Position numbers and translations under genes: made by a program
In this document: positions 1 through 64,000 of the stretch, in pieces
How the letters are laid out: each line of letters begins with the position of its first letter
Position numbering within the stretch: the stretch's first letter is position 1
Assembly (NCBI GenBank): GCA_963693365.1
Contig: CAVNZM010000001.1
Coordinates: 2,000,907-2,064,906 of the forward strand
Reading direction: 5' to 3'
Length of the DNA stretch: 64,000 bases
Origin: Amoebidium appalachense
Lineage: Eukaryota > Protista > Ichthyosporea
The notes under the pieces: model-generated
What the model was told of the DNA's origin: nothing
Databases searched by the model: none
What the model saw: the letters and a program-made list of their open reading frames with translations, nothing else

Positions 1-437
1 TTTCTACCAATCAAAACATAACGAGTAATATAAATCTACTCAACGTATATTAGTGAGAGAGAAATATAATTAAATGAAAGGAAACAAGAGAAGAAAGAAA
101 GAGAAAAGAAAAGACGAAGAAAGAGGAAAAAGAAAAGAAAGCAGGACAGAAAACACGAACAGCAAAACACAGTTATAACCGAAGATATTCATGTACACAT
201 AACATGTACACGTGTCTCCCTCACTGGGTAGACTCGTGTACCTATAATCAGTTGCTGTAATCGATATCTAAACACACGAATATAGCCGACACAACACGAT
301 TACAAGTACTCAAATACACTGGAGATCGATGTCATAATTTACGTACAAGGAGCACATCTTTTTCATTAAGTAAATGAATGAAAACATAACACGAACTGAG
401 AAGATCTTACAATATGTAAATACTACGTATTATAACA
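1..437 (-). repeat. Copia-A 3' LTR, subtype A1 (partial, runs off window start)
   Basis: Reverse complement begins TGTTATAATACGTAG at 437 and is preceded by the PPT AAGTGGGGA (438-446). Matches the LTRs at 4087, 6158 and 25073. Confidence 0.92.
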
Positions 438-861
438 TCCCCACTTAAGACTTTGAAGTTTGTGTTATCATATCCCCACTGAACTAGTGAAATCTCCCCA
501 CTTGAGAACAGAAACGGAAAAAAAAAAATTAAAGTGTGTACTTTTCCGGGGGGGGGGGGGGGGGGAGAAGGGGGGGGGGGAGGGGGGGGGGAGAGGGGGG
601 GGGGGGAAGGGGGGGGGGGAAGGGGGGGGGGGAGGGGGGGGGAAGGAACCGGGGCAAAAACAACGAATATATATAACGTGTATAGGCGGTGTTTGATTAA
701 CTGGGTTTTAAACCAGTGAAAGATAGAGTAGAGTGATGGTACAGGTCAAACCTTATATATAAACCCTAAGTGGGCATACCCACAAAGGCAATACATATGA
801 TATAATGATGTTGATAAAGTAAGTAGTACACATGAGAAAATCACTCTTGAAGTAGGTCGGG

Positions 862-3800
862 TCAATCCACAATATCCGGTAAACAAAGTCGAGCACGATG
901 GTGGACATGACTCGGGCCGGGGAGGGGTTTGGTGAGTATGTCAGCTAAGTTGTGGGCTGACTCAACGTAGTGGACAACCACGTCCCCACTGGCAATGTAG
1001 TCCTTGGTGTTGTGATACCGGACGGCAATGTGTTTGGTACGGTGCTTGATGCCGGTGGAGTTGACGATGGCAATGGTCGACTGGTTGTCACAGTACACCG
1101 GAGTCGGAGCAAGCATGGGACAGCCGAGTTCCTTGAAGAGGTCACGGACCCAAGCAACTTCTTGGGTGCCAGCATTGAGAGCAATCAGCTCAGCTTCAGT
1201 GGTGCTGGTGGCCGTGATGGGCTGGAGCTTGGAGTACCAGATGACGGGCATACCAGCAAACACGATAATGTAGCCGGTGGTAGACTTCTTGCTGTCGGCA
1301 CAACCAGCAAAGTCAGCATCCGTGTAGCATTCGAGTATGGGGGACTGGGTGGCCGAGTACTTGTAGTCAATGCCAAGGTCAATGGTGCCGAGCAGGTACC
1401 GGGCCACACGACGGAGAAGGTCCCAGTGAGTCTTGCCGGGGTTGGTGCTGAACCGACCAAGGAAGCCGATGGCATAGGCAATGTCGGGACGTGTGCACCG
1501 TGCCACCCAGAGGAGACGGCCGAGTAACTCACGGTAGGGCACGGTGAACGGTTGGGGGGGGCAATCAGCCAGGGAGACGGTGGTGCCTGCAGGGATGGGG
1601 GTAGACTTGGACTTGGCATCGGTGAGGTTGAAGTCGTGGATGATATCCATGATGTAAGACCTCTGGTGCATGTGGAGGTGATGGGGATCAGAGTGATTAA
1701 AATCAACACCGAGCATACGGTCAAATGGACTCATACGACAGCTGGCCATCTTGCTGATGTGGGCAGCCAGGTCACTGGCAGCAGTAGAACCCCGGGTGTT
1801 GGTGATGGTGGAGTCATCGACGTAGTTACCAGCCCGTACCACATCGTTGTTGGGGAAGAACCGGAGGTAGATGCACGGGTCGTTCTTAGTACGGGTCAGG
1901 CCATGGGCAAGAAGAATGCCGTCGAGGAAGTCGTACCAAGCCTTGGAGGCTTGCTTGAGGCCGTACAGGGCTTTCTTGAGTCTCCAGACCTTGCCAAGTG
2001 TGGCCATGGTGATGAATCCCGGGGGTTGTTTCATGTAGATGGTCTCGGTGAGTGGGCTGTTGAGAAAGGCCGTAGACACGTCGAGTTGATGTATGTCATG
2101 ACCTTCAACAACGGCCAGAGCTAGGATGGCACGGAGAGCAGCCGGACGGATGACAGGGCTCTCAATCAACTCATAGTCAACACCGTATTGCTGACTGAAG
2201 CCTTGAGCAACACCACGTGCCTTGATCTTGGTGTCACCAGCCGAGTTGAGAGTTTTCTCGGAGACAATCCACTTGAAGCCGACGATGTTAGCACCAGGGG
2301 GAGGGTCAACAAGTTCAAAGATGTCTTTGTCGACGAAGGCTTGATACTCAGCAGTCAGGGCTGACTTGACCTGATCACCATTGGGTCCGGAACAGAGTTG
2401 ACGGACAAGTTTGGGTAGTTGGTCGATGTTGATGGGGGGACCGGGGGGGACTGGCAGGGTGGTGGTGGCTTGAAGTCCAACCTTGCCCTGGAGACGGGCA
2501 GAACGACGGGGTGCAGGAACCGGGGTAGGTGGAGACGGTGGGGGGGGGAACTTGGAAGTTCGGAAGTGCAGGGGGGGCAACCTCCGGGCTGGACGGGGCC
2601 GAGTGGAAGTTGTCGGGGGAGCCGGGTCGGATGGGTGTGACGTTGCCAGGGGCAGGATGAGGGTCGGCAGGCTGGACGGGCACGGGGGCAGGGAGGCCGG
2701 TGGGGGGGGGGTGTCGGGGGAACGACGATGGCAGGAGGGGGGCCAGAGTACACCAGACAAACATCATCTTCAGTGTCAACTGTGGGGGGTGGGGTGGTCG
2801 AGGTAGCAGTGGTGTCGGGGGTCGGAAGGGTTGATGGAATGTCGGACGGGAGATAAGCTGATTCGTCGAAAATCACATCACGGAAGAGGCCGACACGATG
2901 GGTGGTGGCATTGAAGATCCGGTGGCAGTGTGATTGAAGATCATAGCCGATATACATGCCGAGTTTGACGGTGGGGGCCAGCTTGTTCCGTTTAGAGGCT
3001 GGCACGTGAGTGTAGGCAGGGCAACCGAACACTTTGAGCTCGGAGATGTCGGGCTTGACACCGTAGAAAACCTCGAATGGTGTACGACCATTGGCAGTCG
3101 TGGACGGGGTGACGTTGATGATGTAGGCGGCATGTTGGAGGCCCTCAGCCCACAGTTTGGGAGACAGAGACTGATCTTGGACTTGATGGAGGAGGCAACG
3201 GACAATCTCTTGGAGGAACCGCATACGTCGTTCAACATAGCCGTTCAGTTGAGGGCAGTCCACCGGAGCATAGCTGGCCTTGATGCCCTGGGAGAGGCAA
3301 AAAGCACGGGTATCCTTGGAGGTGAACTCAGAGCCGGAGTCGAAGTGGTAAACACCAACTTTGGAGGCGGCATGGGTGGCAACGAGGTTGGTGTGAGCTG
3401 TGAGAATATCCAGGGTGGTGGTACGGTCGGCCATCGGGTAGATCTTGACGAGGCCAGAGGCACGGCAGACAGTGACGAGAGCAACCTTGGAACCTCCGTA
3501 CGATGTTGTGGTAGGCTCAAAAAAATCCCAATGCCATTCATGACCGGGGATGTTGGAGTGAGGACGGTCACCCCTGAACGGAGCCTTGGTGGTCTTACCC
3601 ATAATGCAGCCATGACAATCAGGAACATCACAGTCGAGGACAGAGGAGGGGAGACCAATAACAAGGTCGTGTTTCACCATGTCCTTGATGCTGGTCATAG
3701 CTCGGTGCCCCAGGCGATGGTGCCAGATGGATGGGTTAACACTGGTAGTGGCAGCCAGAGCCACAGGACGAGTGGGTGGTTGAATGGTGTAGTCCTTGAA

Positions 3801-4086
3801 GTAATACAGACCGTTGTGTAGACGGAGGTTGACGAGATGACGGCCGGTGAGTCGGTCGAAGAGGAATGACGGAGTGGAGGCATCGTTCAAATCACCCTTG
3901 ATGTATTCGGCAGCAGCTTGGGATGTTGAAATGAGGAAGGCTTGGCCAGACGGGGTGTAGTAGGCTTCAATGGTTAGGGTGGTAGTGCCATGGTCCTTTT
4001 GGTGGTGGTGTTGATGACGATATGGCCGGTGTGAGTGGCCAAGACGGGGGTGCCATTGAAGGCAGCAACGGGAGTCGGTGTCGGAA
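862..4086 (-). pseudogene. Copia-A pol (end of protease, integrase, RT, RNase H), 5'-truncated and frameshifted
   Basis: ORFs 2355-3890 (WHHRLGH, CHGC, WHWD, DSGSEF, NGYVER) and 862-2760 (HQLDVSTAFL, LKKALYGLKQA, YVDD, YTDADFAG, YCDNQS, ADILTK). Frameshifts lie in poly-C runs. Interrupted at 4087 by an LTR. Confidence 0.93.
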
Positions 4087-5020
4087 TGTTGTAATACGTA
4101 GTATTTACATATTGTAAGATCTTCTCAGTTCGTGTTATGTTTTCATTCATTTACTTAGTGAAAAAGATGTGCTCCTTGTACGTAAACTATGACATCGATC
4201 TCCAGTGTATTTGAGTACTTGTAATCGTGTTGTCTCGGCTATATTCGTGTGTTTAGATATCGATTACAGCAACTGATTATAGGTACACGAGTCTACCCAG
4301 TGAGGGAGAAACGTGTACATGTTATGTGTACATGAATATCTTCGGTTATAACTGTGTTTTGCTGTTCGTGTTTTCTGTCCTGCTTTCTTTTCTTTTTCCT
4401 CTTTCTTCTTCTTTCTTTTCTCTTTCTTTCTTCTCTTGTTTCCTTTCACATAATTATATTTCTCTCTCACTAATATACGTTGAGTAGATTTATATTACTC
4501 GTTATGTTTTGATTGGTAGAAAAACACTTAGGTTACACTTTAGCTTGTCAGGTATGATTCATAGCTTAGTCAACCACTTTTGTTTTGTGTGTTGCCGTAC
4601 TATATCCAATCAGTGGACTTAGTCAGAAAATGTCTGAGTCTTTGTAGCCGATGATAGGTTAGAAACACCACCTCTTTCCTCGTTACTCTTCACCTCTTTT
4701 CTTTCTTATAGCTGTGACCTATGGTGTGTGTTCCCGCGTCTCCGGATCTATCCGGGAAATAATCAGTTAATTATGATTGGTTATTTTAGACATAGATCTG
4801 ATTTCCGACTGGTCGGAAATCATGTATGGATTTAACTTAAGGGAATTTCAGGTATTTATTAGCGATCAAAATAAATTGAGTTCAGTCGTGTCTAAACATT
4901 GATGTCTGTTGTGTACACTGCTCCGATCGTTCCGTGTTTTGTTGTTGTGTGTGTCTGTGGTGTTTTCACACTCCACCACTGTGTCTCTGCTTACATCCTA
5001 AATACTTATAGAATTTAACA
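4087..5020 (+). repeat. Copia-A LTR subtype A1 (934 bp), 5' LTR of a non-autonomous derivative
   Basis: TGTTGTAAT...ATTTAACA, followed directly by the PBS GGTTATGGGCCCAG. Confidence 0.93.
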
Positions 5021-5034
5021 GGTTATGGGCCCAG
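5021..5034 (+). promoter_or_regulatory. Primer-binding site for the 5' half of initiator tRNA-Met
   Basis: GGTTATGGGCCCAG directly after the LTR is the reverse complement of CUGGGCCCAUAACC, the tRNAi-Met anticodon stem-loop. This is the half-tRNA priming mode of Drosophila copia. Confidence 0.85.
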
Positions 5035-6057
5035 ATGTACGCTCCCTACACACACCTAGACCTAGCGATCGTTAAATTCCTGGTACACATCATAGCTGTG
5101 GTGAGCTCCTCATGCATCTTGGTGCTGAGGCTGTGTACATCCATCCCCGGCGTCCGTCCGTAAGCGGTCCCACGTGACTCCTCTTGACAAGATCTGACTC
5201 ATCTTGACAAGAGCTTTTGCCACGCCTTGACACCCGTGACATCCTCGCAAGTTCAAATTCCAGCTTGCACTCCTTCCAGCTCCGTCCTGGTTTCTCTCCG
5301 TCACGCCAAACCGTCCTCCACCCTTGGTTCTGCAATCGCGCTCCAAGTTCCTTGACACTTCACCGACGTGGTCTCAACCGCGCCGCCCTGTCTACCCAGG
5401 CCTGAGGATCCTGCATCGAAACCCCATTCCATCCGATTTCGAACCCCGTCGACCCGCATTCGAATATAATTTCACACCCCGTCTGCGTTCCAATCGAAGA
5501 TAATTTGACACCCCGTCTCGATCCGACTTGACCATCATCCATCAAGTCCATCTGAAGTATCCAAATTCGGTACTTCTTTCCAGTCTACCGTGTTCCACCC
5601 CGTCCAAGCCCTTTGTGCTTCCCTCCTCCCTAGGAGTCCCGACCCTGAGTCCCTCCAGAACCGTTTACCGTGTCCAACCCGCTTCCTTCCAGGATTTCCA
5701 ACCCTGTTTTCGGCCATGTCTCCCCTTACCGTGCCGTCACTGTCAATGGCCCCCTCACATTCCATTGATCTGCCCTGCATTCCGGCAGCAGTTTCCCCCC
5801 ATCACGTGGCCAACCTCGTCGAGATGCCAGCTACCACCAGCTCTGCACGGGCAACAGCTACCCCTGCAGCTGTTTCCCCCCCATTACCACCCGACCCCGG
5901 CCAGCAAGACACGTGCTGCCAGGTCCGGCCGTTCCCATCCACGTTTCTAGCCAGCCTACCGTGCTGCCTGCCCGCGTTTCCGAAACCCCCTGCCCCCGAC
6001 CCAGTTAGTACCAGTTAGTGGAATGATTACTACCTACTTTACCACCATCATTATTTC
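5021..6057 (+). mobile_element. Decayed, non-coding internal region of a non-autonomous Copia-A derivative
   Basis: Starts with a Copia-A-like leader (CGCTCCCTACACACACCTAGA). Ends with sequence resembling the Copia-A 3' UTR (TACTACCTACTTTACCACCATCATTAT vs TACTACTTACTTTATCAACATCATTAT). No long ORF. Confidence 0.6.
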
Positions 6058-7092
6058 ATGGTGATTTTGTTTACGCCAGTTTTGTTTGGATCCATGATTG
6101 AAAAACGAGCGCGAGTTCTAGATGTGTGTAGGGAGCGTGCAAAAGGGCTGCATAACCTGTTAAATTCTATAAGTATTTAGGATGTAAGCAGAGACACAGT
6201 GGTGCAGTGTGAAAACACCACAGACACACACAACAACAAAACACGGAACGATCGGAGCAGTGTACACAACAGACATCAATGTTTAGACACGACTGAACTC
6301 AATTTATTTTGATCGCTAATAAATACCTGAAATTCCCTTAAGTTAAATCCATACATGATTTCCGACCAGTCGGAAATCAGATCTATGTCTAAAATAACCA
6401 ATCATAATTAACTGATTATTTCCCGGATAGATCCGGAGACGCGGGAACACACACCATAGGTCACAGCTATAAGAAAGAAAAGAGGTGAAGAGTAACGAGG
6501 AAAGAGGTGGTGTTTCTAACCTATCATCGGCTACAAAGACTCAGACATTTTCTGACTAAGTCCACTGATTGGATATAGTACGGCAACACACAAAACAAAA
6601 GTGGTTGACTAAGCTATGAATCATACCTGACAAGCTAAAGTGTAACCTAAGTGTTTTTCTACCAATCAAAACATAACGAGTAATATAAATCTACTCAACG
6701 TATATTAGTGAGAGAGAAATATAATTAAATGAAAGGAAACAAGAGAAGAAAGAAAGAGAAAAGAAAAGACGAAGAAAGAGGAAAAAGAAAAGAAAGCAGG
6801 ACAGAAAACACGAACAGCAAAACACAGTTATAACCGAAGATATTCATGTACACATAACATGTACACGTGTCTCCCTCACTGGGTAGACTCGTGTACCTAT
6901 AATCAGTTGCTGTAATCGATATCTAAACACACGAATATAGCCGACACAACACGATTACAAGTACTCAAATACACTGGAGATCGATGTCATAATTTACGTA
7001 CAAGGAGCACATCTTTTTCATTAAGTAAATGAATGAAAACATAACACGAACTGAGAAGATCTTACAATATGAAAATACTACGTATTATAACA
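6058..7092 (-). mobile_element. Copia-A 5' end: LTR A1 (6158-7092), PBS, leader and first gag codons
   Basis: Reverse complement reads LTR, GGTTATGCAGCCC, then ATG GAT CCA AAC AAA (MDPNKTGVNKITM), then truncation. Confidence 0.92.
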
Positions 7093-7428
7093 AGTATATT
7101 CGTTGTCTTTGTTTTAGTTCAAAGTAGTTTAGTTTTAGTTGAAAATAGGGTGACTCACCAATAGACGCGAGTGAGTACATCTATAGATCGTGATGTGCAA
7201 TCCTGTCTATTAATATACGTGTTATGATTGGACACATTAGATATGTTTGGATTTCGTTTTATCGTGATGTGTCTTCACTTTGAGAGTGTCGTTTTGGATT
7301 TTGTCCTGGTGCAGAGACTAGCGATCTTGCTAGCCTTGAGATCACAATCTAACCACTGCCGATGGTTGTGATGACGCCAGTAAAGGCGTGCTGGCTTTAA
7401 CCCCAGCGAGAAGAGTATGAGAAAAAGA

Positions 7429-7501
7429 TGATCCCGACGGGATTTGAACCCGCGACCCCTCTATCTCCGGTCGAGTGCTCTACCAACTGAGCTACGAGAT
7501 C
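7429..7501 (-). tRNA. tRNA-like gene inside TRIM LTR (anticodon position GGA; probably not a decoding tRNA)
   Basis: 73-nt cloverleaf: acceptor GATCTCG/CGGGATC, D arm GCTC-AGTTGGTA-GAGC, T arm GCGGG-TTCAAAT-CCCGT. A and B boxes intact, followed by TTTTT. Confidence 0.8.
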
Positions 7502-7764
7502 CGTTAAGATCTCGCAGGCCACCAGCCGATCATGATCTGATTCATGCGATCGGACTGGATAACGATACCATCTTCCAACATCCCCACTCAGGACGAATCG
7601 CAGGATCGCAACCTGTCTCCGCTACCATTTTGGATTTTGTCCTGGTGCAGAGACTAGCGATCTTGCTAGCCTTGAGATCACAACCTAACCACTGCCGATG
7701 GTTGTGATTACGCCAGTAAAGGCGTGCTGGCTTTTACCCCAGCGAGAAGAGGATGAGAAAAAGA

Positions 7765-7837
7765 TGATCCCGACGGGATTTGAACATGCGACCCCTCTAT
7801 CTCCGGTCGAGTGCTCTACCAACTGAGCTACGAGATC
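7765..7837 (-). tRNA. tRNA-like gene inside TRIM LTR (T-stem mutated)
   Basis: Same unit, with GCATGTTCAAAT in place of GCGGGTTCAAAT. Confidence 0.7.
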
Positions 7838-8428
7838 GGTTAAGATCTCGCGGGCCACCAGCCGATCATGATCTGATTCATGCGAAGGGACTGGATAACG
7901 ATACCATCTTCCAACATGTTGACTATTAGGAAGTATATGTATTTAGATGAGTTTCTTTATAGAGACGAGTATGAATATATATGTGTATTAATAGTGACAA
8001 GTTGTATAATTTACTTAAGGTATTAAGTAAGAGTTTCTAAGCTTCAGTTGTGTCGGAAGTTGGAATGCGTATGCTCTGTTGGAATGTGTTTTTCTATCAT
8101 CTGAAGGAACCGATTGACCGATGGTTCTCTTCTTTTAGTTGAGATAAGATGATAAGTGGGAAGTACAAAAAGACCCGAGAGCACAATAAAGTCAGTTGTT
8201 GTTGAAATCTTTCAAGTGTCGTGAACAACTCCGATTGCCCTCTCTTTATTGTGTTGGTCGTGTTTTACACCTCTGTGCACTCTGCTCCCTTAGACCCGTA
8301 CAAAACAACAGGTTAAAGGCCCGTTTTTGCACGCTCTCGCAACACATTTTCTCGCTGCAATCGCAACTATTCAAATTTGAATACCGATCTGATCTCTCTC
8401 CCGCGCATCGTCTGACTGATTGATCACC

Positions 8429-8767
8429 ATGTCGGAGAAGCCCGCGTACCTCAACCTCACCCCCTGGAAAGACCACGGACAAGAAGTCCGGTAAACGTCT
8501 TACCTATTATGAGTGGGAGCCCGTCATCTTCCGGTACCTGCACACCACCATCGCGGCCAAGTTAGTCCCGTCATCAAGGCCCCCGAGTGGGTCGATCCTT
8601 CTGACGAGAACGAGTGGCATGGCTATGACACTGAGCAGGCCTACACCGAGGCTTCCAACTTCCTTGAACAGATGTTTACTCAACTCGTCTCCAATGATGA
8701 GCTGTATAATTCTGGTCAAATTCACGATGATGTGTCACCTGCCCACGCTTTCCACAACCTCCGTATG
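8429..8767 (+). pseudogene. Copia-C gag N-terminus, frameshifted fragment
   Basis: MSEKPAYLNLTPW...KRLTYYEWEPVI...APEWVD...FHNLRM is homologous to Copia-B gag (MTDKPSYVNLPIW...YFEWEPLI...FHNLRM). Confidence 0.85.
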
Positions 8768-8915
8768 TGTTGGAAGATGGTATCGTTATCCAGTCCGATC
8801 GCATGAATCAGATCATGATCGGCTGGTGGCCTGCGAGATCTTAACCGATCTCGTAGCTCAGTTGGTAGAGCACTCGACCGGAGATAGAGGGGTCGCGGGT
8901 TCAAATCTCGTCGGG
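8768..8915 (+). mobile_element. Partial tRNA-bearing TRIM LTR (copy 3); tRNA-like part 8847-8915
   Basis: TGTTGGAAGATGGTATCG... identical to the TRIM LTR start. Inserted in Copia-C gag and truncated near the tRNA 3' end. Confidence 0.88.
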
Positions 8916-10429
8916 TGCATCTGTCGTATCCTATCGTGTATGTATTAGAGACGCGGCACTCTACTAAGTGTACACACACAGAAAGGAACGAACGTGTACG
9001 GAAAAACGGTAAAGTTTATTCAGACCAGGCTCCGACGGGCAAAACTTAGATCCGTACGGAATGAGGCTAAGTCACAACTGAGGCCATCAAGGCCGCGCCC
9101 TCAAAGATCATCATCACCTGCCCCCCCTACGATGCCACATTCCATACATTCCGATCTACTTTATCATGCGCCTGCACGAGCTAAGTCGATCTGCTCAAAC
9201 TTAATATATTTATCCATGTCTCACCCATCGCCCTTCCCCTAGTGGCACCGCAGAGTCTAAATCTACATTTCATACTATCCTCCCCCCCCCCTCCCTCCCC
9301 CCTTTCCTCTACATCGAAGTATATAAATACGTTTGGCAACATATACTATCAAAACTTGCCAATATTTACAAAAGGGCTTCTGCCCGAACATATCACATTC
9401 CTAAGTCCTCCTACGATCTATCATACACACTAATTAGAATTCTATTGGTCGGCTGCTCCAGCTGACGTAGTCCTGCCCTGCGCCGGCAGAGGCAAGATGC
9501 ACACAGCCAGGCACGCAGCTGTACAGCTATCTTGAGGCCCCGGACTTGATCTTGATGATCTGTGGACCCGGGCCACCCCCCCCCCCCCTGTCATCTTCAC
9601 TTGATTCACGGCAAGACTTAGAAGTTGAGTTTTGTATTTGTTTATTAGTTTGTTGTAGTTTGTTTCCTTTTCCTTCCTTCCTTTCTTTCTTTCTTTTCTT
9701 TCTGTTTCCGTGTACACCGATATCTTAGATCTGTGTACGTATCGACATACTTAGCTCGCGCACACGTATTGTCGTTTGTGTCAAAATCTATATATGTCAT
9801 CCAATCAAATCTCGTTTGTATTTTCCCAAATATAGTAACTTACATTCCTTTCTCATTCCTTTCTCACGACGTAGCATTGTGCTATGTTCTCCAACTATTA
9901 GGAATAATTATGTTTAGACGTGTTATGATAAGAACATGTATAATTGTATGTTATGAATTAATAGTTACATAAGTGGTTTCTTTTTGTTAAATGTTTCCGT
10001 GCTTTTACTAGAAGTTTCTTTCATTAGAGGATTGACTCTTTCATATTCTATGTATCGACAGACATTTTGATCGATATATTTTACACTCATAGTTTTCGTC
10101 CTTTTGATTGGAAAATAGAGATTTCGTTCTTTTGATTGGTTTATCGTTTTCACATTCCCAAGCATAAAAGGGACTTGGACAAGTATAAAAGGGACTTCAT
10201 CTTGGAATAAATCTTAAGCAGTCGTATTCACTTCCTATGGTTCCAGAAATCGTTCCACCTCTCCGGTTGTGTTTCTCCCGTGTGTCTCTGTGTTGTGTAT
10301 AACATAACACCCATCTGTGCTCTCTGCTTCTCCGTTTACCCACACAAAATAACAGGTTTACGACCCCTTTGCACGCTAACACACAATCTCGTTACAACCG
10401 CGAAATTCCTCAGTCTTACTGCTTCAATC

Positions 10430-13400
10430 ATGACTGACAAACCGTCGTATGTCAACCTTCCAATATGGAATCCGTCCGAGAAAAGAGACGAGAAACGTCT
10501 TAATTATTTCGAGTGGGAGCCACTCATTCACCGGTTCATTAGAACAACCATTGCCGAGAAATTCGTTGACGCTATCAAGAGGCCACAGTGGGTTGACGGC
10601 TCCGACGCCAACCAGTGGCTAGGCTACGTCACCAAGGACTCCTACAAGAAAGCTTCCGACGTCCTCGACCAGATCCTCAACCAGTCCGTCCACCCGACCG
10701 AGCTCTACGACTCCGGCCGGATGCAAGACGGTGTCCACGGTGGAGAAGTCTTCCACAACCTACGTATGGCGTATGTAGCAGAGAAGGAGGCCCGAGTCAC
10801 CCAGATCCAAGTCACCTTCGAGGAGCTTGAACTACGAGACTACCCCAACGTCACAGCATACCTCACCCGTCTCCAACGTCTGGCTACGACACTTGCCTGC
10901 CTCGACGAGCCCGTCCAGCACAAGGATGTCGTACGTAAGTTCTTCCTTCACCTCCGGAAGAACACGGCCCTGGTCTGCTCCGACATTGAACGTCTCTGCT
11001 CCGACTACTGGATGAACAACAAGGCCTACCCGTCCTTCAACCAGCTCATCAGTGACATCCGAGGAGCTGAAATCCGTGCCGGCCTCATCGACGCAGGCAC
11101 AGGTGCAACCGTCAACAACCGTCCCCTCCGTGCACTCCAGAGCAGAGTGCTTCCCCCCGGTGACCTCCGTAACCGTATCCCTCGACGTGAGCATACACCT
11201 CACCGTTCCCCGTCCCATTCCCGTGATCCTCGTCCTTCCTCCAAGTTACCCGGCCCCCGTTCAACTTCCCCTTACCACCGTGGTAACAGGGACAACCGTA
11301 ACCGACAGCACAACACCAAGAAGGTGGAGTGTTCCTACTGCCATGAGCCCCACCACATCACAGCATGCTCGGAGCCTGGCTGTGCTGTTGCTCGTCGTGC
11401 CAAGCAGGAGAAAGGCAACAAGAGTGTGCAATTTGCACTCATCTCCTCCACCGGCACACCCGACCGTGACGACCCCGTCTGGGACAGTGCCTGTAATGCA
11501 CACATCTGCCCCATCAAGGAGTATTTCTCCTCCCTTACCCCGTGTCCTCCCACCCCCATTCACGGCCTCGGCACCGTCAATGCCACACACCGTGGCATCA
11601 TCAACTTGACACTGCACTACAACGGCCACCCAACCCCGTGCAGCATCAATGCTTACTACGTACCCGAGTCACCGTCTTTCCTCGTGTCTACCTCCATGGC
11701 CTCAACTGCTGGCCTCCTGGGTCATTGTGACGGTACAGACAACCACCCGTCGTTCCTCTACAGCCGTAATGGTGACATCATTTCAGATCTCACCCCCCTC
11801 AACGGTCTCTACTACATCACTGACTATCATGTGATTGAGACTCCTAAACACCCGTGGGTCCAAGCCTACACAGCAAGGACTCAACCAACCGACGACCTCA
11901 CCCTTTGGCACAACCGTCTTGGCCACCGTGAACTATCCACCGTCACCAGGATGGCCAAGGATGAGCTTGTCATCGGCATGCCCCCCTCCCTCAAGTCACC
12001 CGACAACAGTGACTGCTTCGGCTGCATGTCTGGCAAGACCACCAAGGCTCCTTTTCCCGGCACCCGTTCCAAGTTCACCATTCCCGGTGCTAAGTGGCAC
12101 CTGGACTTCTTCGAAGCTCCCTGTGCTTCCTACGGAGGCTACAAGGTTGCTCTGGTGTGTGTTTGTGATGCCACCGGTTACACCACCGTGTTCCCCCTCT
12201 ACAACCGTGGTGAAACCCTCAGCTACATTCAGTCTCTTGTTGAAACCATTGAACGTCAGACACCTGAGATCGTCACCCATCTTCGGTTTGACTCCGGCTC
12301 TGAGTTCACCTCCAGGGACACCGAGGCCTACTCCAAGCAGAAAGGCATCATCATGGAGTTTGCCCCCGTCGACACACCACAGCACAACGGTGTTGTTGAA
12401 CGGAAGATGAGAGAACTGCAAGAGACAGTCTGTTGCTTCCTCCATGCCGACAAGGACCAACCTCTCTCTCCCAAGTTGTGGGTTGCTGCTCTCAAGCATG
12501 CTGGCTACATCATCAACGTTACACCGTCATCTGCTGCCAACGGCAACACTCCCTTCGAGGCCTTCCACGGCTTCAAACCCGACGTGTCCCAGCTCCACGT
12601 GTTCGGCTCCCCTGCCTATGTGCATGTTCCCCGATCCAAGAGGAACAAGCTGGCATCAACCGTCAGAGTCGGCACCTACGTCGGCTGGGATCTGCCCTCC
12701 AAGGCACACAAGATCCTCGACCGTGCCAGCAACCAAGTCAAGATATGCCGTGGTGTGATCTTCGACGAGTCAAAATTCACGAGCAGCACCAATCAGGTCC
12801 CCGATCCCCCCAAACCCGATCTGCCGACATTGGACCCCCCCTCCGACGACGACGATGAAACTCCGTCTGTGGTCATCTCCCAACCGTCCTGGCACAACCA
12901 ACCAGCCCCGGTTGAACCCGTGCCTCCCCCGAGCCCCCCCCCCCCCCACTGGCCAACAACCCTTGCTGCCGGCTCTCCCCGTTGCTGTGCATCAACCCGG
13001 CTACATGAATCCGGTTCGTCCTGGGTCCCCCACCTTCCACTCGGCCTCGAGCAGCCCTGTGGACACCAGCTCCGGTGACACCAAGATCAAGGCTCGTGGT
13101 GTTGCAAAGGGTTTCACTCAAGTCTACGGTGTTTACTACGGTGACACCTCTTCCCCCGTGGTGATGTCTTCCTCCGTCCGTGCCCTCCTTGCCATCGGTG
13201 TGGACGGCAACCATGAGATTCATCAACTCGACGTCTCAACAGCCTTCCTCAACAGTCCTCTTCAAGAAGACATCTACATTGAGCCACCACCTGGCTTCAT
13301 CACCCCCGGCAACGAGCACAAGGTCTGGAAACTTAAGAAGGCACTCTACGGCCTCAAGCAAGCTTCACTGGCCTGGTATGAGTACTTCGACAAGGTCCTC

Positions 13401-14444
13401 CTTGCTCACGGTCTCGAACGTCTCCGTTCAGATCCATGTGTCTACATCAAGACCTTCCCCAACGGTGACATCATCCTCACTGGCAACTATGTGGACGACG
13501 TCATCATCATCTGCACGGCCAACTCCTCCCACACCAAGGATCTAGTAGACCACATCATGAAGTCAGCTCTCTGCAAGGTCGACCTCCCCGACATCTTCCT
13601 CGGCACCCAGCTCATCCACACCCCCGGTCACCTCAAGCTGCTTCAACAGTCCTACATCAACGACATCGTCAGAGACTTCAACCTCAACGATGCTCACCCC
13701 AAGGCTACTCCCATTCCCGTCGGCACCGTCATCACCATCAACGAGAACGACTCACCACCCATCAAGGTTCCCTACCGTGAACTACTCGGCCGTCTTTTGT
13801 GGGTTGCTCGTTGTTCCCGGCCCGACATCTCCTTTGCCATCGGCTACCTCGGTAGATTCAGTGCCCACCCCACCAAACTTGCATGGGAATGTCTACTCCG
13901 TGTAGTTCGGTACCTCATCGGCACTTCCAACCTCGGCCTTCACTACGACAGGTCTGCTTCCGACGACAACACCCCCTTGCTGGAGTGTTATTCTGATGCT
14001 GACTTTGCCAACTGCCCCAACGCCCGTCGTTCAACCACCGGATACGTCATCTTCTTCAAGGGCATACCCATCACATGGTATTCGAAGCTACAGTCCATCA
14101 CGGCAACATCCACCACCGAGGCTGAGCTTCTGGCCATCAATGCTGCTGTTCAAAACGTCATCTGGCACCGTGATCTCCTCCGTGAACTCGGCTACCCGAT
14201 GACCGACCCCACCCCCGTCTACTGTGACAACCAGTCCACCATTGCCCTCCTGCACACCAACAGCATCAAGCACCGGACCAAACACTTTGCAGTCCGGTAC
14301 CACAACACGAAGGACTACATCAAGAGTGGGGATGTGGTCGTCACCTATGTGTCCAGCAAAGACAACGTGGCTGACATCTTCACCAAGCCCCTGCCCGGGC
14401 CCTCCCACGAGCAGCACCGTGCTTCACTCAGTCTTCGTGACTGA
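10430..14444 (+). pseudogene. Copia-B gag-pol; frameshift at poly-C (about 12935) and a deletion of roughly 350 bp at the RT N-terminus (about 13068)
   Basis: Zinc knuckle CSYCHEPHHITAC, protease WDSAC, integrase WHNRLGH/WHLD/DSGSEF/NGVVER, RT YVDD, RNase H YSDADFA/ADIFTK. The deletion is evident against 27490-27850. Confidence 0.92.
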
Positions 14445-14607
14445 GTGTGCCCCCCCCCCCCCCCCCCCCCCCCCCGGTTCATCTACATTTATATTGGGTC
14501 CTGGCCAGTGGTCTACACATCACCGTGTAGAGACACCTCCCAACGAAAGTCTACTGCTGTCTTCATCGACTCAGTGTGTGCATCTCAGTGGGGATTTCTT
14601 CTCCACC

Positions 14608-17600
14608 TGTTAAATTGTATAAATATTTGGGATGAAAGCAGAGACACAGTGGTGCAGTGTGAAAACACCACAGACACACACAACAACAAAACACGGAACG
14701 ATCGGAGCAGTGTACACAACAGACATCAATGTTTAGACACGACTGAACTGAATTTATTCTGATCTTCGAATAAATACCTGAAATTCCTCTAAGTCCAATC
14801 CATACATGATTTCCGACCAGTCGGAAATCAGATCTATCTCTAATAGAAACCAATCACTAAGAACCAATTGCTTTCAGAGAGATCCGGTACGCGGAGACGT
14901 ACACGATAGGACACAGACACTAGTTAAGGTCAACTCGTGTCATCATCAAGGAAGTTCTAACCTATGACATACTGCAAAGACTCAGACATATCACACTTAA
15001 CCTTGATGATTGGTTAAAGCCCGGCAACACATGAAAACTAAAGTAAATTAACGAAGTCTAAACACACATGCTATTCTAAGTGTAGCCTAAGTGTGTCACC
15101 GTCCAATGAACACGTATTAAGTAACACAAATCTACCTAACATATATTAGTAGAAAAGAAACACGATTATACACATGAAGACAAGGAGAGAAAGAAAAGAA
15201 AATAAGGAAGGAGAAAGAGAAAGGAAAAGAGAGCACAGATCAACAAACAAGATAGTAATAGCATAACTATAACCAGAGATATTTATGTACACACGAACAT
15301 GTACACGTCTCTCCCTGAGTGGGTGGATCCGTGTACACACATATAAATATTCTAATCGATATTACAATACACGATTAGAGCCGATACAACACGATTACAA
15401 GTATACAAGCATATCGGAGATCGATGCTACACTTTACATAATAGGAGTGTGGCATATACACTAAGCATATGAACTGAAACATAACACAAACTGAGAAGAT
15501 CTTACCATATGTAAATACTACGTATTACAACATCCCCACTTAAGACTTTGAAGTTTGTGTTATCATATCCCCACTGAACTAGTGAAATCTCCCCACTTGA
15601 GAACAGAAACGGAAAAGAAAAGAAAAAATTAAAGTGTGTACTTTTCCCGGGGGGGGGGGGGGGGGGAGAAGGGGGGGGGGAGGGGGGGGGGGGGGGGGGG
15701 GGAAGGGGGGGGGGGGGGGGGAAGGGGGGGGGGAAGGGGGGGAGGGGGGGGGGGAAGAAACCGGGTCAAAAACAACGAATATGTATAAAGTGTATAGTCG
15801 GGTTTTGATTAACTGGGTTTTAAACCAGTGAAAGATAGAGTAGAGTCATGGTACAGGTCAAACCTTATATATAAACCCTAAGTGGGCATACCCACAAAGG
15901 CAAGATACATATGAAATGAGGATTATGATAAAGTAAGTAGTAAACATTAGAAAATCACTCTTGAAGTAGGACGGGTCAATCCACAATATCCGGCAAACAA
16001 AGTCGAGCACGATGGTGGACATGACTCGGGCCGGGGAGGGGTTTGGTGAGGATGTCAGCTAAGTTGTGGGCTGACTCAACGTAGTGGACAACCACGTCCC
16101 CACTTGCAATGTAGTCCTTGGTGTTGTGATACCGGACGGCAATGTGTTTGGTACGGTGCTTGATGCCGGTGGAGTTGACGATGGCAATGGTCGACTGGTT
16201 GTCACAGTACACCGGAGTCGGAGCAAGCATGGGACAGCCGAGTTCCTTGAAGAGGTCACGGACCCAAGCAACTTCTTGGGTGCCAGCATTGAGAGCAATC
16301 AGCTCAGCTTCAGTGGTGCTGGTGGCCGTGATGGGCTGGAGCTTGGAGTACCAGATGATGGGCATACCAGCAAACTCGATAATGTAGCCGGTGGTAGACT
16401 TCTTGCTGTCGGCACAACCAGCAAAGTCAGCATCCGTGTAGCATTCGAGTATGGGGGACTGGGTGGCCGAGTACTTGTAGTCAATGCCAAGGTCAATGGT
16501 GCCGAGCAGGTACCGGGCCACACGACGGAGAAGGTCCCAGTGAGTCTTGCCGGGGTTGGTGCTGAACCGACCGAGGAAGCCGATGGCATAGGCAATGTCG
16601 GGACGGGTGCACCGTGCCACCCAGAGGAGACGGCCGAGTAACTCACGGTAGGGCACGGTGAACGGTTGGGGGGGGCAGTCAGCCAGGGAGACGGTGGTGC
16701 CTGCAGGGATGGGGGTAGACTTGGACTTGGCATCGGTGAGGTTGAAGTCGTGGATGATATCCATGATGTAAGACCTCTGGTGCATGTGGAGGTGATGGGG
16801 ATCAGAGTGATTAAAATCAACACCGAGCATACGGTCAAATGGACTCATACGACAGCTGGCCATCTTGCTGATGTGGGCAGCCAGGTCACTGGCAGCAGTA
16901 GAACCCCGGGTGTTGGTGATGGTGGAGTCGTCGACGTAGTTACCAGCCCGAACCACATCGTTGTTGGGGAAGAACCGGAGGTAGATGCACGGATCGGTCT
17001 TAGTACGGGTCAGGCCATGGGCAAGAAGAATGCCGTCGAGGAAGTCGTACCAAGCCTTGGAGGCTTGCTTGAGGCCGTACAGGGCTTTCTTGAGTCTCCA
17101 GACCTTGCCAAGTGTGGCCATGGTGATGAATCCCGGGGGTTGTTTCATGTAGATGGTCTCGGTGAGTGGGCTGTTGAGAAAGGCCGTAGACACGTCGAGT
17201 TGATGGATGTCATGACCTTCAACAACGGCCAGAGCTAGGATAGCACGGAGAGCAGCCGGACGGATGACAGGGCTCTCAATCAACTCATAGTCAACACCGT
17301 ATTGCTGACTGAAGCCTTGAGCAACACCACGTGCCTTGATCTTGGTGTCACCAGCCGAGTTGAGAGTTTTCTCGGAGACAATCCACTTGAAGCCGACGAT
17401 GTTAGCACCAGGGGGAGGGTCAACAAGGTCAAAGATGTCTTTGTCGACGAAGGCTTGATACTCAGCAGTGAGGGCTGACTTGACCTGGTCACCATTGGGT
17501 CCGGAACACAGTTGACGGACAAGTTTGGGTAGTTGGTCGATGTTGATGGGGGGACCGGGGGGGACTGGGAGGGTGGTGGTGGCTTGAAAGCCAACCTTGC

Positions 17601-20600
17601 CCTGTAGACGGGCAGAACGACGGGGTGCAGGAACCGGGGGAGGTGGAGACGGGGGGGGGGGGGAACTTGGAAGTTCGGAATTGCAGGGGGGGCAACCTCC
17701 GGGCTGGACGGGGCCGAGTGGAAGTTGTCGGGGGAGCCGGGTCGGATGGGTGTGACGTTGCCAGGGGCAGGATGAGGGTCGGCAGGCTGGACGGGCACGG
17801 GGGCAGGGGGGCCGGTGGGGGGGGGGTGTCGGGGGAACGACGATGGCAGGAGGGGGGCCAGAGTACACCAGACAAACATCATCTTCAGTGTCAACTGTGG
17901 GGGGTGGGGTGGTCGAGGTAGCAGTGGTGTCGGGGGTCGGAAGTGTTGATGGAATGTCGGACGGGAGATAAGCTGATTCGTCGAAAATCACATCACGGAA
18001 GAGGCCGACACGATGGGTGGTGGGATTGAAGATCCGGTGGCAGTGTGAATGAAGATCATAGCCGATATACATGCCGAGTTTGACGGTGGGGGCCAGCTTG
18101 TTCCGTTTAGAGGCTGGCACGTGAGTGTAGGCAGGGCAACCGAACACTTTGAGCTCGGAGATGTCGGGCTTGACACCGTAGAAAATTTCGAATGGTGTAC
18201 GACCATTGGCAGTCGTGGACGGGGTGACGTTGATGATGTAGGCGGCATGTTGGAGAGCCTCAGCCCACAGTTTGGGGGACAGAGACTGATCTTGGACTTG
18301 ATGGAGGAGGCAACGGACAATCTCTTGGAGGAACCTCATACGACGTTCAACATAGCCGTTCAGTTGAGGGCAGTCCACCGGAGCATAGCTGGCCTTGATG
18401 CCCTGGGAGAGGCAAAAAGCACGGGTAGCCTTGGAGGTGAACTCAGAGCCGGAGTCGAAGTGGTAGACACCAACTTTGGAGGGGCCATGGGTGGCAACGA
18501 GGTTGGTGTGAGCTGTGAGAATGTCCAGGGTGGTGGTACGATCGGCCATCGGGTAGATCTTGACGAGTCCAGAGGCACGGCAGACAGTGACGAGAGCAAC
18601 CTTGGAACCTCCGTACGATGTTGTGGTAGGCTCAAAAAAATCCCAATGCCATTCATGACCGGGGATGTTGGAGTGAGGACGGTCACCCTTGAACGGAGCC
18701 TTGGTGGTTTTACCCATAATGCAGCCATGACAATCAGGAACATCACAGTCGAGGACAGACGAGGGGAGACCAATGACAAGGTCGTGTTTCACCATGTCCT
18801 TGATGCTGGTCATAGCACGGTGCCCCAGACGATGGTGCCAGATGGATGGGTTAACACTGGTAGTGGCAGCCAGAGCCACAGGACGAGTGGGTGGTTGAAT
18901 GGTGTAGTCCTTGAAGTAATACAGACCGTTGTGTAGACGGAGGTTGACGAGATGACGGCCGGTGAGTCGGTCGAAGAGGAATGACGGAGTGGAGGCATCA
19001 TTCAAATCACCCTTGATGTATTCGGCAGCAGCTTGGGATGTTGAAATGAGGAAGGCTTGGCCAGACGGGGTGTAGTAGGCTTCAATGGTAAGGGTGGCAG
19101 TGCCATGGTCGGTGGTGGTGTTGATGACGATATGGCCGGTGTGAGTGGCCAAGACGGGGGTGCCATTGAAGGCAGCAACGGGAGTCGGTGTCGGAAGGGG
19201 AGTGAGGTCATGGAAGAACTCACGGGTGGGGCAAACAGTCATGTTGCACCCGGAATCCCAGGCAGGGTCGGAGGACACGGGGACGGAGCTAGCATTGTAT
19301 GCCGAGAAAGCAAATGAGACAGATTTCTCACTGCCTTGACGGGAACGGTTGTGTCTGGACATACGGCATTTCGGCTCAGGGCAATCGATGATCGTGTGAT
19401 CAGGCTCGTGGCAGTAGGAGCATGCTTTCACGGACGGGGTGTTAGAACGAGCCGGGGAATCAGAACGACGGGAACCCGAGAAACGGGAACGACTGGGGGA
19501 ACGAGACGTGGACCGGAAGGCAGGCCGGTGGGGGGAACGGGATCGGGTGTGCTGACGGGAGAGACGAGTTCGGAGGTCCGTGCCAGGGGTACGGTCAAGT
19601 CGGTTGCGTAAGTCACGGCGAGGAAGATCACGGGGGGGAGCACTGGCATTTAATGCCATGCTGGACTTGGAGACACGGTGGGCACGGTTGCTCCGGAGTT
19701 GCATCTTGAGGTCTTGACGTAACTCGATGCCCTTGACGTGGTTGTGGAGGGACTCGAAGTCGGGGAATAGCTTATCACCGAAGTGATAGTCTTCGATAAG
19801 ACGGTTGAACTCAGGGGTGAGGTCGTCTCTGGTGGTGAGTTCATTGAAGAACTTCTCAGCGAGACGAGTGAAGTGAATGGACTCATCTTGGAGGGACTGG
19901 AGCTGGTTCACGATGGTCTGCAGACGACTCAGGGAGGTGGTGAATGATTCACCGGGCTGAAGGGCACAGGCATCCCACTGACGGTGAAGGATGCGGATCT
20001 GATCGGGTTTGCCTTGGAGGTAGTGTTGACGGAATTTCCACATGGCCCGTTCAGGGTCCATGCCAATACGGTACTGGGCAACGGTGGTGAGGACGGAAGG
20101 GTCGATGTTCTGTATCATATGGAGCAGGAGGCAATTGCGGGCCTCCTTGAGTTCCGCGGTAGTGCCGTAGCCATAGAAGGGGGGTTCACCGTCAACCGCG
20201 ACGGTGGTAGGGGGGACGTAGTTGTCAGCAAGTACAACATCCACGAGTCGGACACCTTTAGTGCCGGTCATCATGCCGAGAAAAATGATTTCCCATTGAA
20301 AATAGGTGGTTTTGCTATCGGGACCAGTCTTCCCTTCACCTTTCCACATGGTTATTTTGTTTACACCAGTTTTGTTTGGATCCATGATTGAAAAACGAGC
20401 GCTAGTTCTAGATGTGTGTAGGGAGCGTGCAAAAGGGCTGCATAACCTGTTAAATTATATAAGTATTTGGGATGAAAGCAGAGACACAGTGGTGCAGTGT
20501 GAAAACACCACAGACACACACAACAACAAAACACGGAACGATCGGAGCAGTGTACACGACAGACATCAATGTTTAGACACGACTGAACTGAATTTATTCT

Positions 20601-21372
20601 GATCTTCGAATAAATACCTGAAATTCCTCTAAGTCCAATCCATACGTGATTTCCGACCAGTCGGAAATCAGATCTATCTCTAATAGAAACCAATCACTAA
20701 GAACCAATTGCTTTCAGAGAGATCCGGTACGCGGAGACGTACACGATAGGACACAGACACTAGTTAAGGTCAACTCGTGTCATCATCAAGGAAGTTCTAA
20801 CCTATGACATACTGCAAAGACTCAGACATATCACACTTAACCTTGATGATTGGTTAAAGCCCGGCAACACATGAAAACTAAAGTAAATTAACGAAGTCTA
20901 AACACACATGCTATTCTAAGTGTAGCCTAAGTGTGTCACCGTCCAATGAACACGTATTAAGTAACACAAATCTACCTAACATATATTAGTAGAAAAGAAA
21001 CACGATTATACACATGAAGACAAGGAGAGAAAGAAAAGAAAATAAGGAAGGAGAAAGAGAAAGGAAAAGAGAGCACAGATCAACAAACAAGATAGTAATA
21101 GCATAACTATAACCAGAGATATTTATGTACACACGAACATGTACACGTCTCTCCCTGAGTGGGTGGATCCGTGTACACACATATAAATATTCTAATCGAT
21201 ATTACAATACACGATTAGAGCCGATACAACACGATTACAAGTATACAAGCATATCGGAGATCGATGCTACACTTTACATAATAGGAGTGTGGCATATACA
21301 CTAAGCATATGAACTGAAACATAACACAAACTGAGAAGATCTTACCATATCTAAATACTACGTATTACAACA
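14608..21372 (-). mobile_element. Full-length Copia-A element; 925-bp A2 LTRs at 14608-15532 and 20448-21372
   Basis: TG...CA LTRs that are nearly identical, TSD CCACC on both sides, PBS, PPT and a single long ORF. Confidence 0.96.
15976..20385 (-). CDS. Ty1/copia gag-pol polyprotein (1469 aa)
   Basis: Order is Gag with CCHC knuckle, protease (WDSGC), integrase, RT (YVDD), RNase H. Two compensating poly-C indels alter the IN-RT linker. Confidence 0.95.
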   Translation of the reverse strand: MDPNKTGVNKITMWKGEGKTGPDSKTTYFQWEIIFLGMMTGTKGVRLVDVVLADNYVPPTTVAVDGEPPFYGYGTTAELKEARNCLLLHMIQNIDPSVLTTVAQYRIGMDPERAMWKFRQHYLQGKPDQIRILHRQWDACALQPGESFTTSLSRLQTIVNQLQSLQDESIHFTRLAEKFFNELTTRDDLTPEFNRLIEDYHFGDKLFPDFESLHNHVKGIELRQDLKMQLRSNRAHRVSKSSMALNASAPPRDLPRRDLRNRLDRTPGTDLRTRLSRQHTRSRSPHRPAFRSTSRSPSRSRFSGSRRSDSPARSNTPSVKACSYCHEPDHTIIDCPEPKCRMSRHNRSRQGSEKSVSFAFSAYNASSVPVSSDPAWDSGCNMTVCPTREFFHDLTPLPTPTPVAAFNGTPVLATHTGHIVINTTTDHGTATLTIEAYYTPSGQAFLISTSQAAAEYIKGDLNDASTPSFLFDRLTGRHLVNLRLHNGLYYFKDYTIQPPTRPVALAATTSVNPSIWHHRLGHRAMTSIKDMVKHDLVIGLPSSVLDCDVPDCHGCIMGKTTKAPFKGDRPHSNIPGHEWHWDFFEPTTTSYGGSKVALVTVCRASGLVKIYPMADRTTTLDILTAHTNLVATHGPSKVGVYHFDSGSEFTSKATRAFCLSQGIKASYAPVDCPQLNGYVERRMRFLQEIVRCLLHQVQDQSLSPKLWAEALQHAAYIINVTPSTTANGRTPFEIFYGVKPDISELKVFGCPAYTHVPASKRNKLAPTVKLGMYIGYDLHSHCHRIFNPTTHRVGLFRDVIFDESAYLPSDIPSTLPTPDTTATSTTPPPTVDTEDDVCLVYSGPPPAIVVPPTPPPHRPPCPRARPACRPSSCPWQRHTHPTRLPRQLPLGPVQPGGCPPCNSELPSSPPPPSPPPPVPAPRRSARLQGKVGFQATTTLPVPPGPPINIDQLPKLVRQLCSGPNGDQVKSALTAEYQAFVDKDIFDLVDPPPGANIVGFKWIVSEKTLNSAGDTKIKARGVAQGFSQQYGVDYELIESPVIRPAALRAILALAVVEGHDIHQLDVSTAFLNSPLTETIYMKQPPGFITMATLGKVWRLKKALYGLKQASKAWYDFLDGILLAHGLTRTKTDPCIYLRFFPNNDVVRAGNYVDDSTITNTRGSTAASDLAAHISKMASCRMSPFDRMLGVDFNHSDPHHLHMHQRSYIMDIIHDFNLTDAKSKSTPIPAGTTVSLADCPPQPFTVPYRELLGRLLWVARCTRPDIAYAIGFLGRFSTNPGKTHWDLLRRVARYLLGTIDLGIDYKYSATQSPILECYTDADFAGCADSKKSTTGYIIEFAGMPIIWYSKLQPITATSTTEAELIALNAGTQEVAWVRDLFKELGCPMLAPTPVYCDNQSTIAIVNSTGIKHRTKHIAVRYHNTKDYIASGDVVVHYVESAHNLADILTKPLPGPSHVHHRARLCLPDIVD

Positions 21373-22283
21373 CCACCATCCGTCGTTTATTTATATACCA
21401 TCATATATATTGGTTTTCTTTTATATTCGACTTATATATCTGTCGAACTGGGATGGCGTCCCAGTATAAATAATTATCTATAGCCATGGCGTGCTGGTTG
21501 ACTGCCAGTCTAAACCTTGTCCTCGGGATGCTCATTCCCCGTGTCTGAACTGGTTGACCACCAGTCTATAAATCAGTCCACAAGATGTTCATGCCTTGTG
21601 TTTATCTGGGTGGTCCCCAGTATAAATCATTAGCCACCAACACATCACACATACACTAGTTGTTTTCTTCTATATATATTTATATATCATCGTTGGCTAC
21701 CGTCATGTTCCGAGTCTTCAGAGACAACCGTCGTTGTGTGCTTCTTCCGTTTGGTTTTCTTCCCCGGCTTGCACCTTCAAGTCTTCTCCATTGTCTTCTC
21801 GAGTGGGGAAACTTGACTGTGACTTCACGGCACCTGCTTCTACATGTGCGAGATTCTTAACATCAACAGTCACATCAACAAACTTCACGAGAACCCAACT
21901 TCCAACCCTTGAGTGGGGATGTCATCTTCACTTGATTCACGGCAAGACTTAGAAGTTGAGTTTTGTATTTGTTTATTAGTTTGTTGTAGTTTGTTTCCTT
22001 TTCCTTCCTTCCTTTCTTTCTTTCTTTTCTTTCTGTTTCCGTGTACACCGATATCTTAAATCTGTGTACGTATCGACATACTTAGCTCGCGCACACGTAT
22101 TGTCGTTTGTGTCAAAATCTATATATGTCATCCAATCAAATCTCGTTTGTATTTTCCCAAATATAGTAACTTACATTCCTTTCTCATTCCTTGCTCACGA
22201 CGTAGCATTGTGCTATGTTCTCCAACTATTAGGAATAATTATGTTTAGACGTGTTATGATAAGAACATGTATAAATGTATGTT

Positions 22284-23290
22284 GGCCTGCGAAAATTTTT
22301 ACTCAGCCCTAGTGCCCCGTTTTTCCCGAGCTCCGTGTCCTTGGCCCGTGTATCCTAGCTCCTAGCCCCTATGTTCTATCTGTGGGTGTGGGTGTGCGCG
22401 TAGACTAGGCAATGTGCTTGCAGTCTGTGCGGGGGTGTGTGCCAGAGCAGAGCGGGCACACGTGAGAGAAGGGGCAGGGTTGGTTAGCGCAGGACCGACC
22501 GTTGATGTGGAAATTCCTGCAGTGTGTCGCGGGTAGATCCACGGGTCGGGCCGGTGGTGCCGGGCCGGGTTGCGGGCCGGGTCGGTTGGGGGTTTGTCCC
22601 CCCGCCGGGCTTGTGGGGCGGCTCGAAACCATCAAGACCACAGCCGGGCTTGGGGTACATGGGGCAGGCCGCGCTGGGGTGGTCGGGGACGCGGCAGCGC
22701 TGACATGCGTCCGGGATGAGCAGAGTGGGTGGCAGGAGGAGATCCTGGTGGAGTTGGGCGAGCAGGTTGGGACACTCGATCGGAGCCCGACCCTGTTGGT
22801 GGGCAACGGTTCGGGCGTATACGTCATAGTTGTGGATCTGGGCCCACGGGTATCGGGTGCTGAGGCGAGTGATGTGCCGAGGTGGTGCTTGGCGGCCATG
22901 TAATGGATTGTGTACGTATCGACATACTTAGCTCGCGCACATGAAAAGAAAATATAGCTGTAAAGCTGTAGGTGCCAAACACAGAAGATGTGTCTGTTGC
23001 TTGCTGATCTGCTAAAAACTGTCGTGCTTATATACCTAAGGCTCCCGATCTGAGCCAATCAAAATCGATCTAGTGTTATGTTGAAATCTGATCTTGAGCC
23101 AACCAAACTCGGTCTAGTAATCTGTGGAATCTGATGTTTTGATCGGCTAATAGGTGCCCGTATGCGGGCAGCCGAACGCGAGCTGCTAAAACACGAAACG
23201 AAGCCTACATGGTTATGTTGATATCGGACACCCATCCTACGTGTTTACTCAGAAAAATATTTATGTCAATAAAACTCCACAAATAAAACC
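22284..23290 (-). mobile_element. Rearranged fragment of a second Ngaro/DIRS-type element (A repeat about 22942-23290; ORF1 3' part about 22284-22908)
   Basis: Homologous to 36488-36824 and 37500-38145 (CRNFHINGRSC...CPFSHVCPLC). A 32-bp Copia-B LTR piece is interposed at about 22910-22941. Confidence 0.85.
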
Positions 23291-23368
23291 GAAACAAACT
23301 ACAACATACCAATAAACAAATACAAATCTCAACTTCTAAGTCTTGCTGAGAAACAAGTGAAGATGACA
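23291..23368 (-). repeat. First 78 bp of a Copia-B LTR
   Basis: Reverse complement reads TGTCATCTTCACTTGTTTCTCAGCAAGAC... and abuts the Ngaro left end. Confidence 0.85.
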
Positions 23369-23823
23369 GTGAATGCATCTAACACTCGACGGCCCTCCGG
23401 CCTTTTAACCCTAAGGGCCCTATCATAATATTCCTTGATATCATCTACATTACAAAATCTAACATCACTCTCATTATCTAACCTCTGCACCTTATATTCC
23501 GTCGGACCTAACCTAGCCACTATTTTATACGGACCAATGAAAAGAGGCAACCATTTCTTACCATACTTACGGAGACCTTCACCTTCACCCTTACCTTCCT
23601 GCTCCTGCTTATATCTCTTTTTCCTAGTGTGATCCCTAATTAAAACTAAAGTACCCTCGGCAAATTCACGTAACGGACGTGTGGACACGTCTGCACGTGC
23701 CTGTGCCTTCTGTGTACGGGCCAGAGCTGCATCACGTGCAGCCCGGGCCCGGGTTAGTAGCTGCTCCCGGAACTCAGTCCAGTGGGGATAAGTTAGTCTG
23801 TCAGTCCCCCCCATCGGCAAAAG
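23369..23823 (-). pseudogene. Ty3/gypsy integrase C-terminal part
   Basis: REFAEGTLVLIRD...KKWLPLFIGPYKIVARLGPTEYKVQ...CNVDDIKEY (GPY/F motif). Continuous with 30465 across the Copia-B insertion. Confidence 0.85.
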
Positions 23824-24607
23824 TGTCATCTTCACTTAATTCTCAGCAAGACTTAGAAGTTGAGTTTGGTATTTATTTATTAGTTGTTGTAGTTTGTTTC
23901 CTTTTCCTTTCTTCATTTCTTTCTTTCTTTTCCGTTTCCGTGTACACGACATCTTAGATCTGTGTACGTATCGACATACTTAGCTCGCGCACACGTATTG
24001 TCGTTTGCGTCAAAATCTATATATGTCATCCAATCATATCTCGTTTGTATTTTCCCAAATATAGTAACTTACATTCCTTTCTCATTCCTTTCCCACGACG
24101 TAGCATTGTGCTATGTTCTTCAACTATTAGGAATAATTATATTTAGACGTGTTATGATAAGAACATGTATAAATATATGTTATGAATTAATAGTTACATA
24201 AGTGGTTTCATTTTATTAAATGTTTCCGTGCTTTTATTAGAAGTTTTTTTCATTAGAGGATTGAGTTTTACATTCTAAATGTCGACAGACATTTTATTCG
24301 ATATATTTTACACTCATAGTTTTCATTCTTTTGATTGGTTTATCGTTTCACATTCCCAAGTATAAAAGGGACCTCATCTTGAAATAAATCACAAGCAGTC
24401 GTATTCACTTCCTATGGTTCCAGAAATCGTTCCTCCTCTCCGGTTGTGTTTTTCCCGTGTGTCTTTGTGTTGTGTTTTACATAACACCCATCTGTGCTCT
24501 CTGCTTCTCCGTTTACCCACACAAAATAACAGGTTTACGGCCCCTTTGCACGCTAACACACAATCTCGCTACAACCGCGAAAATCTCTCAGTCTTACTGC
24601 TTCAATC

Positions 24608-27600
24608 ATGACTGACAAACCGTCGTATATCAACCTTCCAATATGGAATCCGTCCGAGAAACGAGACGAGAAACGTCTTAATTATTTCGAGTGGGAGCCA
24701 CTCATTCACCGGTTCATTAGAACCACCATTGCCGAGAAATTCGTTGACGCTATCAAGAGGCCACAGTGGGTTGACGGCGCTGAAGTCAACCAGTGGCTAG
24801 GCTACACCACCAAGGACTCCTACAAGAAAGCTTCCGACGTCCTCGACCAGATCCTCAACCAGTCCGTCCACCCGACCGAGCTCTACGACTCCGGCCGGAT
24901 GCAAGACGGTGTCCACGGTGGTGAAGTCTTCCACAACCTACGTATGGCGTATGTAGCAGAGAAGGAGGCCCGAGTCACCCAGATTCAAGTCACCTTCGAG
25001 GAGCTTGAACTACGAGACTACCCCAACGTCACAGCATACCTCACCCGTCTCCAACGTCTGGCTACGACACTTTGTTATAATACGTAGTATTTACATATTG
25101 TAAGATCTTCTCAGTTCGTGTTATGTTTTCATTCATTTACTTAATGAAAAAGATGTGCTCCTTGTACGTAAATTATGACATCGATCTCCAGTGTATTTGA
25201 GTACTTGTAATCGTGTTGTGTCGGCTATATTCGTGTGTTTAGATATCGATTACAGCAACTGATTATAGGTACACGAGTCTACCCAGTGAGGGAGACACGT
25301 GTACATGTTATGTGTACATGAATATCTTCGGTTATAACTGTGTTTTGCTGTTCGTGTTTTCTGTCCTGCTTTCTTTTCTTTTTCCTCTTTCTTCGTCTTT
25401 TCTTTTCTCTTTCTTTCTTCTCTTGTTTCCTTTCATTTAATTATATTTCTCTCTCACTAATATACGTTGAGTAGATTTATATTACTCGTTATGTTTTGAT
25501 TGGTAGAAAAACACTTAGGTTACACTTTAGCTTGTCAGGTATGATTCATAGCTTAGTCAACCACTTTTGTTTTGTGTGTTGCCGTACTATATCCAATCAG
25601 TGGACTTAGTCAGAAAATGTCTGAGTCTTTGTAGCCGATGATAGGTTAGAAACACCACCTCTTTCCTCGTTACTCTTCACCTCTTTTCTTTCTTATAGCT
25701 GTGACCTATGGTGTGTGTTCCCGCGTCTCCGGATCTATCCGGGAAATAATCAGTTAATTATGATTGGTTATTTTAGACATAGATCTGATTTCCGACTGGT
25801 CGGAAATCATGTATGGATTTAACTTAAGGGAATTTCAGGTATTTATTAGCGATCAAAATAAATTAAGTTCAGTCGTGTCTAAACATTGATGTCTGTTGTG
25901 TACACTGCTCCGATCGTTCCGTGTTTTGTTGTTGTGTGTGTCTGTGGTGTTTTCACACTGCACCACTGTGTCTCTGCTTACATCCCAAATACTTATACAA
26001 TTTAACACACTTGCCTGCCTCGACGAACCCGTCCAGCACAAGGATGTCGTACGTAAGTTCTTCCTCCACATCCGGAAGAACACAGCCCTGGTCTGCCCCG
26101 ACATTGAACGTCTCTGCTCCGACTACTGGATGAACAACAAGGCCTACCCGTCCTTCAACATGCTCATCAGTGACATCCGAGGAGCTGAAATCCGTGCCGG
26201 CCTCATCGACGCAGGCACAGGTGCAACCGTCAACAACCGTCCCCTCCGTGCACTCCAGAGCAGAGTGCTTCCCCCCGGTGACCTCCGTAACCGTATTCCT
26301 CGACGTGAGCATACACCTCACCGTTCCCCGTCCCGTTCCCGTGATCCTCGTCCTCCCTCCAAGTCACCCGGTCCCCGTTCAACTTCCCCTTACCACCGTG
26401 GTAACAGGGACAACCGTAACCGACAGCACAACACCAACAGTGTGAAGTGTTCCTACTGCCATGAGCCCCACCACATCACAGCATGCCCGGAGCCTGGCTG
26501 CACAGTTGCTCGTCGTGCCAAGCAGGAGAAAGGTGACAAGAGTGTGAAATTTGCCCTCATCTCCTCCACCGGCACACCTGACAGTAACGACCCCGTCTGG
26601 GACAGTGCTTGTAATGCACACATCTGCCCCATCAAGGAGTATTTCTCCTCCCTTACCCCGTGTCCTCCCACCCCCATTCACGGCCTCGGCACAGTCAATG
26701 CCAAACAACGTGGCATCATCAACATAACACTGCACTACAACGGCCACCCAACACCGTGCAGCATCAATGCTTACTACGTACCCGAGGCACCGTCTTTCCT
26801 CGTGTCTACCTCCATGGCATCAGCTGCCGGCCTCCTAGGTCATTGTGACGATACAGACAACCACCCGTCGTTCCTCTACAGCCGTAATGGTGACATTATT
26901 ACAGATCTCACCCCCCTCGACGGTCTCTACTACATCACTGACTATGTGATTGAGACTCCTAAACACCCGGGGGTCCAAGCCTACACAGCAAGGACTCAAC
27001 AACCCGACGTCTCCCAGCTCCACGTGTTCGGCTCCCCTGCCTATGTCCATGTTCCCCGGTCAAAGAGGAACAAGCTGGCATCAACCGTCAGAGTCGGCAC
27101 CTACGTCGGCTGGGACCTACCCTCCAAGGCACACAAGATCCTCGACCTTGCCAGCAACCAAATCAAGATCTGCCGTGATGTGATCTTCGACGAGTCGAAA
27201 TTCACGGGCAGCACCAATCAGGTCTCCGTTCCCCCCAAACCCGATCTGCCGACATTGGACCCCCCCTCCGACGACGACGATGAAACTCAGTCTGTGGTCA
27301 TCTCCCAACCGTCCTGGCACAACCAACCAGCCCCGGTTGAACCCGTGCCTCCCCCGAGCCCCCCCCCCCACTGGCCAACAACCCTTGCTGCCGGCCCCCC
27401 CCGTTGCTGTGCATCAACCCGGCTACATGACTCCGGTTCGTCCTGGGTCCCCCACCTTCCACTCGGCCACGAGCAGCCCTGTGGACACCGATGCCCCCCT
27501 CACCACCGGTCCTATTCCTGGCTTCCATGCCCCTATCCCGGCCTCCACCACCTACCCGGCCACCACCCCCCTCAAGGACCCCCCCAAGCCCAACCTTTGT

Positions 27601-29223
27601 CGGTCTACACGTCTCACCAAGACTCCAACGGCACTGGTCAGCATCGTAGCACCGACCATCAACATTGACCAGCTCCCCAAGGGCATTCAAAAGCTTTGCA
27701 ACGGTCCCAACGGTGATGCCGTCATAGCTGCCCTCACCTCCGAGTACCTAGCCTTCATCACCAAGGATGTCTTCACCATTGTTGATCCCCCCCCTGGTGC
27801 CAACATCATCAAGTTCAAGTGGATTGTGACTGAGAAAGTCCTCAACTCAGCCGGTGACACCAAGATCAAAGCTCGTGGTGTTGCAAAGGGCTTCACTCAA
27901 GTCTACGGTGTTGACTACGGTGACACCTCTTCCCCCGTGGTGATGTCCTCCTCCGTCCGTGCCCTCCTTGCCATCGGTGTGGACGGCAACCATGAGATTC
28001 ATCAACTCGACGTCTCAACTGCCTTCCTCAACAGTCCTCTTCAAGAAGACATCTACATTGAGCCACCACCTGGCTTCATCACCCCCGGCAACGAACACAA
28101 GGTCTGGAAACTTAAGAAGGCACTCTACGGGCTCAAGCAAGCATCACTGGCCTGGTATGAGTACTTCGACAAGGTCCTCCTTGCTCACGGTCTCGAACGT
28201 CTCCGTTCAGATCCATGTGTCTACATCAAGACCTTCCCCAACGGTGACATCATCCTCACTGGCAACTATGTGGACGACGTCATCATCATCTGCACGGCCA
28301 ACTCCTCCCACACCAAGGATCTAGTAGACCACATCATGAAGTCAGCTCTCTGCAAGGTTGACCTTCCCGACATCTTCCTTGGCACCCAGCTCATCCACAC
28401 CCCCGGTCACCTCAAGCTGCTTCAGCAATCCTACATCAACGACATCGTCAGAGACTTCAACCTCAACGATGCTCACCCCAAGGCTACTCCCATTCCCGTC
28501 GGCACCGTCATCACCATCAACGAGAACGACTCACCACCCATCAAGGTTCCCTACCGTGAACTACTCGGCCGTCTTTTGTGGGTTGCTCGTTGTTCCCGGC
28601 CCGACATCTCCTTTGCCATCGGCTACCTCGGTAGATTCAGTGCCAACCCCACCAAACTTGCATGGGAATGTCTACTCCGTGTAGTTCGGTACCTCATCGG
28701 CACTTCCAACCTCGGCCTTCATTACGACAAGTCTGCTTCCGACGACAACACCCCCTTGCTGGAGTGTTATTCTGATGCTGACTTTGCCAACTGCCCCAAC
28801 ACCCGTCGTTCAACCACCGGATACGTCATCTTCTTCAAGGGCATACCCATCACATGGTATTCGAAGCTGCAGTCCATCACGGCAACATCCACCACCGAGG
28901 CTGAGCTTCTGGCCATCAATGCTGCTGTTCAAAACGTCATCTGGCACCGTGATCTCCTCCGTGAACTCGGCTACCCGATGACCGACCCCACCCCCGTCTA
29001 CTGTGACAACCAGTCCACCATTGCCCTCCTGCACACCAACAGCATCAAGCACCGGACCAAACACATTGCAGTCCGTTACCACAACACGAAGGACTACATC
29101 AAGAGTGGGGATGTGGTCGTCACCTACGTGTCCAGCAAAGACAACGTGGCTGACATCTTCACCAAGCCCCTGCCCGGGCCCTCCCACGAGCAGCACCGTG
29201 ATTCACTCAGTCTTCGTGACTGA
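24608..29223 (+). pseudogene. Copia-B gag-pol; interrupted by a solo LTR, integrase core deleted (junction about 27000), poly-C frameshift
   Basis: ORF pieces 24608-25087, 25896-27668 and 27280-29223. AYTARTQ is joined directly to PDVSQLHVFG. Confidence 0.92.
25073..26007 (+). repeat. Solo Copia-A LTR (A1, 935 bp)
   Basis: TG...CA flanked by TSD CACTT, inside Copia-B gag. Confidence 0.96.
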
Positions 29224-29224
29224 G

Positions 29225-29270
<46 letters not shown>

Positions 29271-30464
29271 TCATCTACAGTGGTCTTCAAGTAGGTTGGG
29301 GCCCTGGCCAGTGGTCTACACATCACCGTGTAGAGACACCTCCCAACGAAAGTCTACTGCTGTCTTCATCGATCTTCAGTGTGTGCATCTTCAGTGGGGA
29401 TTTCTTCTCCACCATCCGTCGTTTATTTATATACCACCATATATATAATGTATTTATCATTAGCCACCAACACGTCACACATACACTAGTTGTTTCTTCT
29501 ATATATATTTATATATCACGTCATTGGCTACCGTCATCTTCCGAGTCTTCAGAGGCAACCGTCGTTGTGTGCTTCTTCCGTTTTGGTTTTCTTCCCCGGC
29601 TTGCACCTTCAAGTCTTCTCCATTGTCTTCTCGAGTGGGGAAACTTGACTGTGACTTCACGGCACCTACTTCTACATGTGTGAAAGTCTTAACATCAACA
29701 GTCACATCAACAAACTTCACGAGAACCCAACTTCCAACCCTTGAGTGGGGATGTCATCTTCACTTAATTCTCAGCAAGACTTAGAAGTTGAGTTTGGTAT
29801 TTATTTATTAGTTGTTGTAGTTTGTTTCCTTTTCCTTTCTTCATTTCTTTCTTTCTTTTCCGTTTCCGTGTACACGACATCTTAGATCTGTGTACGTATC
29901 GACATACTTAGCTCGCGCACACGTATTGTCGTTTGCGTCAAAATCTATATATGTCATCCAATCATATCTCGTTTGTATTTTCCCAAATATAGTAACTTAC
30001 ATTCCTTTCTCATTCCTTTCCCACGACGTAGCATTGTGCTATGTTCTTCAACTATTAGGAATAATTATATTTAGACGTGTTATGATAAGAACATGTATAA
30101 ATATATGTTATGAATTAATAGTTACATAAGTGGTTTCATTTTATTAAATGTTTCCGTGCTTTTATTAGAAGTTTCTTTCATTAGAGGATTGAGTTTTACA
30201 TTCTAAATGTCGACAGACATTTTATTCGATATATTTTACACTCATAGTTTTCATTCTTTTGATTGGTTTATCGTTTCACATTCCCAAGTATAAAAGGGAC
30301 CTCATCTTGAAATAAATCACAAGCAGTCGTATTCACTTCCTATGGTTCCAGAAATCGTTCCTCCTCTCCGGTTGTGTTTTTCCCGTGTGTCTTTGTGTTG
30401 TGTTTTACATAACACCCATCTGTGCTCTCTGCTTCTCCGTTTACCCACACAAAATAACAAAAAG

Positions 30465-32383
30465 TGCCGTATCTAACAAACTAGTAGCCTCCTGCCCATA
30501 GACCAAATAAAACGGAGAAAAACCAGTCACAGCATGAGGGGTAGAATTATACGAATGAGCAATAAACCTAGACATATGATCCCAATCATTAGCCTCCAGA
30601 TCCACCATTTTGCCAAAGGACTTCTGAAACACTGCATGCACACGTTCAGAGATGGCATTTGCTTGAGGGTGATATGCAGGCGTAGTGATATGAGCTACCC
30701 TTAAAAATTTTTACACACCTCCGACACCAACTGATTAAAAAATACACGACTCCTATCCGTTAACAAAACACGAGGACAACCAAACCTAAGACAAATTTCA
30801 TCCACAAAAGCACGAGCAAACAAAAACGGCATTAGCAGTGGGGAGAGGAAAAACTTCAACCCAACGAGTGGCCACATCGGTGACGGTAACAAGAACAGTG
30901 TTACCCTCAACCGTAGAATTAAAAGGACCAACCACATCCACTGCTACCCTTTCAAACATACGAACATTAAAATCCCTAATAAACGACGGGCGGGAACGAG
31001 AGTGGGGACTCTCATTCCTTTCCTGACAATGCATGCATGACAACACATAATCCCTCACCTCCCTACTCATACCCGGCCAAAAATACGAACGATAACACGA
31101 AGCAACGTCCTATTTACACCTAAATGACCAGCCATGGGATGCTCATGCACCATATGCAAAACCTCAGGCACAAGTGCCGTCGGGACCCAAACTCGGTGTC
31201 CGTCTGGCCCAGAACAATGATAAACTAAATCCTGCTCTACCGGACACATTTTTGCTAACTTAGCTACCTTAATCATCTGCCTTTTATTTTTAAATTTAAT
31301 CGAATCAACCGGCCCCTTTAAGTAATTCTTAACCAGACCAATCAACACATCTTCCTCCTGAGCTAAGATCAAAGCCGTAGGTGCTAAGGCAGGGGCCGAG
31401 CCATGAGACTCGGTCCCGACCTCAGACACTGACAAATACCTCCCCCCCCCTCCCCTACACTTATAAGCAAGCAACCCCGGAGCCCAAGAAGACACATCAA
31501 CAGACACAGCATCTATTCCTTTCTGCTCACTCTCCCCCCCCTTCCCCCCCTCCCCCCCCCCGTCTCTCGCAATTCCTGATGAGTTAGTGCATGTATGTGG
31601 GGGGCCAGGTCTGTGGCCACCCTGGCCCCCACGGTGTTGGTTAACCCGTCAGATCCACGGGCTAGACCAACACCCTCCCCCCCTGCCTGCACATTCTCAC
31701 ACCCGGGGTGACCCTCCTTCCTCTTGGGGGTCGGGGGAGTGGGACCGGTGCTGTCCCGGTCCCCCTCCCCATCGTGTCGGGTGACATTATGGTGGCTAAC
31801 GTTAAATAAAGTTGTTCCCCCTCCTCCTGAGTCACCCTTCGAGCCGGCATCCTCCTTTTGGCTAATAAGAGAGACCTCTATACTACCAATCTCATTAGTG
31901 AAACTACCGACGGAAACACCTGACCTAATCACTATAAGCTCGATGCCCGGATTCACTAATTCTATTTCTATTGTCTTATCCGGCCATACCCTACTAAGGG
32001 TCCATTGAGCCACCTCCTGAAATGGGGTTTTCGGGGTAAAAACCCCTAAAACCCCTATCCTAACATGATGATTGCCGGCCCGGACACGTACCGTTTGGCA
32101 CTGATAAGGCTCGATTACTACTTCAGCTACCGTTCTAGCACCAGACTGATAACCGTCGATCCCATCACGGGTTTTCATTTTAACGCCGGACTGCAATTCT
32201 AAAACATTCGTACGTTCAAACAAAGCATTCACATGTCTACGGAAAAATGGGGCTCCCAACAAAACACTTTGAGCTAAATCCTTAACCACATAACAAGCAA
32301 TATGCATAGCCTGGCCACCTATCTCACACGGCAACACACAAACACCTTCCACAGACATACTACTATTATTAGCACTACCTAAG
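30465..32383 (-). pseudogene. Ty3/gypsy pol remnant: protease C-terminal half, spacer, integrase (no RT/RNase H visible)
   Basis: LGSANNSSMSVEG...SVLLGAPFF (protease); HEHPMAGHLG...YVLSCMHCQ (HHCC); FERVAVDVVGPF, FGCPRVLLTD, YNSTPHAVTGFSPFYLVYG (core). Multiple frameshifts. Confidence 0.87.
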
Positions 32384-33244
<861 letters not shown>

Positions 33245-34365
33245 TGTTGTAATACGTAGTATCTACATATGGTAAGATCTTCTCAGTTTGTGTTATGTTT
33301 CAGTTCATATGCTTAGTGTATATGCCACACTCCTATTATGTAAAGTGTAGCATCGATCTCCGATATGCTTGTATACTTGTAATCGTGTTGTATCGGCTCT
33401 AATCGTGTATTGTAATATCGATTAGAATATTTATATGTGTGTACACGGATCCACCCACTCAGGGAGAGACGTGTACATGTTCGTGTGTACATAAATATCT
33501 CTGGTTATAGTTATGCTATTACTATCTTGTTTGTTGATCTGTGCTCTCTTTTCCTTTCTCTTTCTCCTTCCTTATTTTCTTTTCTTTCTCTCCTTGTCTT
33601 CATGTGTATAATCGTATTTCTTTTCTACTAATATATGTTAGGTAGATTTGTGTTACTTAATACGTGTTCATTGGACGGTAACACACTTAGACTACACTTA
33701 GAATAGCATGTGTGTTTAGACTTCATTAATTTACTTTAGTTTTCATGTGTTGCCGGGCTTTAACCAATCATCAAGGTTAAGTGTGATATGTCTGAGTCTT
33801 TGCAGTATGTCATAGGTTAGAATTTCCTTGATGATGACACGAGTTGACCTTAACTAGTGTCTGTGTCCTATCGTGTGCGTCTCCGCGTACCGGATCTCTC
33901 TGAAAGCAATTGGTTCTTAGTGATTGGTTTCTATTAGAGATAGATCTGATTTCCGACTGGTCGGAAATCATGTATGGATTGGACTTAGAGGAATTTCAGG
34001 TATTTATTCGAAGATCAGAATAAATTCAGTTCAGTCGTGTCTAAACATTGATGTCTGTTGTGTACACTGCTCCGATCGTTCCGTGTTTTGTTGTTGTGTG
34101 TGTCTGTGGTGTTTTCACACTGCACCACTGTGTCTCTGCTTTCATCCCAAATACTTATACAATTCAACAGGTTATGCAGCCCTTTTGCACGCTCCCTACA
34201 CACATCTAGAACTAGCGCTCGTTTTTCAATCATGGATCCAAACAAAACTGGCGTAAACAAAATCACCATGTGGAAAGGTGAAGGGAAGACTGGTCCCGAT
34301 AGCAAAACCATCTATTTTCAATGGGAAATCATTTTTCTCGGCATGATGACCGGTACTAAAGGTGT
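33245..34365 (+). mobile_element. Copia-A 5' end: A2 LTR (33245-34169), PBS and first ~45 gag codons
   Basis: TG...CA, GGTTATGCAGCCC, MDPNKTG...GTKGV, then a break. Confidence 0.92.
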
Positions 34366-34670
34366 AGAGACACAGTGGTGCAGTGTGAAAACACCACAGA
34401 CACACACAACAACAAAACACGGAACGATCGGAGCAGTGTACACAACAAACATCAATGTTTAGACACGACTAAACTCAATTTATTTTGATCTTCGAATAAA
34501 TACCTGAAATTCCTCTAAGTCATACAACACGATTACAAGTATACAAGCATATCGGAGATCGATGTTACACTTTACATAATAGGAGTGTGGCATTTACACT
34601 AAGCATATGAACTGAAACATAACACAAACTGAGAAGATCTTACCATATGTAAATACTACGTATTACAACA
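34366..34670 (-). repeat. Internally deleted, inverted Copia-A (A2) LTR
   Basis: R/U5 piece (to about 34520) joined to the LTR start (ends TATTACAACA at 34670). Confidence 0.88.
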
Positions 34671-35980
34671 TATCAAGTAGTCGTATTGATTTCCTATGGT
34701 TCCAGAAATCGTTCCACCTCTCCGGTTGTGTTTCTCCCGTGTGTCTCTATTTTGTGTATAACATAACACCCATCTGTGCTCTCTGCTTCTCCGTTTACCC
34801 TCACAAAACAACAGGTTTACGGCCCCTTTGCACGCTAACACACAATCTCGTTACAACCGCGTAATTTCTCAGTCTTACTGCTTCAATCATGACTGACAAA
34901 CCGTCGTACATCAACCTTCCAATATGGAATCCGTCCGAGAAAAGAGACGAGAAACGTCTTAATTTTTTCAAGTGGGAGCCACTCATTCACCGGTTCATTA
35001 GAACAACCATTGCCGAGAAATTCGTTGACGCTATAAAGAGGCCACAGTGGGTTGAGGGCACTGAGGCCAACCAGTGGCTAGGCTACGCCACCAAGGACTC
35101 CTACAAGAAAGCTTCCGACGTCCTCGACCAGATCCTCAACCAGTCCGTCCATCCGACTGAGCTCTACGACTCCGGCCGGATGCAAGACGGTGTCCACGGT
35201 GGAGAAGTCTTCCACAACCTACGTATGGCGTATGTGGCAGAGAAGGAGGCCCGAGTCACCCAGATTCAAGTCACCTTCGAGGAGCTTGAACTACGAGACT
35301 ACCCCAACGTCACAGCATACCTCACCCGTCTCCAACGTCTGGCTACGACCCTTGCCTGCCTCGACGAGCCCGTCCAGCACAAGGATGTCGTACGTAAGTT
35401 CTTCCTTCACCTCCGGAAGAACACGGCCCTGGTCTGCTCCGACATTGAACGTCTCTGCTGCGACTACTGGATGAACAACAAGGCCTACCCGTCCTTCAAC
35501 CAGCTCATCAGTGACATCCGAGGAGCTGAAATCCGTGCCGGCCTCATCGATGCAGGCACTGGTGCAACCGCCAACAACCGTCCCCTCCGTGCACTTCAGA
35601 GCAGAGTGCTTCCCCCCGGTGACCTCCGTAACCGTATCCCTCGACGTGAGCATACACATCACCGTTCCCCGTCCCGTTCCCGTGATCCTCGTCCGTCCTC
35701 CAAGTCACCCGGCCCCCGTTCAACTTCCCCTTACCACCGTGGTAACAGGGACAACCGTAACCGACAGCACAACACCAAGAAGGTGGAGTGTTCCTACTGC
35801 CATTATGAGCCCCACCACATCACAGCATGCCTGGAGCCTGGCTGTGCTGTTGCTCGTCGTGCCAAGCAGGAGAAAGGCAACAAGAGTGTGCAATTTGCAC
35901 TCATCTCCTCCACCGGCACACCCGACCGTGACGACCCCGTCTGGGACAGTGCTTGTAATGCACACATCTGCCCCATCAAG
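34671..35980 (+). pseudogene. Copia-B fragment: LTR end (to 34813), PBS, gag and protease start (ATG 34889)
   Basis: ORF 34889-36019, MTDKPSYINLPIW...WDSACNAHICPIK. Followed by an inverted integrase scrap (35981-36110). Confidence 0.9.
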
Positions 35981-36866
35981 GGGAGCCGAACACGTGGAGC
36001 TGGGAGACCTCGGGTTTGAAGCCGTGGAAGGCCTCGAAGGGAGTGTTGCCGTTGGCAGCAGATGACGGTGTGACGTTGATGATGTAGCCAGCATGCTTGA
36101 GAGCAGCAACTGTCATCTTCACTTGATTCTCAGCAAGACTTAGAAGTTGAGTTTTGTATTTGTTTATTAGTTTGTTGTAGTTTGTTTCCTTTTCCTTTTT
36201 CCTTTCTTCCTTTCTTTCTTTTCTTTCTGTTTCCGTGTACACCGATATCTTAGATCTGTGTACGTATCGACATACTTAGCTCGCGCACACATATTGTCGT
36301 TTGTGTCAAAATCTATATATGTCATCCAATCAAATCTCGTTTGTATTTTCCCAAATATAGTAACTTACATTCCTTTCTCATTCCTTTCTCACGACGTAGC
36401 ATTGTGCTATGTTCTCCAACTATTAGGAATAATTATATTTAAACGTGTTATGATAAGAACATGTATAAATGTATGTTGTGAACTAATGGTTTTATTTGTG
36501 GAAATTATTGACATAAATATTTTTCTGGGTAAACACGTAGGATGGGTGTCCGATATCAACAGGCTTCGTTTCATGTTTTAGCAGTTCGCGTTCGGCTGCC
36601 CGCATACGGGCACCTATTAGCCGATCAAAACATCAGAGATCCACAGATCACTAGACCGAGTCTGATTGGCTCAGGATAAGATTTCACATAACACTAGATC
36701 GGTTTTGATTGGCTCAGTTCGGTAGCCGTAGGTATATAAGCACGACAGTTTTTAGCAGATCAGCAGGCAACAACACATCTTCTGTGTTTAGCACCTACAG
36801 CTTTACAGCTATATTTTCTTTTCAATTTTCTTTTCACTCTCCCTATCTTTCCGTACGCCGGTCAGC

Positions 36867-38053
36867 ATGCCGCCGAAAAAGCGCCAGGCCTCAGCCACCG
36901 CCCCTGCCGCGGCACCCAAGCGCCTGACCCGCAGCGACCTCCGCCACAGGCTGACCAACGCTCCCGCGGACACTGACGCGCCTCCAGCGGCCCATACCAC
37001 CACGGACCCGGACCCGCCGGCTAGTCCCCCCTCCCCTCCTGAAGTCCCCCCTCAGGCCCCGCCGTCCCCCGCAGATGACTTCTCAAGACGCCGTCCTTGC
37101 CGCCCTCACCGCCATCAGCACCCAGATGGCTGGCGTCCTGGCTGCTCTCACCAACCGCGACCCTCCCGCGCCCCCCGCCGCGCCCTCCGCACCCGGGGAG
37201 ATTTCCCCCGGGGCTGCATCTCGGCCCTGACCTAGACCTACCTGCCCTGCCCGCGCCCCCCATCACAGGTGAGAACACTGGCGACATTCAGCCGGGCACA
37301 CTCCCGCTTCCCCCCGCGGATGTGCTGGCAGATTTGCGCGCCAATCGTTTCGTCGACCTGTATAAGTTCACCCCCGCCGCCCTCCTGGCCCCATACAAGA
37401 AAGGTCAGCATCTGCGCATGGCCGACGACGGCAGCATCGAGACTTTTCGCCAGGACAAACCCGTTCCCCTGCGTTCACTCGTCATTTGGATCCAGGCTTG
37501 GACCCATTACATGGCCGCCAAGCACCACCTCGGCCTCCCCACGGACAAAGACGTACTTTGGACTCAGCACATCACTCGCCTCAGCTGGGCCCAGATCCAC
37601 AACTATGACGTATACGCCCGAACCGTTGCCCACCAGCAGGGTCGGGCTCCGATCGAGTGTCCCAACCTGCTCGCCCAACTCCACCAGGATCTCCTCTTGC
37701 CACCCACTCTGCTCATCCCGGACGCATGTCAGCGCTGTGGCTTCCCCGACCACCCCAGCGCGGCCTGCCCCATGTACCCCAAGCCCGGCTGTGGTCTTGA
37801 CGGCTTTAAGCCGCCCCACAAGCCCGGCGGGGGTCAAACCCCTAACCGCCCTGGCCCGCAACCCGGCCCGGCAAAACCGGCCCGACCCGTGGATCTACCC
37901 GCGACGCACTGCAGGAATTTCCACATTAACGGTCGGTCCTGCGCTAAGCAGCCCTGCCCCTTCTCCCACGTGTGCCCGCTGCTCTGGCACACACCCCCGC
38001 AAAGACTGCAAACACAATGCCTAGTCTACGCGCACACCCACATACACAGCTAG
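36867..38053 (+). CDS. Ngaro ORF1 (gag-like, C-terminal Cys/His zinc fingers), frameshifted
   Basis: MPPKKRQ... start; NRFVDLYKF, WIQAWTHY, CRNFHINGRSC..PCPFSHVC. Pieces lie in different frames. Confidence 0.82.
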
Positions 38054-38325
38054 AACATAGGGGTTAGGAGCTAGGACACACGAGTACAGGGAAACGGAGC
38101 TCGGGAGAACGGGCCCATAGGGCTGAGTACAAAATTTCGCAGGCCAAACTACGGCGCCCGCGCGCGTCAAGAATAAATGTCCCTACACAAAGACGTTTAT
38201 TCTGGCCACTGCACATAATTATACTCCCCCCCTCCCCCATCCCACGAGCCTCCCCCCCCCCCTTACACTCACCCAGCACTCCCTCCCCCCCCTTCTTCTA
38301 CCTCTGTGTCCGCCCACACCCCCGC

Positions 38326-38437
38326 GTGCTCGGGCACATTCCCCTGCACAGGGCCCCGCTGCCCTCCCTGCCAACCTTCACTCGGGCCCAGCTGCCCTAC
38401 TCTAACCCCCCCGGGGCCCTGCTGTTCCCCCCCCCCC

Positions 38438-38478
<41 letters not shown>

Positions 38479-40284
38479 CTGCCGGGATCTCCCCGAGGGT
38501 GCCCCACCCTTGCTAACCATCCCTTCCCCCGAGGCTCAGACCCGGAGGCCCGCCCGCTGCCTCAGCACCACATTGACACCTCCCGCCTCCGGGAACTGCT
38601 GGCCTCCTACCCAGACCAATCATTCGCCGCACAACTCCTCCACGATGTCGAATTCGGTGTCGACATCGGCTATCGCGGCCCCTCCACCTCTCGGGTGGGC
38701 CCCAACCTACCCACCACCCCGGAGGCAGCTTCCGCTATCACGGCGGATATTGCCAAAGAAGTCGCCCTCGGCCACCTGCGCGGCCCCCTCTCCCCAGCCC
38801 AATTCTTTGACGAATTTCCGGTCCACCGTTCCTCCCCCATCGGCGCCGTTACCAAGAAAGGGAACCCCCTCAAGTACCGTCGAATCCACCACCTCTCCTG
38901 GCCCCGGGGTAGCAGTGTCAATGACAGCATCACCTACCCCGACGAACTTCAGTACATTCGCGCCCGGGATGTCACCCAACTCATTCTCGACGCAGGCCCC
39001 GGCTGCTACATGGCCGTGGCAGATGTGCAGGCTGCCTTCCGGCACATGCCCATCCGACCGGAAGACCACCACTTAATGGCATTCAAATGGCAAGGGCATT
39101 TTTACGTTGAAACCAGACTGCCCTTCGGCCTGAAATCTAGCCCAGCCATCTGGGAACGGATCGTGGCCACCCTACAGTGGCTGGCACACCAGCACGGTAT
39201 TACCCTCATCCGCCACTACGTAGACGACTGGATTATAGTCGCCCCCACACAAGAGCAGTGCCAACGTCACCTATCCACCTTCCTGCAACTCTGCCGAGAG
39301 CTGCACATTGCCATCTCCGAAGACAAGATGCAGGGCCCGGCTACCCGTATCGTCTTCATCGGTATCGAATTCGACTCCATCGCCATGGAGGCACGAATCC
39401 CGGCTTCCAAGCTCTCGGACCTACTCGACCTCACTTCCCACCCAAAGCCCACCATCACCATTCGGGACCTCCAGTCCCTCCTCGGCAAACTCACCTGGTG
39501 TGCCCAGCTGGTTCCCCCCGGGAGGGCCTTCTCCCAGCGCCTATGGGCCCTTCTCCGGACCCACCCACACCTTGCCGGCCACCACCACATACGACTGACT
39601 GCTGCCGCCCGGGCCGACATAGCCGAATGGCACCAGTTCCTCACATCATGGAATGGGGTGCACCTCATCACACCCCCCACATACACCACCCTGGCCACCG
39701 ATGCTGCCGGATCGGTGGGTCTAGGAGGCCACTGGCTCGACCAATGGTTCTTCATGCCCTGGTCCCCCTCCACCCAAGCCCTCTATGCTCATGAGGGTAA
39801 ACTCGGTTCTTCCGTCATCGAACTCCTGGCCATCGCAGCCGCCGTGGCCCTCTGGGCCCCCTCCTGGTCCACCCACCATGTCCGTATTTTATGCGACAAC
39901 ACGGGTGCTGTGTCTGACCTGCACTCCCGGTCTTCCCCCCACCCCGTGATGGCCAAACTTATTCGGTTCATCACCCGCATGGAAATGCAATACCAATTTA
40001 CCTTACAGGCATCCTACCTACCAGGACCCCTCAACCATCTGGCCGATGCCATTTCTCGTAACCAACTTCCCCGGGCCCGACGACTCCGACCTTCCCTGCA
40101 ACCGGAGCCCTGCCGCTTCCCCTCCTGGGTCCACGAGCTCCTATCCCTTCCCTTGGGCTACCCCCCCCCCCCCCCCCCCCCCCAGATCTCCCGTTCCGGA
40201 GCAACGCTGGCAGATTGGCCCCCCACTTTGCTCCGGCCGAGCTGCTTCGAGCCACCACTACCCTGCAGGAATGCCAAGCCCTGA
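38326..40284 (+). CDS. Ngaro/DIRS reverse transcriptase-RNase H
   Basis: SSPIGAVTKK, KYRRIHHLS, ADVQAAFRHMPI, LPFGLKSSP, HYVDDW, TDAAG, ELLAI, CDN, NHLADAISR. True start uncertain. Confidence 0.92.
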
Positions 40285-41247
40285 GTCTCAACCTCGACTC
40301 TCGGGCCTTTTACTCCCGGGTGCAAAAAGTGTTCATCGATTTCTGTGTGGCATCTCGGCTGCAATCCCCCTCCGGGTCCTCCCTCCCGGCCTCCCCACAC
40401 ACCGTGCAACTTTTTTCTCGCCTGGTGTGCCCAACGAGGGGTACAGGCCTCTTCCTTAACCGGCTACAATTCGGCCATCACCAGGCTCCACCTCGACATG
40501 GGCCTCCCTGCTCCCTACCCCCACGACAAGTCTCTGGCCTGGTTCCTACGGGGGGTGGGCAGATGGCAGCTTTCTCACAACATCCGACCCCGCTCATCAA
40601 CCAGGGAACCCCTCCTGCCCTCCCACCTCAGCCTACTTCATGGCCAGTGCCCCACAAAGGCCTCCTCGGCCAATCTCCGGCTATGGACAGCCCTCATCGT
40701 CGGTTTCTGTGGCCTCCTCCGTTCAGGGGAATTTACCTCCAAGACCCTGACTTCTTTCAACCCGTCCCGTCACGTTAAACGGAAAGACGTGACCTTCACC
40801 TACACCCCCACCGGTACTTTGTCCCATGCCACCCTCCACCTGCCAACCTCTAAGACGGATGTACAGGCCCGAGGTGTCAACGTCACTCTAGCTGCCCTGC
40901 CCCTCACCCACTTCTCCCCAGCCCATCTCCTCCGGCAGTTCCTGGATACAACGTCCGGTCAACCCGACGACCCCCTCTTCAGTCTCGGTGGCATCCCCTA
41001 CACCAAGAGTGCTTTCTCTGCCGAGTTCCGTGCCCTCCTCTCCCGGGCAGGCCTCTCACCCTCCCGGTTTGCCGGACACAGCCTCCGCATCGGGGGGGCC
41101 ACAGCACTGGCTGAGGCCGGGGTCGACGACTCCCGGATCAAACAACTCGGCAGGTGGTCCTCCGACTGTTTCCTGATCTATACACGACTTCGTCCGGCCT
41201 CCATTGCTGCCACTACCACACGTGTATTCGCCTCGATTCTTAAGTGA
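40215..41247 (+). CDS. Tyrosine recombinase of the retroelement (one frameshift near 40400)
   Basis: GFCGLLRSGE, LPTSKTD, GHSLRIGGAT, LGRWSSDCFLIY: the R-K-H-R-W-Y catalytic set. Confidence 0.92.
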
Positions 41248-42288
41248 AACCTTTGGAGCAAGCATACTGCTCTCGTGCCGTGGTTTACAACCATTGCAGG
41301 TTCACTTTCGTCCAAGGGGATGTCCCCCTAGAGGCAACACACGTCCCGGAGTAGTTTCATAGAGGTTTTATTTGTGGAAATTATTGACATAAATATTTTT
41401 CTGGGTAAACACGTAGGATGGGTGTCCGATATCAACAGGCTTCGTTTCATGTTTTAGCAGTTCGCGTTCGGCTGCCCGCATACGGGCACCTATTAGCCGA
41501 TCAAAACATCAGATCTCCACAGATCACTAGACCGAGTCTGATTGGCTCAGGATAAGATTTCACATAACACTAGATCGGTTTTGATTGGCTCAGTTCGGTA
41601 GCCGTAGGTATATAAGCACGACAGTTTTTAGCAGATCAGCAGGCAACAACACATCTTCTGTGTTTAGCACCTACAGCTTTACAGCTATATTTTCTTTTCA
41701 CCCACCCACCTACACCCTACACTCAACCCCCATTGATCCCCACATACGTGCTGTTTTTTCACGGGGCGAAGACTTCCCCCGTTTTTTGGGCACAAGGACC
41801 TCACGGATCAATAAATTGATGACTGGGGGCCTGCCGTGGTTTACAACCATTGCAGGTTCACTTTCGTCCAAGGGGATGTCCCCCTAGAGGCAACACACGT
41901 CCCGGAGTAGTTTCATAGAAGTTACATAAGTGGTTTCATTTTGTTAAATGTTTCCGTGCTTTTATTAGAAGTTTCTTTCGTTAGAGGATTGAGTTTTATA
42001 TTCTATGTGTCGACAGACATTTCGATCGATATATTTTACACTCATAGTTTTCGTCTTTCTGATTGGAAAATAGAGTTTTCGTTCTTTTGATTGGTTTATC
42101 GTTTTCACATTCCCAAGTATAAAAGGGACTTCATCTTGGAATAAATATCAAGCAGTCGTATTCATTTCCTATGGTTCCAGAAATCGTTCCACCTCTCCGG
42201 TTGTGTTTCTCCCGTGTGTCTCTGTTTTGTGTATAACATAACACCCATCTGTGCTCTCTGCTTCTCGGTTTACCCACACAAAACAACA

Positions 42289-42418
42289 CCTGGCCCCATC
42301 CAAGAAAGGTCAGCAGCTGCGCATGGCCGACGACGGCAGCATCGTTTTTTTTACCCATAACAAACCCCCTCCCTTGCGTTCACTCGTCATTTGGATCCAA
42401 GCTTGGACCCATTACATG
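42289..42418 (+). mobile_element. Short Ngaro ORF1 fragment
   Basis: KKGQQLRMADDGSI...LRSLVIWIQAWTHYM matches 37385-37513. Confidence 0.8.
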
Positions 42419-45400
42419 GTTGATGCCAGCTTGTTCCTCTTTGACCGGGGAACATGCACATAGGCAGGGGAGCCGAACACGTGGAGCTGGGAGACGTCGG
42501 GTTTGAAGCCGTGGAAGGCCTCGAAAGGAGTGTTGCCGTTGGCAGCAGATGACGGTGTGACGTTGATGATGTAGCCAGCATGCTTGAGAGCAGCAACCCA
42601 CAACTTGGGAGAGAGAGGTTGGTCCTTGTCGGCATGGAGGAAGCAACGGACTGTCTCTTGCAGTTCTCTCATCTTCCGTTCAACAACACCGTTGTGTTGT
42701 GGTGTGTCGACGGGGGCAAACTCCATGATGATGCCTTTCTGCTTGCAGTAGGCCTCGGTGTCCTTGGAGGTGAACTCAGAGCCGGAGTCAAACCGAAGAT
42801 GGGTGACGATCTCAGGTGTCTGACGTTCGATGGTTTCAACGAGACAAGGGTTTCACCACGGTTGTAGAGGGGGAACACGGTGGTGTAACCGGTTGCATCA
42901 CAAACACACACCAGAGCAACCTTGTAGCCTCCGTAGGAAGCACAGGGAGCTTCGAAGAAGTCCAGGTGCCACTTAGCACCGGGAATGGTGAATTTGGAAC
43001 GGGTGCCGGGAAAGGGGGCCTTGGTGGTCTTGCCAGACATGCAGCCGAAGCAGTCACTGTTGTCGGGTGACTTGAGGGAGGGGGGCATGCCGATGACAAG
43101 CTCATCCTTGGCCATCCTGGTGACGGTGGAGAAGGCACGGTGGCCGAGACGGTTGTGCCAAAGGGTAAGGTCGGCGGGTGGTTGAGTCCTTGCTGTGTAG
43201 GCTTGGACCCCCGGGTGTTTAGGAGTCTCAATCACATAGTCAGTGATGTAGTAGAGACCGTCGAGGGGGGTGAGATCTGAAATGATGTCACCATTACGGC
43301 TGTAGAGGAACGACGGGTGGTTGTCTGTATCGTCACAATGACCCAGGAGGCCGGCAGCTGAGGCCATGGAGGTAGACACGAGGAAAGACGGTGACTCGGG
43401 TACATAGTAAGCATTGATGCTGCACTGTGTTGGTTGGCCGTTGTAGTGCAGTGTCATGTTGATGATGCCACGTTGTTTGGCATTGACGGTGCCGAGGCCG
43501 TGAATGGGGGTGGGAGGACTGTTGAATTGTATAAGTATTTGGGATGAAAGCAGAGACACAGTGGTGCAGTGTGAAAACACCACAGACACACACAACAACA
43601 AAACACGGAACGATCGGAGCAGTGTACACAACAGACATCAATGTTTAGACACGACTGAACTGAATTTATTCTGATCTTCGAATAAATACCTGAAATTCCT
43701 CTAAGTCCAATCCATACATGATTTCCGACCAGTCGGAAATCAGACCTATCTCTAATAGAAACCAATCACTAAGAACCAATTGCTTTCAGAGAGATCCGGT
43801 ACGCGGAGACGCACACGATAGGACACAGACACTAGTTAAGGTCAACTCGTGTCATCATCAAGGAAATTCTAACCTATGACATACTGCAAAGACTCAGACA
43901 TATGACACTTAACCTTGATGATTGGTTAAAGCCCGGCAACACATGAAAACTAAAGTAAATTAATGAAGTCTAAACACACATGCTATTCTAAGTGTAGCCT
44001 AAGTGTGTTACCGTCCAATGAACACGTATTAAGTAACACAAATCTACCTAACATATATTAGTAGAAAAGAAATACGATTATACACATGAAGACAAAGAGA
44101 GAAAGAAAAGAAAATAAGGAAGGAGAAAGAGGAAGGAAAAGAGAGCACAGATCAACAAACAAGATAGCAATGTCATAACTATAACCAGAGATATTTATGT
44201 ACACACGAACATGTACACGTCTCCCCCTGAGTGGGTGGATCCATGTACACACATATAAATATTCTAATCGATATTACAACACACGATTAAAGCCGATACA
44301 AGACGATTACAAGTATACAAGCATATCGGAGATCGATGCTACACTTTACGTAATAGGAGTGTAGCTTTTACACTAAGCATATGAACTGAAACATAACACA
44401 AACTGAGAAGATCTTACCATATGTAAATACTACGTATTACAACAAGGACACGGGGTAAGGGAGGAGAAATACTCCTTGATGGGGCAGATGTGTGCATTAC
44501 AAGCACTGTCCCAGACGGGGTCGTTACTGTCAGGTGTGCCGGTGGAGGAGATGAGTGCAAATTTCACACTCTTGTCGCCTTTCTCCTGCTTGGCACGACG
44601 CCCCACCACATCACAGCCAGGCTCCGGGCATGCTGTGATGTGGTGGGGCTCATGGCAGTAGGAACACTCCACCTACTTGGTGTTGTGCTGTCGGTTACGG
44701 TTGTCCCTGATACCACGGTGGTAAGGGGAAGTTGAACGGGGGTGGCTTGGAGGAAGGACGAGGGTCACGGGAACGGGACGGGGAACGGTGAGGTGTATGC
44801 TCACGTCGAGGAATACGGTTACGGAGGTCACCGGGGGGAAGCACTCTGCTCTGGAGTGCACGGAGGGGACGGTTGTTGACGGTTGAACCAGTGCCTGCAT
44901 CGATGAGGCCGGCACGGATTTCAGCTCCTCGGATGTCACTGATGAGCTGGTTGAAGGACGGGTAGGCCTTGTTGTTCATCCAGTAGTCGGAGCAGAGACG
45001 TTCAATGTCGGAGCAGACCAGGGCCGTGTTCTTCCTGAGGTGAAGGAAGAACTTACGTACGACATCCTTGTGCTAGACGGGCTCGTCGAGGCAGGCAAGC
45101 GTCGTAGCCAGACGTTGGAGACGGGTGAGGTATGCTGTGACGTTGGGGTAGTCTCGTAGTTCAAGCTCCTCGAAGGTGACTTGGATCTGGGTGACTCGGG
45201 CCTCCTTCTCTGCTACATACGCCATACGTAGGTTGTGGAAGACTTCACCACCGTGGACACCGTCTTGCATCCGGCCGGAGTCGTAGAGCTCGGTCGGGTG
45301 GACGGACTGGTTGAGGATCTGGTCGAGGACGTCGGAAGCTTTCTTGTAGGAGTCCTTGGTGACGTAGCCTAGCCACTGGTTGGCTTCAGCGCCGTCAACC

Positions 45401-46305
45401 CACTGTGGCCTTTTGATAGCGTCAACGAATTTCTCTGCAATGGTTGTTCTAATGAACCGGTGAATGAGTGGCTCCCACTCGAAATAATTAAGACGTTTCT
45501 CGTCTCGTTTCTCGGACGGATTCCATATTGGAAGGTTGATATACAACGGTTTGTCAGTCATGATTGAAGCAGTAAGACTGAGAGATTTCGCGGTTGTAAC
45601 GAGATTGTGTGTTAGCGTGCAAAGGGGCCGTAAACCTGTTATTTTGTGTGGGTAAACGGAGAAGCAGAGAGCACAGATGGGTGTTATGATATACACAACA
45701 CAGAGACACACGGGAAAAACACAACCGGAGAGGAGGAACGATTTCTGGAACCATAGGAAATGAATACGACTGCTTATGATGTATTTCAAGATGAAGTCCC
45801 TTTTATACTTGGGAATGTGAAACGATAAACCAATCAAAAGAACGAAAACTATGAGTGTAAAATATATCGATTAAAATGTCAGTCGACACATAGAATATAA
45901 AACTCAATAATAAAATGAAATAACTTATGTAACTATTAATTCATAACATACATTTATACATGTTCTTATCATAACACGTCTAAATATAATTATTCCTAAT
46001 AGTTGGAGAACATAGCACAATGCTACGTCGTGGGAAAGGAATGAGAAAGGAATGTAAGTTACTATATTTGGGAAAATACAAACGAGATATGATTGGAGGA
46101 CATATATAGATTTTGACACAAACGACAATTATACGTGTGCGCGAGCTAAGTATGTCGATACGTACACAGATTTAAGATGTCGTGTACACGGAAACAGAAA
46201 GGAAAGAAAGAAATGAAGAAAGGAAAAGGAAACAAACTACAACAAGTAATAAATAAATACAAAACTCAACTTCTAAGTCTTGCTGAGAATCAAGTGAAGA
46301 TGACA
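42419..46305 (-). mobile_element. Copia-B element 3, 5' half (LTR 45637-46305, gag ATG 45561, protease, integrase), decayed
   Basis: ORF fragments 45073-45837, 44695-44979, 42669-43631 and 42412-42726. Premature stop and frameshifts. Confidence 0.9.
43520..44444 (-). repeat. Solo Copia-A LTR (A2, 925 bp)
   Basis: TSD AGGAC on both sides. Confidence 0.96.
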
Positions 46306-47008
46306 ATAATTGTTTCAACACTCACTCGAGTGCATAGAGCTTTTGTTTACGGTCATATTCATATATGGTAGTTATATGTTTGAGCCAAAACTGTACCAAT
46401 GACGAGCTTCACTAGCAACGTGCTAATTGTGCTCATTAATTAATATTCCCGGTTCAGATGATGTCATGTCTATATTTGCCACAGGATTCTATTCTTAGAG
46501 TGGTAGTGTGCTTTATTCCCGGATATTCTCAGAATATTTTTAGTTGTGTGAAGTAAGATTTACATTTAACTGCAATCGGTGTGTTAAACACGTTTATTTG
46601 TGTGCTTTAGTGCAAGTTAACTAGCCACTCAACGTGCACAGTTAACTTTTATATCTTTAACGACTTGTTTTCATTGTGCTCTCTTTTCGGCCATGCTGTA
46701 CATGGCCCACCACCAGGGTGCACACGAGGCCACCATGAGGTGGCCAACGACTATATAAAGCAGTGCCTCCCATGTCACAAACATGGGAAGCAGAACGTTT
46801 GATTTACACTTTTCTACTGTCGTTTTCAGTGCACAAAACACATAGACTAGTTACCCATCATACACGACACTATGTCTGACAACTTGCAGTTGCAGCAACT
46901 TGTCCAACTACTGGAGCAGAGGTTGGCCTCACAAGATGCAATCATTTCTGACTTACAGAAGGAACATCGTGCACTAGAACTAGCTTCTATGAACACAATG
47001 TCCAACAC

Positions 47009-50000
47009 TCAGGCTGCTGCTGAACACATCAAGGGTGACCTCAACGATGCCTCCACCCCGTCGTTCTTATTTGACCGACACCCCGGCCGTCACCTCGTCA
47101 ACCTCCGTCTGTACAACGGTCTGTACTACTTCACAGACTACACCATTAAACCCCCAGCCAGTCCAGTAGCTCTGGCTGCCACTGCCTGGTGTTCATCCCT
47201 CCATCTGGCATTATCGTCTCGGACACCGTGCCATGACCGGCATCAAGGAGATGATCACCAAGGACCTCGTCATTGGCCTCCCCGACTCCGTACTTGACTG
47301 TGCCGTCCCTGATTGCCATGGCTGCATGATGGGCAAAACTACCAAGGCTCCATTCAAGGGTGACCGTCCTCACTCTGCTGTCCCCGGCTATGAGTGGCAC
47401 TGGGACTTCTTTGAGCCTTCCACCACGTCGTACGGAGGTTCCAAGGTTGCTCTCGTTACCGTGTGCCGTGCCTCTGGTCTCTACCACTTTGTGTTACTCC
47501 GGTTCCGAGTTCACCTCTCAGGCTACCCGGGTTTTCTGCTCCTCCCAGGGCATCAAGGCCAGCTATGCTCCAGTGGACTGTCCCCAGCTCAATGGTTACG
47601 TCGAACGTCGTATGCGCTCCCTTCAAGAGATAGTCCGTTGCCTGCTGCACCAAGTACCCGACCAGTCTCTGTCCCCCAAACTGTGGGCTGAGGCTCTGCA
47701 ACATGCTGCCTACATCGTCAATGTCACCCCGTCCTCGGCTGCCAATGGTCGTACTCCGTTCGAAGTATTTTACGGTGTCAAGCTCGACATCTCCGAGCTC
47801 AAGGTGTTCGGCTGCCCAGCCTACACTCATGTCCCGGCTGCCAAACGTAACAAGCTGCAAGTTGAACCAACCGTCAAGCTCGGCATGTACATCGGCTATG
47901 ATCTACAATCACATTGCCACCGGATCTTCAACTTCACCACTCACCGAGTGGGTCTTTTCCGTGACGTGATTTTCGACGAATCAAATTACGTTCCCCCCCC
48001 TGGTAACCCCCGGGCCATCTGCCACCGTCAACTCCGAGGTTCCCCCCTCCACCCTCGAGCCCGATGATGACGTTTCCCTCATCGAGCCTGATCCCATTCC
48101 TGTTGCCCTTGCCCCACCGACACCCCCCCCCCACCGGCCCCCCTGCCCCCGTTCAGTTTCTCCCCGATGCCAACAACCATGCTCCCGGCAACGTCACCCC
48201 CATCCGTCCGGGCTCCCCCGACACTTTCCACTCAGCCCCAGCCAGCCCCGAGGCCCCAGCCCCGAACGTCCCTGGTTTCCACGTTCCCCCCCCTCCGGCT
48301 CCGGCACTAACCGTGCTTCCCCCCCGTCGTTCAGCTCGACTGCAAGACAAGCTCGGCCTCCAGGCTTCCATCCTCCTGCCCGTCCCCAACCCTCCCACCA
48401 TCAACATTGACCAGCTGCCCAAACCCCTCCGTCAACTGTGCTCCGGCCCCAACGGAGACAAGGTGCAGGCTGCTATGACTACTGAGTATGTTAACCAAGC
48501 CTTCGTCGACAAAGGCATTTTTGACCTTGTCGACCCCCCCCCCCCGGTGCCAACATCGTCGGTTTCAAGTGGATCGTCTGTGAGAAAACCCTCAACTCAG
48601 CTGGTGACACCAAGATCAAGGCCCGTGGTGTTGCTCAAGGCTTCAGTCAGGAGTTCGGTGTTGACTATGAGTTGACTGAGAGCCCCGTCATCCGTCCAGC
48701 TGCTCTCCGTGCCCTCCTGGCACTTGCCGTCGTTCAAGGCCATGACATTCATCAACTCGACGTGTCCACGGCCTTCCTTAACAGCCCACTCACCGAGACC
48801 ATCTACATGAAACAGCCCCCCGGGTTCATCACCACGGCTACCTTCGGCAAGGTGTGGTGCCTCAAGAAAGCTCTCTACGGTCTGAAGCAAGCCTCCAAGG
48901 CCTGGTATGACTTCCTCGACGGCATTCTCTTGGCCCACGGTCTCCTCAAAACCAAGACTGACCCGTGCATCTACCTCCGGTTCTTCCCCAACCAGGATGT
49001 TGTCCGTGCTGGCAACTATGTGGATGACTCCACCATCACCAACACCCGTGGTTCTGATGCTGCCCGTGACCTGGCTGCTCACATCGGCAAGATGGCCAGC
49101 TGCCGTATGAGCCCGTTCGATCGTATGCTCGGTGTTGATTTTCACCATTCCGGCCCCCACCACCTTCACATGCACCAGAAGTCCTACATCATGGACATCA
49201 TCCATGACTTCAATCTCACCTGCCAAGTCTAAGGCTACCCCGATCCCTGCCGGCACCAAAGTATCTCTGGCTGACTGCCCCCCTCAACCGTTCATCGTCC
49301 CCTACCGTGAGCTCCTCGGCCGTCTTCTGTGGGTTGCACGGTGCACCCGGCCCGACATTGCCTATGCCATCGGTTTCCTCGGCCGATTTAGCAGTAACCC
49401 TGGCAAAGCTCATTGGGACCTCCTCCGTCGTGTGGCCCGGTACCTTCTCGGCACCATCGATCTAGGTGTTGAGTACAAGTACACGGCCACCCAGGACCCC
49501 ATCCTTGTGTGCTACACCGATGCTGACTTTGCTGGTTGTATCGACAGCAAGAAGTCTACCACAGGCTTTGTCGTCACCTTTGCTGATATGCCTATCGTCT
49601 GGCACTCCAAACTTCAACCCATCACGGCCACCAGCACCACAGAGGCTGAGTTGATAGCTCTCAATGCCGGCACCCAGGAGGTTGTGTGGCTCCGTGACCT
49701 CTTGTTAATTTCTATAAGTATTTGGGATGTAAGCAGAGACACAGTGGTGCAGTGTGAAAACACCACAGACACACACAACAACAAAACACGGAACGATCGG
49801 AGCAGTGTACACAACAGACATCAATGTTTAGACACGACTGAACTGAATTTATTCTGATCTTCGAATAAATACCTGAAATTCCTCTAAGTCCAATCCATAC
49901 ATGATTTCCGACCAGTCGGAAATCAGATCCATCTCTAATAGAAACCAATCACTAAGAACCAATTGCTTTCAGAGAGATCCGGTACGCGGAGGCGTACACG

Positions 50001-50906
50001 ATAGGACACAGACACTAGTTAGGATCAACTCGTGTCATCATCAAGGAAGTTCTAACCTATGACATACTGCAAAGACTCAGACATATCACACTTAACCTTG
50101 ATGATTGGTTAAAGCCCGGCAACACATGAAAACTAAAGTGAATTAATGAAGTCTAAACACACATGCTATTCTAAGTGTAGCCTAAGTGTGTTACCGTCCA
50201 ATGAACACGTATTAAGTAACACAAATCTACCTAACATATATTAGTAGAAAAGAAATACGATTATACACATGAAGACAAGGAGAGAAAGAAAAGAAAATAA
50301 GGAAGGAGAAAGAGGAAGGAAAAGAGAGCACAGATCAACAAACAAGATAGTAATAGCATAACTATAACCAGAGATATTTATGTACACACGAACATGTACA
50401 CGTCTCTCCCTGAGTGGGTGGATCCGTGTACACACATATAAATATTCTAATCGATATTACAATACACGATTAAAGCCGATACAACACGATTACAAGTATA
50501 CAAGCATATCGGAGATCGATGCTACACTTTACATAATAGGAGTGTGGCATTTACACTAAGCATATGAACTGAAACATAACACAAACTGAGAAGATCTTAC
50601 CATATGTAAATACTACGTATTACAACACCTCTTCAAGGAGCTCGGTTATCCGATGGCTGCCCCCACCCCGGTGTACTGTGACAACCAATCCACCATTGCC
50701 ATCGTCCACTCTACCGGTATCAACACCGTACGAAACACATTGCAGTCCGTTACCACAACACCAAGGATTACATTGCCAGTGGGGACGTGGTGGTTAACTA
50801 CGTCGAGTCTGCCAACAACTTGGCTGACATCCTTACCAAGTCACTGCCGGGTCCCAGCCATGTCACTCACCGTGATCGACTCTGTCTGCCCGACCTTGTG
50901 CAGTGA
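47009..50906 (+). pseudogene. Diverged Copia-A-subfamily pol (integrase, RT, RNase H), decayed
   Basis: Fragments 47233-47691, 47360-48067, 48672-49232 and 49132-49857 align to Copia-A pol, with many indels. Confidence 0.9.
49703..50627 (-). repeat. Solo Copia-A LTR (A2, 925 bp)
   Basis: TSD CCTCT. Shares private variants (GTTGATCCTA, GATGGATCTG, GCCTCCGCG) with the 57467 element. Confidence 0.96.
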
Positions 50907-52080
50907 TCATCGTGTGGTCTTCTACTACACCTGGGGCCCTGGACAGCAGCTTCCTCTACACTGCTTCCCAGTTGGAACGTCTACTACTACGATTCTGTAT
51001 ATGTATTTTTTTTTTTTTGCCTTAAGTGGGGTTTGCCCACTTTAAGGGTTCATCGATTAGCACAACACATATACACCTGAGGCTAGCCACCTTTGCGAAT
51101 ACTGCCGACTCCCAGTCCCACTGAGTCACAACACATAGGTTAATGTTTCCACGGCTGGCTCCCGTTCTTATATATATTATATCTTCACCTGCATATTTTT
51201 TTTTCTTCCTTGGTTGTTTTCCTTCCTTTGCTGTTGTTGCCCCCCCCCCCCCCCCCCCCCCCCCCCGGCGCCCCATCCTTTAATTTTTATTTCTTTTTAT
51301 TTATTTTTTCACTTTCCGTTTCCGTTCTCAAGTGGGGAGTTTTTAGAGATTCAGTGGGGATATATGTGAGAACACAAACTTCAAGTCTTAAGTGGGGATG
51401 TTGAAGTACGTAGTTTGTACATGTGTAAGATCTTTCAGTTTGTGTTTATGATTCAGTTCATAGCATTAATGTAAAAGTCACCCTCCTTGTTCGTAAAACT
51501 GTTAATCGATCTCAAAATATGTTTTCGTGTCTGTAATCGTGTCATATTGGCTCTAATCGTGTGTTGATCTAAAGATTAGAATATAGATATGTGCCTGCAC
51601 GAATCCACTCAGTAGGAGTGCTCGTGCATATGTTTGTGTGTACATGAATATCTTATGTTGTAACTGTGCTATCGTGTTCATGTTTGTTGTTCTGTGTTCC
51701 TCTCTTTTTCTCTCTTCTCTTCTTCTCTTTTCTTTCCTCCTTTTCCCTGGTGTTCATGTGTGTGATCACTGTTCTTTCTCCCTAATATATGTTGAGTCAA
51801 TTCGTGTGAAGTAGATGTGTTTTGATTGAAAGAAAAACACATAGGCTACACCATGTACTATTTTATGTGTCAATAGTTTATTCAACTATGTTTGTTTTGC
51901 GAATTGCCGCGGTCTAACCAATCACTAGACTAGTCATAACGTGTCCCTGCCGTTAACCTCAATAATAGGTTAGAAATTAGTGTCAAGGTTTACAGTTTCT
52001 TTGTTGGAAGATGGTATCGTTATCCAGTCCGATCGCATGAATCAGATCATGATCGGCTGGTGGCCCGCGAGATCTTAACC

Positions 52081-52153
52081 GATCTCGTAGCTCAGATGGT
52101 AGAGCACTCGACCGGAGATAGAGGGGTCGCGGGTTCAAATCCCGTCGGGATCA
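52081..52153 (+). tRNA. tRNA-like gene in TRIM 5' LTR (anticodon loop CCGGAGA)
   Basis: 73-nt cloverleaf with A box TAGCTCAGATGG, B box GGTTCAAATCC and a T5 tract at 52156-52160. Confidence 0.8.
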
Positions 52154-52450
52154 TCTTTTTCTCATCCTCTTCTCGCTGGGGTAAAAGCCAGCACGCCTTT
52201 ACTGGCGTCATCACAACCATCGGCAGTGGTTAGGTTGTGATCTCAAGGCTAGCAAGATCGCTAGTCTCTGCACCAGGACAAAATCCAAAATGGTAGCATG
52301 AACAGGGGTTCAGTGGGGACTGAGGGGGCAGTCCACCCTAACCTGATTCTGCGATTCGTCCTGAGTGGGGATGTTGGAAGATGGTATCGTTATCCAGTCC
52401 GATCGCATGAATCAGATCATGATCGGCTGGTGGCCTGCGAGATCTTAACC

Positions 52451-52523
52451 GATCTCGTAGCTCAGTTGGTAGAGCACTCGACCGGAGATAGAGGGGTCGC
52501 GGGTTCAAATCCCGTCGGGATCA
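52451..52523 (+). tRNA. tRNA-like gene in TRIM 3' LTR
   Basis: Same cloverleaf as 52081-52153; A box TAGCTCAGTTGG. Confidence 0.8.
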
Positions 52524-54229
52524 TCTTTTTCTCATCCTCTTCTCGCTGGGGTAAAAGCCAGCACGCCTTTACTGGCGTCATCACAACCATCGGCAGTGGT
52601 TAGGTTGTGATCTCAAGGCTAGCAAGATCGCTAGTCTCTGCACCAGGACAAAATCCAAAATTCTTCGTGACTGTGTTCTTATGCCTTGCCGTGATCTATT
52701 GCGAGTGTTGGATCTATTGTTGTTTTTGTACGTGTCTAAGGGAGCAGAGTGCACAGAGGTGTCATGTAAAACACGACTAACACATTAATGAGAGGGCAAT
52801 CGGAGTTGTTCACGAGACATTGAAAGATTCAAACAACAACTGATTCTTTATTGTGCTCTCGGTTCCTTTTGTACTTGCGACTTATCAGCTTATCACAACT
52901 AAAGAGGGAGAACCAATCGGTTCTATCAGAAGACAGAAAAACACATTCCGACAGAGCATACGCATTCCAACTTCCGATTAAACTAAAGTTTAGAAACTCT
53001 TACTTAAATAAATTAAGTAATTATACATCTAGTCACTATTAACTCACATATATATTTATGTTCGTCTCTATAAAGAAACCTATTTAAATACATATATTTC
53101 CTAATAGTCGACACTCTCAAAGTGAAGACACTTTGCAATAAACCGAATTCCATATATATCTATTGTCCAATCACAACACACATATATTAACAGACAGGAA
53201 TGCACAACACAATCTACAGATGTACTCGCTCGCGACTATGTAAACAGTTGGACTAGTTAGGATAAGGCAGAGTACAACTGAATCAAAATAAAGACAGAGA
53301 ACGGGTAGAAAGGCACATGCGGCCAGGTTGCTTTTACTATGGGCCGACTCAGTCTGTCTCAGACTTCACTGATGTGATCCCCGTACTGGGACGGCTTTCT
53401 TATATAGCCCCCAGGTTTCGGATCAAGGCCCAGGATTGGTTCATCCGCGGCCAGCGCGGGTGGCAACATGCCATTCGTGATTCTGGTGCGGTCCGAGCCA
53501 GTCAGACCTTTGTCCTATTTATGCAAACCTCTTATTGGTTCACTTCGTTTATGTGGTATGCAGCTGAAGAACCATATATGGTTCAATTCTTAGATCAGAG
53601 TGAGTCCTATTGGTGCGGACATAATATTTATGTGATATTCATGACAAAGCACGAATCGTGTGCTAGTAGATCACATTCTTTAGTAAACATGTACAGTTCA
53701 TGTGTACAGTTGTTTACACTCCCCCCCTTGTCGGGAGCCTGGTGGTGTCGTTAGACAAGCAAACCACCAGGCTGAGAGGCGATAAACAACCTTCAGCGAG
53801 AATTCTTGTGCGCCGAGCTGCTGGGCAGAACAGAGCAAGGACGGTTGAATAGAGTTGTGCACGTCTATGAGCACTTCTTCATTTGCCAAAACGTAAATTC
53901 ATGCAGCATTCTTCTGTGATTTCATTTTCGTGGCGAAGATTGTTGCAGAGTGTGCGTGCGAATAATTCGCTAAGCCTTCGTCTCTGTGCTTGGCTTTTCT
54001 GTAGAAGTAGTATTTTCCTTTTTGGGAATTTTTCCTTTTTAGGATACTCCCGCAGATTCGTTTTCAATTGCGAGTAATTTGGTTGTGTGGATGAATGATC
54101 ATACCAAACATTCGATAATGAATATAACTCGAGCCTTAGGTCACTTCGTAGCTCAGGTAGTGGTGGATAGCTTCAAGGCTTAGCCACTGCTCCTTATCCC
54201 GGTTCTACCATAAGACTGTAAGGCGAGTC

Positions 54230-54420
54230 ACCATGGCCGGAAAAGCCGCTTCTTTCATGAACAAATAGCACTTCTTTCCTTTCAGCTTTAACTCTGCATC
54301 ATCGGAGCTGGGAAAAACATGAATAAAAATGCCCAAGTGTTCTTCGTTGGGCGACATAAAGAAATATATCACCCGTCAGAACCAGTAAAAGCCCGGTTCA
54401 TAATTCATAAGAAGAGGGTA
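54230..54420 (-). pseudogene. Highly decayed Ty3/gypsy RT remnant
   Basis: Manual translation gives IMNRAFTG...NEEHLGIFIHVFPSSDDAELKLKGKKCYLFMKEAAF, resembling the gypsy EEHL..V...L..AGLKL...KC.F....FLGH segment. Confidence 0.65.
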
Positions 54421-56207
54421 GGCAGAGCAAGCCTCCTTCAGAAAACACATGCTTCCATTCGTGAGCAGTTTTCGTATCCCATTTGCCAGCCATTTTCGTT
54501 GAGCAGGGGGATTCCAGGCATAATACATTCTTCTGGAGGCTTGGCCTAAAAAGAAAAGTCGTCGGAGTCGCCCTTTCTTTTGTAAGCAACTTCGTGAGCG
54601 CGCTTCGTGTTTTCATATCCTCCAGTGCAGGTCTGGATGGTGCCCCATCCTCTGCTTCATTTGTAGGTGGCCCTACTGTAGGTTCTGTTCGTTGTGTGGA
54701 ATACCAAAACCATTCGTATTCGTGGAACTGCTTTGTGCTGTGCTTTCTTTCGTGTTGGTGTTCATGAAGTTACCCCGTTCACACACCCTACTTCTTACAT
54801 ACATTAGATGTAAGTAGCTGCCTGGTGAGTGTGTGGTTCGTGTTCGTGGCATTCTTCTGTTCCTTCGTGAGAAGAATATTCGTTTTAGCAGAGGTGCCCA
54901 ATAAGGCAGCTTGTGGGGTTGTCTCCCCGCATGTGCCCATTGGTGGGGTATGCACGTGCTAAATTGTTACAGTGTCATCATATTGCAAGGGAATAACATG
55001 GTCATCTCCGTACCAAAGCCTAAATACACATGATGGTCCGATGTGTTAGTCAACAACACCTTGCATTCGTATTCGTATTCGTCTTCCACGTCACTTTCTT
55101 CAGTAGTGAAGGAGGGTATTCGTAATTCGAAACTGAAAGGCTTCCAGCCAAAATACTGACACTGTATGCTGGGGTTGTGAGGGAACGGTGCCCATACCAC
55201 ATTCTTTTGTTCTGGTGGGGGTGTGCCGGCAGCTAGTGCAAGGCTTGACAGTGTAATTCGTATGTTACAGTATTGCCACAGACTGGCAAGTACCATTAAA
55301 TTCGTACCCCACACCTTCGTTTGTCTTTCACATGCACGAACAAAAGTTCTGCATCGACTTTATTAACAACATGCCTTCTGTGCACCAAGAGTGCAAATTC
55401 GTTTGGGCATGGCACCAGGAAGGGCCATACATGAGGCATATGTTCGTAATGTGTTTAGGCATGCCAGCATACATTCATGCGCATGTTGTGCATCCTGTGC
55501 GCTAAACTATGGGGCATGCTGTATTCGACAACAGCAAGGGATTCGAAGCATGCATGCAACACTACTTTCATAAGATCTTAGGTCCTACATGCTATAGCAA
55601 CAGCGACTATCTTCTTCGTTAAGTGCATTTGTGCTGAAAGTGGCCGTGCATCTGGCTTGCGAGTGTGGACGTGCATGCGGTGGCATGGACACGATGGCAG
55701 TGTGCAATAGGGCAATGCACGCAAGGGCAACGGTTTTATTTTCTTCCTAACATAGAGGGGGCTGTGTGCATTGCAACCCAAGCAGTGTTGTGCATTCGTC
55801 CTTTCATTTTCGTATTTCCAGTTCATTTTGCTTTCGTTTTTCGTTTTTTGTCGTTTGATAACTTCGTTACTTCGTTTTGTTTTCGTGTTGCATTCATTTC
55901 GTATTTCCTCTATGCAATCGTTTGTCGTTAATTCTTTATTTCATTGCGTATTCGTGATGGTTCGTTTTTCGTTGGTTCATTGCTTCGTTAGCAATTCTTT
56001 ATTCGTTTGTTCGTGTATTCGTTGTTTCGTTGTGTATTCGTTTTTCTTCACATTTTTGATGTGTCGTAGCAAAAGAAGTTTTACATGCTTTCAATTCTTT
56101 CCGTGTAGGTGGGCTGGCCACTTCAAACTTGTAGGTGTATATATTCTAAGCCGGACAAGGAAAGATGTGCCTATCATCGGGGTAAAAAGGATTGTGATCG
56201 GCCATGG

Positions 56208-56292
56208 GAGATTCTTGAGCTGATTGAAAGATGTGAGATTCTTGAACTGATTGAAAGATGTGAGATTCGAAGGATTCGAGATTCTTGAACTG
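56208..56292. repeat. 27-bp tandem repeat next to the element D PBS
   Basis: GAGATTCTTGARCTGATTGAAAGATGT twice, plus partial copies. Confidence 0.85.
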
Positions 56293-57045
56293 CGTGGTCG
56301 CCAATGTAAACAGTTGGACTAGTTAGGATAAGGCAGAGTACAACTGAATCAAAATAAAGACAGAGAACGGGTAGAAAGGCACACGCGGCCAGGTTGCTTT
56401 TACTATGGGCCGACTCAGTCTGTCTCAGACTTCACTGATGTGATCCCCGTACTGGGACGGCTTTCTTATATAGCCCCCAGGTTTCGGATCAAGGCCCAGG
56501 ATTGGTTCATCCGCGGCCAGCGCGGGTGGCAACATGCCATTCGTGATTCTGGTGCGGTCCGAGCCAGTCAGACCTTTGTCCTATTTATGCAAACCTCTTA
56601 TTGGTTCACTTCGTTTATGTGGTATGCAGCTGAAGAACCATATATGGTTCAATTCTTAGGTCAGAGTGAGTCCTATTGGTGCGGACATAATATTTATGTG
56701 ATATTCATGACAAAGCACGAATCGTGTGCTAGTAGATCACATTCTTTAGTAAACATGTACAGTTCATGTGTACAGTTGTTTACAGACTATTGGCGAGCCA
56801 TCCTTTTTGAGAACAAAACTAGGCCATTTTGAAATAAAGGAAAGACAACGAGTGAGGCTAGCCAATCACGCTACCTCTCAGATAAACAGAGGAGAGCAAA
56901 CAGAAATAAAATACAATAAGTTCTTATCAGGCAAGAGAGCCAGGTGTGCACAGATCTACAGATATCTGTGCCCACAGAAACAAGGGAGAGAGAGATACGG
57001 GGGGGGGGGGGGGGGGGGGGAGAGAGAGAGAGAGGGAGAGAGAGA

Positions 57046-57076
<31 letters not shown>

Positions 57077-58453
57077 CACAAAGAAGGAAAGCAGACACGA
57101 ATACAAACAAGCTAGGACACATACATACTTCAAGGCTCTTGCTGTCATACATGGTGAGGTATTCCAACATCCCGACTCAAGGGGTTGAAGTTTGTGTTCT
57201 CGTGTCTGTTGATGTGACGGTAGATGAGGTCCAAACACAGGAGGGGCCGTCACACTCAAGTTTCCCCACTCGAGGATGCAAACCGAAGATCCTTGAGGTG
57301 GGAAGGAGAGAATCAAAACTGAAGAGGCACACAACGACGGTTGCCTCTGAAGACTCGAAATAAGATATCATGGTGGTTATCGGCGATATATATATATATA
57401 TAGGAAACACTAGTGTATGTGTGACGTGTTGGTGGCTAATGGTTTATACTGGGGACCACCCATTTATGTTGTAATACGTAGTATTTACATATGGTAAGAT
57501 CTTCTCAGTTTGTGTTATGTTTCAGTTCATATGCTTAGTGTAAATGCCACACTCCTATTATGTAAAGTGTAGCATCGATCTCCGATATGCTTGTATACTT
57601 GTAATCGTGTTGTATCGGCTTTAATCGTGTATTGTAATATCGATTAGAATATTTATATGTGTGTACACGGATCCACCCACTCAGGGAGAGACGTGTACAT
57701 GTTCGTGTGTACATAAATATCTCTGGTTATAGTTATGCTATTACTATCTTGTTTGTTGATCTGTGCTCTCTTTTCCTTCCTCTTTCTCCTTCCTTATTTT
57801 CTTTTCTTTCTCTCCTTGTCTTCATGTGTATAATCGTATTTCTTTTCTACTAATATATGTTAGGTAGATTTGTGTTACTTAATACGTGTTCATTGGACGG
57901 TAACACACTTAGGCTACACTTAGAATAGCATGTGTGTTTAGACTTCATTAATTCACTTTAGTTTTCATGTGTTGCCGGGCTTTAACCAATCATCAAGGTT
58001 AAGTGTGATATGTCTGAGTCTTTGCAGTATGTCATAGGTTAGAACTTCCTTGATGATGACACGAGTTGATCCTAACTAGTGTCTGTGTCCTATCGTGTAC
58101 GCCTCCGCGTACCGGATCTCTCTGAAAGCAATTGGTTCTTAGTGATTGGTTTCTATTAGAGATGGATCTGATTTCCGACTGGTCGGAAATCATGTATGGA
58201 TTGGACTTAGAGGAATTTCAGGTATTTATTCGAAGATCAGAATAAATTCAGTTCAGTCGTGTCTAAACATTGATGTCTGTTGTGTACACTGCTCCGATCG
58301 TTCCGTGTTTTGTTGTTGTGTGTGTCTGTGGTGTTTTCACACTGCACCACTGTGTCTCTGCTTACATCCCAAATACTTATAGAAATTAACAGGTTATGCA
58401 GCCCTTTTGTACGCTCCCTACACACATCTAGAACTCGCGCTCGTTTTTCAATC

Positions 58454-61400
58454 ATGGATCCAAACAAAACTGGCGTAAACAAAATCACCATGTGGAAAGG
58501 TGAAGGGAAGACTGGTCCCGATAGCAAAACTACCTATTTTCAATGGGAAATCATTTTTCTCGGCATGATGACCGGCACTAAAGGTGTCCGACTCGTGGAT
58601 GTTGTCCTTGCTGACAACTACGTCCCCCCTACCACCGTCGCGGTTGACGGTGAACCCCCCTTCTATGGCTACGGCACTACCGCGGAACTCAAAGAGGCCC
58701 GCAATTGCCTCCTGCTCCATATGATACAGAACATCGACCCTTCCGTCCTCACCACCGTTGCCCAGTACCGTATTGGCATGGACCCTGAACGGGCCATGTG
58801 GAAATTCCGTCAACACTATCTCCAAGGCAAACCCGATCAGATCCGCATCCTTCACCGTCAGTGGGATGCCTGTGCCCTTCAGCCCGGTGAATCATTCACC
58901 ACCTACCTGAGCCGTCTGCAGACCATCGTGAACCAGCTCCAGTCTCTCCAAGATGAGTCCATTCACTTCACTCGTCTAGCTGAGAAGTTCTTCAATGAAC
59001 TCACCACCAGAGACGACCTCACCCCTGAGTTCAATCGTCTTATCGAAGACTATCACTTCGGTGATAAGCTATTCCCCGACTTCGAGTCCCTCCATAACCA
59101 CGTCAAGGGCATCGAGTTACGTCAAGACCTCAAGATGCAACTCCGGAACAACCGTGCCCACCGTGCCTCCAAGTCCAGCATGGCATTAAATGCCAGTGCT
59201 CCCCCCCGTGATCTTCCTCGCCGTGACTTACGCACCCGACTTGACCGTACCTCTGGCACGGACCTCCGAACTCGTCTCTCCCGTCAGCACACCCGATCCC
59301 GTTCCCCCCACCGGCCTGCCTTCCGGTCCACGTCTCGTTCCCCCAGTCGTTCCCGTTTCTCGGGTTCCCGTCGTTCTGATTCCCCGGCTCGTTCTAACAC
59401 CCCGTCCGTGAAAGAATGCTCCTACTGCCACGAGCCTGATCACACGATCATCGATTGCCCTGAGCCGAAATGCCGTATGTCCAGACACAACCGTTCCCGT
59501 CAAGGCAGTGAGAAATCTGTCTCCTTTGCTTTCTCGGCATACAATGCTAGCTCCGTCCCCGTGTCCTCCGACCCTGCCTGGGATTCCGGGTGCAACATGA
59601 CTGTTTGCCCCACCCGTGAGTTCTTCCATGACCTCACTCCCCTTCCGACACCGACTCCCGTTGCTGCCTTCAATGGCACCCCCGTCTTGGCCACTCACAC
59701 CGGCCATATCGTCATCAACACCACCACCGACCATGGCACTACCACCCTAACCATTGAAGCCTACTACACCCCGTCTGGCCAAGCCTTCCTCATTTCAACA
59801 TCCCAAGCTGCTGCCGAATACATCAAGGGTGATTTGAACGATGCCTCCACTCCGTCATTCCTCTTCGACCGACTCACCGGCCGTCATCTCGTCAACCTCC
59901 GTCTACACAACGGTCTGTATTACTTCAAGGACTACACCATTCAACCACCCACTCGTCCTGTGGCTCTGGCTGCCACTACCAGTGTTAACCCATCCATCTG
60001 GCACCATCGTCTGGGGCACCGAGCTATGACCAGCATCAAGGACATGGTGAAACACGACCTTGTTATTGGTCTCCCCTCCTCTGTCCTCGACTGTGATGTT
60101 CCTGATTGTCATGGCTGCATTATGGGTAAGACCACCAAGGCTCCGTTCAGGGGTGACCGTCCTCACTCCAACATCCCCGGTCATGAATGGCATTGGGATT
60201 TTTTTGAGCCTACCACAACATCGTACGGAGGTTCCAAGGTTGCTCTCGTCACTGTCTGCCGTGCCTCTGGCCTCGTCAAGATCTACCCGATGGCCGACCG
60301 TACCACCACCCTGGATATTCTCACAGCTCACACCAACCTCGTTGCCACCCATGCCCCCTCCAAAGTTGGTGTTTACCACTTCGACTCCGGCTCTGAGTTC
60401 ACCTCCAAGGATACCCGTGCTTTTTGCCTCTCCCAGGGCATCAAGGCCAGCTATGCTCCGGTGGACTGCCCTCAACTGAACGGCTATGTTGAACGACGTA
60501 TGCGGTTCCTCCAAGAGATTGTCCGTTGCCTCCTCCATCAAGTCCAAGATCAGTCTCTGTCTCCCAAACTGTGGGCTGAGGCCCTCCAACATGCCGCCTA
60601 CATCATCAACGTCACCCCGTCCACGACTGCCAATGGTCGTACACCATTCGAGGTTTTCTACGGTGTCAAGCCCGACATCTCCGAGCTCAAAGTGTTCGGT
60701 TGCCCTGCCTACACTCACGTGCCAGCCTCTAAACGGAACAAGCTGGCCCCCACCGTCAAACTCGGCATGTATATCGGCTATGATCTTCAATCACACTGCC
60801 ACCGGATCTTCAATGCCACCACCCATCGTGTCGGCCTCTTCCGTGATGTGATTTTCGACGAATCAGCTTATCTCCCGTCCGACATTCCATCAACCCTTCC
60901 GACCCCCGACACCACTGCTACCTCGACCACCCCACCCCCCACAGTTGACACTGAAGATGATGTTTGTCTGGTGTACTCTGGCCCCCCTCCTGCCATCGTC
61001 GTTCCCCCGACACCCCCCCCCCCCACCGGCCCCCCTGCCCCCGTGCCCGTCCAGCCTGCCGACCCTCATCCTGGCCCTGGCAACGTCACACCCATCCGAC
61101 CCGGCTCCCCCGACAACTTCCACTCGGCCCCGTCCAGCCCGGAGGTTGCCCCCCCTGCACTTCCGAACTTCCAAGTTCCCCCCCCACCGTCTCCACCTAC
61201 CCCGGTTCCTGCACCCCGTCGTTCTGCCCGTCTCCAGGGCAAGGTTGGACTTCAAGCCACCACCACCCTGCCAGTCCCCCCCGGTCCCCCCATCAACATC
61301 GACCAACTACCCAAACTTGTCCGTCAACTCTGTTCCGGACCCAATGGTGATCAGGTCAAGTCAGCCCTGACTGCTGAGTATCAAGCCTTCGTCGACAAAG

Positions 61401-62863
61401 ACATCTTTGAACTTGTTGACCCTCCCCCTGGTGCTAACATCGTCGGCTTCAAGTGGATTGTCTCCGAGAAAACTCTCAACTCGGCTGGTGACACCAAGAT
61501 CAAGGCACGTGGTGTTGCTCAAGGCTTCAGTCAGCAATACGGTGTTGACTATGAGTTGATTGAGAGCCCTGTCATCCGTCCGGCTGCTCTCCGTGCCATC
61601 CTAGCTCTGGCCGTTGTTGAAGGTCATGACATACATCAACTCGACGTGTCTACGGCCTTTCTCAACAGCCCACTCACCGAGACCATCTACATGAAACAAC
61701 CCCCGGGATTCATCACCATGGCCACACTTGGCAAGGTCTGGAGACTCAAGAAAGCCCTGTACGGCCTCAAGCAAGCCTCCAAGGCTTGGTACGACTTCCT
61801 CGACGGCATTCTTCTTGCCCATGGCCTGACCCGTACTAAGACCGACCCGTGCATCTACCTCCGGTTCTTCCCCAACAACGATGTGGTACGGGCTGGTAAC
61901 TACGTCGATGACTCCACCATCACCAACACCCGGGGTTCTACTGCTGCCAGTGACCTGGCTGCCCACATCAGCAAGATGGCCAGCTGTCGTATGAGTCCAT
62001 TTGACCGTATGCTCGGTGTTGATTTTAATCACTCTGATCCCCATCACCTCCACATGCACCAGAGGTCTTACATCATGGATATCATCCACGACTTCAACCT
62101 CACCGATGCCAAGTCCAAGTCTACCCCCATCCCTGCAGGCACCACCGTCTCCCTGGCTGATTGCCCCCCCCAACCGTTCACCGTGCCCTACCGTGAGTTA
62201 CTCGGCCGTCTCCTCTGGGTGGCACGGTGCACACGTCCCGACATTGCCTATGCCATCGGCTTCCTTGGTCGGTTCAGCACCAACCCCGGCAAGACTCACT
62301 GGGACCTTCTCCGTCGTGTGGCCCGGTACCTGCTCGGCACCATTGACCTTGGCATTGACTACAAGTACTCGGCCACCCAGTCCCCCATACTCGAATGCTA
62401 CACGGATGCTGACTTTGCTGGTTGTGCCGACAGCAAGAAGTCTACCACCGGCTACATTATCGTGTTTGCTGGTATGCCCGTCATCTGGTACTCCAAGCTC
62501 CAGCCCATCACGGCCACCAGCACCACTGAAGCTGAGCTGATTGCTCTCAATGCTGGCACCCAAGAAGTTGCTTGGGTCCGTGACCTCTTCAAGGAACTCG
62601 GCTGTCCCATGCTTGCTCCGACTCCGGTGTACTGTGACAACCAGTCGACCATTGCCATCGTCAACTCCACCGGCATCAAGCACCGTACCAAACACATTGC
62701 CGTCCGGTATCACAACACCAAGGACTACATTGCCAGTGGGGACGTGGTTGTCCACTACGTTGAGTCAGCCCACAACTTAGCTGACATACTCACCAAACCC
62801 CTCCCCGGCCCGAGTCATGTCCACCATCGTGCTCGACTTTGTTTACCGGATATTGTGGATTGA
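58454..62863 (+). CDS. Intact Ty1/copia gag-pol polyprotein (1469 aa from MDPNK)
   Basis: All domain motifs lie in one frame. The ORF track extension back to 58280 starts at a non-ATG codon within the LTR. Confidence 0.96.
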   Translation: MDPNKTGVNKITMWKGEGKTGPDSKTTYFQWEIIFLGMMTGTKGVRLVDVVLADNYVPPTTVAVDGEPPFYGYGTTAELKEARNCLLLHMIQNIDPSVLTTVAQYRIGMDPERAMWKFRQHYLQGKPDQIRILHRQWDACALQPGESFTTYLSRLQTIVNQLQSLQDESIHFTRLAEKFFNELTTRDDLTPEFNRLIEDYHFGDKLFPDFESLHNHVKGIELRQDLKMQLRNNRAHRASKSSMALNASAPPRDLPRRDLRTRLDRTSGTDLRTRLSRQHTRSRSPHRPAFRSTSRSPSRSRFSGSRRSDSPARSNTPSVKECSYCHEPDHTIIDCPEPKCRMSRHNRSRQGSEKSVSFAFSAYNASSVPVSSDPAWDSGCNMTVCPTREFFHDLTPLPTPTPVAAFNGTPVLATHTGHIVINTTTDHGTTTLTIEAYYTPSGQAFLISTSQAAAEYIKGDLNDASTPSFLFDRLTGRHLVNLRLHNGLYYFKDYTIQPPTRPVALAATTSVNPSIWHHRLGHRAMTSIKDMVKHDLVIGLPSSVLDCDVPDCHGCIMGKTTKAPFRGDRPHSNIPGHEWHWDFFEPTTTSYGGSKVALVTVCRASGLVKIYPMADRTTTLDILTAHTNLVATHAPSKVGVYHFDSGSEFTSKDTRAFCLSQGIKASYAPVDCPQLNGYVERRMRFLQEIVRCLLHQVQDQSLSPKLWAEALQHAAYIINVTPSTTANGRTPFEVFYGVKPDISELKVFGCPAYTHVPASKRNKLAPTVKLGMYIGYDLQSHCHRIFNATTHRVGLFRDVIFDESAYLPSDIPSTLPTPDTTATSTTPPPTVDTEDDVCLVYSGPPPAIVVPPTPPPPTGPPAPVPVQPADPHPGPGNVTPIRPGSPDNFHSAPSSPEVAPPALPNFQVPPPPSPPTPVPAPRRSARLQGKVGLQATTTLPVPPGPPINIDQLPKLVRQLCSGPNGDQVKSALTAEYQAFVDKDIFELVDPPPGANIVGFKWIVSEKTLNSAGDTKIKARGVAQGFSQQYGVDYELIESPVIRPAALRAILALAVVEGHDIHQLDVSTAFLNSPLTETIYMKQPPGFITMATLGKVWRLKKALYGLKQASKAWYDFLDGILLAHGLTRTKTDPCIYLRFFPNNDVVRAGNYVDDSTITNTRGSTAASDLAAHISKMASCRMSPFDRMLGVDFNHSDPHHLHMHQRSYIMDIIHDFNLTDAKSKSTPIPAGTTVSLADCPPQPFTVPYRELLGRLLWVARCTRPDIAYAIGFLGRFSTNPGKTHWDLLRRVARYLLGTIDLGIDYKYSATQSPILECYTDADFAGCADSKKSTTGYIIVFAGMPVIWYSKLQPITATSTTEAELIALNAGTQEVAWVRDLFKELGCPMLAPTPVYCDNQSTIAIVNSTGIKHRTKHIAVRYHNTKDYIASGDVVVHYVESAHNLADILTKPLPGPSHVHHRARLCLPDIVD

Positions 62864-63077
62864 CCCGACCTACTTCAAGAGTGATTTTCTCATGTGTACT
62901 ACTTACTTTATCAACATCATTATATCATATGTATTGCCTTTGTGGGTATGCCCACTTAGGGTTTATATATAAGGTTTGACCTGTACCATCACTCTACTCT
63001 ATCTTTCACTGGTTTAAAACCCAGTTAATCAAACACCGCCTATACACGTTATATATATTCGTTGTTTTTGCCCCGGT

Positions 63078-63155
63078 TCCTTCCCCCCCTCCCCCCCCCC
63101 TTCCCCCCCCCTTCCCCCCCCTTCCCCCCCCCCCCCTTCTCCCCCCCCCCCCCCC
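63078..63155 (+). repeat. Interrupted poly-C tract in the Copia-A 3' UTR (G-rich on the opposite strand)
   Basis: Runs of 7-15 C separated by T or TT. Also at 548-652 and 15649-15754 with different lengths. Confidence 0.9.
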
Positions 63156-64000
63156 GGAAAAGTACACACTTTAATTTTTTTTTTTCCGTTTCTGTTCTCA
63201 AGTGGGGAGATTTCACTAGTTCAGTGGGGATATGATAACACAAACTTCAAAGTCTTAAGTGGGGATGTTGTAATACGTAGTATTTACATATGGTAAGATC
63301 TTCTCAGTTTGTGTTATGTTTCAGTTCATATGCTTAGTGTAAATGCCACACTCCTATTATGTAAAGTGTAGCATCGATCTCCGATATGCTTGTATACTTG
63401 TAATCGTGTTGTATCGGCTTTAATCGTGTATTGTAATATCGATTAGAATATTTATATGTGTGTACACGGATCCACCCACTCAGGGAGAGACGTGTACATG
63501 TTCGTGTGTACATAAATATCTCTGGTTATAGTTATGCTATTACTATCTTGTTTGTTGATCTGTGCTCTCTTTTCCTTCCTCTTTCTCCTTCCTTATTTTC
63601 TTTTCTTTCTCTCCTTGTCTTCATGTGTATAATCGTATTTCTTTTCTACTAATATATGTTAGGTAGATTTGTGTTACTTAATACGTGTTCATTGGACGGT
63701 AACACACTTAGGCTACACTTAGAATAGCATGTGTGTTTAGACTTCATTAATTCACTTTAGTTTTCATGTGTTGCCGGGCTTTAACCAATCATCAAGGTTA
63801 AGTGTGATATGTCTGAGTCTTTGCAGTATGTCATAGGTTAGAACTTCCTTGATGATGACACGAGTTGATCCTAACTAGTGTCTGTGTCCTATCGTGTACG
63901 CCTCCGCGTACCGGATCTCTCTGAAAGCAATTGGTTCTTAGTGATTGGTTTCTATTAGAGATGGATCTGATTTCCGACTGGTCGGAAATCATGTATGGAT

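Follow-up and report, generated by a model that had tools for sequence, protein, structure and literature searches.

A Helenus-type TRIM copy from Amoebidium with an apparent, miscopied record of its initiator tRNA-Met primer

During replication of an LTR element, synthesis of the plus strong-stop strand proceeds through the LTR into the primer tRNA, which is still attached to the minus strand. The m1A58 modification is general in eukaryotic initiator tRNAs. Muthuswami reportedly described primer over-extension in HIV-1, or in lentiviruses, in 2002. An over-extension paper is cited in the available part of PMC6088434. The retroviral plus strand stops before m1A58, and HIV-1 also makes longer products (P3-P5); according to the portions available of two papers, over-extended products end at 55 or 54 and still transfer, because the primer over-extension sequence adjoins the PBS (PMC13191261; PMC8599865). 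In Ty1 and Ty3 the plus strand stops after 12 nt, the strand is discarded and the primer sequence is not inherited (PMC5371799, in the part available), and Ty1 pairs with its primer by extra boxes outside a 10-nt PBS (PMC3592414, likewise in part). In RNA-seq m1A58 leaves both RT arrest and misincorporation, and where m1A is followed by A the C signal given in vitro by a laboratory RT is low overall (PMC4787781, as excerpted). The biochemistry of both events, extension beyond 58 and miscoding at m1A, is known.

The closest described element family is Helenus (TRIMp3), described by Kojima 2024 (PMC10886601). In the available text it is defined by two LTRs, a total length below ~1 kb, no coding capacity, a tRNA-like LTR sequence, a PBS and polypurine tract (PPT) and a target-site duplication (TSD) of 4-5 bp. 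Transcription by RNA polymerase III is proposed there, unvalidated, and mobilisation is attributed to fungal-type Copia with the same primer site, acting in trans (PMC10886601).

The TRIM family and the elements around it

The whole stretch of Amoebidium appalachense DNA that we analysed (64,000 nucleotides, hereafter the window) is a cluster of nested Copia elements with one tyrosine-recombinase retroelement. Open Copia frames lie at 58274-62863 and 15976-20454 (1529 and 1492 codons), their best RT relatives being 40% identical, and the tyrosine-recombinase retroelement (37079-41247) has gag-like, RT-RNase H and YR frames, with the nearest YR relative 55% identical. A protein search with gag returned no close named relative, and inspection by eye of the unique stretches of the window revealed no evident host gene. 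Within this nest lies a short TRIM element, copy A, with the following features:

7292-7916, minus strand: TRIM copy A, Helenus-type, 625 bp with LTRs of 289 bp
7628-7916, minus strand: 5' LTR of copy A, 289 bp, TGTTGG...CCAAAA
7292-7580, minus strand: 3' LTR of copy A
7581-7627, minus strand: interior of copy A, 47 bp, PBS region and PPT
7581-7589, minus strand: polypurine tract GAGTGGGGA, adjoining the 3' LTR
7765-7837, minus strand: tRNA-like sequence in the 5' LTR, with A and B boxes (Rfam tRNA, 42.3 bits)
7429-7501, minus strand: tRNA-like sequence in the 3' LTR (Rfam tRNA, 57.4 bits), followed by a T5 run
7287-7291, minus strand: target-site duplication CGACA, identical to the empty sites near 32960 and 53110
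7917-7921, minus strand: target-site duplication CAACA, 1 mismatch

The two LTRs of copy A differ at 10/289 positions. The 5' LTR contains two adjacent double substitutions, 7886-7887 GA>CT and 7786-7787 GG>AT, and the second damages the B-box stem of the tRNA-like sequence, breaking the T stem beside the B box. Copy A is inserted in the apparent LTR of an older Copia, whose gag-like frame and Copia-type PBS lie at ~8310-8760, and the last 8 nt of its polypurine tract also close the Copia 3' region. Further members of the family are a second full copy and an LTR fragment:

52002-52660, plus strand: TRIM copy B, 659 bp with LTRs of 289 bp and a family-type 81-bp interior (52291-52371)
52291-52306, plus strand: family PBS in copy B, 7 nt complementary to tRNA 76-70, 4 unmatched, 5 complementary to tRNA 65-61
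52345-52354, plus strand: family T-arm box in copy B, complementary to tRNA 56-47 by 9 Watson-Crick pairs and one G-U, the candidate landing site
52308-52319, plus strand: internal PPT-like 12-mer in copy B, exact in Copia 3' regions (63219, 15579, 484) and missing in copy A
8768-8922, plus strand: fragment C, 5' part of a same-family LTR, ending just past the tRNA-like sequence

Copy B has a perfect TTCTT TSD, and its LTRs show 2 differences. Fragment C begins at the first base of the LTR and sits in a truncated Copia gag, and the Copia 3' regions sharing the 12-mer contain several GTGGGGA tracts in a row.

Both full copies are short and without coding capacity (625 and 659 bp, 289-bp LTRs), ARAGORN detects the tRNA-like sequence with A and B boxes in 5/5 LTR copies, with Rfam scores as listed, and a PBS and PPT lie between LTRs flanked by 5-bp TSDs, one perfect and one with 1 mismatch against the empty site. 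By its structure the TRIM family of copies A and B is a new member of Helenus. Four short motifs of the family were absent from the text of one Helenus supplement, in which wrapped sequences would escape such a search. The available part of PMC10886601 reports no split PBS, T-arm box or inherited tRNA copy in Helenus. ARAGORN labels the LTR sequence 'tRNA-Ser(GGA)', but at 73 nt and with no long variable arm we did not count it as a functional tRNA. The LTRs of the family end in CCAAAA, not CA (7292-7297, 52655-52660), and despite these ends the TSDs are clean and the PBS follows the LTR directly, without a spacer.

The family and the Copia elements of the window have the PPT, the LTR start and the 12-mer in common, whereas the Copia PBSs are of the anticodon-loop and not the 3'-end type, and the helper element of the TRIM family may lie elsewhere. 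Such anticodon-loop (half-tRNA) PBSs occur in three Copia families (58391-58404, 10352-10363, 8311-8322); the first of them fits the initiator anticodon arm of metagenome genes with one extra base, and the TRIM family uses the 3' end of the same tRNA.

The interior of copy A and its likeness to initiator tRNA-Met

The interiors measure 47 bp in copy A and 81 bp in copy B, as an earlier note on this DNA had stated. That note had also described a degenerate PBS in copy B and a downstream site, GATTCTGCGA, resembling the complement of the T arm; the sequence is as described, whereas the PBS proved to be the family norm rather than a decayed one. We checked the family form in contigs of 7 of 24 listed public runs, presumed to be RNA (5 samples, 3 organisms). 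Contigs of X8, X12, X11 and X2 (4/7 runs) bridge the site with 47 letters replacing 13, which is the 81-bp form, and the other three runs (X1, X13 and X14) hold loose ends of that form. The 81-bp interior with its split PBS is the family norm and, because the runs bridge the long form, the 47-bp form is derived and not, as would have told against the reading of the earlier note, the ancestral consensus. In the LTR alignment there is no column where both LTRs of copy A differ from both LTRs of copy B; the changes in copy A are all private, and in the absence of a shared marker its parent had family-type LTRs.

The short interior itself has depth 0 at 7612-7619 in 4/4 runs, and no listed contig piece spans it in the remaining runs among the 7; since assembled contigs lose rare variants and filtering leaves out some records, its absence is not decisive. 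At 7709, X1, X11 and X2 show another letter at full depth in place of the one private to the LTR of copy A, and these runs seem to lack the copy A insertion, or to have dropped it. Copy A is the only short-interior copy found.

The runs also revealed variation of other kinds. Loose ends in X13 and X14 show a variant of the family PBS (window 7621-7627) in which the 5-nt island, the part pairing with tRNA 65-61, has a single change, and one X13 contig has a short inverted piece of the PBS beside the LTR end. At LTR position 65 (window 7852, alignment column 66) the 5' LTR has C and the 3' LTR has T in each of the two full TRIM copies, and T prevails in the runs (2450/2552 in X1, 26901/26995 in X14); the occurrence of this pattern in separate insertions may reflect unequal LTRs in a common parent or an error that recurs in plus-strand synthesis.

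Read on the opposite strand, most of the interior of copy A resembles the 3' part of a tRNA:

7598-7627, plus strand: tRNA-sense stretch, initiator tRNA-Met positions 47-76, comprising T arm, acceptor strand and CCA
7609, plus strand: tRNA position 58, C where initiator genes have A

This was the central observation of the earlier note, and both its letters and its register were confirmed: window position equals 7551 plus tRNA position, so that 7610-7627 are positions 59-76, 7609 is position 58 and 7598 is position 47, and the stretch folds into a 5-bp stem with a 7-nt loop. The interiors of copies A and B agree in their first 7 nt and last 23 nt, and between these in a 5-nt island and 3 letters; copy A has 17 letters in place of 51 family letters, a net loss of 34 nt. 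Nine of the 30 letters of the stretch are new with respect to the family (7604, 7608-7611 and 7617-7620), the other 21 being family sequence. In tRNA numbering the nine fall at 69-66 in the acceptor strand, at 60-57 in the T loop and at 53; eight fit initiator tRNA, the exception being the letter at position 58. The apparent copy runs from 76 to 53 at the minimum and to 47 at the maximum. Because the family PBS already has the CCA, this ending alone is no proof of an RNA template. Every plain 34-nt deletion of copy B leaves at least 9 mismatches to copy A, against 0.8 expected at the LTR rate of copy A (Poisson P 2e-7), and within the window no other source was found for any 9-mer or longer from the 17 middle letters.

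We searched metagenomes with a pattern derived from 7598-7627, in which positions 52-57, 59-62 and 66-73 were fixed, and are thus no test, and 58 and 63-65 were free. Over 21 of 64 parts it gave at least 124 matches in at least 122 loci. Among the matches listed, 101 passed the filter as initiator tRNA-Met genes (30 distinct), all of them genes of other organisms with this acceptor strand, and A58 is present in 101/101, which speaks against an encoded C58, the outcome that would have undone the proposal of a misread base; the other 23 matches listed have 19 A, 2 T, 1 C and 1 G at this position. Likeness to the 30 distinct genes starts at 47 (T in 25/30, with C48 in 30/30) and stops at 46 and 45, where 30/30 genes have G and the window has A. 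The closest initiator gene among the matches listed differs from the copy A stretch at 3/27 letters, and the exact 24-letter pattern of copy A had 0 metagenome matches.

Three of the matches listed, two of them distinct, are CCA-ended, and position 58 is non-A in 2/2 of these vs 1/114 distinct others (Fisher p 4.5e-4). One (L084; 322 bases seen of a 1190-bp metagenome contig) has a CA end and then a CCA-ended initiator copy at 151-175. Over 47-73 it equals a real initiator gene except for A58>C, and it ends at 47, like copy A. It appears to be an independent, unrelated case of the same A58>C change, beside a putative LTR. The other CCA-ended sequence, found twice (L011 = L099), is ambiguous: its position 58 is T, its T stem is imperfect and a CA end is absent. 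Its region 27-175 holds an ARAGORN tRNA-Gln call and, after it, a tRNA-like stretch that ends in CCA and contains an anticodon-like hairpin. In viral contigs a looser CCA pattern had 38 + 2 = 40 matches, all lacking a T stem of 5 pairs, and we took them as chance.

The family T-arm box begins 38 nt past the 16-nt PBS region and is not adjacent to the PBS. Scored without copy A it reaches 9/10, and 356/20000 shuffles were as good (p 0.018, a modest value). With initiator T arms of other species, 4 to 96 of 100 shuffles matched the box equally well, and their pairing with it is uninformative because positions 49-51 differ.

Over-copying of the primer and competing explanations

In copy A the plus-strand RT probably overran the initiator tRNA-Met primer, misread m1A58 and landed on the T-arm box. 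Priming of the family RNA would start from the 3' end of the tRNA, with the T-arm box assisting as the Ty1 boxes do. The tRNA copy would normally not be inherited, as in Ty1 and Ty3, and this would be why the imperfect family PBS persists. In the replication that gave rise to copy A, the first plus strong-stop strand would have run past 59, put G opposite m1A58 and continued at least to 53, probably to 47. Its 3' end would then have paired with the minus-strand copy of the T-arm box, with the intervening stretch (34 nt net, including the internal PPT-like tract) looped out; the product would have integrated, and the heteroduplex would have been resolved to the plus-strand version. A long overrun would be the surviving product because a strand ending at 59 or 58 has a mismatched 3' end on the family PBS, so that only a strand reaching the T-arm box could be extended. 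The sequence of events put forward in the earlier note, misincorporation at m1A58, further copying and transfer to a second site, is thus supported, with corrections. One concerns the 18-nt PBS that it took as normal: this holds in retroviruses, whereas the 12 nt copied in Ty1 and Ty3 (PMC5371799, in the part available) fit the TRIM family better. Against the proposed mechanism stand the facts that copy A is a single case, that none of the seven runs shows it and that C is the less common misread in vitro.

Position 64 of the copy A stretch is G. In yeasts G64 of the tRNA is the Rit1 ribosylation target, according to the available part of PMC7694415, and if Amoebidium ribosylates G64, the RT possibly had a second barrier to pass.

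The same over-copying and misplaced transfer could have started from a tRNA with unmethylated A58, with the C a later mutation or an assembly base error. Loss of m1A58 lets RT run on, and C is the rarer misread in vitro. A later change at exactly position 58 has a chance of ~1.7% per site at the LTR rate (10/289), the same A58>C change is present in L084, and base errors should be rare, given the 98-100% identity among long repeats of the window and the two open Copia frames of ~1500 codons. Copy A is indeed aged (10/289 LTR differences, one TSD mismatch), but we regard this explanation as unlikely.

It is somewhat less likely again that the 47-bp interior is a relic of, or was recombined from, an older long-PBS subfamily, the 81-bp form having arisen by Copia-like PPT insertion and PBS decay before it was amplified. 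This would agree with the greater divergence of the copy A LTRs (10 vs 2 differences), with the extra piece of copy B, which looks acquired as it has the 12-mer in common with Copia 3' regions, and with the presence in copy B of both T-stem halves, as expected of a split 30-mer. Yet the LTR pair of copy A has no common marker against the family, it is the long form that contigs of the runs bridge, and an older subfamily would merely shift the over-copying event to an earlier time.

Post-insertion DNA repair, or gene conversion from a tRNA gene or a free tRNA cDNA between the microhomologies of PBS and box, is in our view very improbable. A gene donor would give A58 (101/101 among the matches listed), and the tRNA attached to the minus strand in the element's own replication is a far likelier donor; nevertheless, the replaced stretch is flanked by microhomologies, and the CCA, being in the family PBS anyway, does not distinguish the two. 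We give least credence to a plain deletion with drift, or an assembly artefact, that is tRNA-like by chance, since, although copy A is without independent read support and 21/30 letters are family sequence, at least 9 substitutions in 17 nt in exact T-loop register have the P value given above (2e-7), and the pattern derived from copy A retrieves 101 real initiator genes among the matches listed.

If the over-copying mechanism is accepted, it may be, and we put this forward only tentatively, that the T-arm box serves as a remote primer-over-extension site, which would both assist the initiator tRNA in binding to a 7-nt PBS and rescue overruns at the cost of a deletion. Rescued copies, with their end at 47 and C58 in unrelated eukaryotes, might then form a genomic record of m1A58, of a next block at 46-47 and of RT misreading in the cell, where G would be inserted, unlike with laboratory RTs.

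Comparison with retroviral and Ty priming

In the open-access literature we found no description of a genomic LTR-element copy that fixes an m1A58 misread, nor of a remote landing box that deletes interior sequence. Copy A is single and without sign of spread, and would have little biological effect of its own. Should its proposed origin be right, assemblies keep accidental cDNA copies of modified tRNAs, from which modification sites and the miscoding of RT in the cell could be read from DNA, even without tRNA data. Copy A would also be an exception, arisen in nature, to the non-inheritance of primer sequence in Ty1 and Ty3, and would illustrate one way for an element to mend its PBS or change to another.

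A parallel to the proposed transfer is HIV-1, where RT likewise passes 58 and the longer strand transfers via a tRNA-complementary sequence beyond the PBS. In HIV-1, and in lentiviruses and spumaviruses as far as the available texts go, that sequence adjoins the PBS, transfer is clean, unmethylated A58 is tied to extension and the strand stops at 55-54. In copy A, by contrast, the site lies 38 nt past the PBS island, 34 nt are deleted, the copy passes 53, and base 58 appears miscopied and is fixed in a eukaryote genome. C is rare in vitro where m1A is followed by A, yet both clear genomic cases, copy A and L084, have C.

In its predicted priming the TRIM family resembles Ty1 and Ty3, with an initiator tRNA-Met primer, a short PBS with separate boxes for other tRNA arms, and a PBS that seems not to be rewritten; that the family keeps a 7-nt PBS would fit the Ty pattern. 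Ty1 and Ty3 are autonomous and their first strong-stop DNA is a dead end, whereas copy A is an apparent escape from it, in which the tRNA-bearing strand would have been transferred and integrated.

Follow-up and report, generated by a model that had tools for sequence, protein, structure and literature searches.

The 64,000-nucleotide stretch of DNA analyzed here (the window) consists almost entirely of nested retroelements, namely copia ORFs, a tyrosine-recombinase element and integrase fragments. Within it lies a 659-bp element with a tRNA-like unit in each of its two LTRs, which raises the question of what this element is and how it could be copied and inserted. No coding capacity was detected: the longest ATG frame has 101 codons, and a Pfam search with the 112-residue open frame over it gave no match. 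It is highly probable that the element is a miniature LTR retrotransposon (TRIM) of the Helenus type, which would be transcribed by RNA polymerase III (Pol III) from the tRNA unit of its LTR, primed by initiator tRNA and integrated by a copia integrase.

The complete copy 1 (52002–52660, forward strand, as are all its parts) sits in a copia-type element that starts at 51399, within its LTR region. Its 289-bp LTRs (5′ LTR, 52002–52290, start TGTTGGA, end TCCAAAA; 3′ LTR, 52372–52660) are identical at 287 of 289 positions (99.3%), with two differences, and enclose an 81-bp interior that begins with TGGTAGC and ends with AGTGGGGA. A perfect 5-bp target-site duplication (TSD), TTCTT, is present on both sides (51997–52001 and 52661–52665). 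The empty site is found in contigs from two of the four runs compared (the public DNA runs X7 and X2), which connect 51996 to 52661 and skip 664 bases (659 + 5), leaving one TTCTT. An earlier sequence-only reading, which had described two 289-bp repeats around a site for primer binding (PBS) plus a polypurine tract (PPT) with flanking TTCTT, was exact to the base. Copy 1 is hence confirmed as a genuine, young, gene-less LTR element. Its LTR is rich in hairpins (fold z −4.6; segment after the tRNA unit, z −3.8). The terminal dinucleotide is AA, not CA, in all four complete LTRs of copies 1 and 2, and directly abuts the duplication or the PBS in each. CA is the LTR end usually joined by integrases.

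Copy 2 (7292–7916, reverse strand, 625 bp) is inserted in a copia C-family LTR and comprises a 5′ LTR (7628–7916), an interior of just 47 bp (7581–7627) and a 3′ LTR (7292–7580). Its 289-bp LTRs show 10 differences, and its duplication (7287–7291 and 7917–7921) has one mismatch, C>T at a CpG. This second insertion had been proposed together with a visible empty site, and both are found: the target is preserved in a related LTR at 32961–32965 (forward strand), and a second single-copy target is present at 53109–53113 (reverse strand). The third, partial copy, likewise anticipated, retains LTR positions 1–148 (8768–8915, forward strand), with a left junction exact at TG; the 3′ part is lost, and there is no T5 tract. 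Uninterrupted host sequence at this site is seen as loose ends at 8767 in runs X2 and X7. The window thus holds three independent insertion sites, with the TG start fixed in all. The repeat that truncates copy 3 (8921–9300) occurs once in the window; its depth is high in the DNA runs as well as in those guessed to be RNA, and it shows one back-joint from 9035 to 8942. At LTR position 65, a CpG site, both complete copies have C in their 5′ LTR and T in their 3′ LTR, and copy 3 also has T (52066, 52436, 7852, 7516, and 8832); parallel deamination or conversion may underlie this pattern. The depth of single LTR contigs in run X2, about 4600 against 38–47 for the shallowest contigs listed, suggests a number of LTRs on the order of 100, subject to the tool's warning against reading depth as copy number and to a much lower LTR depth ratio in run X9.

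A dimeric tRNA-derived SINE, a tandem pair of tRNA genes or an assembly artefact might give a similar appearance, and inspection covers only two complete copies. Against these readings, the TG start is fixed at three insertions with 5-bp duplications, a PBS and a PPT stand between the repeats, and no tail is present. tRNA-derived SINEs are recognized by a lack of LTRs, a tail and a duplication of variable length, none of which applies here. Contigs of runs X9, X18, and X20 are continuous from LTR through interior to LTR, and the empty-site joint, recovered in independent runs, largely refutes this group of explanations, to which we give almost no credence.

The tRNA-like unit is 73 nt long and occupies LTR positions 80–152. 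In copy 1 it lies at 52081–52153 in the 5′ LTR (ARAGORN; Rfam 55.5 bits) and at 52451–52523 in the 3′ LTR (Rfam 57.4 bits). The A box (52088–52099) and B box (52132–52142) of the 5′ LTR unit form a predicted Pol III internal promoter and part of a predicted R region. ARAGORN and Rfam find five such units in the 64 kb, every one in a TRIM LTR, with Rfam tRNA scores of 57.4, 57.4, 55.5, 42.3, and 40.4 bits (gathering score 29). TRIMs of this kind inflate tRNA gene counts, here by five false tRNA-Ser calls over 64 kb. On the sense strand, no run of at least four T occurs other than a T5 tract, one per LTR, right behind the unit (52156–52160 and 52526–52530 in copy 1). Three of four complete LTRs retain intact acceptor, D and T stems and both boxes, and the anticodon arm has drifted. 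The fourth, the 5′ LTR of copy 2, has a T-stem broken by two changes adjacent to the B box, which shows that TRIM copies decay, and is the only one in which the first G of the B box is altered.

Could the unit be a functional or regulatory tRNA amplified by the TRIM? Rfam scores reach 57.4 bits, ARAGORN calls tRNA-Ser(GGA), and the acceptor, D and T arms of the isolated 73 nt fold. The 3′ LTR unit, with its GGA anticodon, also has C33, a G30–A40 mismatch, A73 and a variable loop of 5 nt. In Ser tRNAs, the variable arm is long and position 73 is G. The unit is unlikely to decode, because C33 and the G30–A40 mismatch are joined by a Ser anticodon in company with a 5-nt variable loop and A73. Moreover, in the predicted fold of the unit in its LTR context a competing hairpin displaces the acceptor stem. 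Together with a 3′ end that resembles Trp rather than Ser (below), these features make a functional tRNA very improbable. The sequence-only reading of a complete tRNA-like gene in each LTR therefore stands for the cloverleaf, which is complete (Rfam 55–57 bits, followed by T5), and is unlikely to hold as regards a working tRNA, given C33 and G30–A40.

The 3′ end of the unit points to a likely origin. Compared by eye with the 3′ ends in Fig. S2 of Kojima 2024, the final 16 nt of the unit agree best with bee tRNA-Trp, at 14 of 16 positions, and next best with Ser-TGA, at 11 of 16, among 12 distinct ends representing nine amino-acid types, 11 types being absent from that figure. Both differences from the bee tRNA-Trp end preserve pairing in the TRIM. 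The unit is thus likely to derive from tRNA-Trp. An exact 32-nt pattern of the unit had no match in metagenome contigs. A 25-nt pattern matched 25 viral loci, of which 15 were scanned (14 tRNA-Lys(TTT), one without a call), and a gapped pattern matched five loci (four tRNA-Asp and one tRNA-Leu). Since ordinary viral tRNA genes match such patterns, the isotype is not fixed by short matches.

Three further structural ideas were tried and set aside. The sequence upstream of the unit does not score as a decayed second tRNA (33, against a shuffle mean of 35.6). An upstream arm that blocks the cloverleaf to protect the RNA from tRNA processing did not pass its controls: its 7-nt complement is attained by 30 of 5000 shuffles, but the acceptor stem of the unit likewise does not form in 40 of 40 shuffles of the region, which points to no specific role for the arm. 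Finally, the first and last tRNA halves of the genomic RNA might pair into one giant tRNA-shaped molecule. In copy 1 the modelled end-to-end pairing probability is 0.81–0.96 with leaders up to 8 nt and falls to 0 with a 12-nt leader, and in copy 2 it is 0.02 with leaders of 4–8 nt; the result is not robust, and the giant molecule is weakly supported.

From the A and B boxes and the T5 tract, we infer a Pol III promoter in the LTR. The cycle proposed here builds on the observed anatomy, the observed insertion with duplication and the presence of several copies. In the 5′ LTR, Pol III would initiate just ahead of the tRNA unit and occasionally read through the weak T5, as production of a genomic RNA would require, to stop at the T5 of the 3′ LTR, the predicted end of the genomic RNA. 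A single T5 per LTR predicts a short RNA of about 80–90 nt in addition to a read-through RNA of about 450–460 nt, in which the tRNA unit would serve as the repeated R region. The minus strand would then be primed by the 3′ end of the host initiator tRNA and the plus strand by AGTGGGGA, and a copia integrase would insert the DNA, creating a 5-bp duplication. The minimal terminator in budding yeast is T5, and six T are needed for a relatively efficient stop (bioRxiv 2021.08.27.457903). The T5 of the 5′ LTR would lower the yield of full-length RNA, and more so if the host terminates efficiently at T4–T5. Contigs spanning LTR, interior and LTR occur in X18 (335 nt at depth 1837) and X20 (400 nt at depth 105). 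They are a weak hint of TRIM transcripts, both runs being from one sample that is only guessed to be RNA; gaps in the cover of these runs over some neighboring repeats are not taken as evidence.

The T5 right behind the 5′ unit, which should stop some Pol III, would be less of an obstacle if the element were an ordinary Pol II TRIM whose ancestral LTR took up a tRNA gene or SINE as a mere passenger. The Helenus promoter also lacks experimental validation in the available text of Kojima 2024. The pattern of conservation argues the other way: stems and boxes have been kept and the anticodon arm has drifted, as expected under selection on promoter and fold, and the LTR has just 79 bp ahead of the unit. 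We regard the passenger explanation as improbable, and transcription by Pol III from the LTR unit as the better account.

The enzymes for such a cycle would have to come from elsewhere, and it had been suggested that they are borrowed from the resident copia families. The PPT AGTGGGGA (52364–52371, forward strand) abuts the 3′ LTR as it does in those families, and the AGTGGGGA/TGT junction and the TGTTGGAA start claimed to be common to the TRIM and resident copia were both verified. A 12-nt upstream purine-tract motif (52308–52319, forward strand) recurs unchanged in resident copia elements, in their 3′ UTR (e.g. 63219–63230), a match with an E value of about 0.5 on its own, notable only by position. 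Resident copia elements likewise make 5-bp duplications. Reliance of the TRIM on copia enzymes is supported by the 5-bp TSD and the shared purine-tract motifs. An intact copia gag-pol ORF of 1529 residues with integrase and RVT_2 domains (58274–62863, forward strand) represents the kind of element that could supply them, although its primer site (58392) differs. In each of the four resident copia families that were checked, the interior opens with a GGTT.. half-tRNA site of the anticodon-loop type, in none with TGG; within the window, TGGTAGC[A/G] is confined to TRIM interiors. In Kojima 2024 (PMC10886601), fungal Helenus families are matched to copia elements that share their primer type. Because the primer-site type of the TRIM differs from that of the four resident families and Helenus pairs with same-type copia, the helper is probably a copia element lying outside the window. 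Thus the suggested dependence on copia is supported, whereas its assignment to the residents is not, given the GGTT sites of the four families checked and the absence of TGG among them.

The neighbors merit brief description. The resident primer sites at 5021, 8311, 10355, and 58392 share the GGTT start and then differ between families, which suggests several half-tRNA primers, or decayed sites, within one genome. The copia elements at 14608–21372 (reverse strand) and 57467–64000 (forward strand) are 97.6% identical, with intact ORFs of 1492 and 1529 residues and 925-bp LTRs; several solo LTRs of this family have perfect 5-bp duplications, and two of its LTRs are 100% identical. The family is very recently active. 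A 3.5-kb LTR element (53238–56784, reverse strand), nested in a copia C-family LTR, has 481-bp LTRs at 99.6% identity and a 5-bp duplication. Its primer site is TGGCGACC, and its 2.6-kb interior contains no open frame of at least 200 residues; it is a young LARD-like non-autonomous element. At 37079–41247 (forward strand) lies a DIRS/Ngaro-like tyrosine-recombinase retrotransposon with RVT_1 and phage-integrase domains. Protein searches found no close annotated relatives of its recombinase (best relative, 55% identical) or of the resident copia reverse transcriptase (best-scoring relatives, 27–40% identical across most of the query).

The PBS differs between the interiors of copies 1 and 2. 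In copy 1 (52291–52306, forward strand) it comprises a 7-nt match to the initiator tRNA 3′ end, four mismatches, and five matches in the copy 2 register. This long interior, whose perfect primer match is just 7 nt, is the common form (runs X2, X7, X18, and X20). Position 52306, inside the degenerate site, is A instead of G in the X18 contig; in runs X7 and X2, about one-half to two-thirds of the depth carries this A. Relative to the long form, the copy 2 interior shares the first 7 and last 27 bases, with one mismatch, and has 13 other bases in place of 47. Its PBS is extended (7600–7627, reverse strand): the complement of its first 28 interior bases corresponds to tRNA positions 49–76, with a 5-bp T-stem, a 7-nt loop, A54, A60, G70, U72, and CCA, and has C at position 58. 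Eukaryotic initiator tRNAs are marked by A1:U72, C3:G70, A54, A60, and m1A58 (PMC3950347); m1A58 normally halts the copying of the primer into plus strand (PMC8599865), and a mismatch results when m1A is read through (PMC4787781). The simplest reading of copy 2 is that reverse transcriptase passed A58, misincorporated and re-annealed at a downstream 8-nt near-match, so that the middle was deleted. The C at position 58 could also be a later point mutation. A pattern for the host initiator tRNA had no match in metagenome and viral contigs.

It is tempting to speculate further that this is an independent tRNA-Trp-derived TRIMp3 family outside fungi, animals and plants, integrated through an AA end, with copy 2 as a fossil of reverse transcriptase running past a methylated A58. 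We put this combination forward tentatively and think it somewhat unlikely as a whole. If true, tRNA-primed copying of LTR type and host modification of A58 could be read directly from DNA. A host outside fungi, animals and plants would in itself widen the range of Helenus and support its repeated birth, and the AA end and the proposed copy 2 read-through bear on the tolerance of copia integrase and reverse transcriptase acting in trans.

Helenus (TRIMp3), which the earlier reading had named as a tRNA-bearing TRIM group, comprises TRIMs with tRNA-derived LTR sequence in fungi, animals and Selaginella (Kojima 2024, PMC10886601). According to the same source, the group probably arose several times and its promoter is without experimental test. 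Beyond Kojima 2024, no report of tRNA-bearing TRIMs was found in a literature coverage that takes in few subscription journals; a 2026 sugar-beet survey merely cites Helenus in its available text (PMC13570524). The suggested link is borne out: all testable features that define Helenus in the available text are present in the window TRIM. Two LTRs lie within a total below about 1 kb (659 and 625 bp; listed Helenus lengths, 311–1263 bp, PMC10886601), the PBS and PPT stand at the ends of a non-coding interior, the TSD is 5 bp (4 bp in animals, 5 bp in fungi and plants), and self-priming is excluded by a unit 3′ end that differs from the PBS complement. Six TRIM motifs of 11–13 nt gave no hit in a text search of Data S1 (PMC10886601), where line breaks can split motifs. 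On the strength of this result the TRIM appears to be a new family of an already described kind, new as far as the Kojima catalog goes.

Other known systems are more distant. Cassandra and Ajax, too, are TRIMs in which each LTR holds a unit derived from a Pol III gene. Theirs consists of 5S rRNA sequence, whereas Rfam finds only tRNA, and no 5S rRNA-derived sequence, in the window TRIM. The 5S content of Cassandra is documented (PMC7215508), and its transcripts begin in the 5′ unit and finish in the 3′ unit (PMC10886601). tRNA-derived SINEs (SINE2) are likewise non-autonomous and have A and B boxes; they lack LTRs, PBS, and PPT and use a LINE, whereas the window TRIM possesses each of these three features, along with a fixed duplication of 5 bp. 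The hammerhead ribozyme of retrozymes is absent from the window at the gathering score, and from copy 2 at E values up to 10. In the wasp LTRs Helenus-2_SyJa and Helenus-2_SyUm of Data S1, a putative hammerhead-ribozyme core, which goes unmentioned in the available text, is apparent by eye.

Among the Helenus families in the available catalog, the closest layouts are those of fungal Helenus-5_PGr and Helenus-1_CCin, which have 3′-end initiator primer sites, and of plant Helenus-1_SMo. The window TRIM has in common with Helenus a short non-coding LTR element with an A/B-box tRNA unit per LTR followed by a short T tract, a PBS starting TGGTAGC, a PPT, a 5-bp TSD, a copia-type helper (here predicted) and an isotype mismatch within the tRNA unit; the listed fungal families have copia-type 5-bp TSDs, TGGTAGC sites and short T tracts. 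It differs in its probable tRNA-Trp origin, unlike Helenus families predicted to encode Thr or His tRNAs, in a tRNA unit placed early in the LTR and followed by a long hairpin-rich stretch, and in the AA end of its four complete LTRs, although non-CA ends are known among listed Helenus LTRs too (LTR-1_PGr, Helenus-10_PTrit). The window TRIM thus adds a young, structurally clean family to Helenus, a group whose Pol III promoter is, according to Kojima 2024, experimentally untried.
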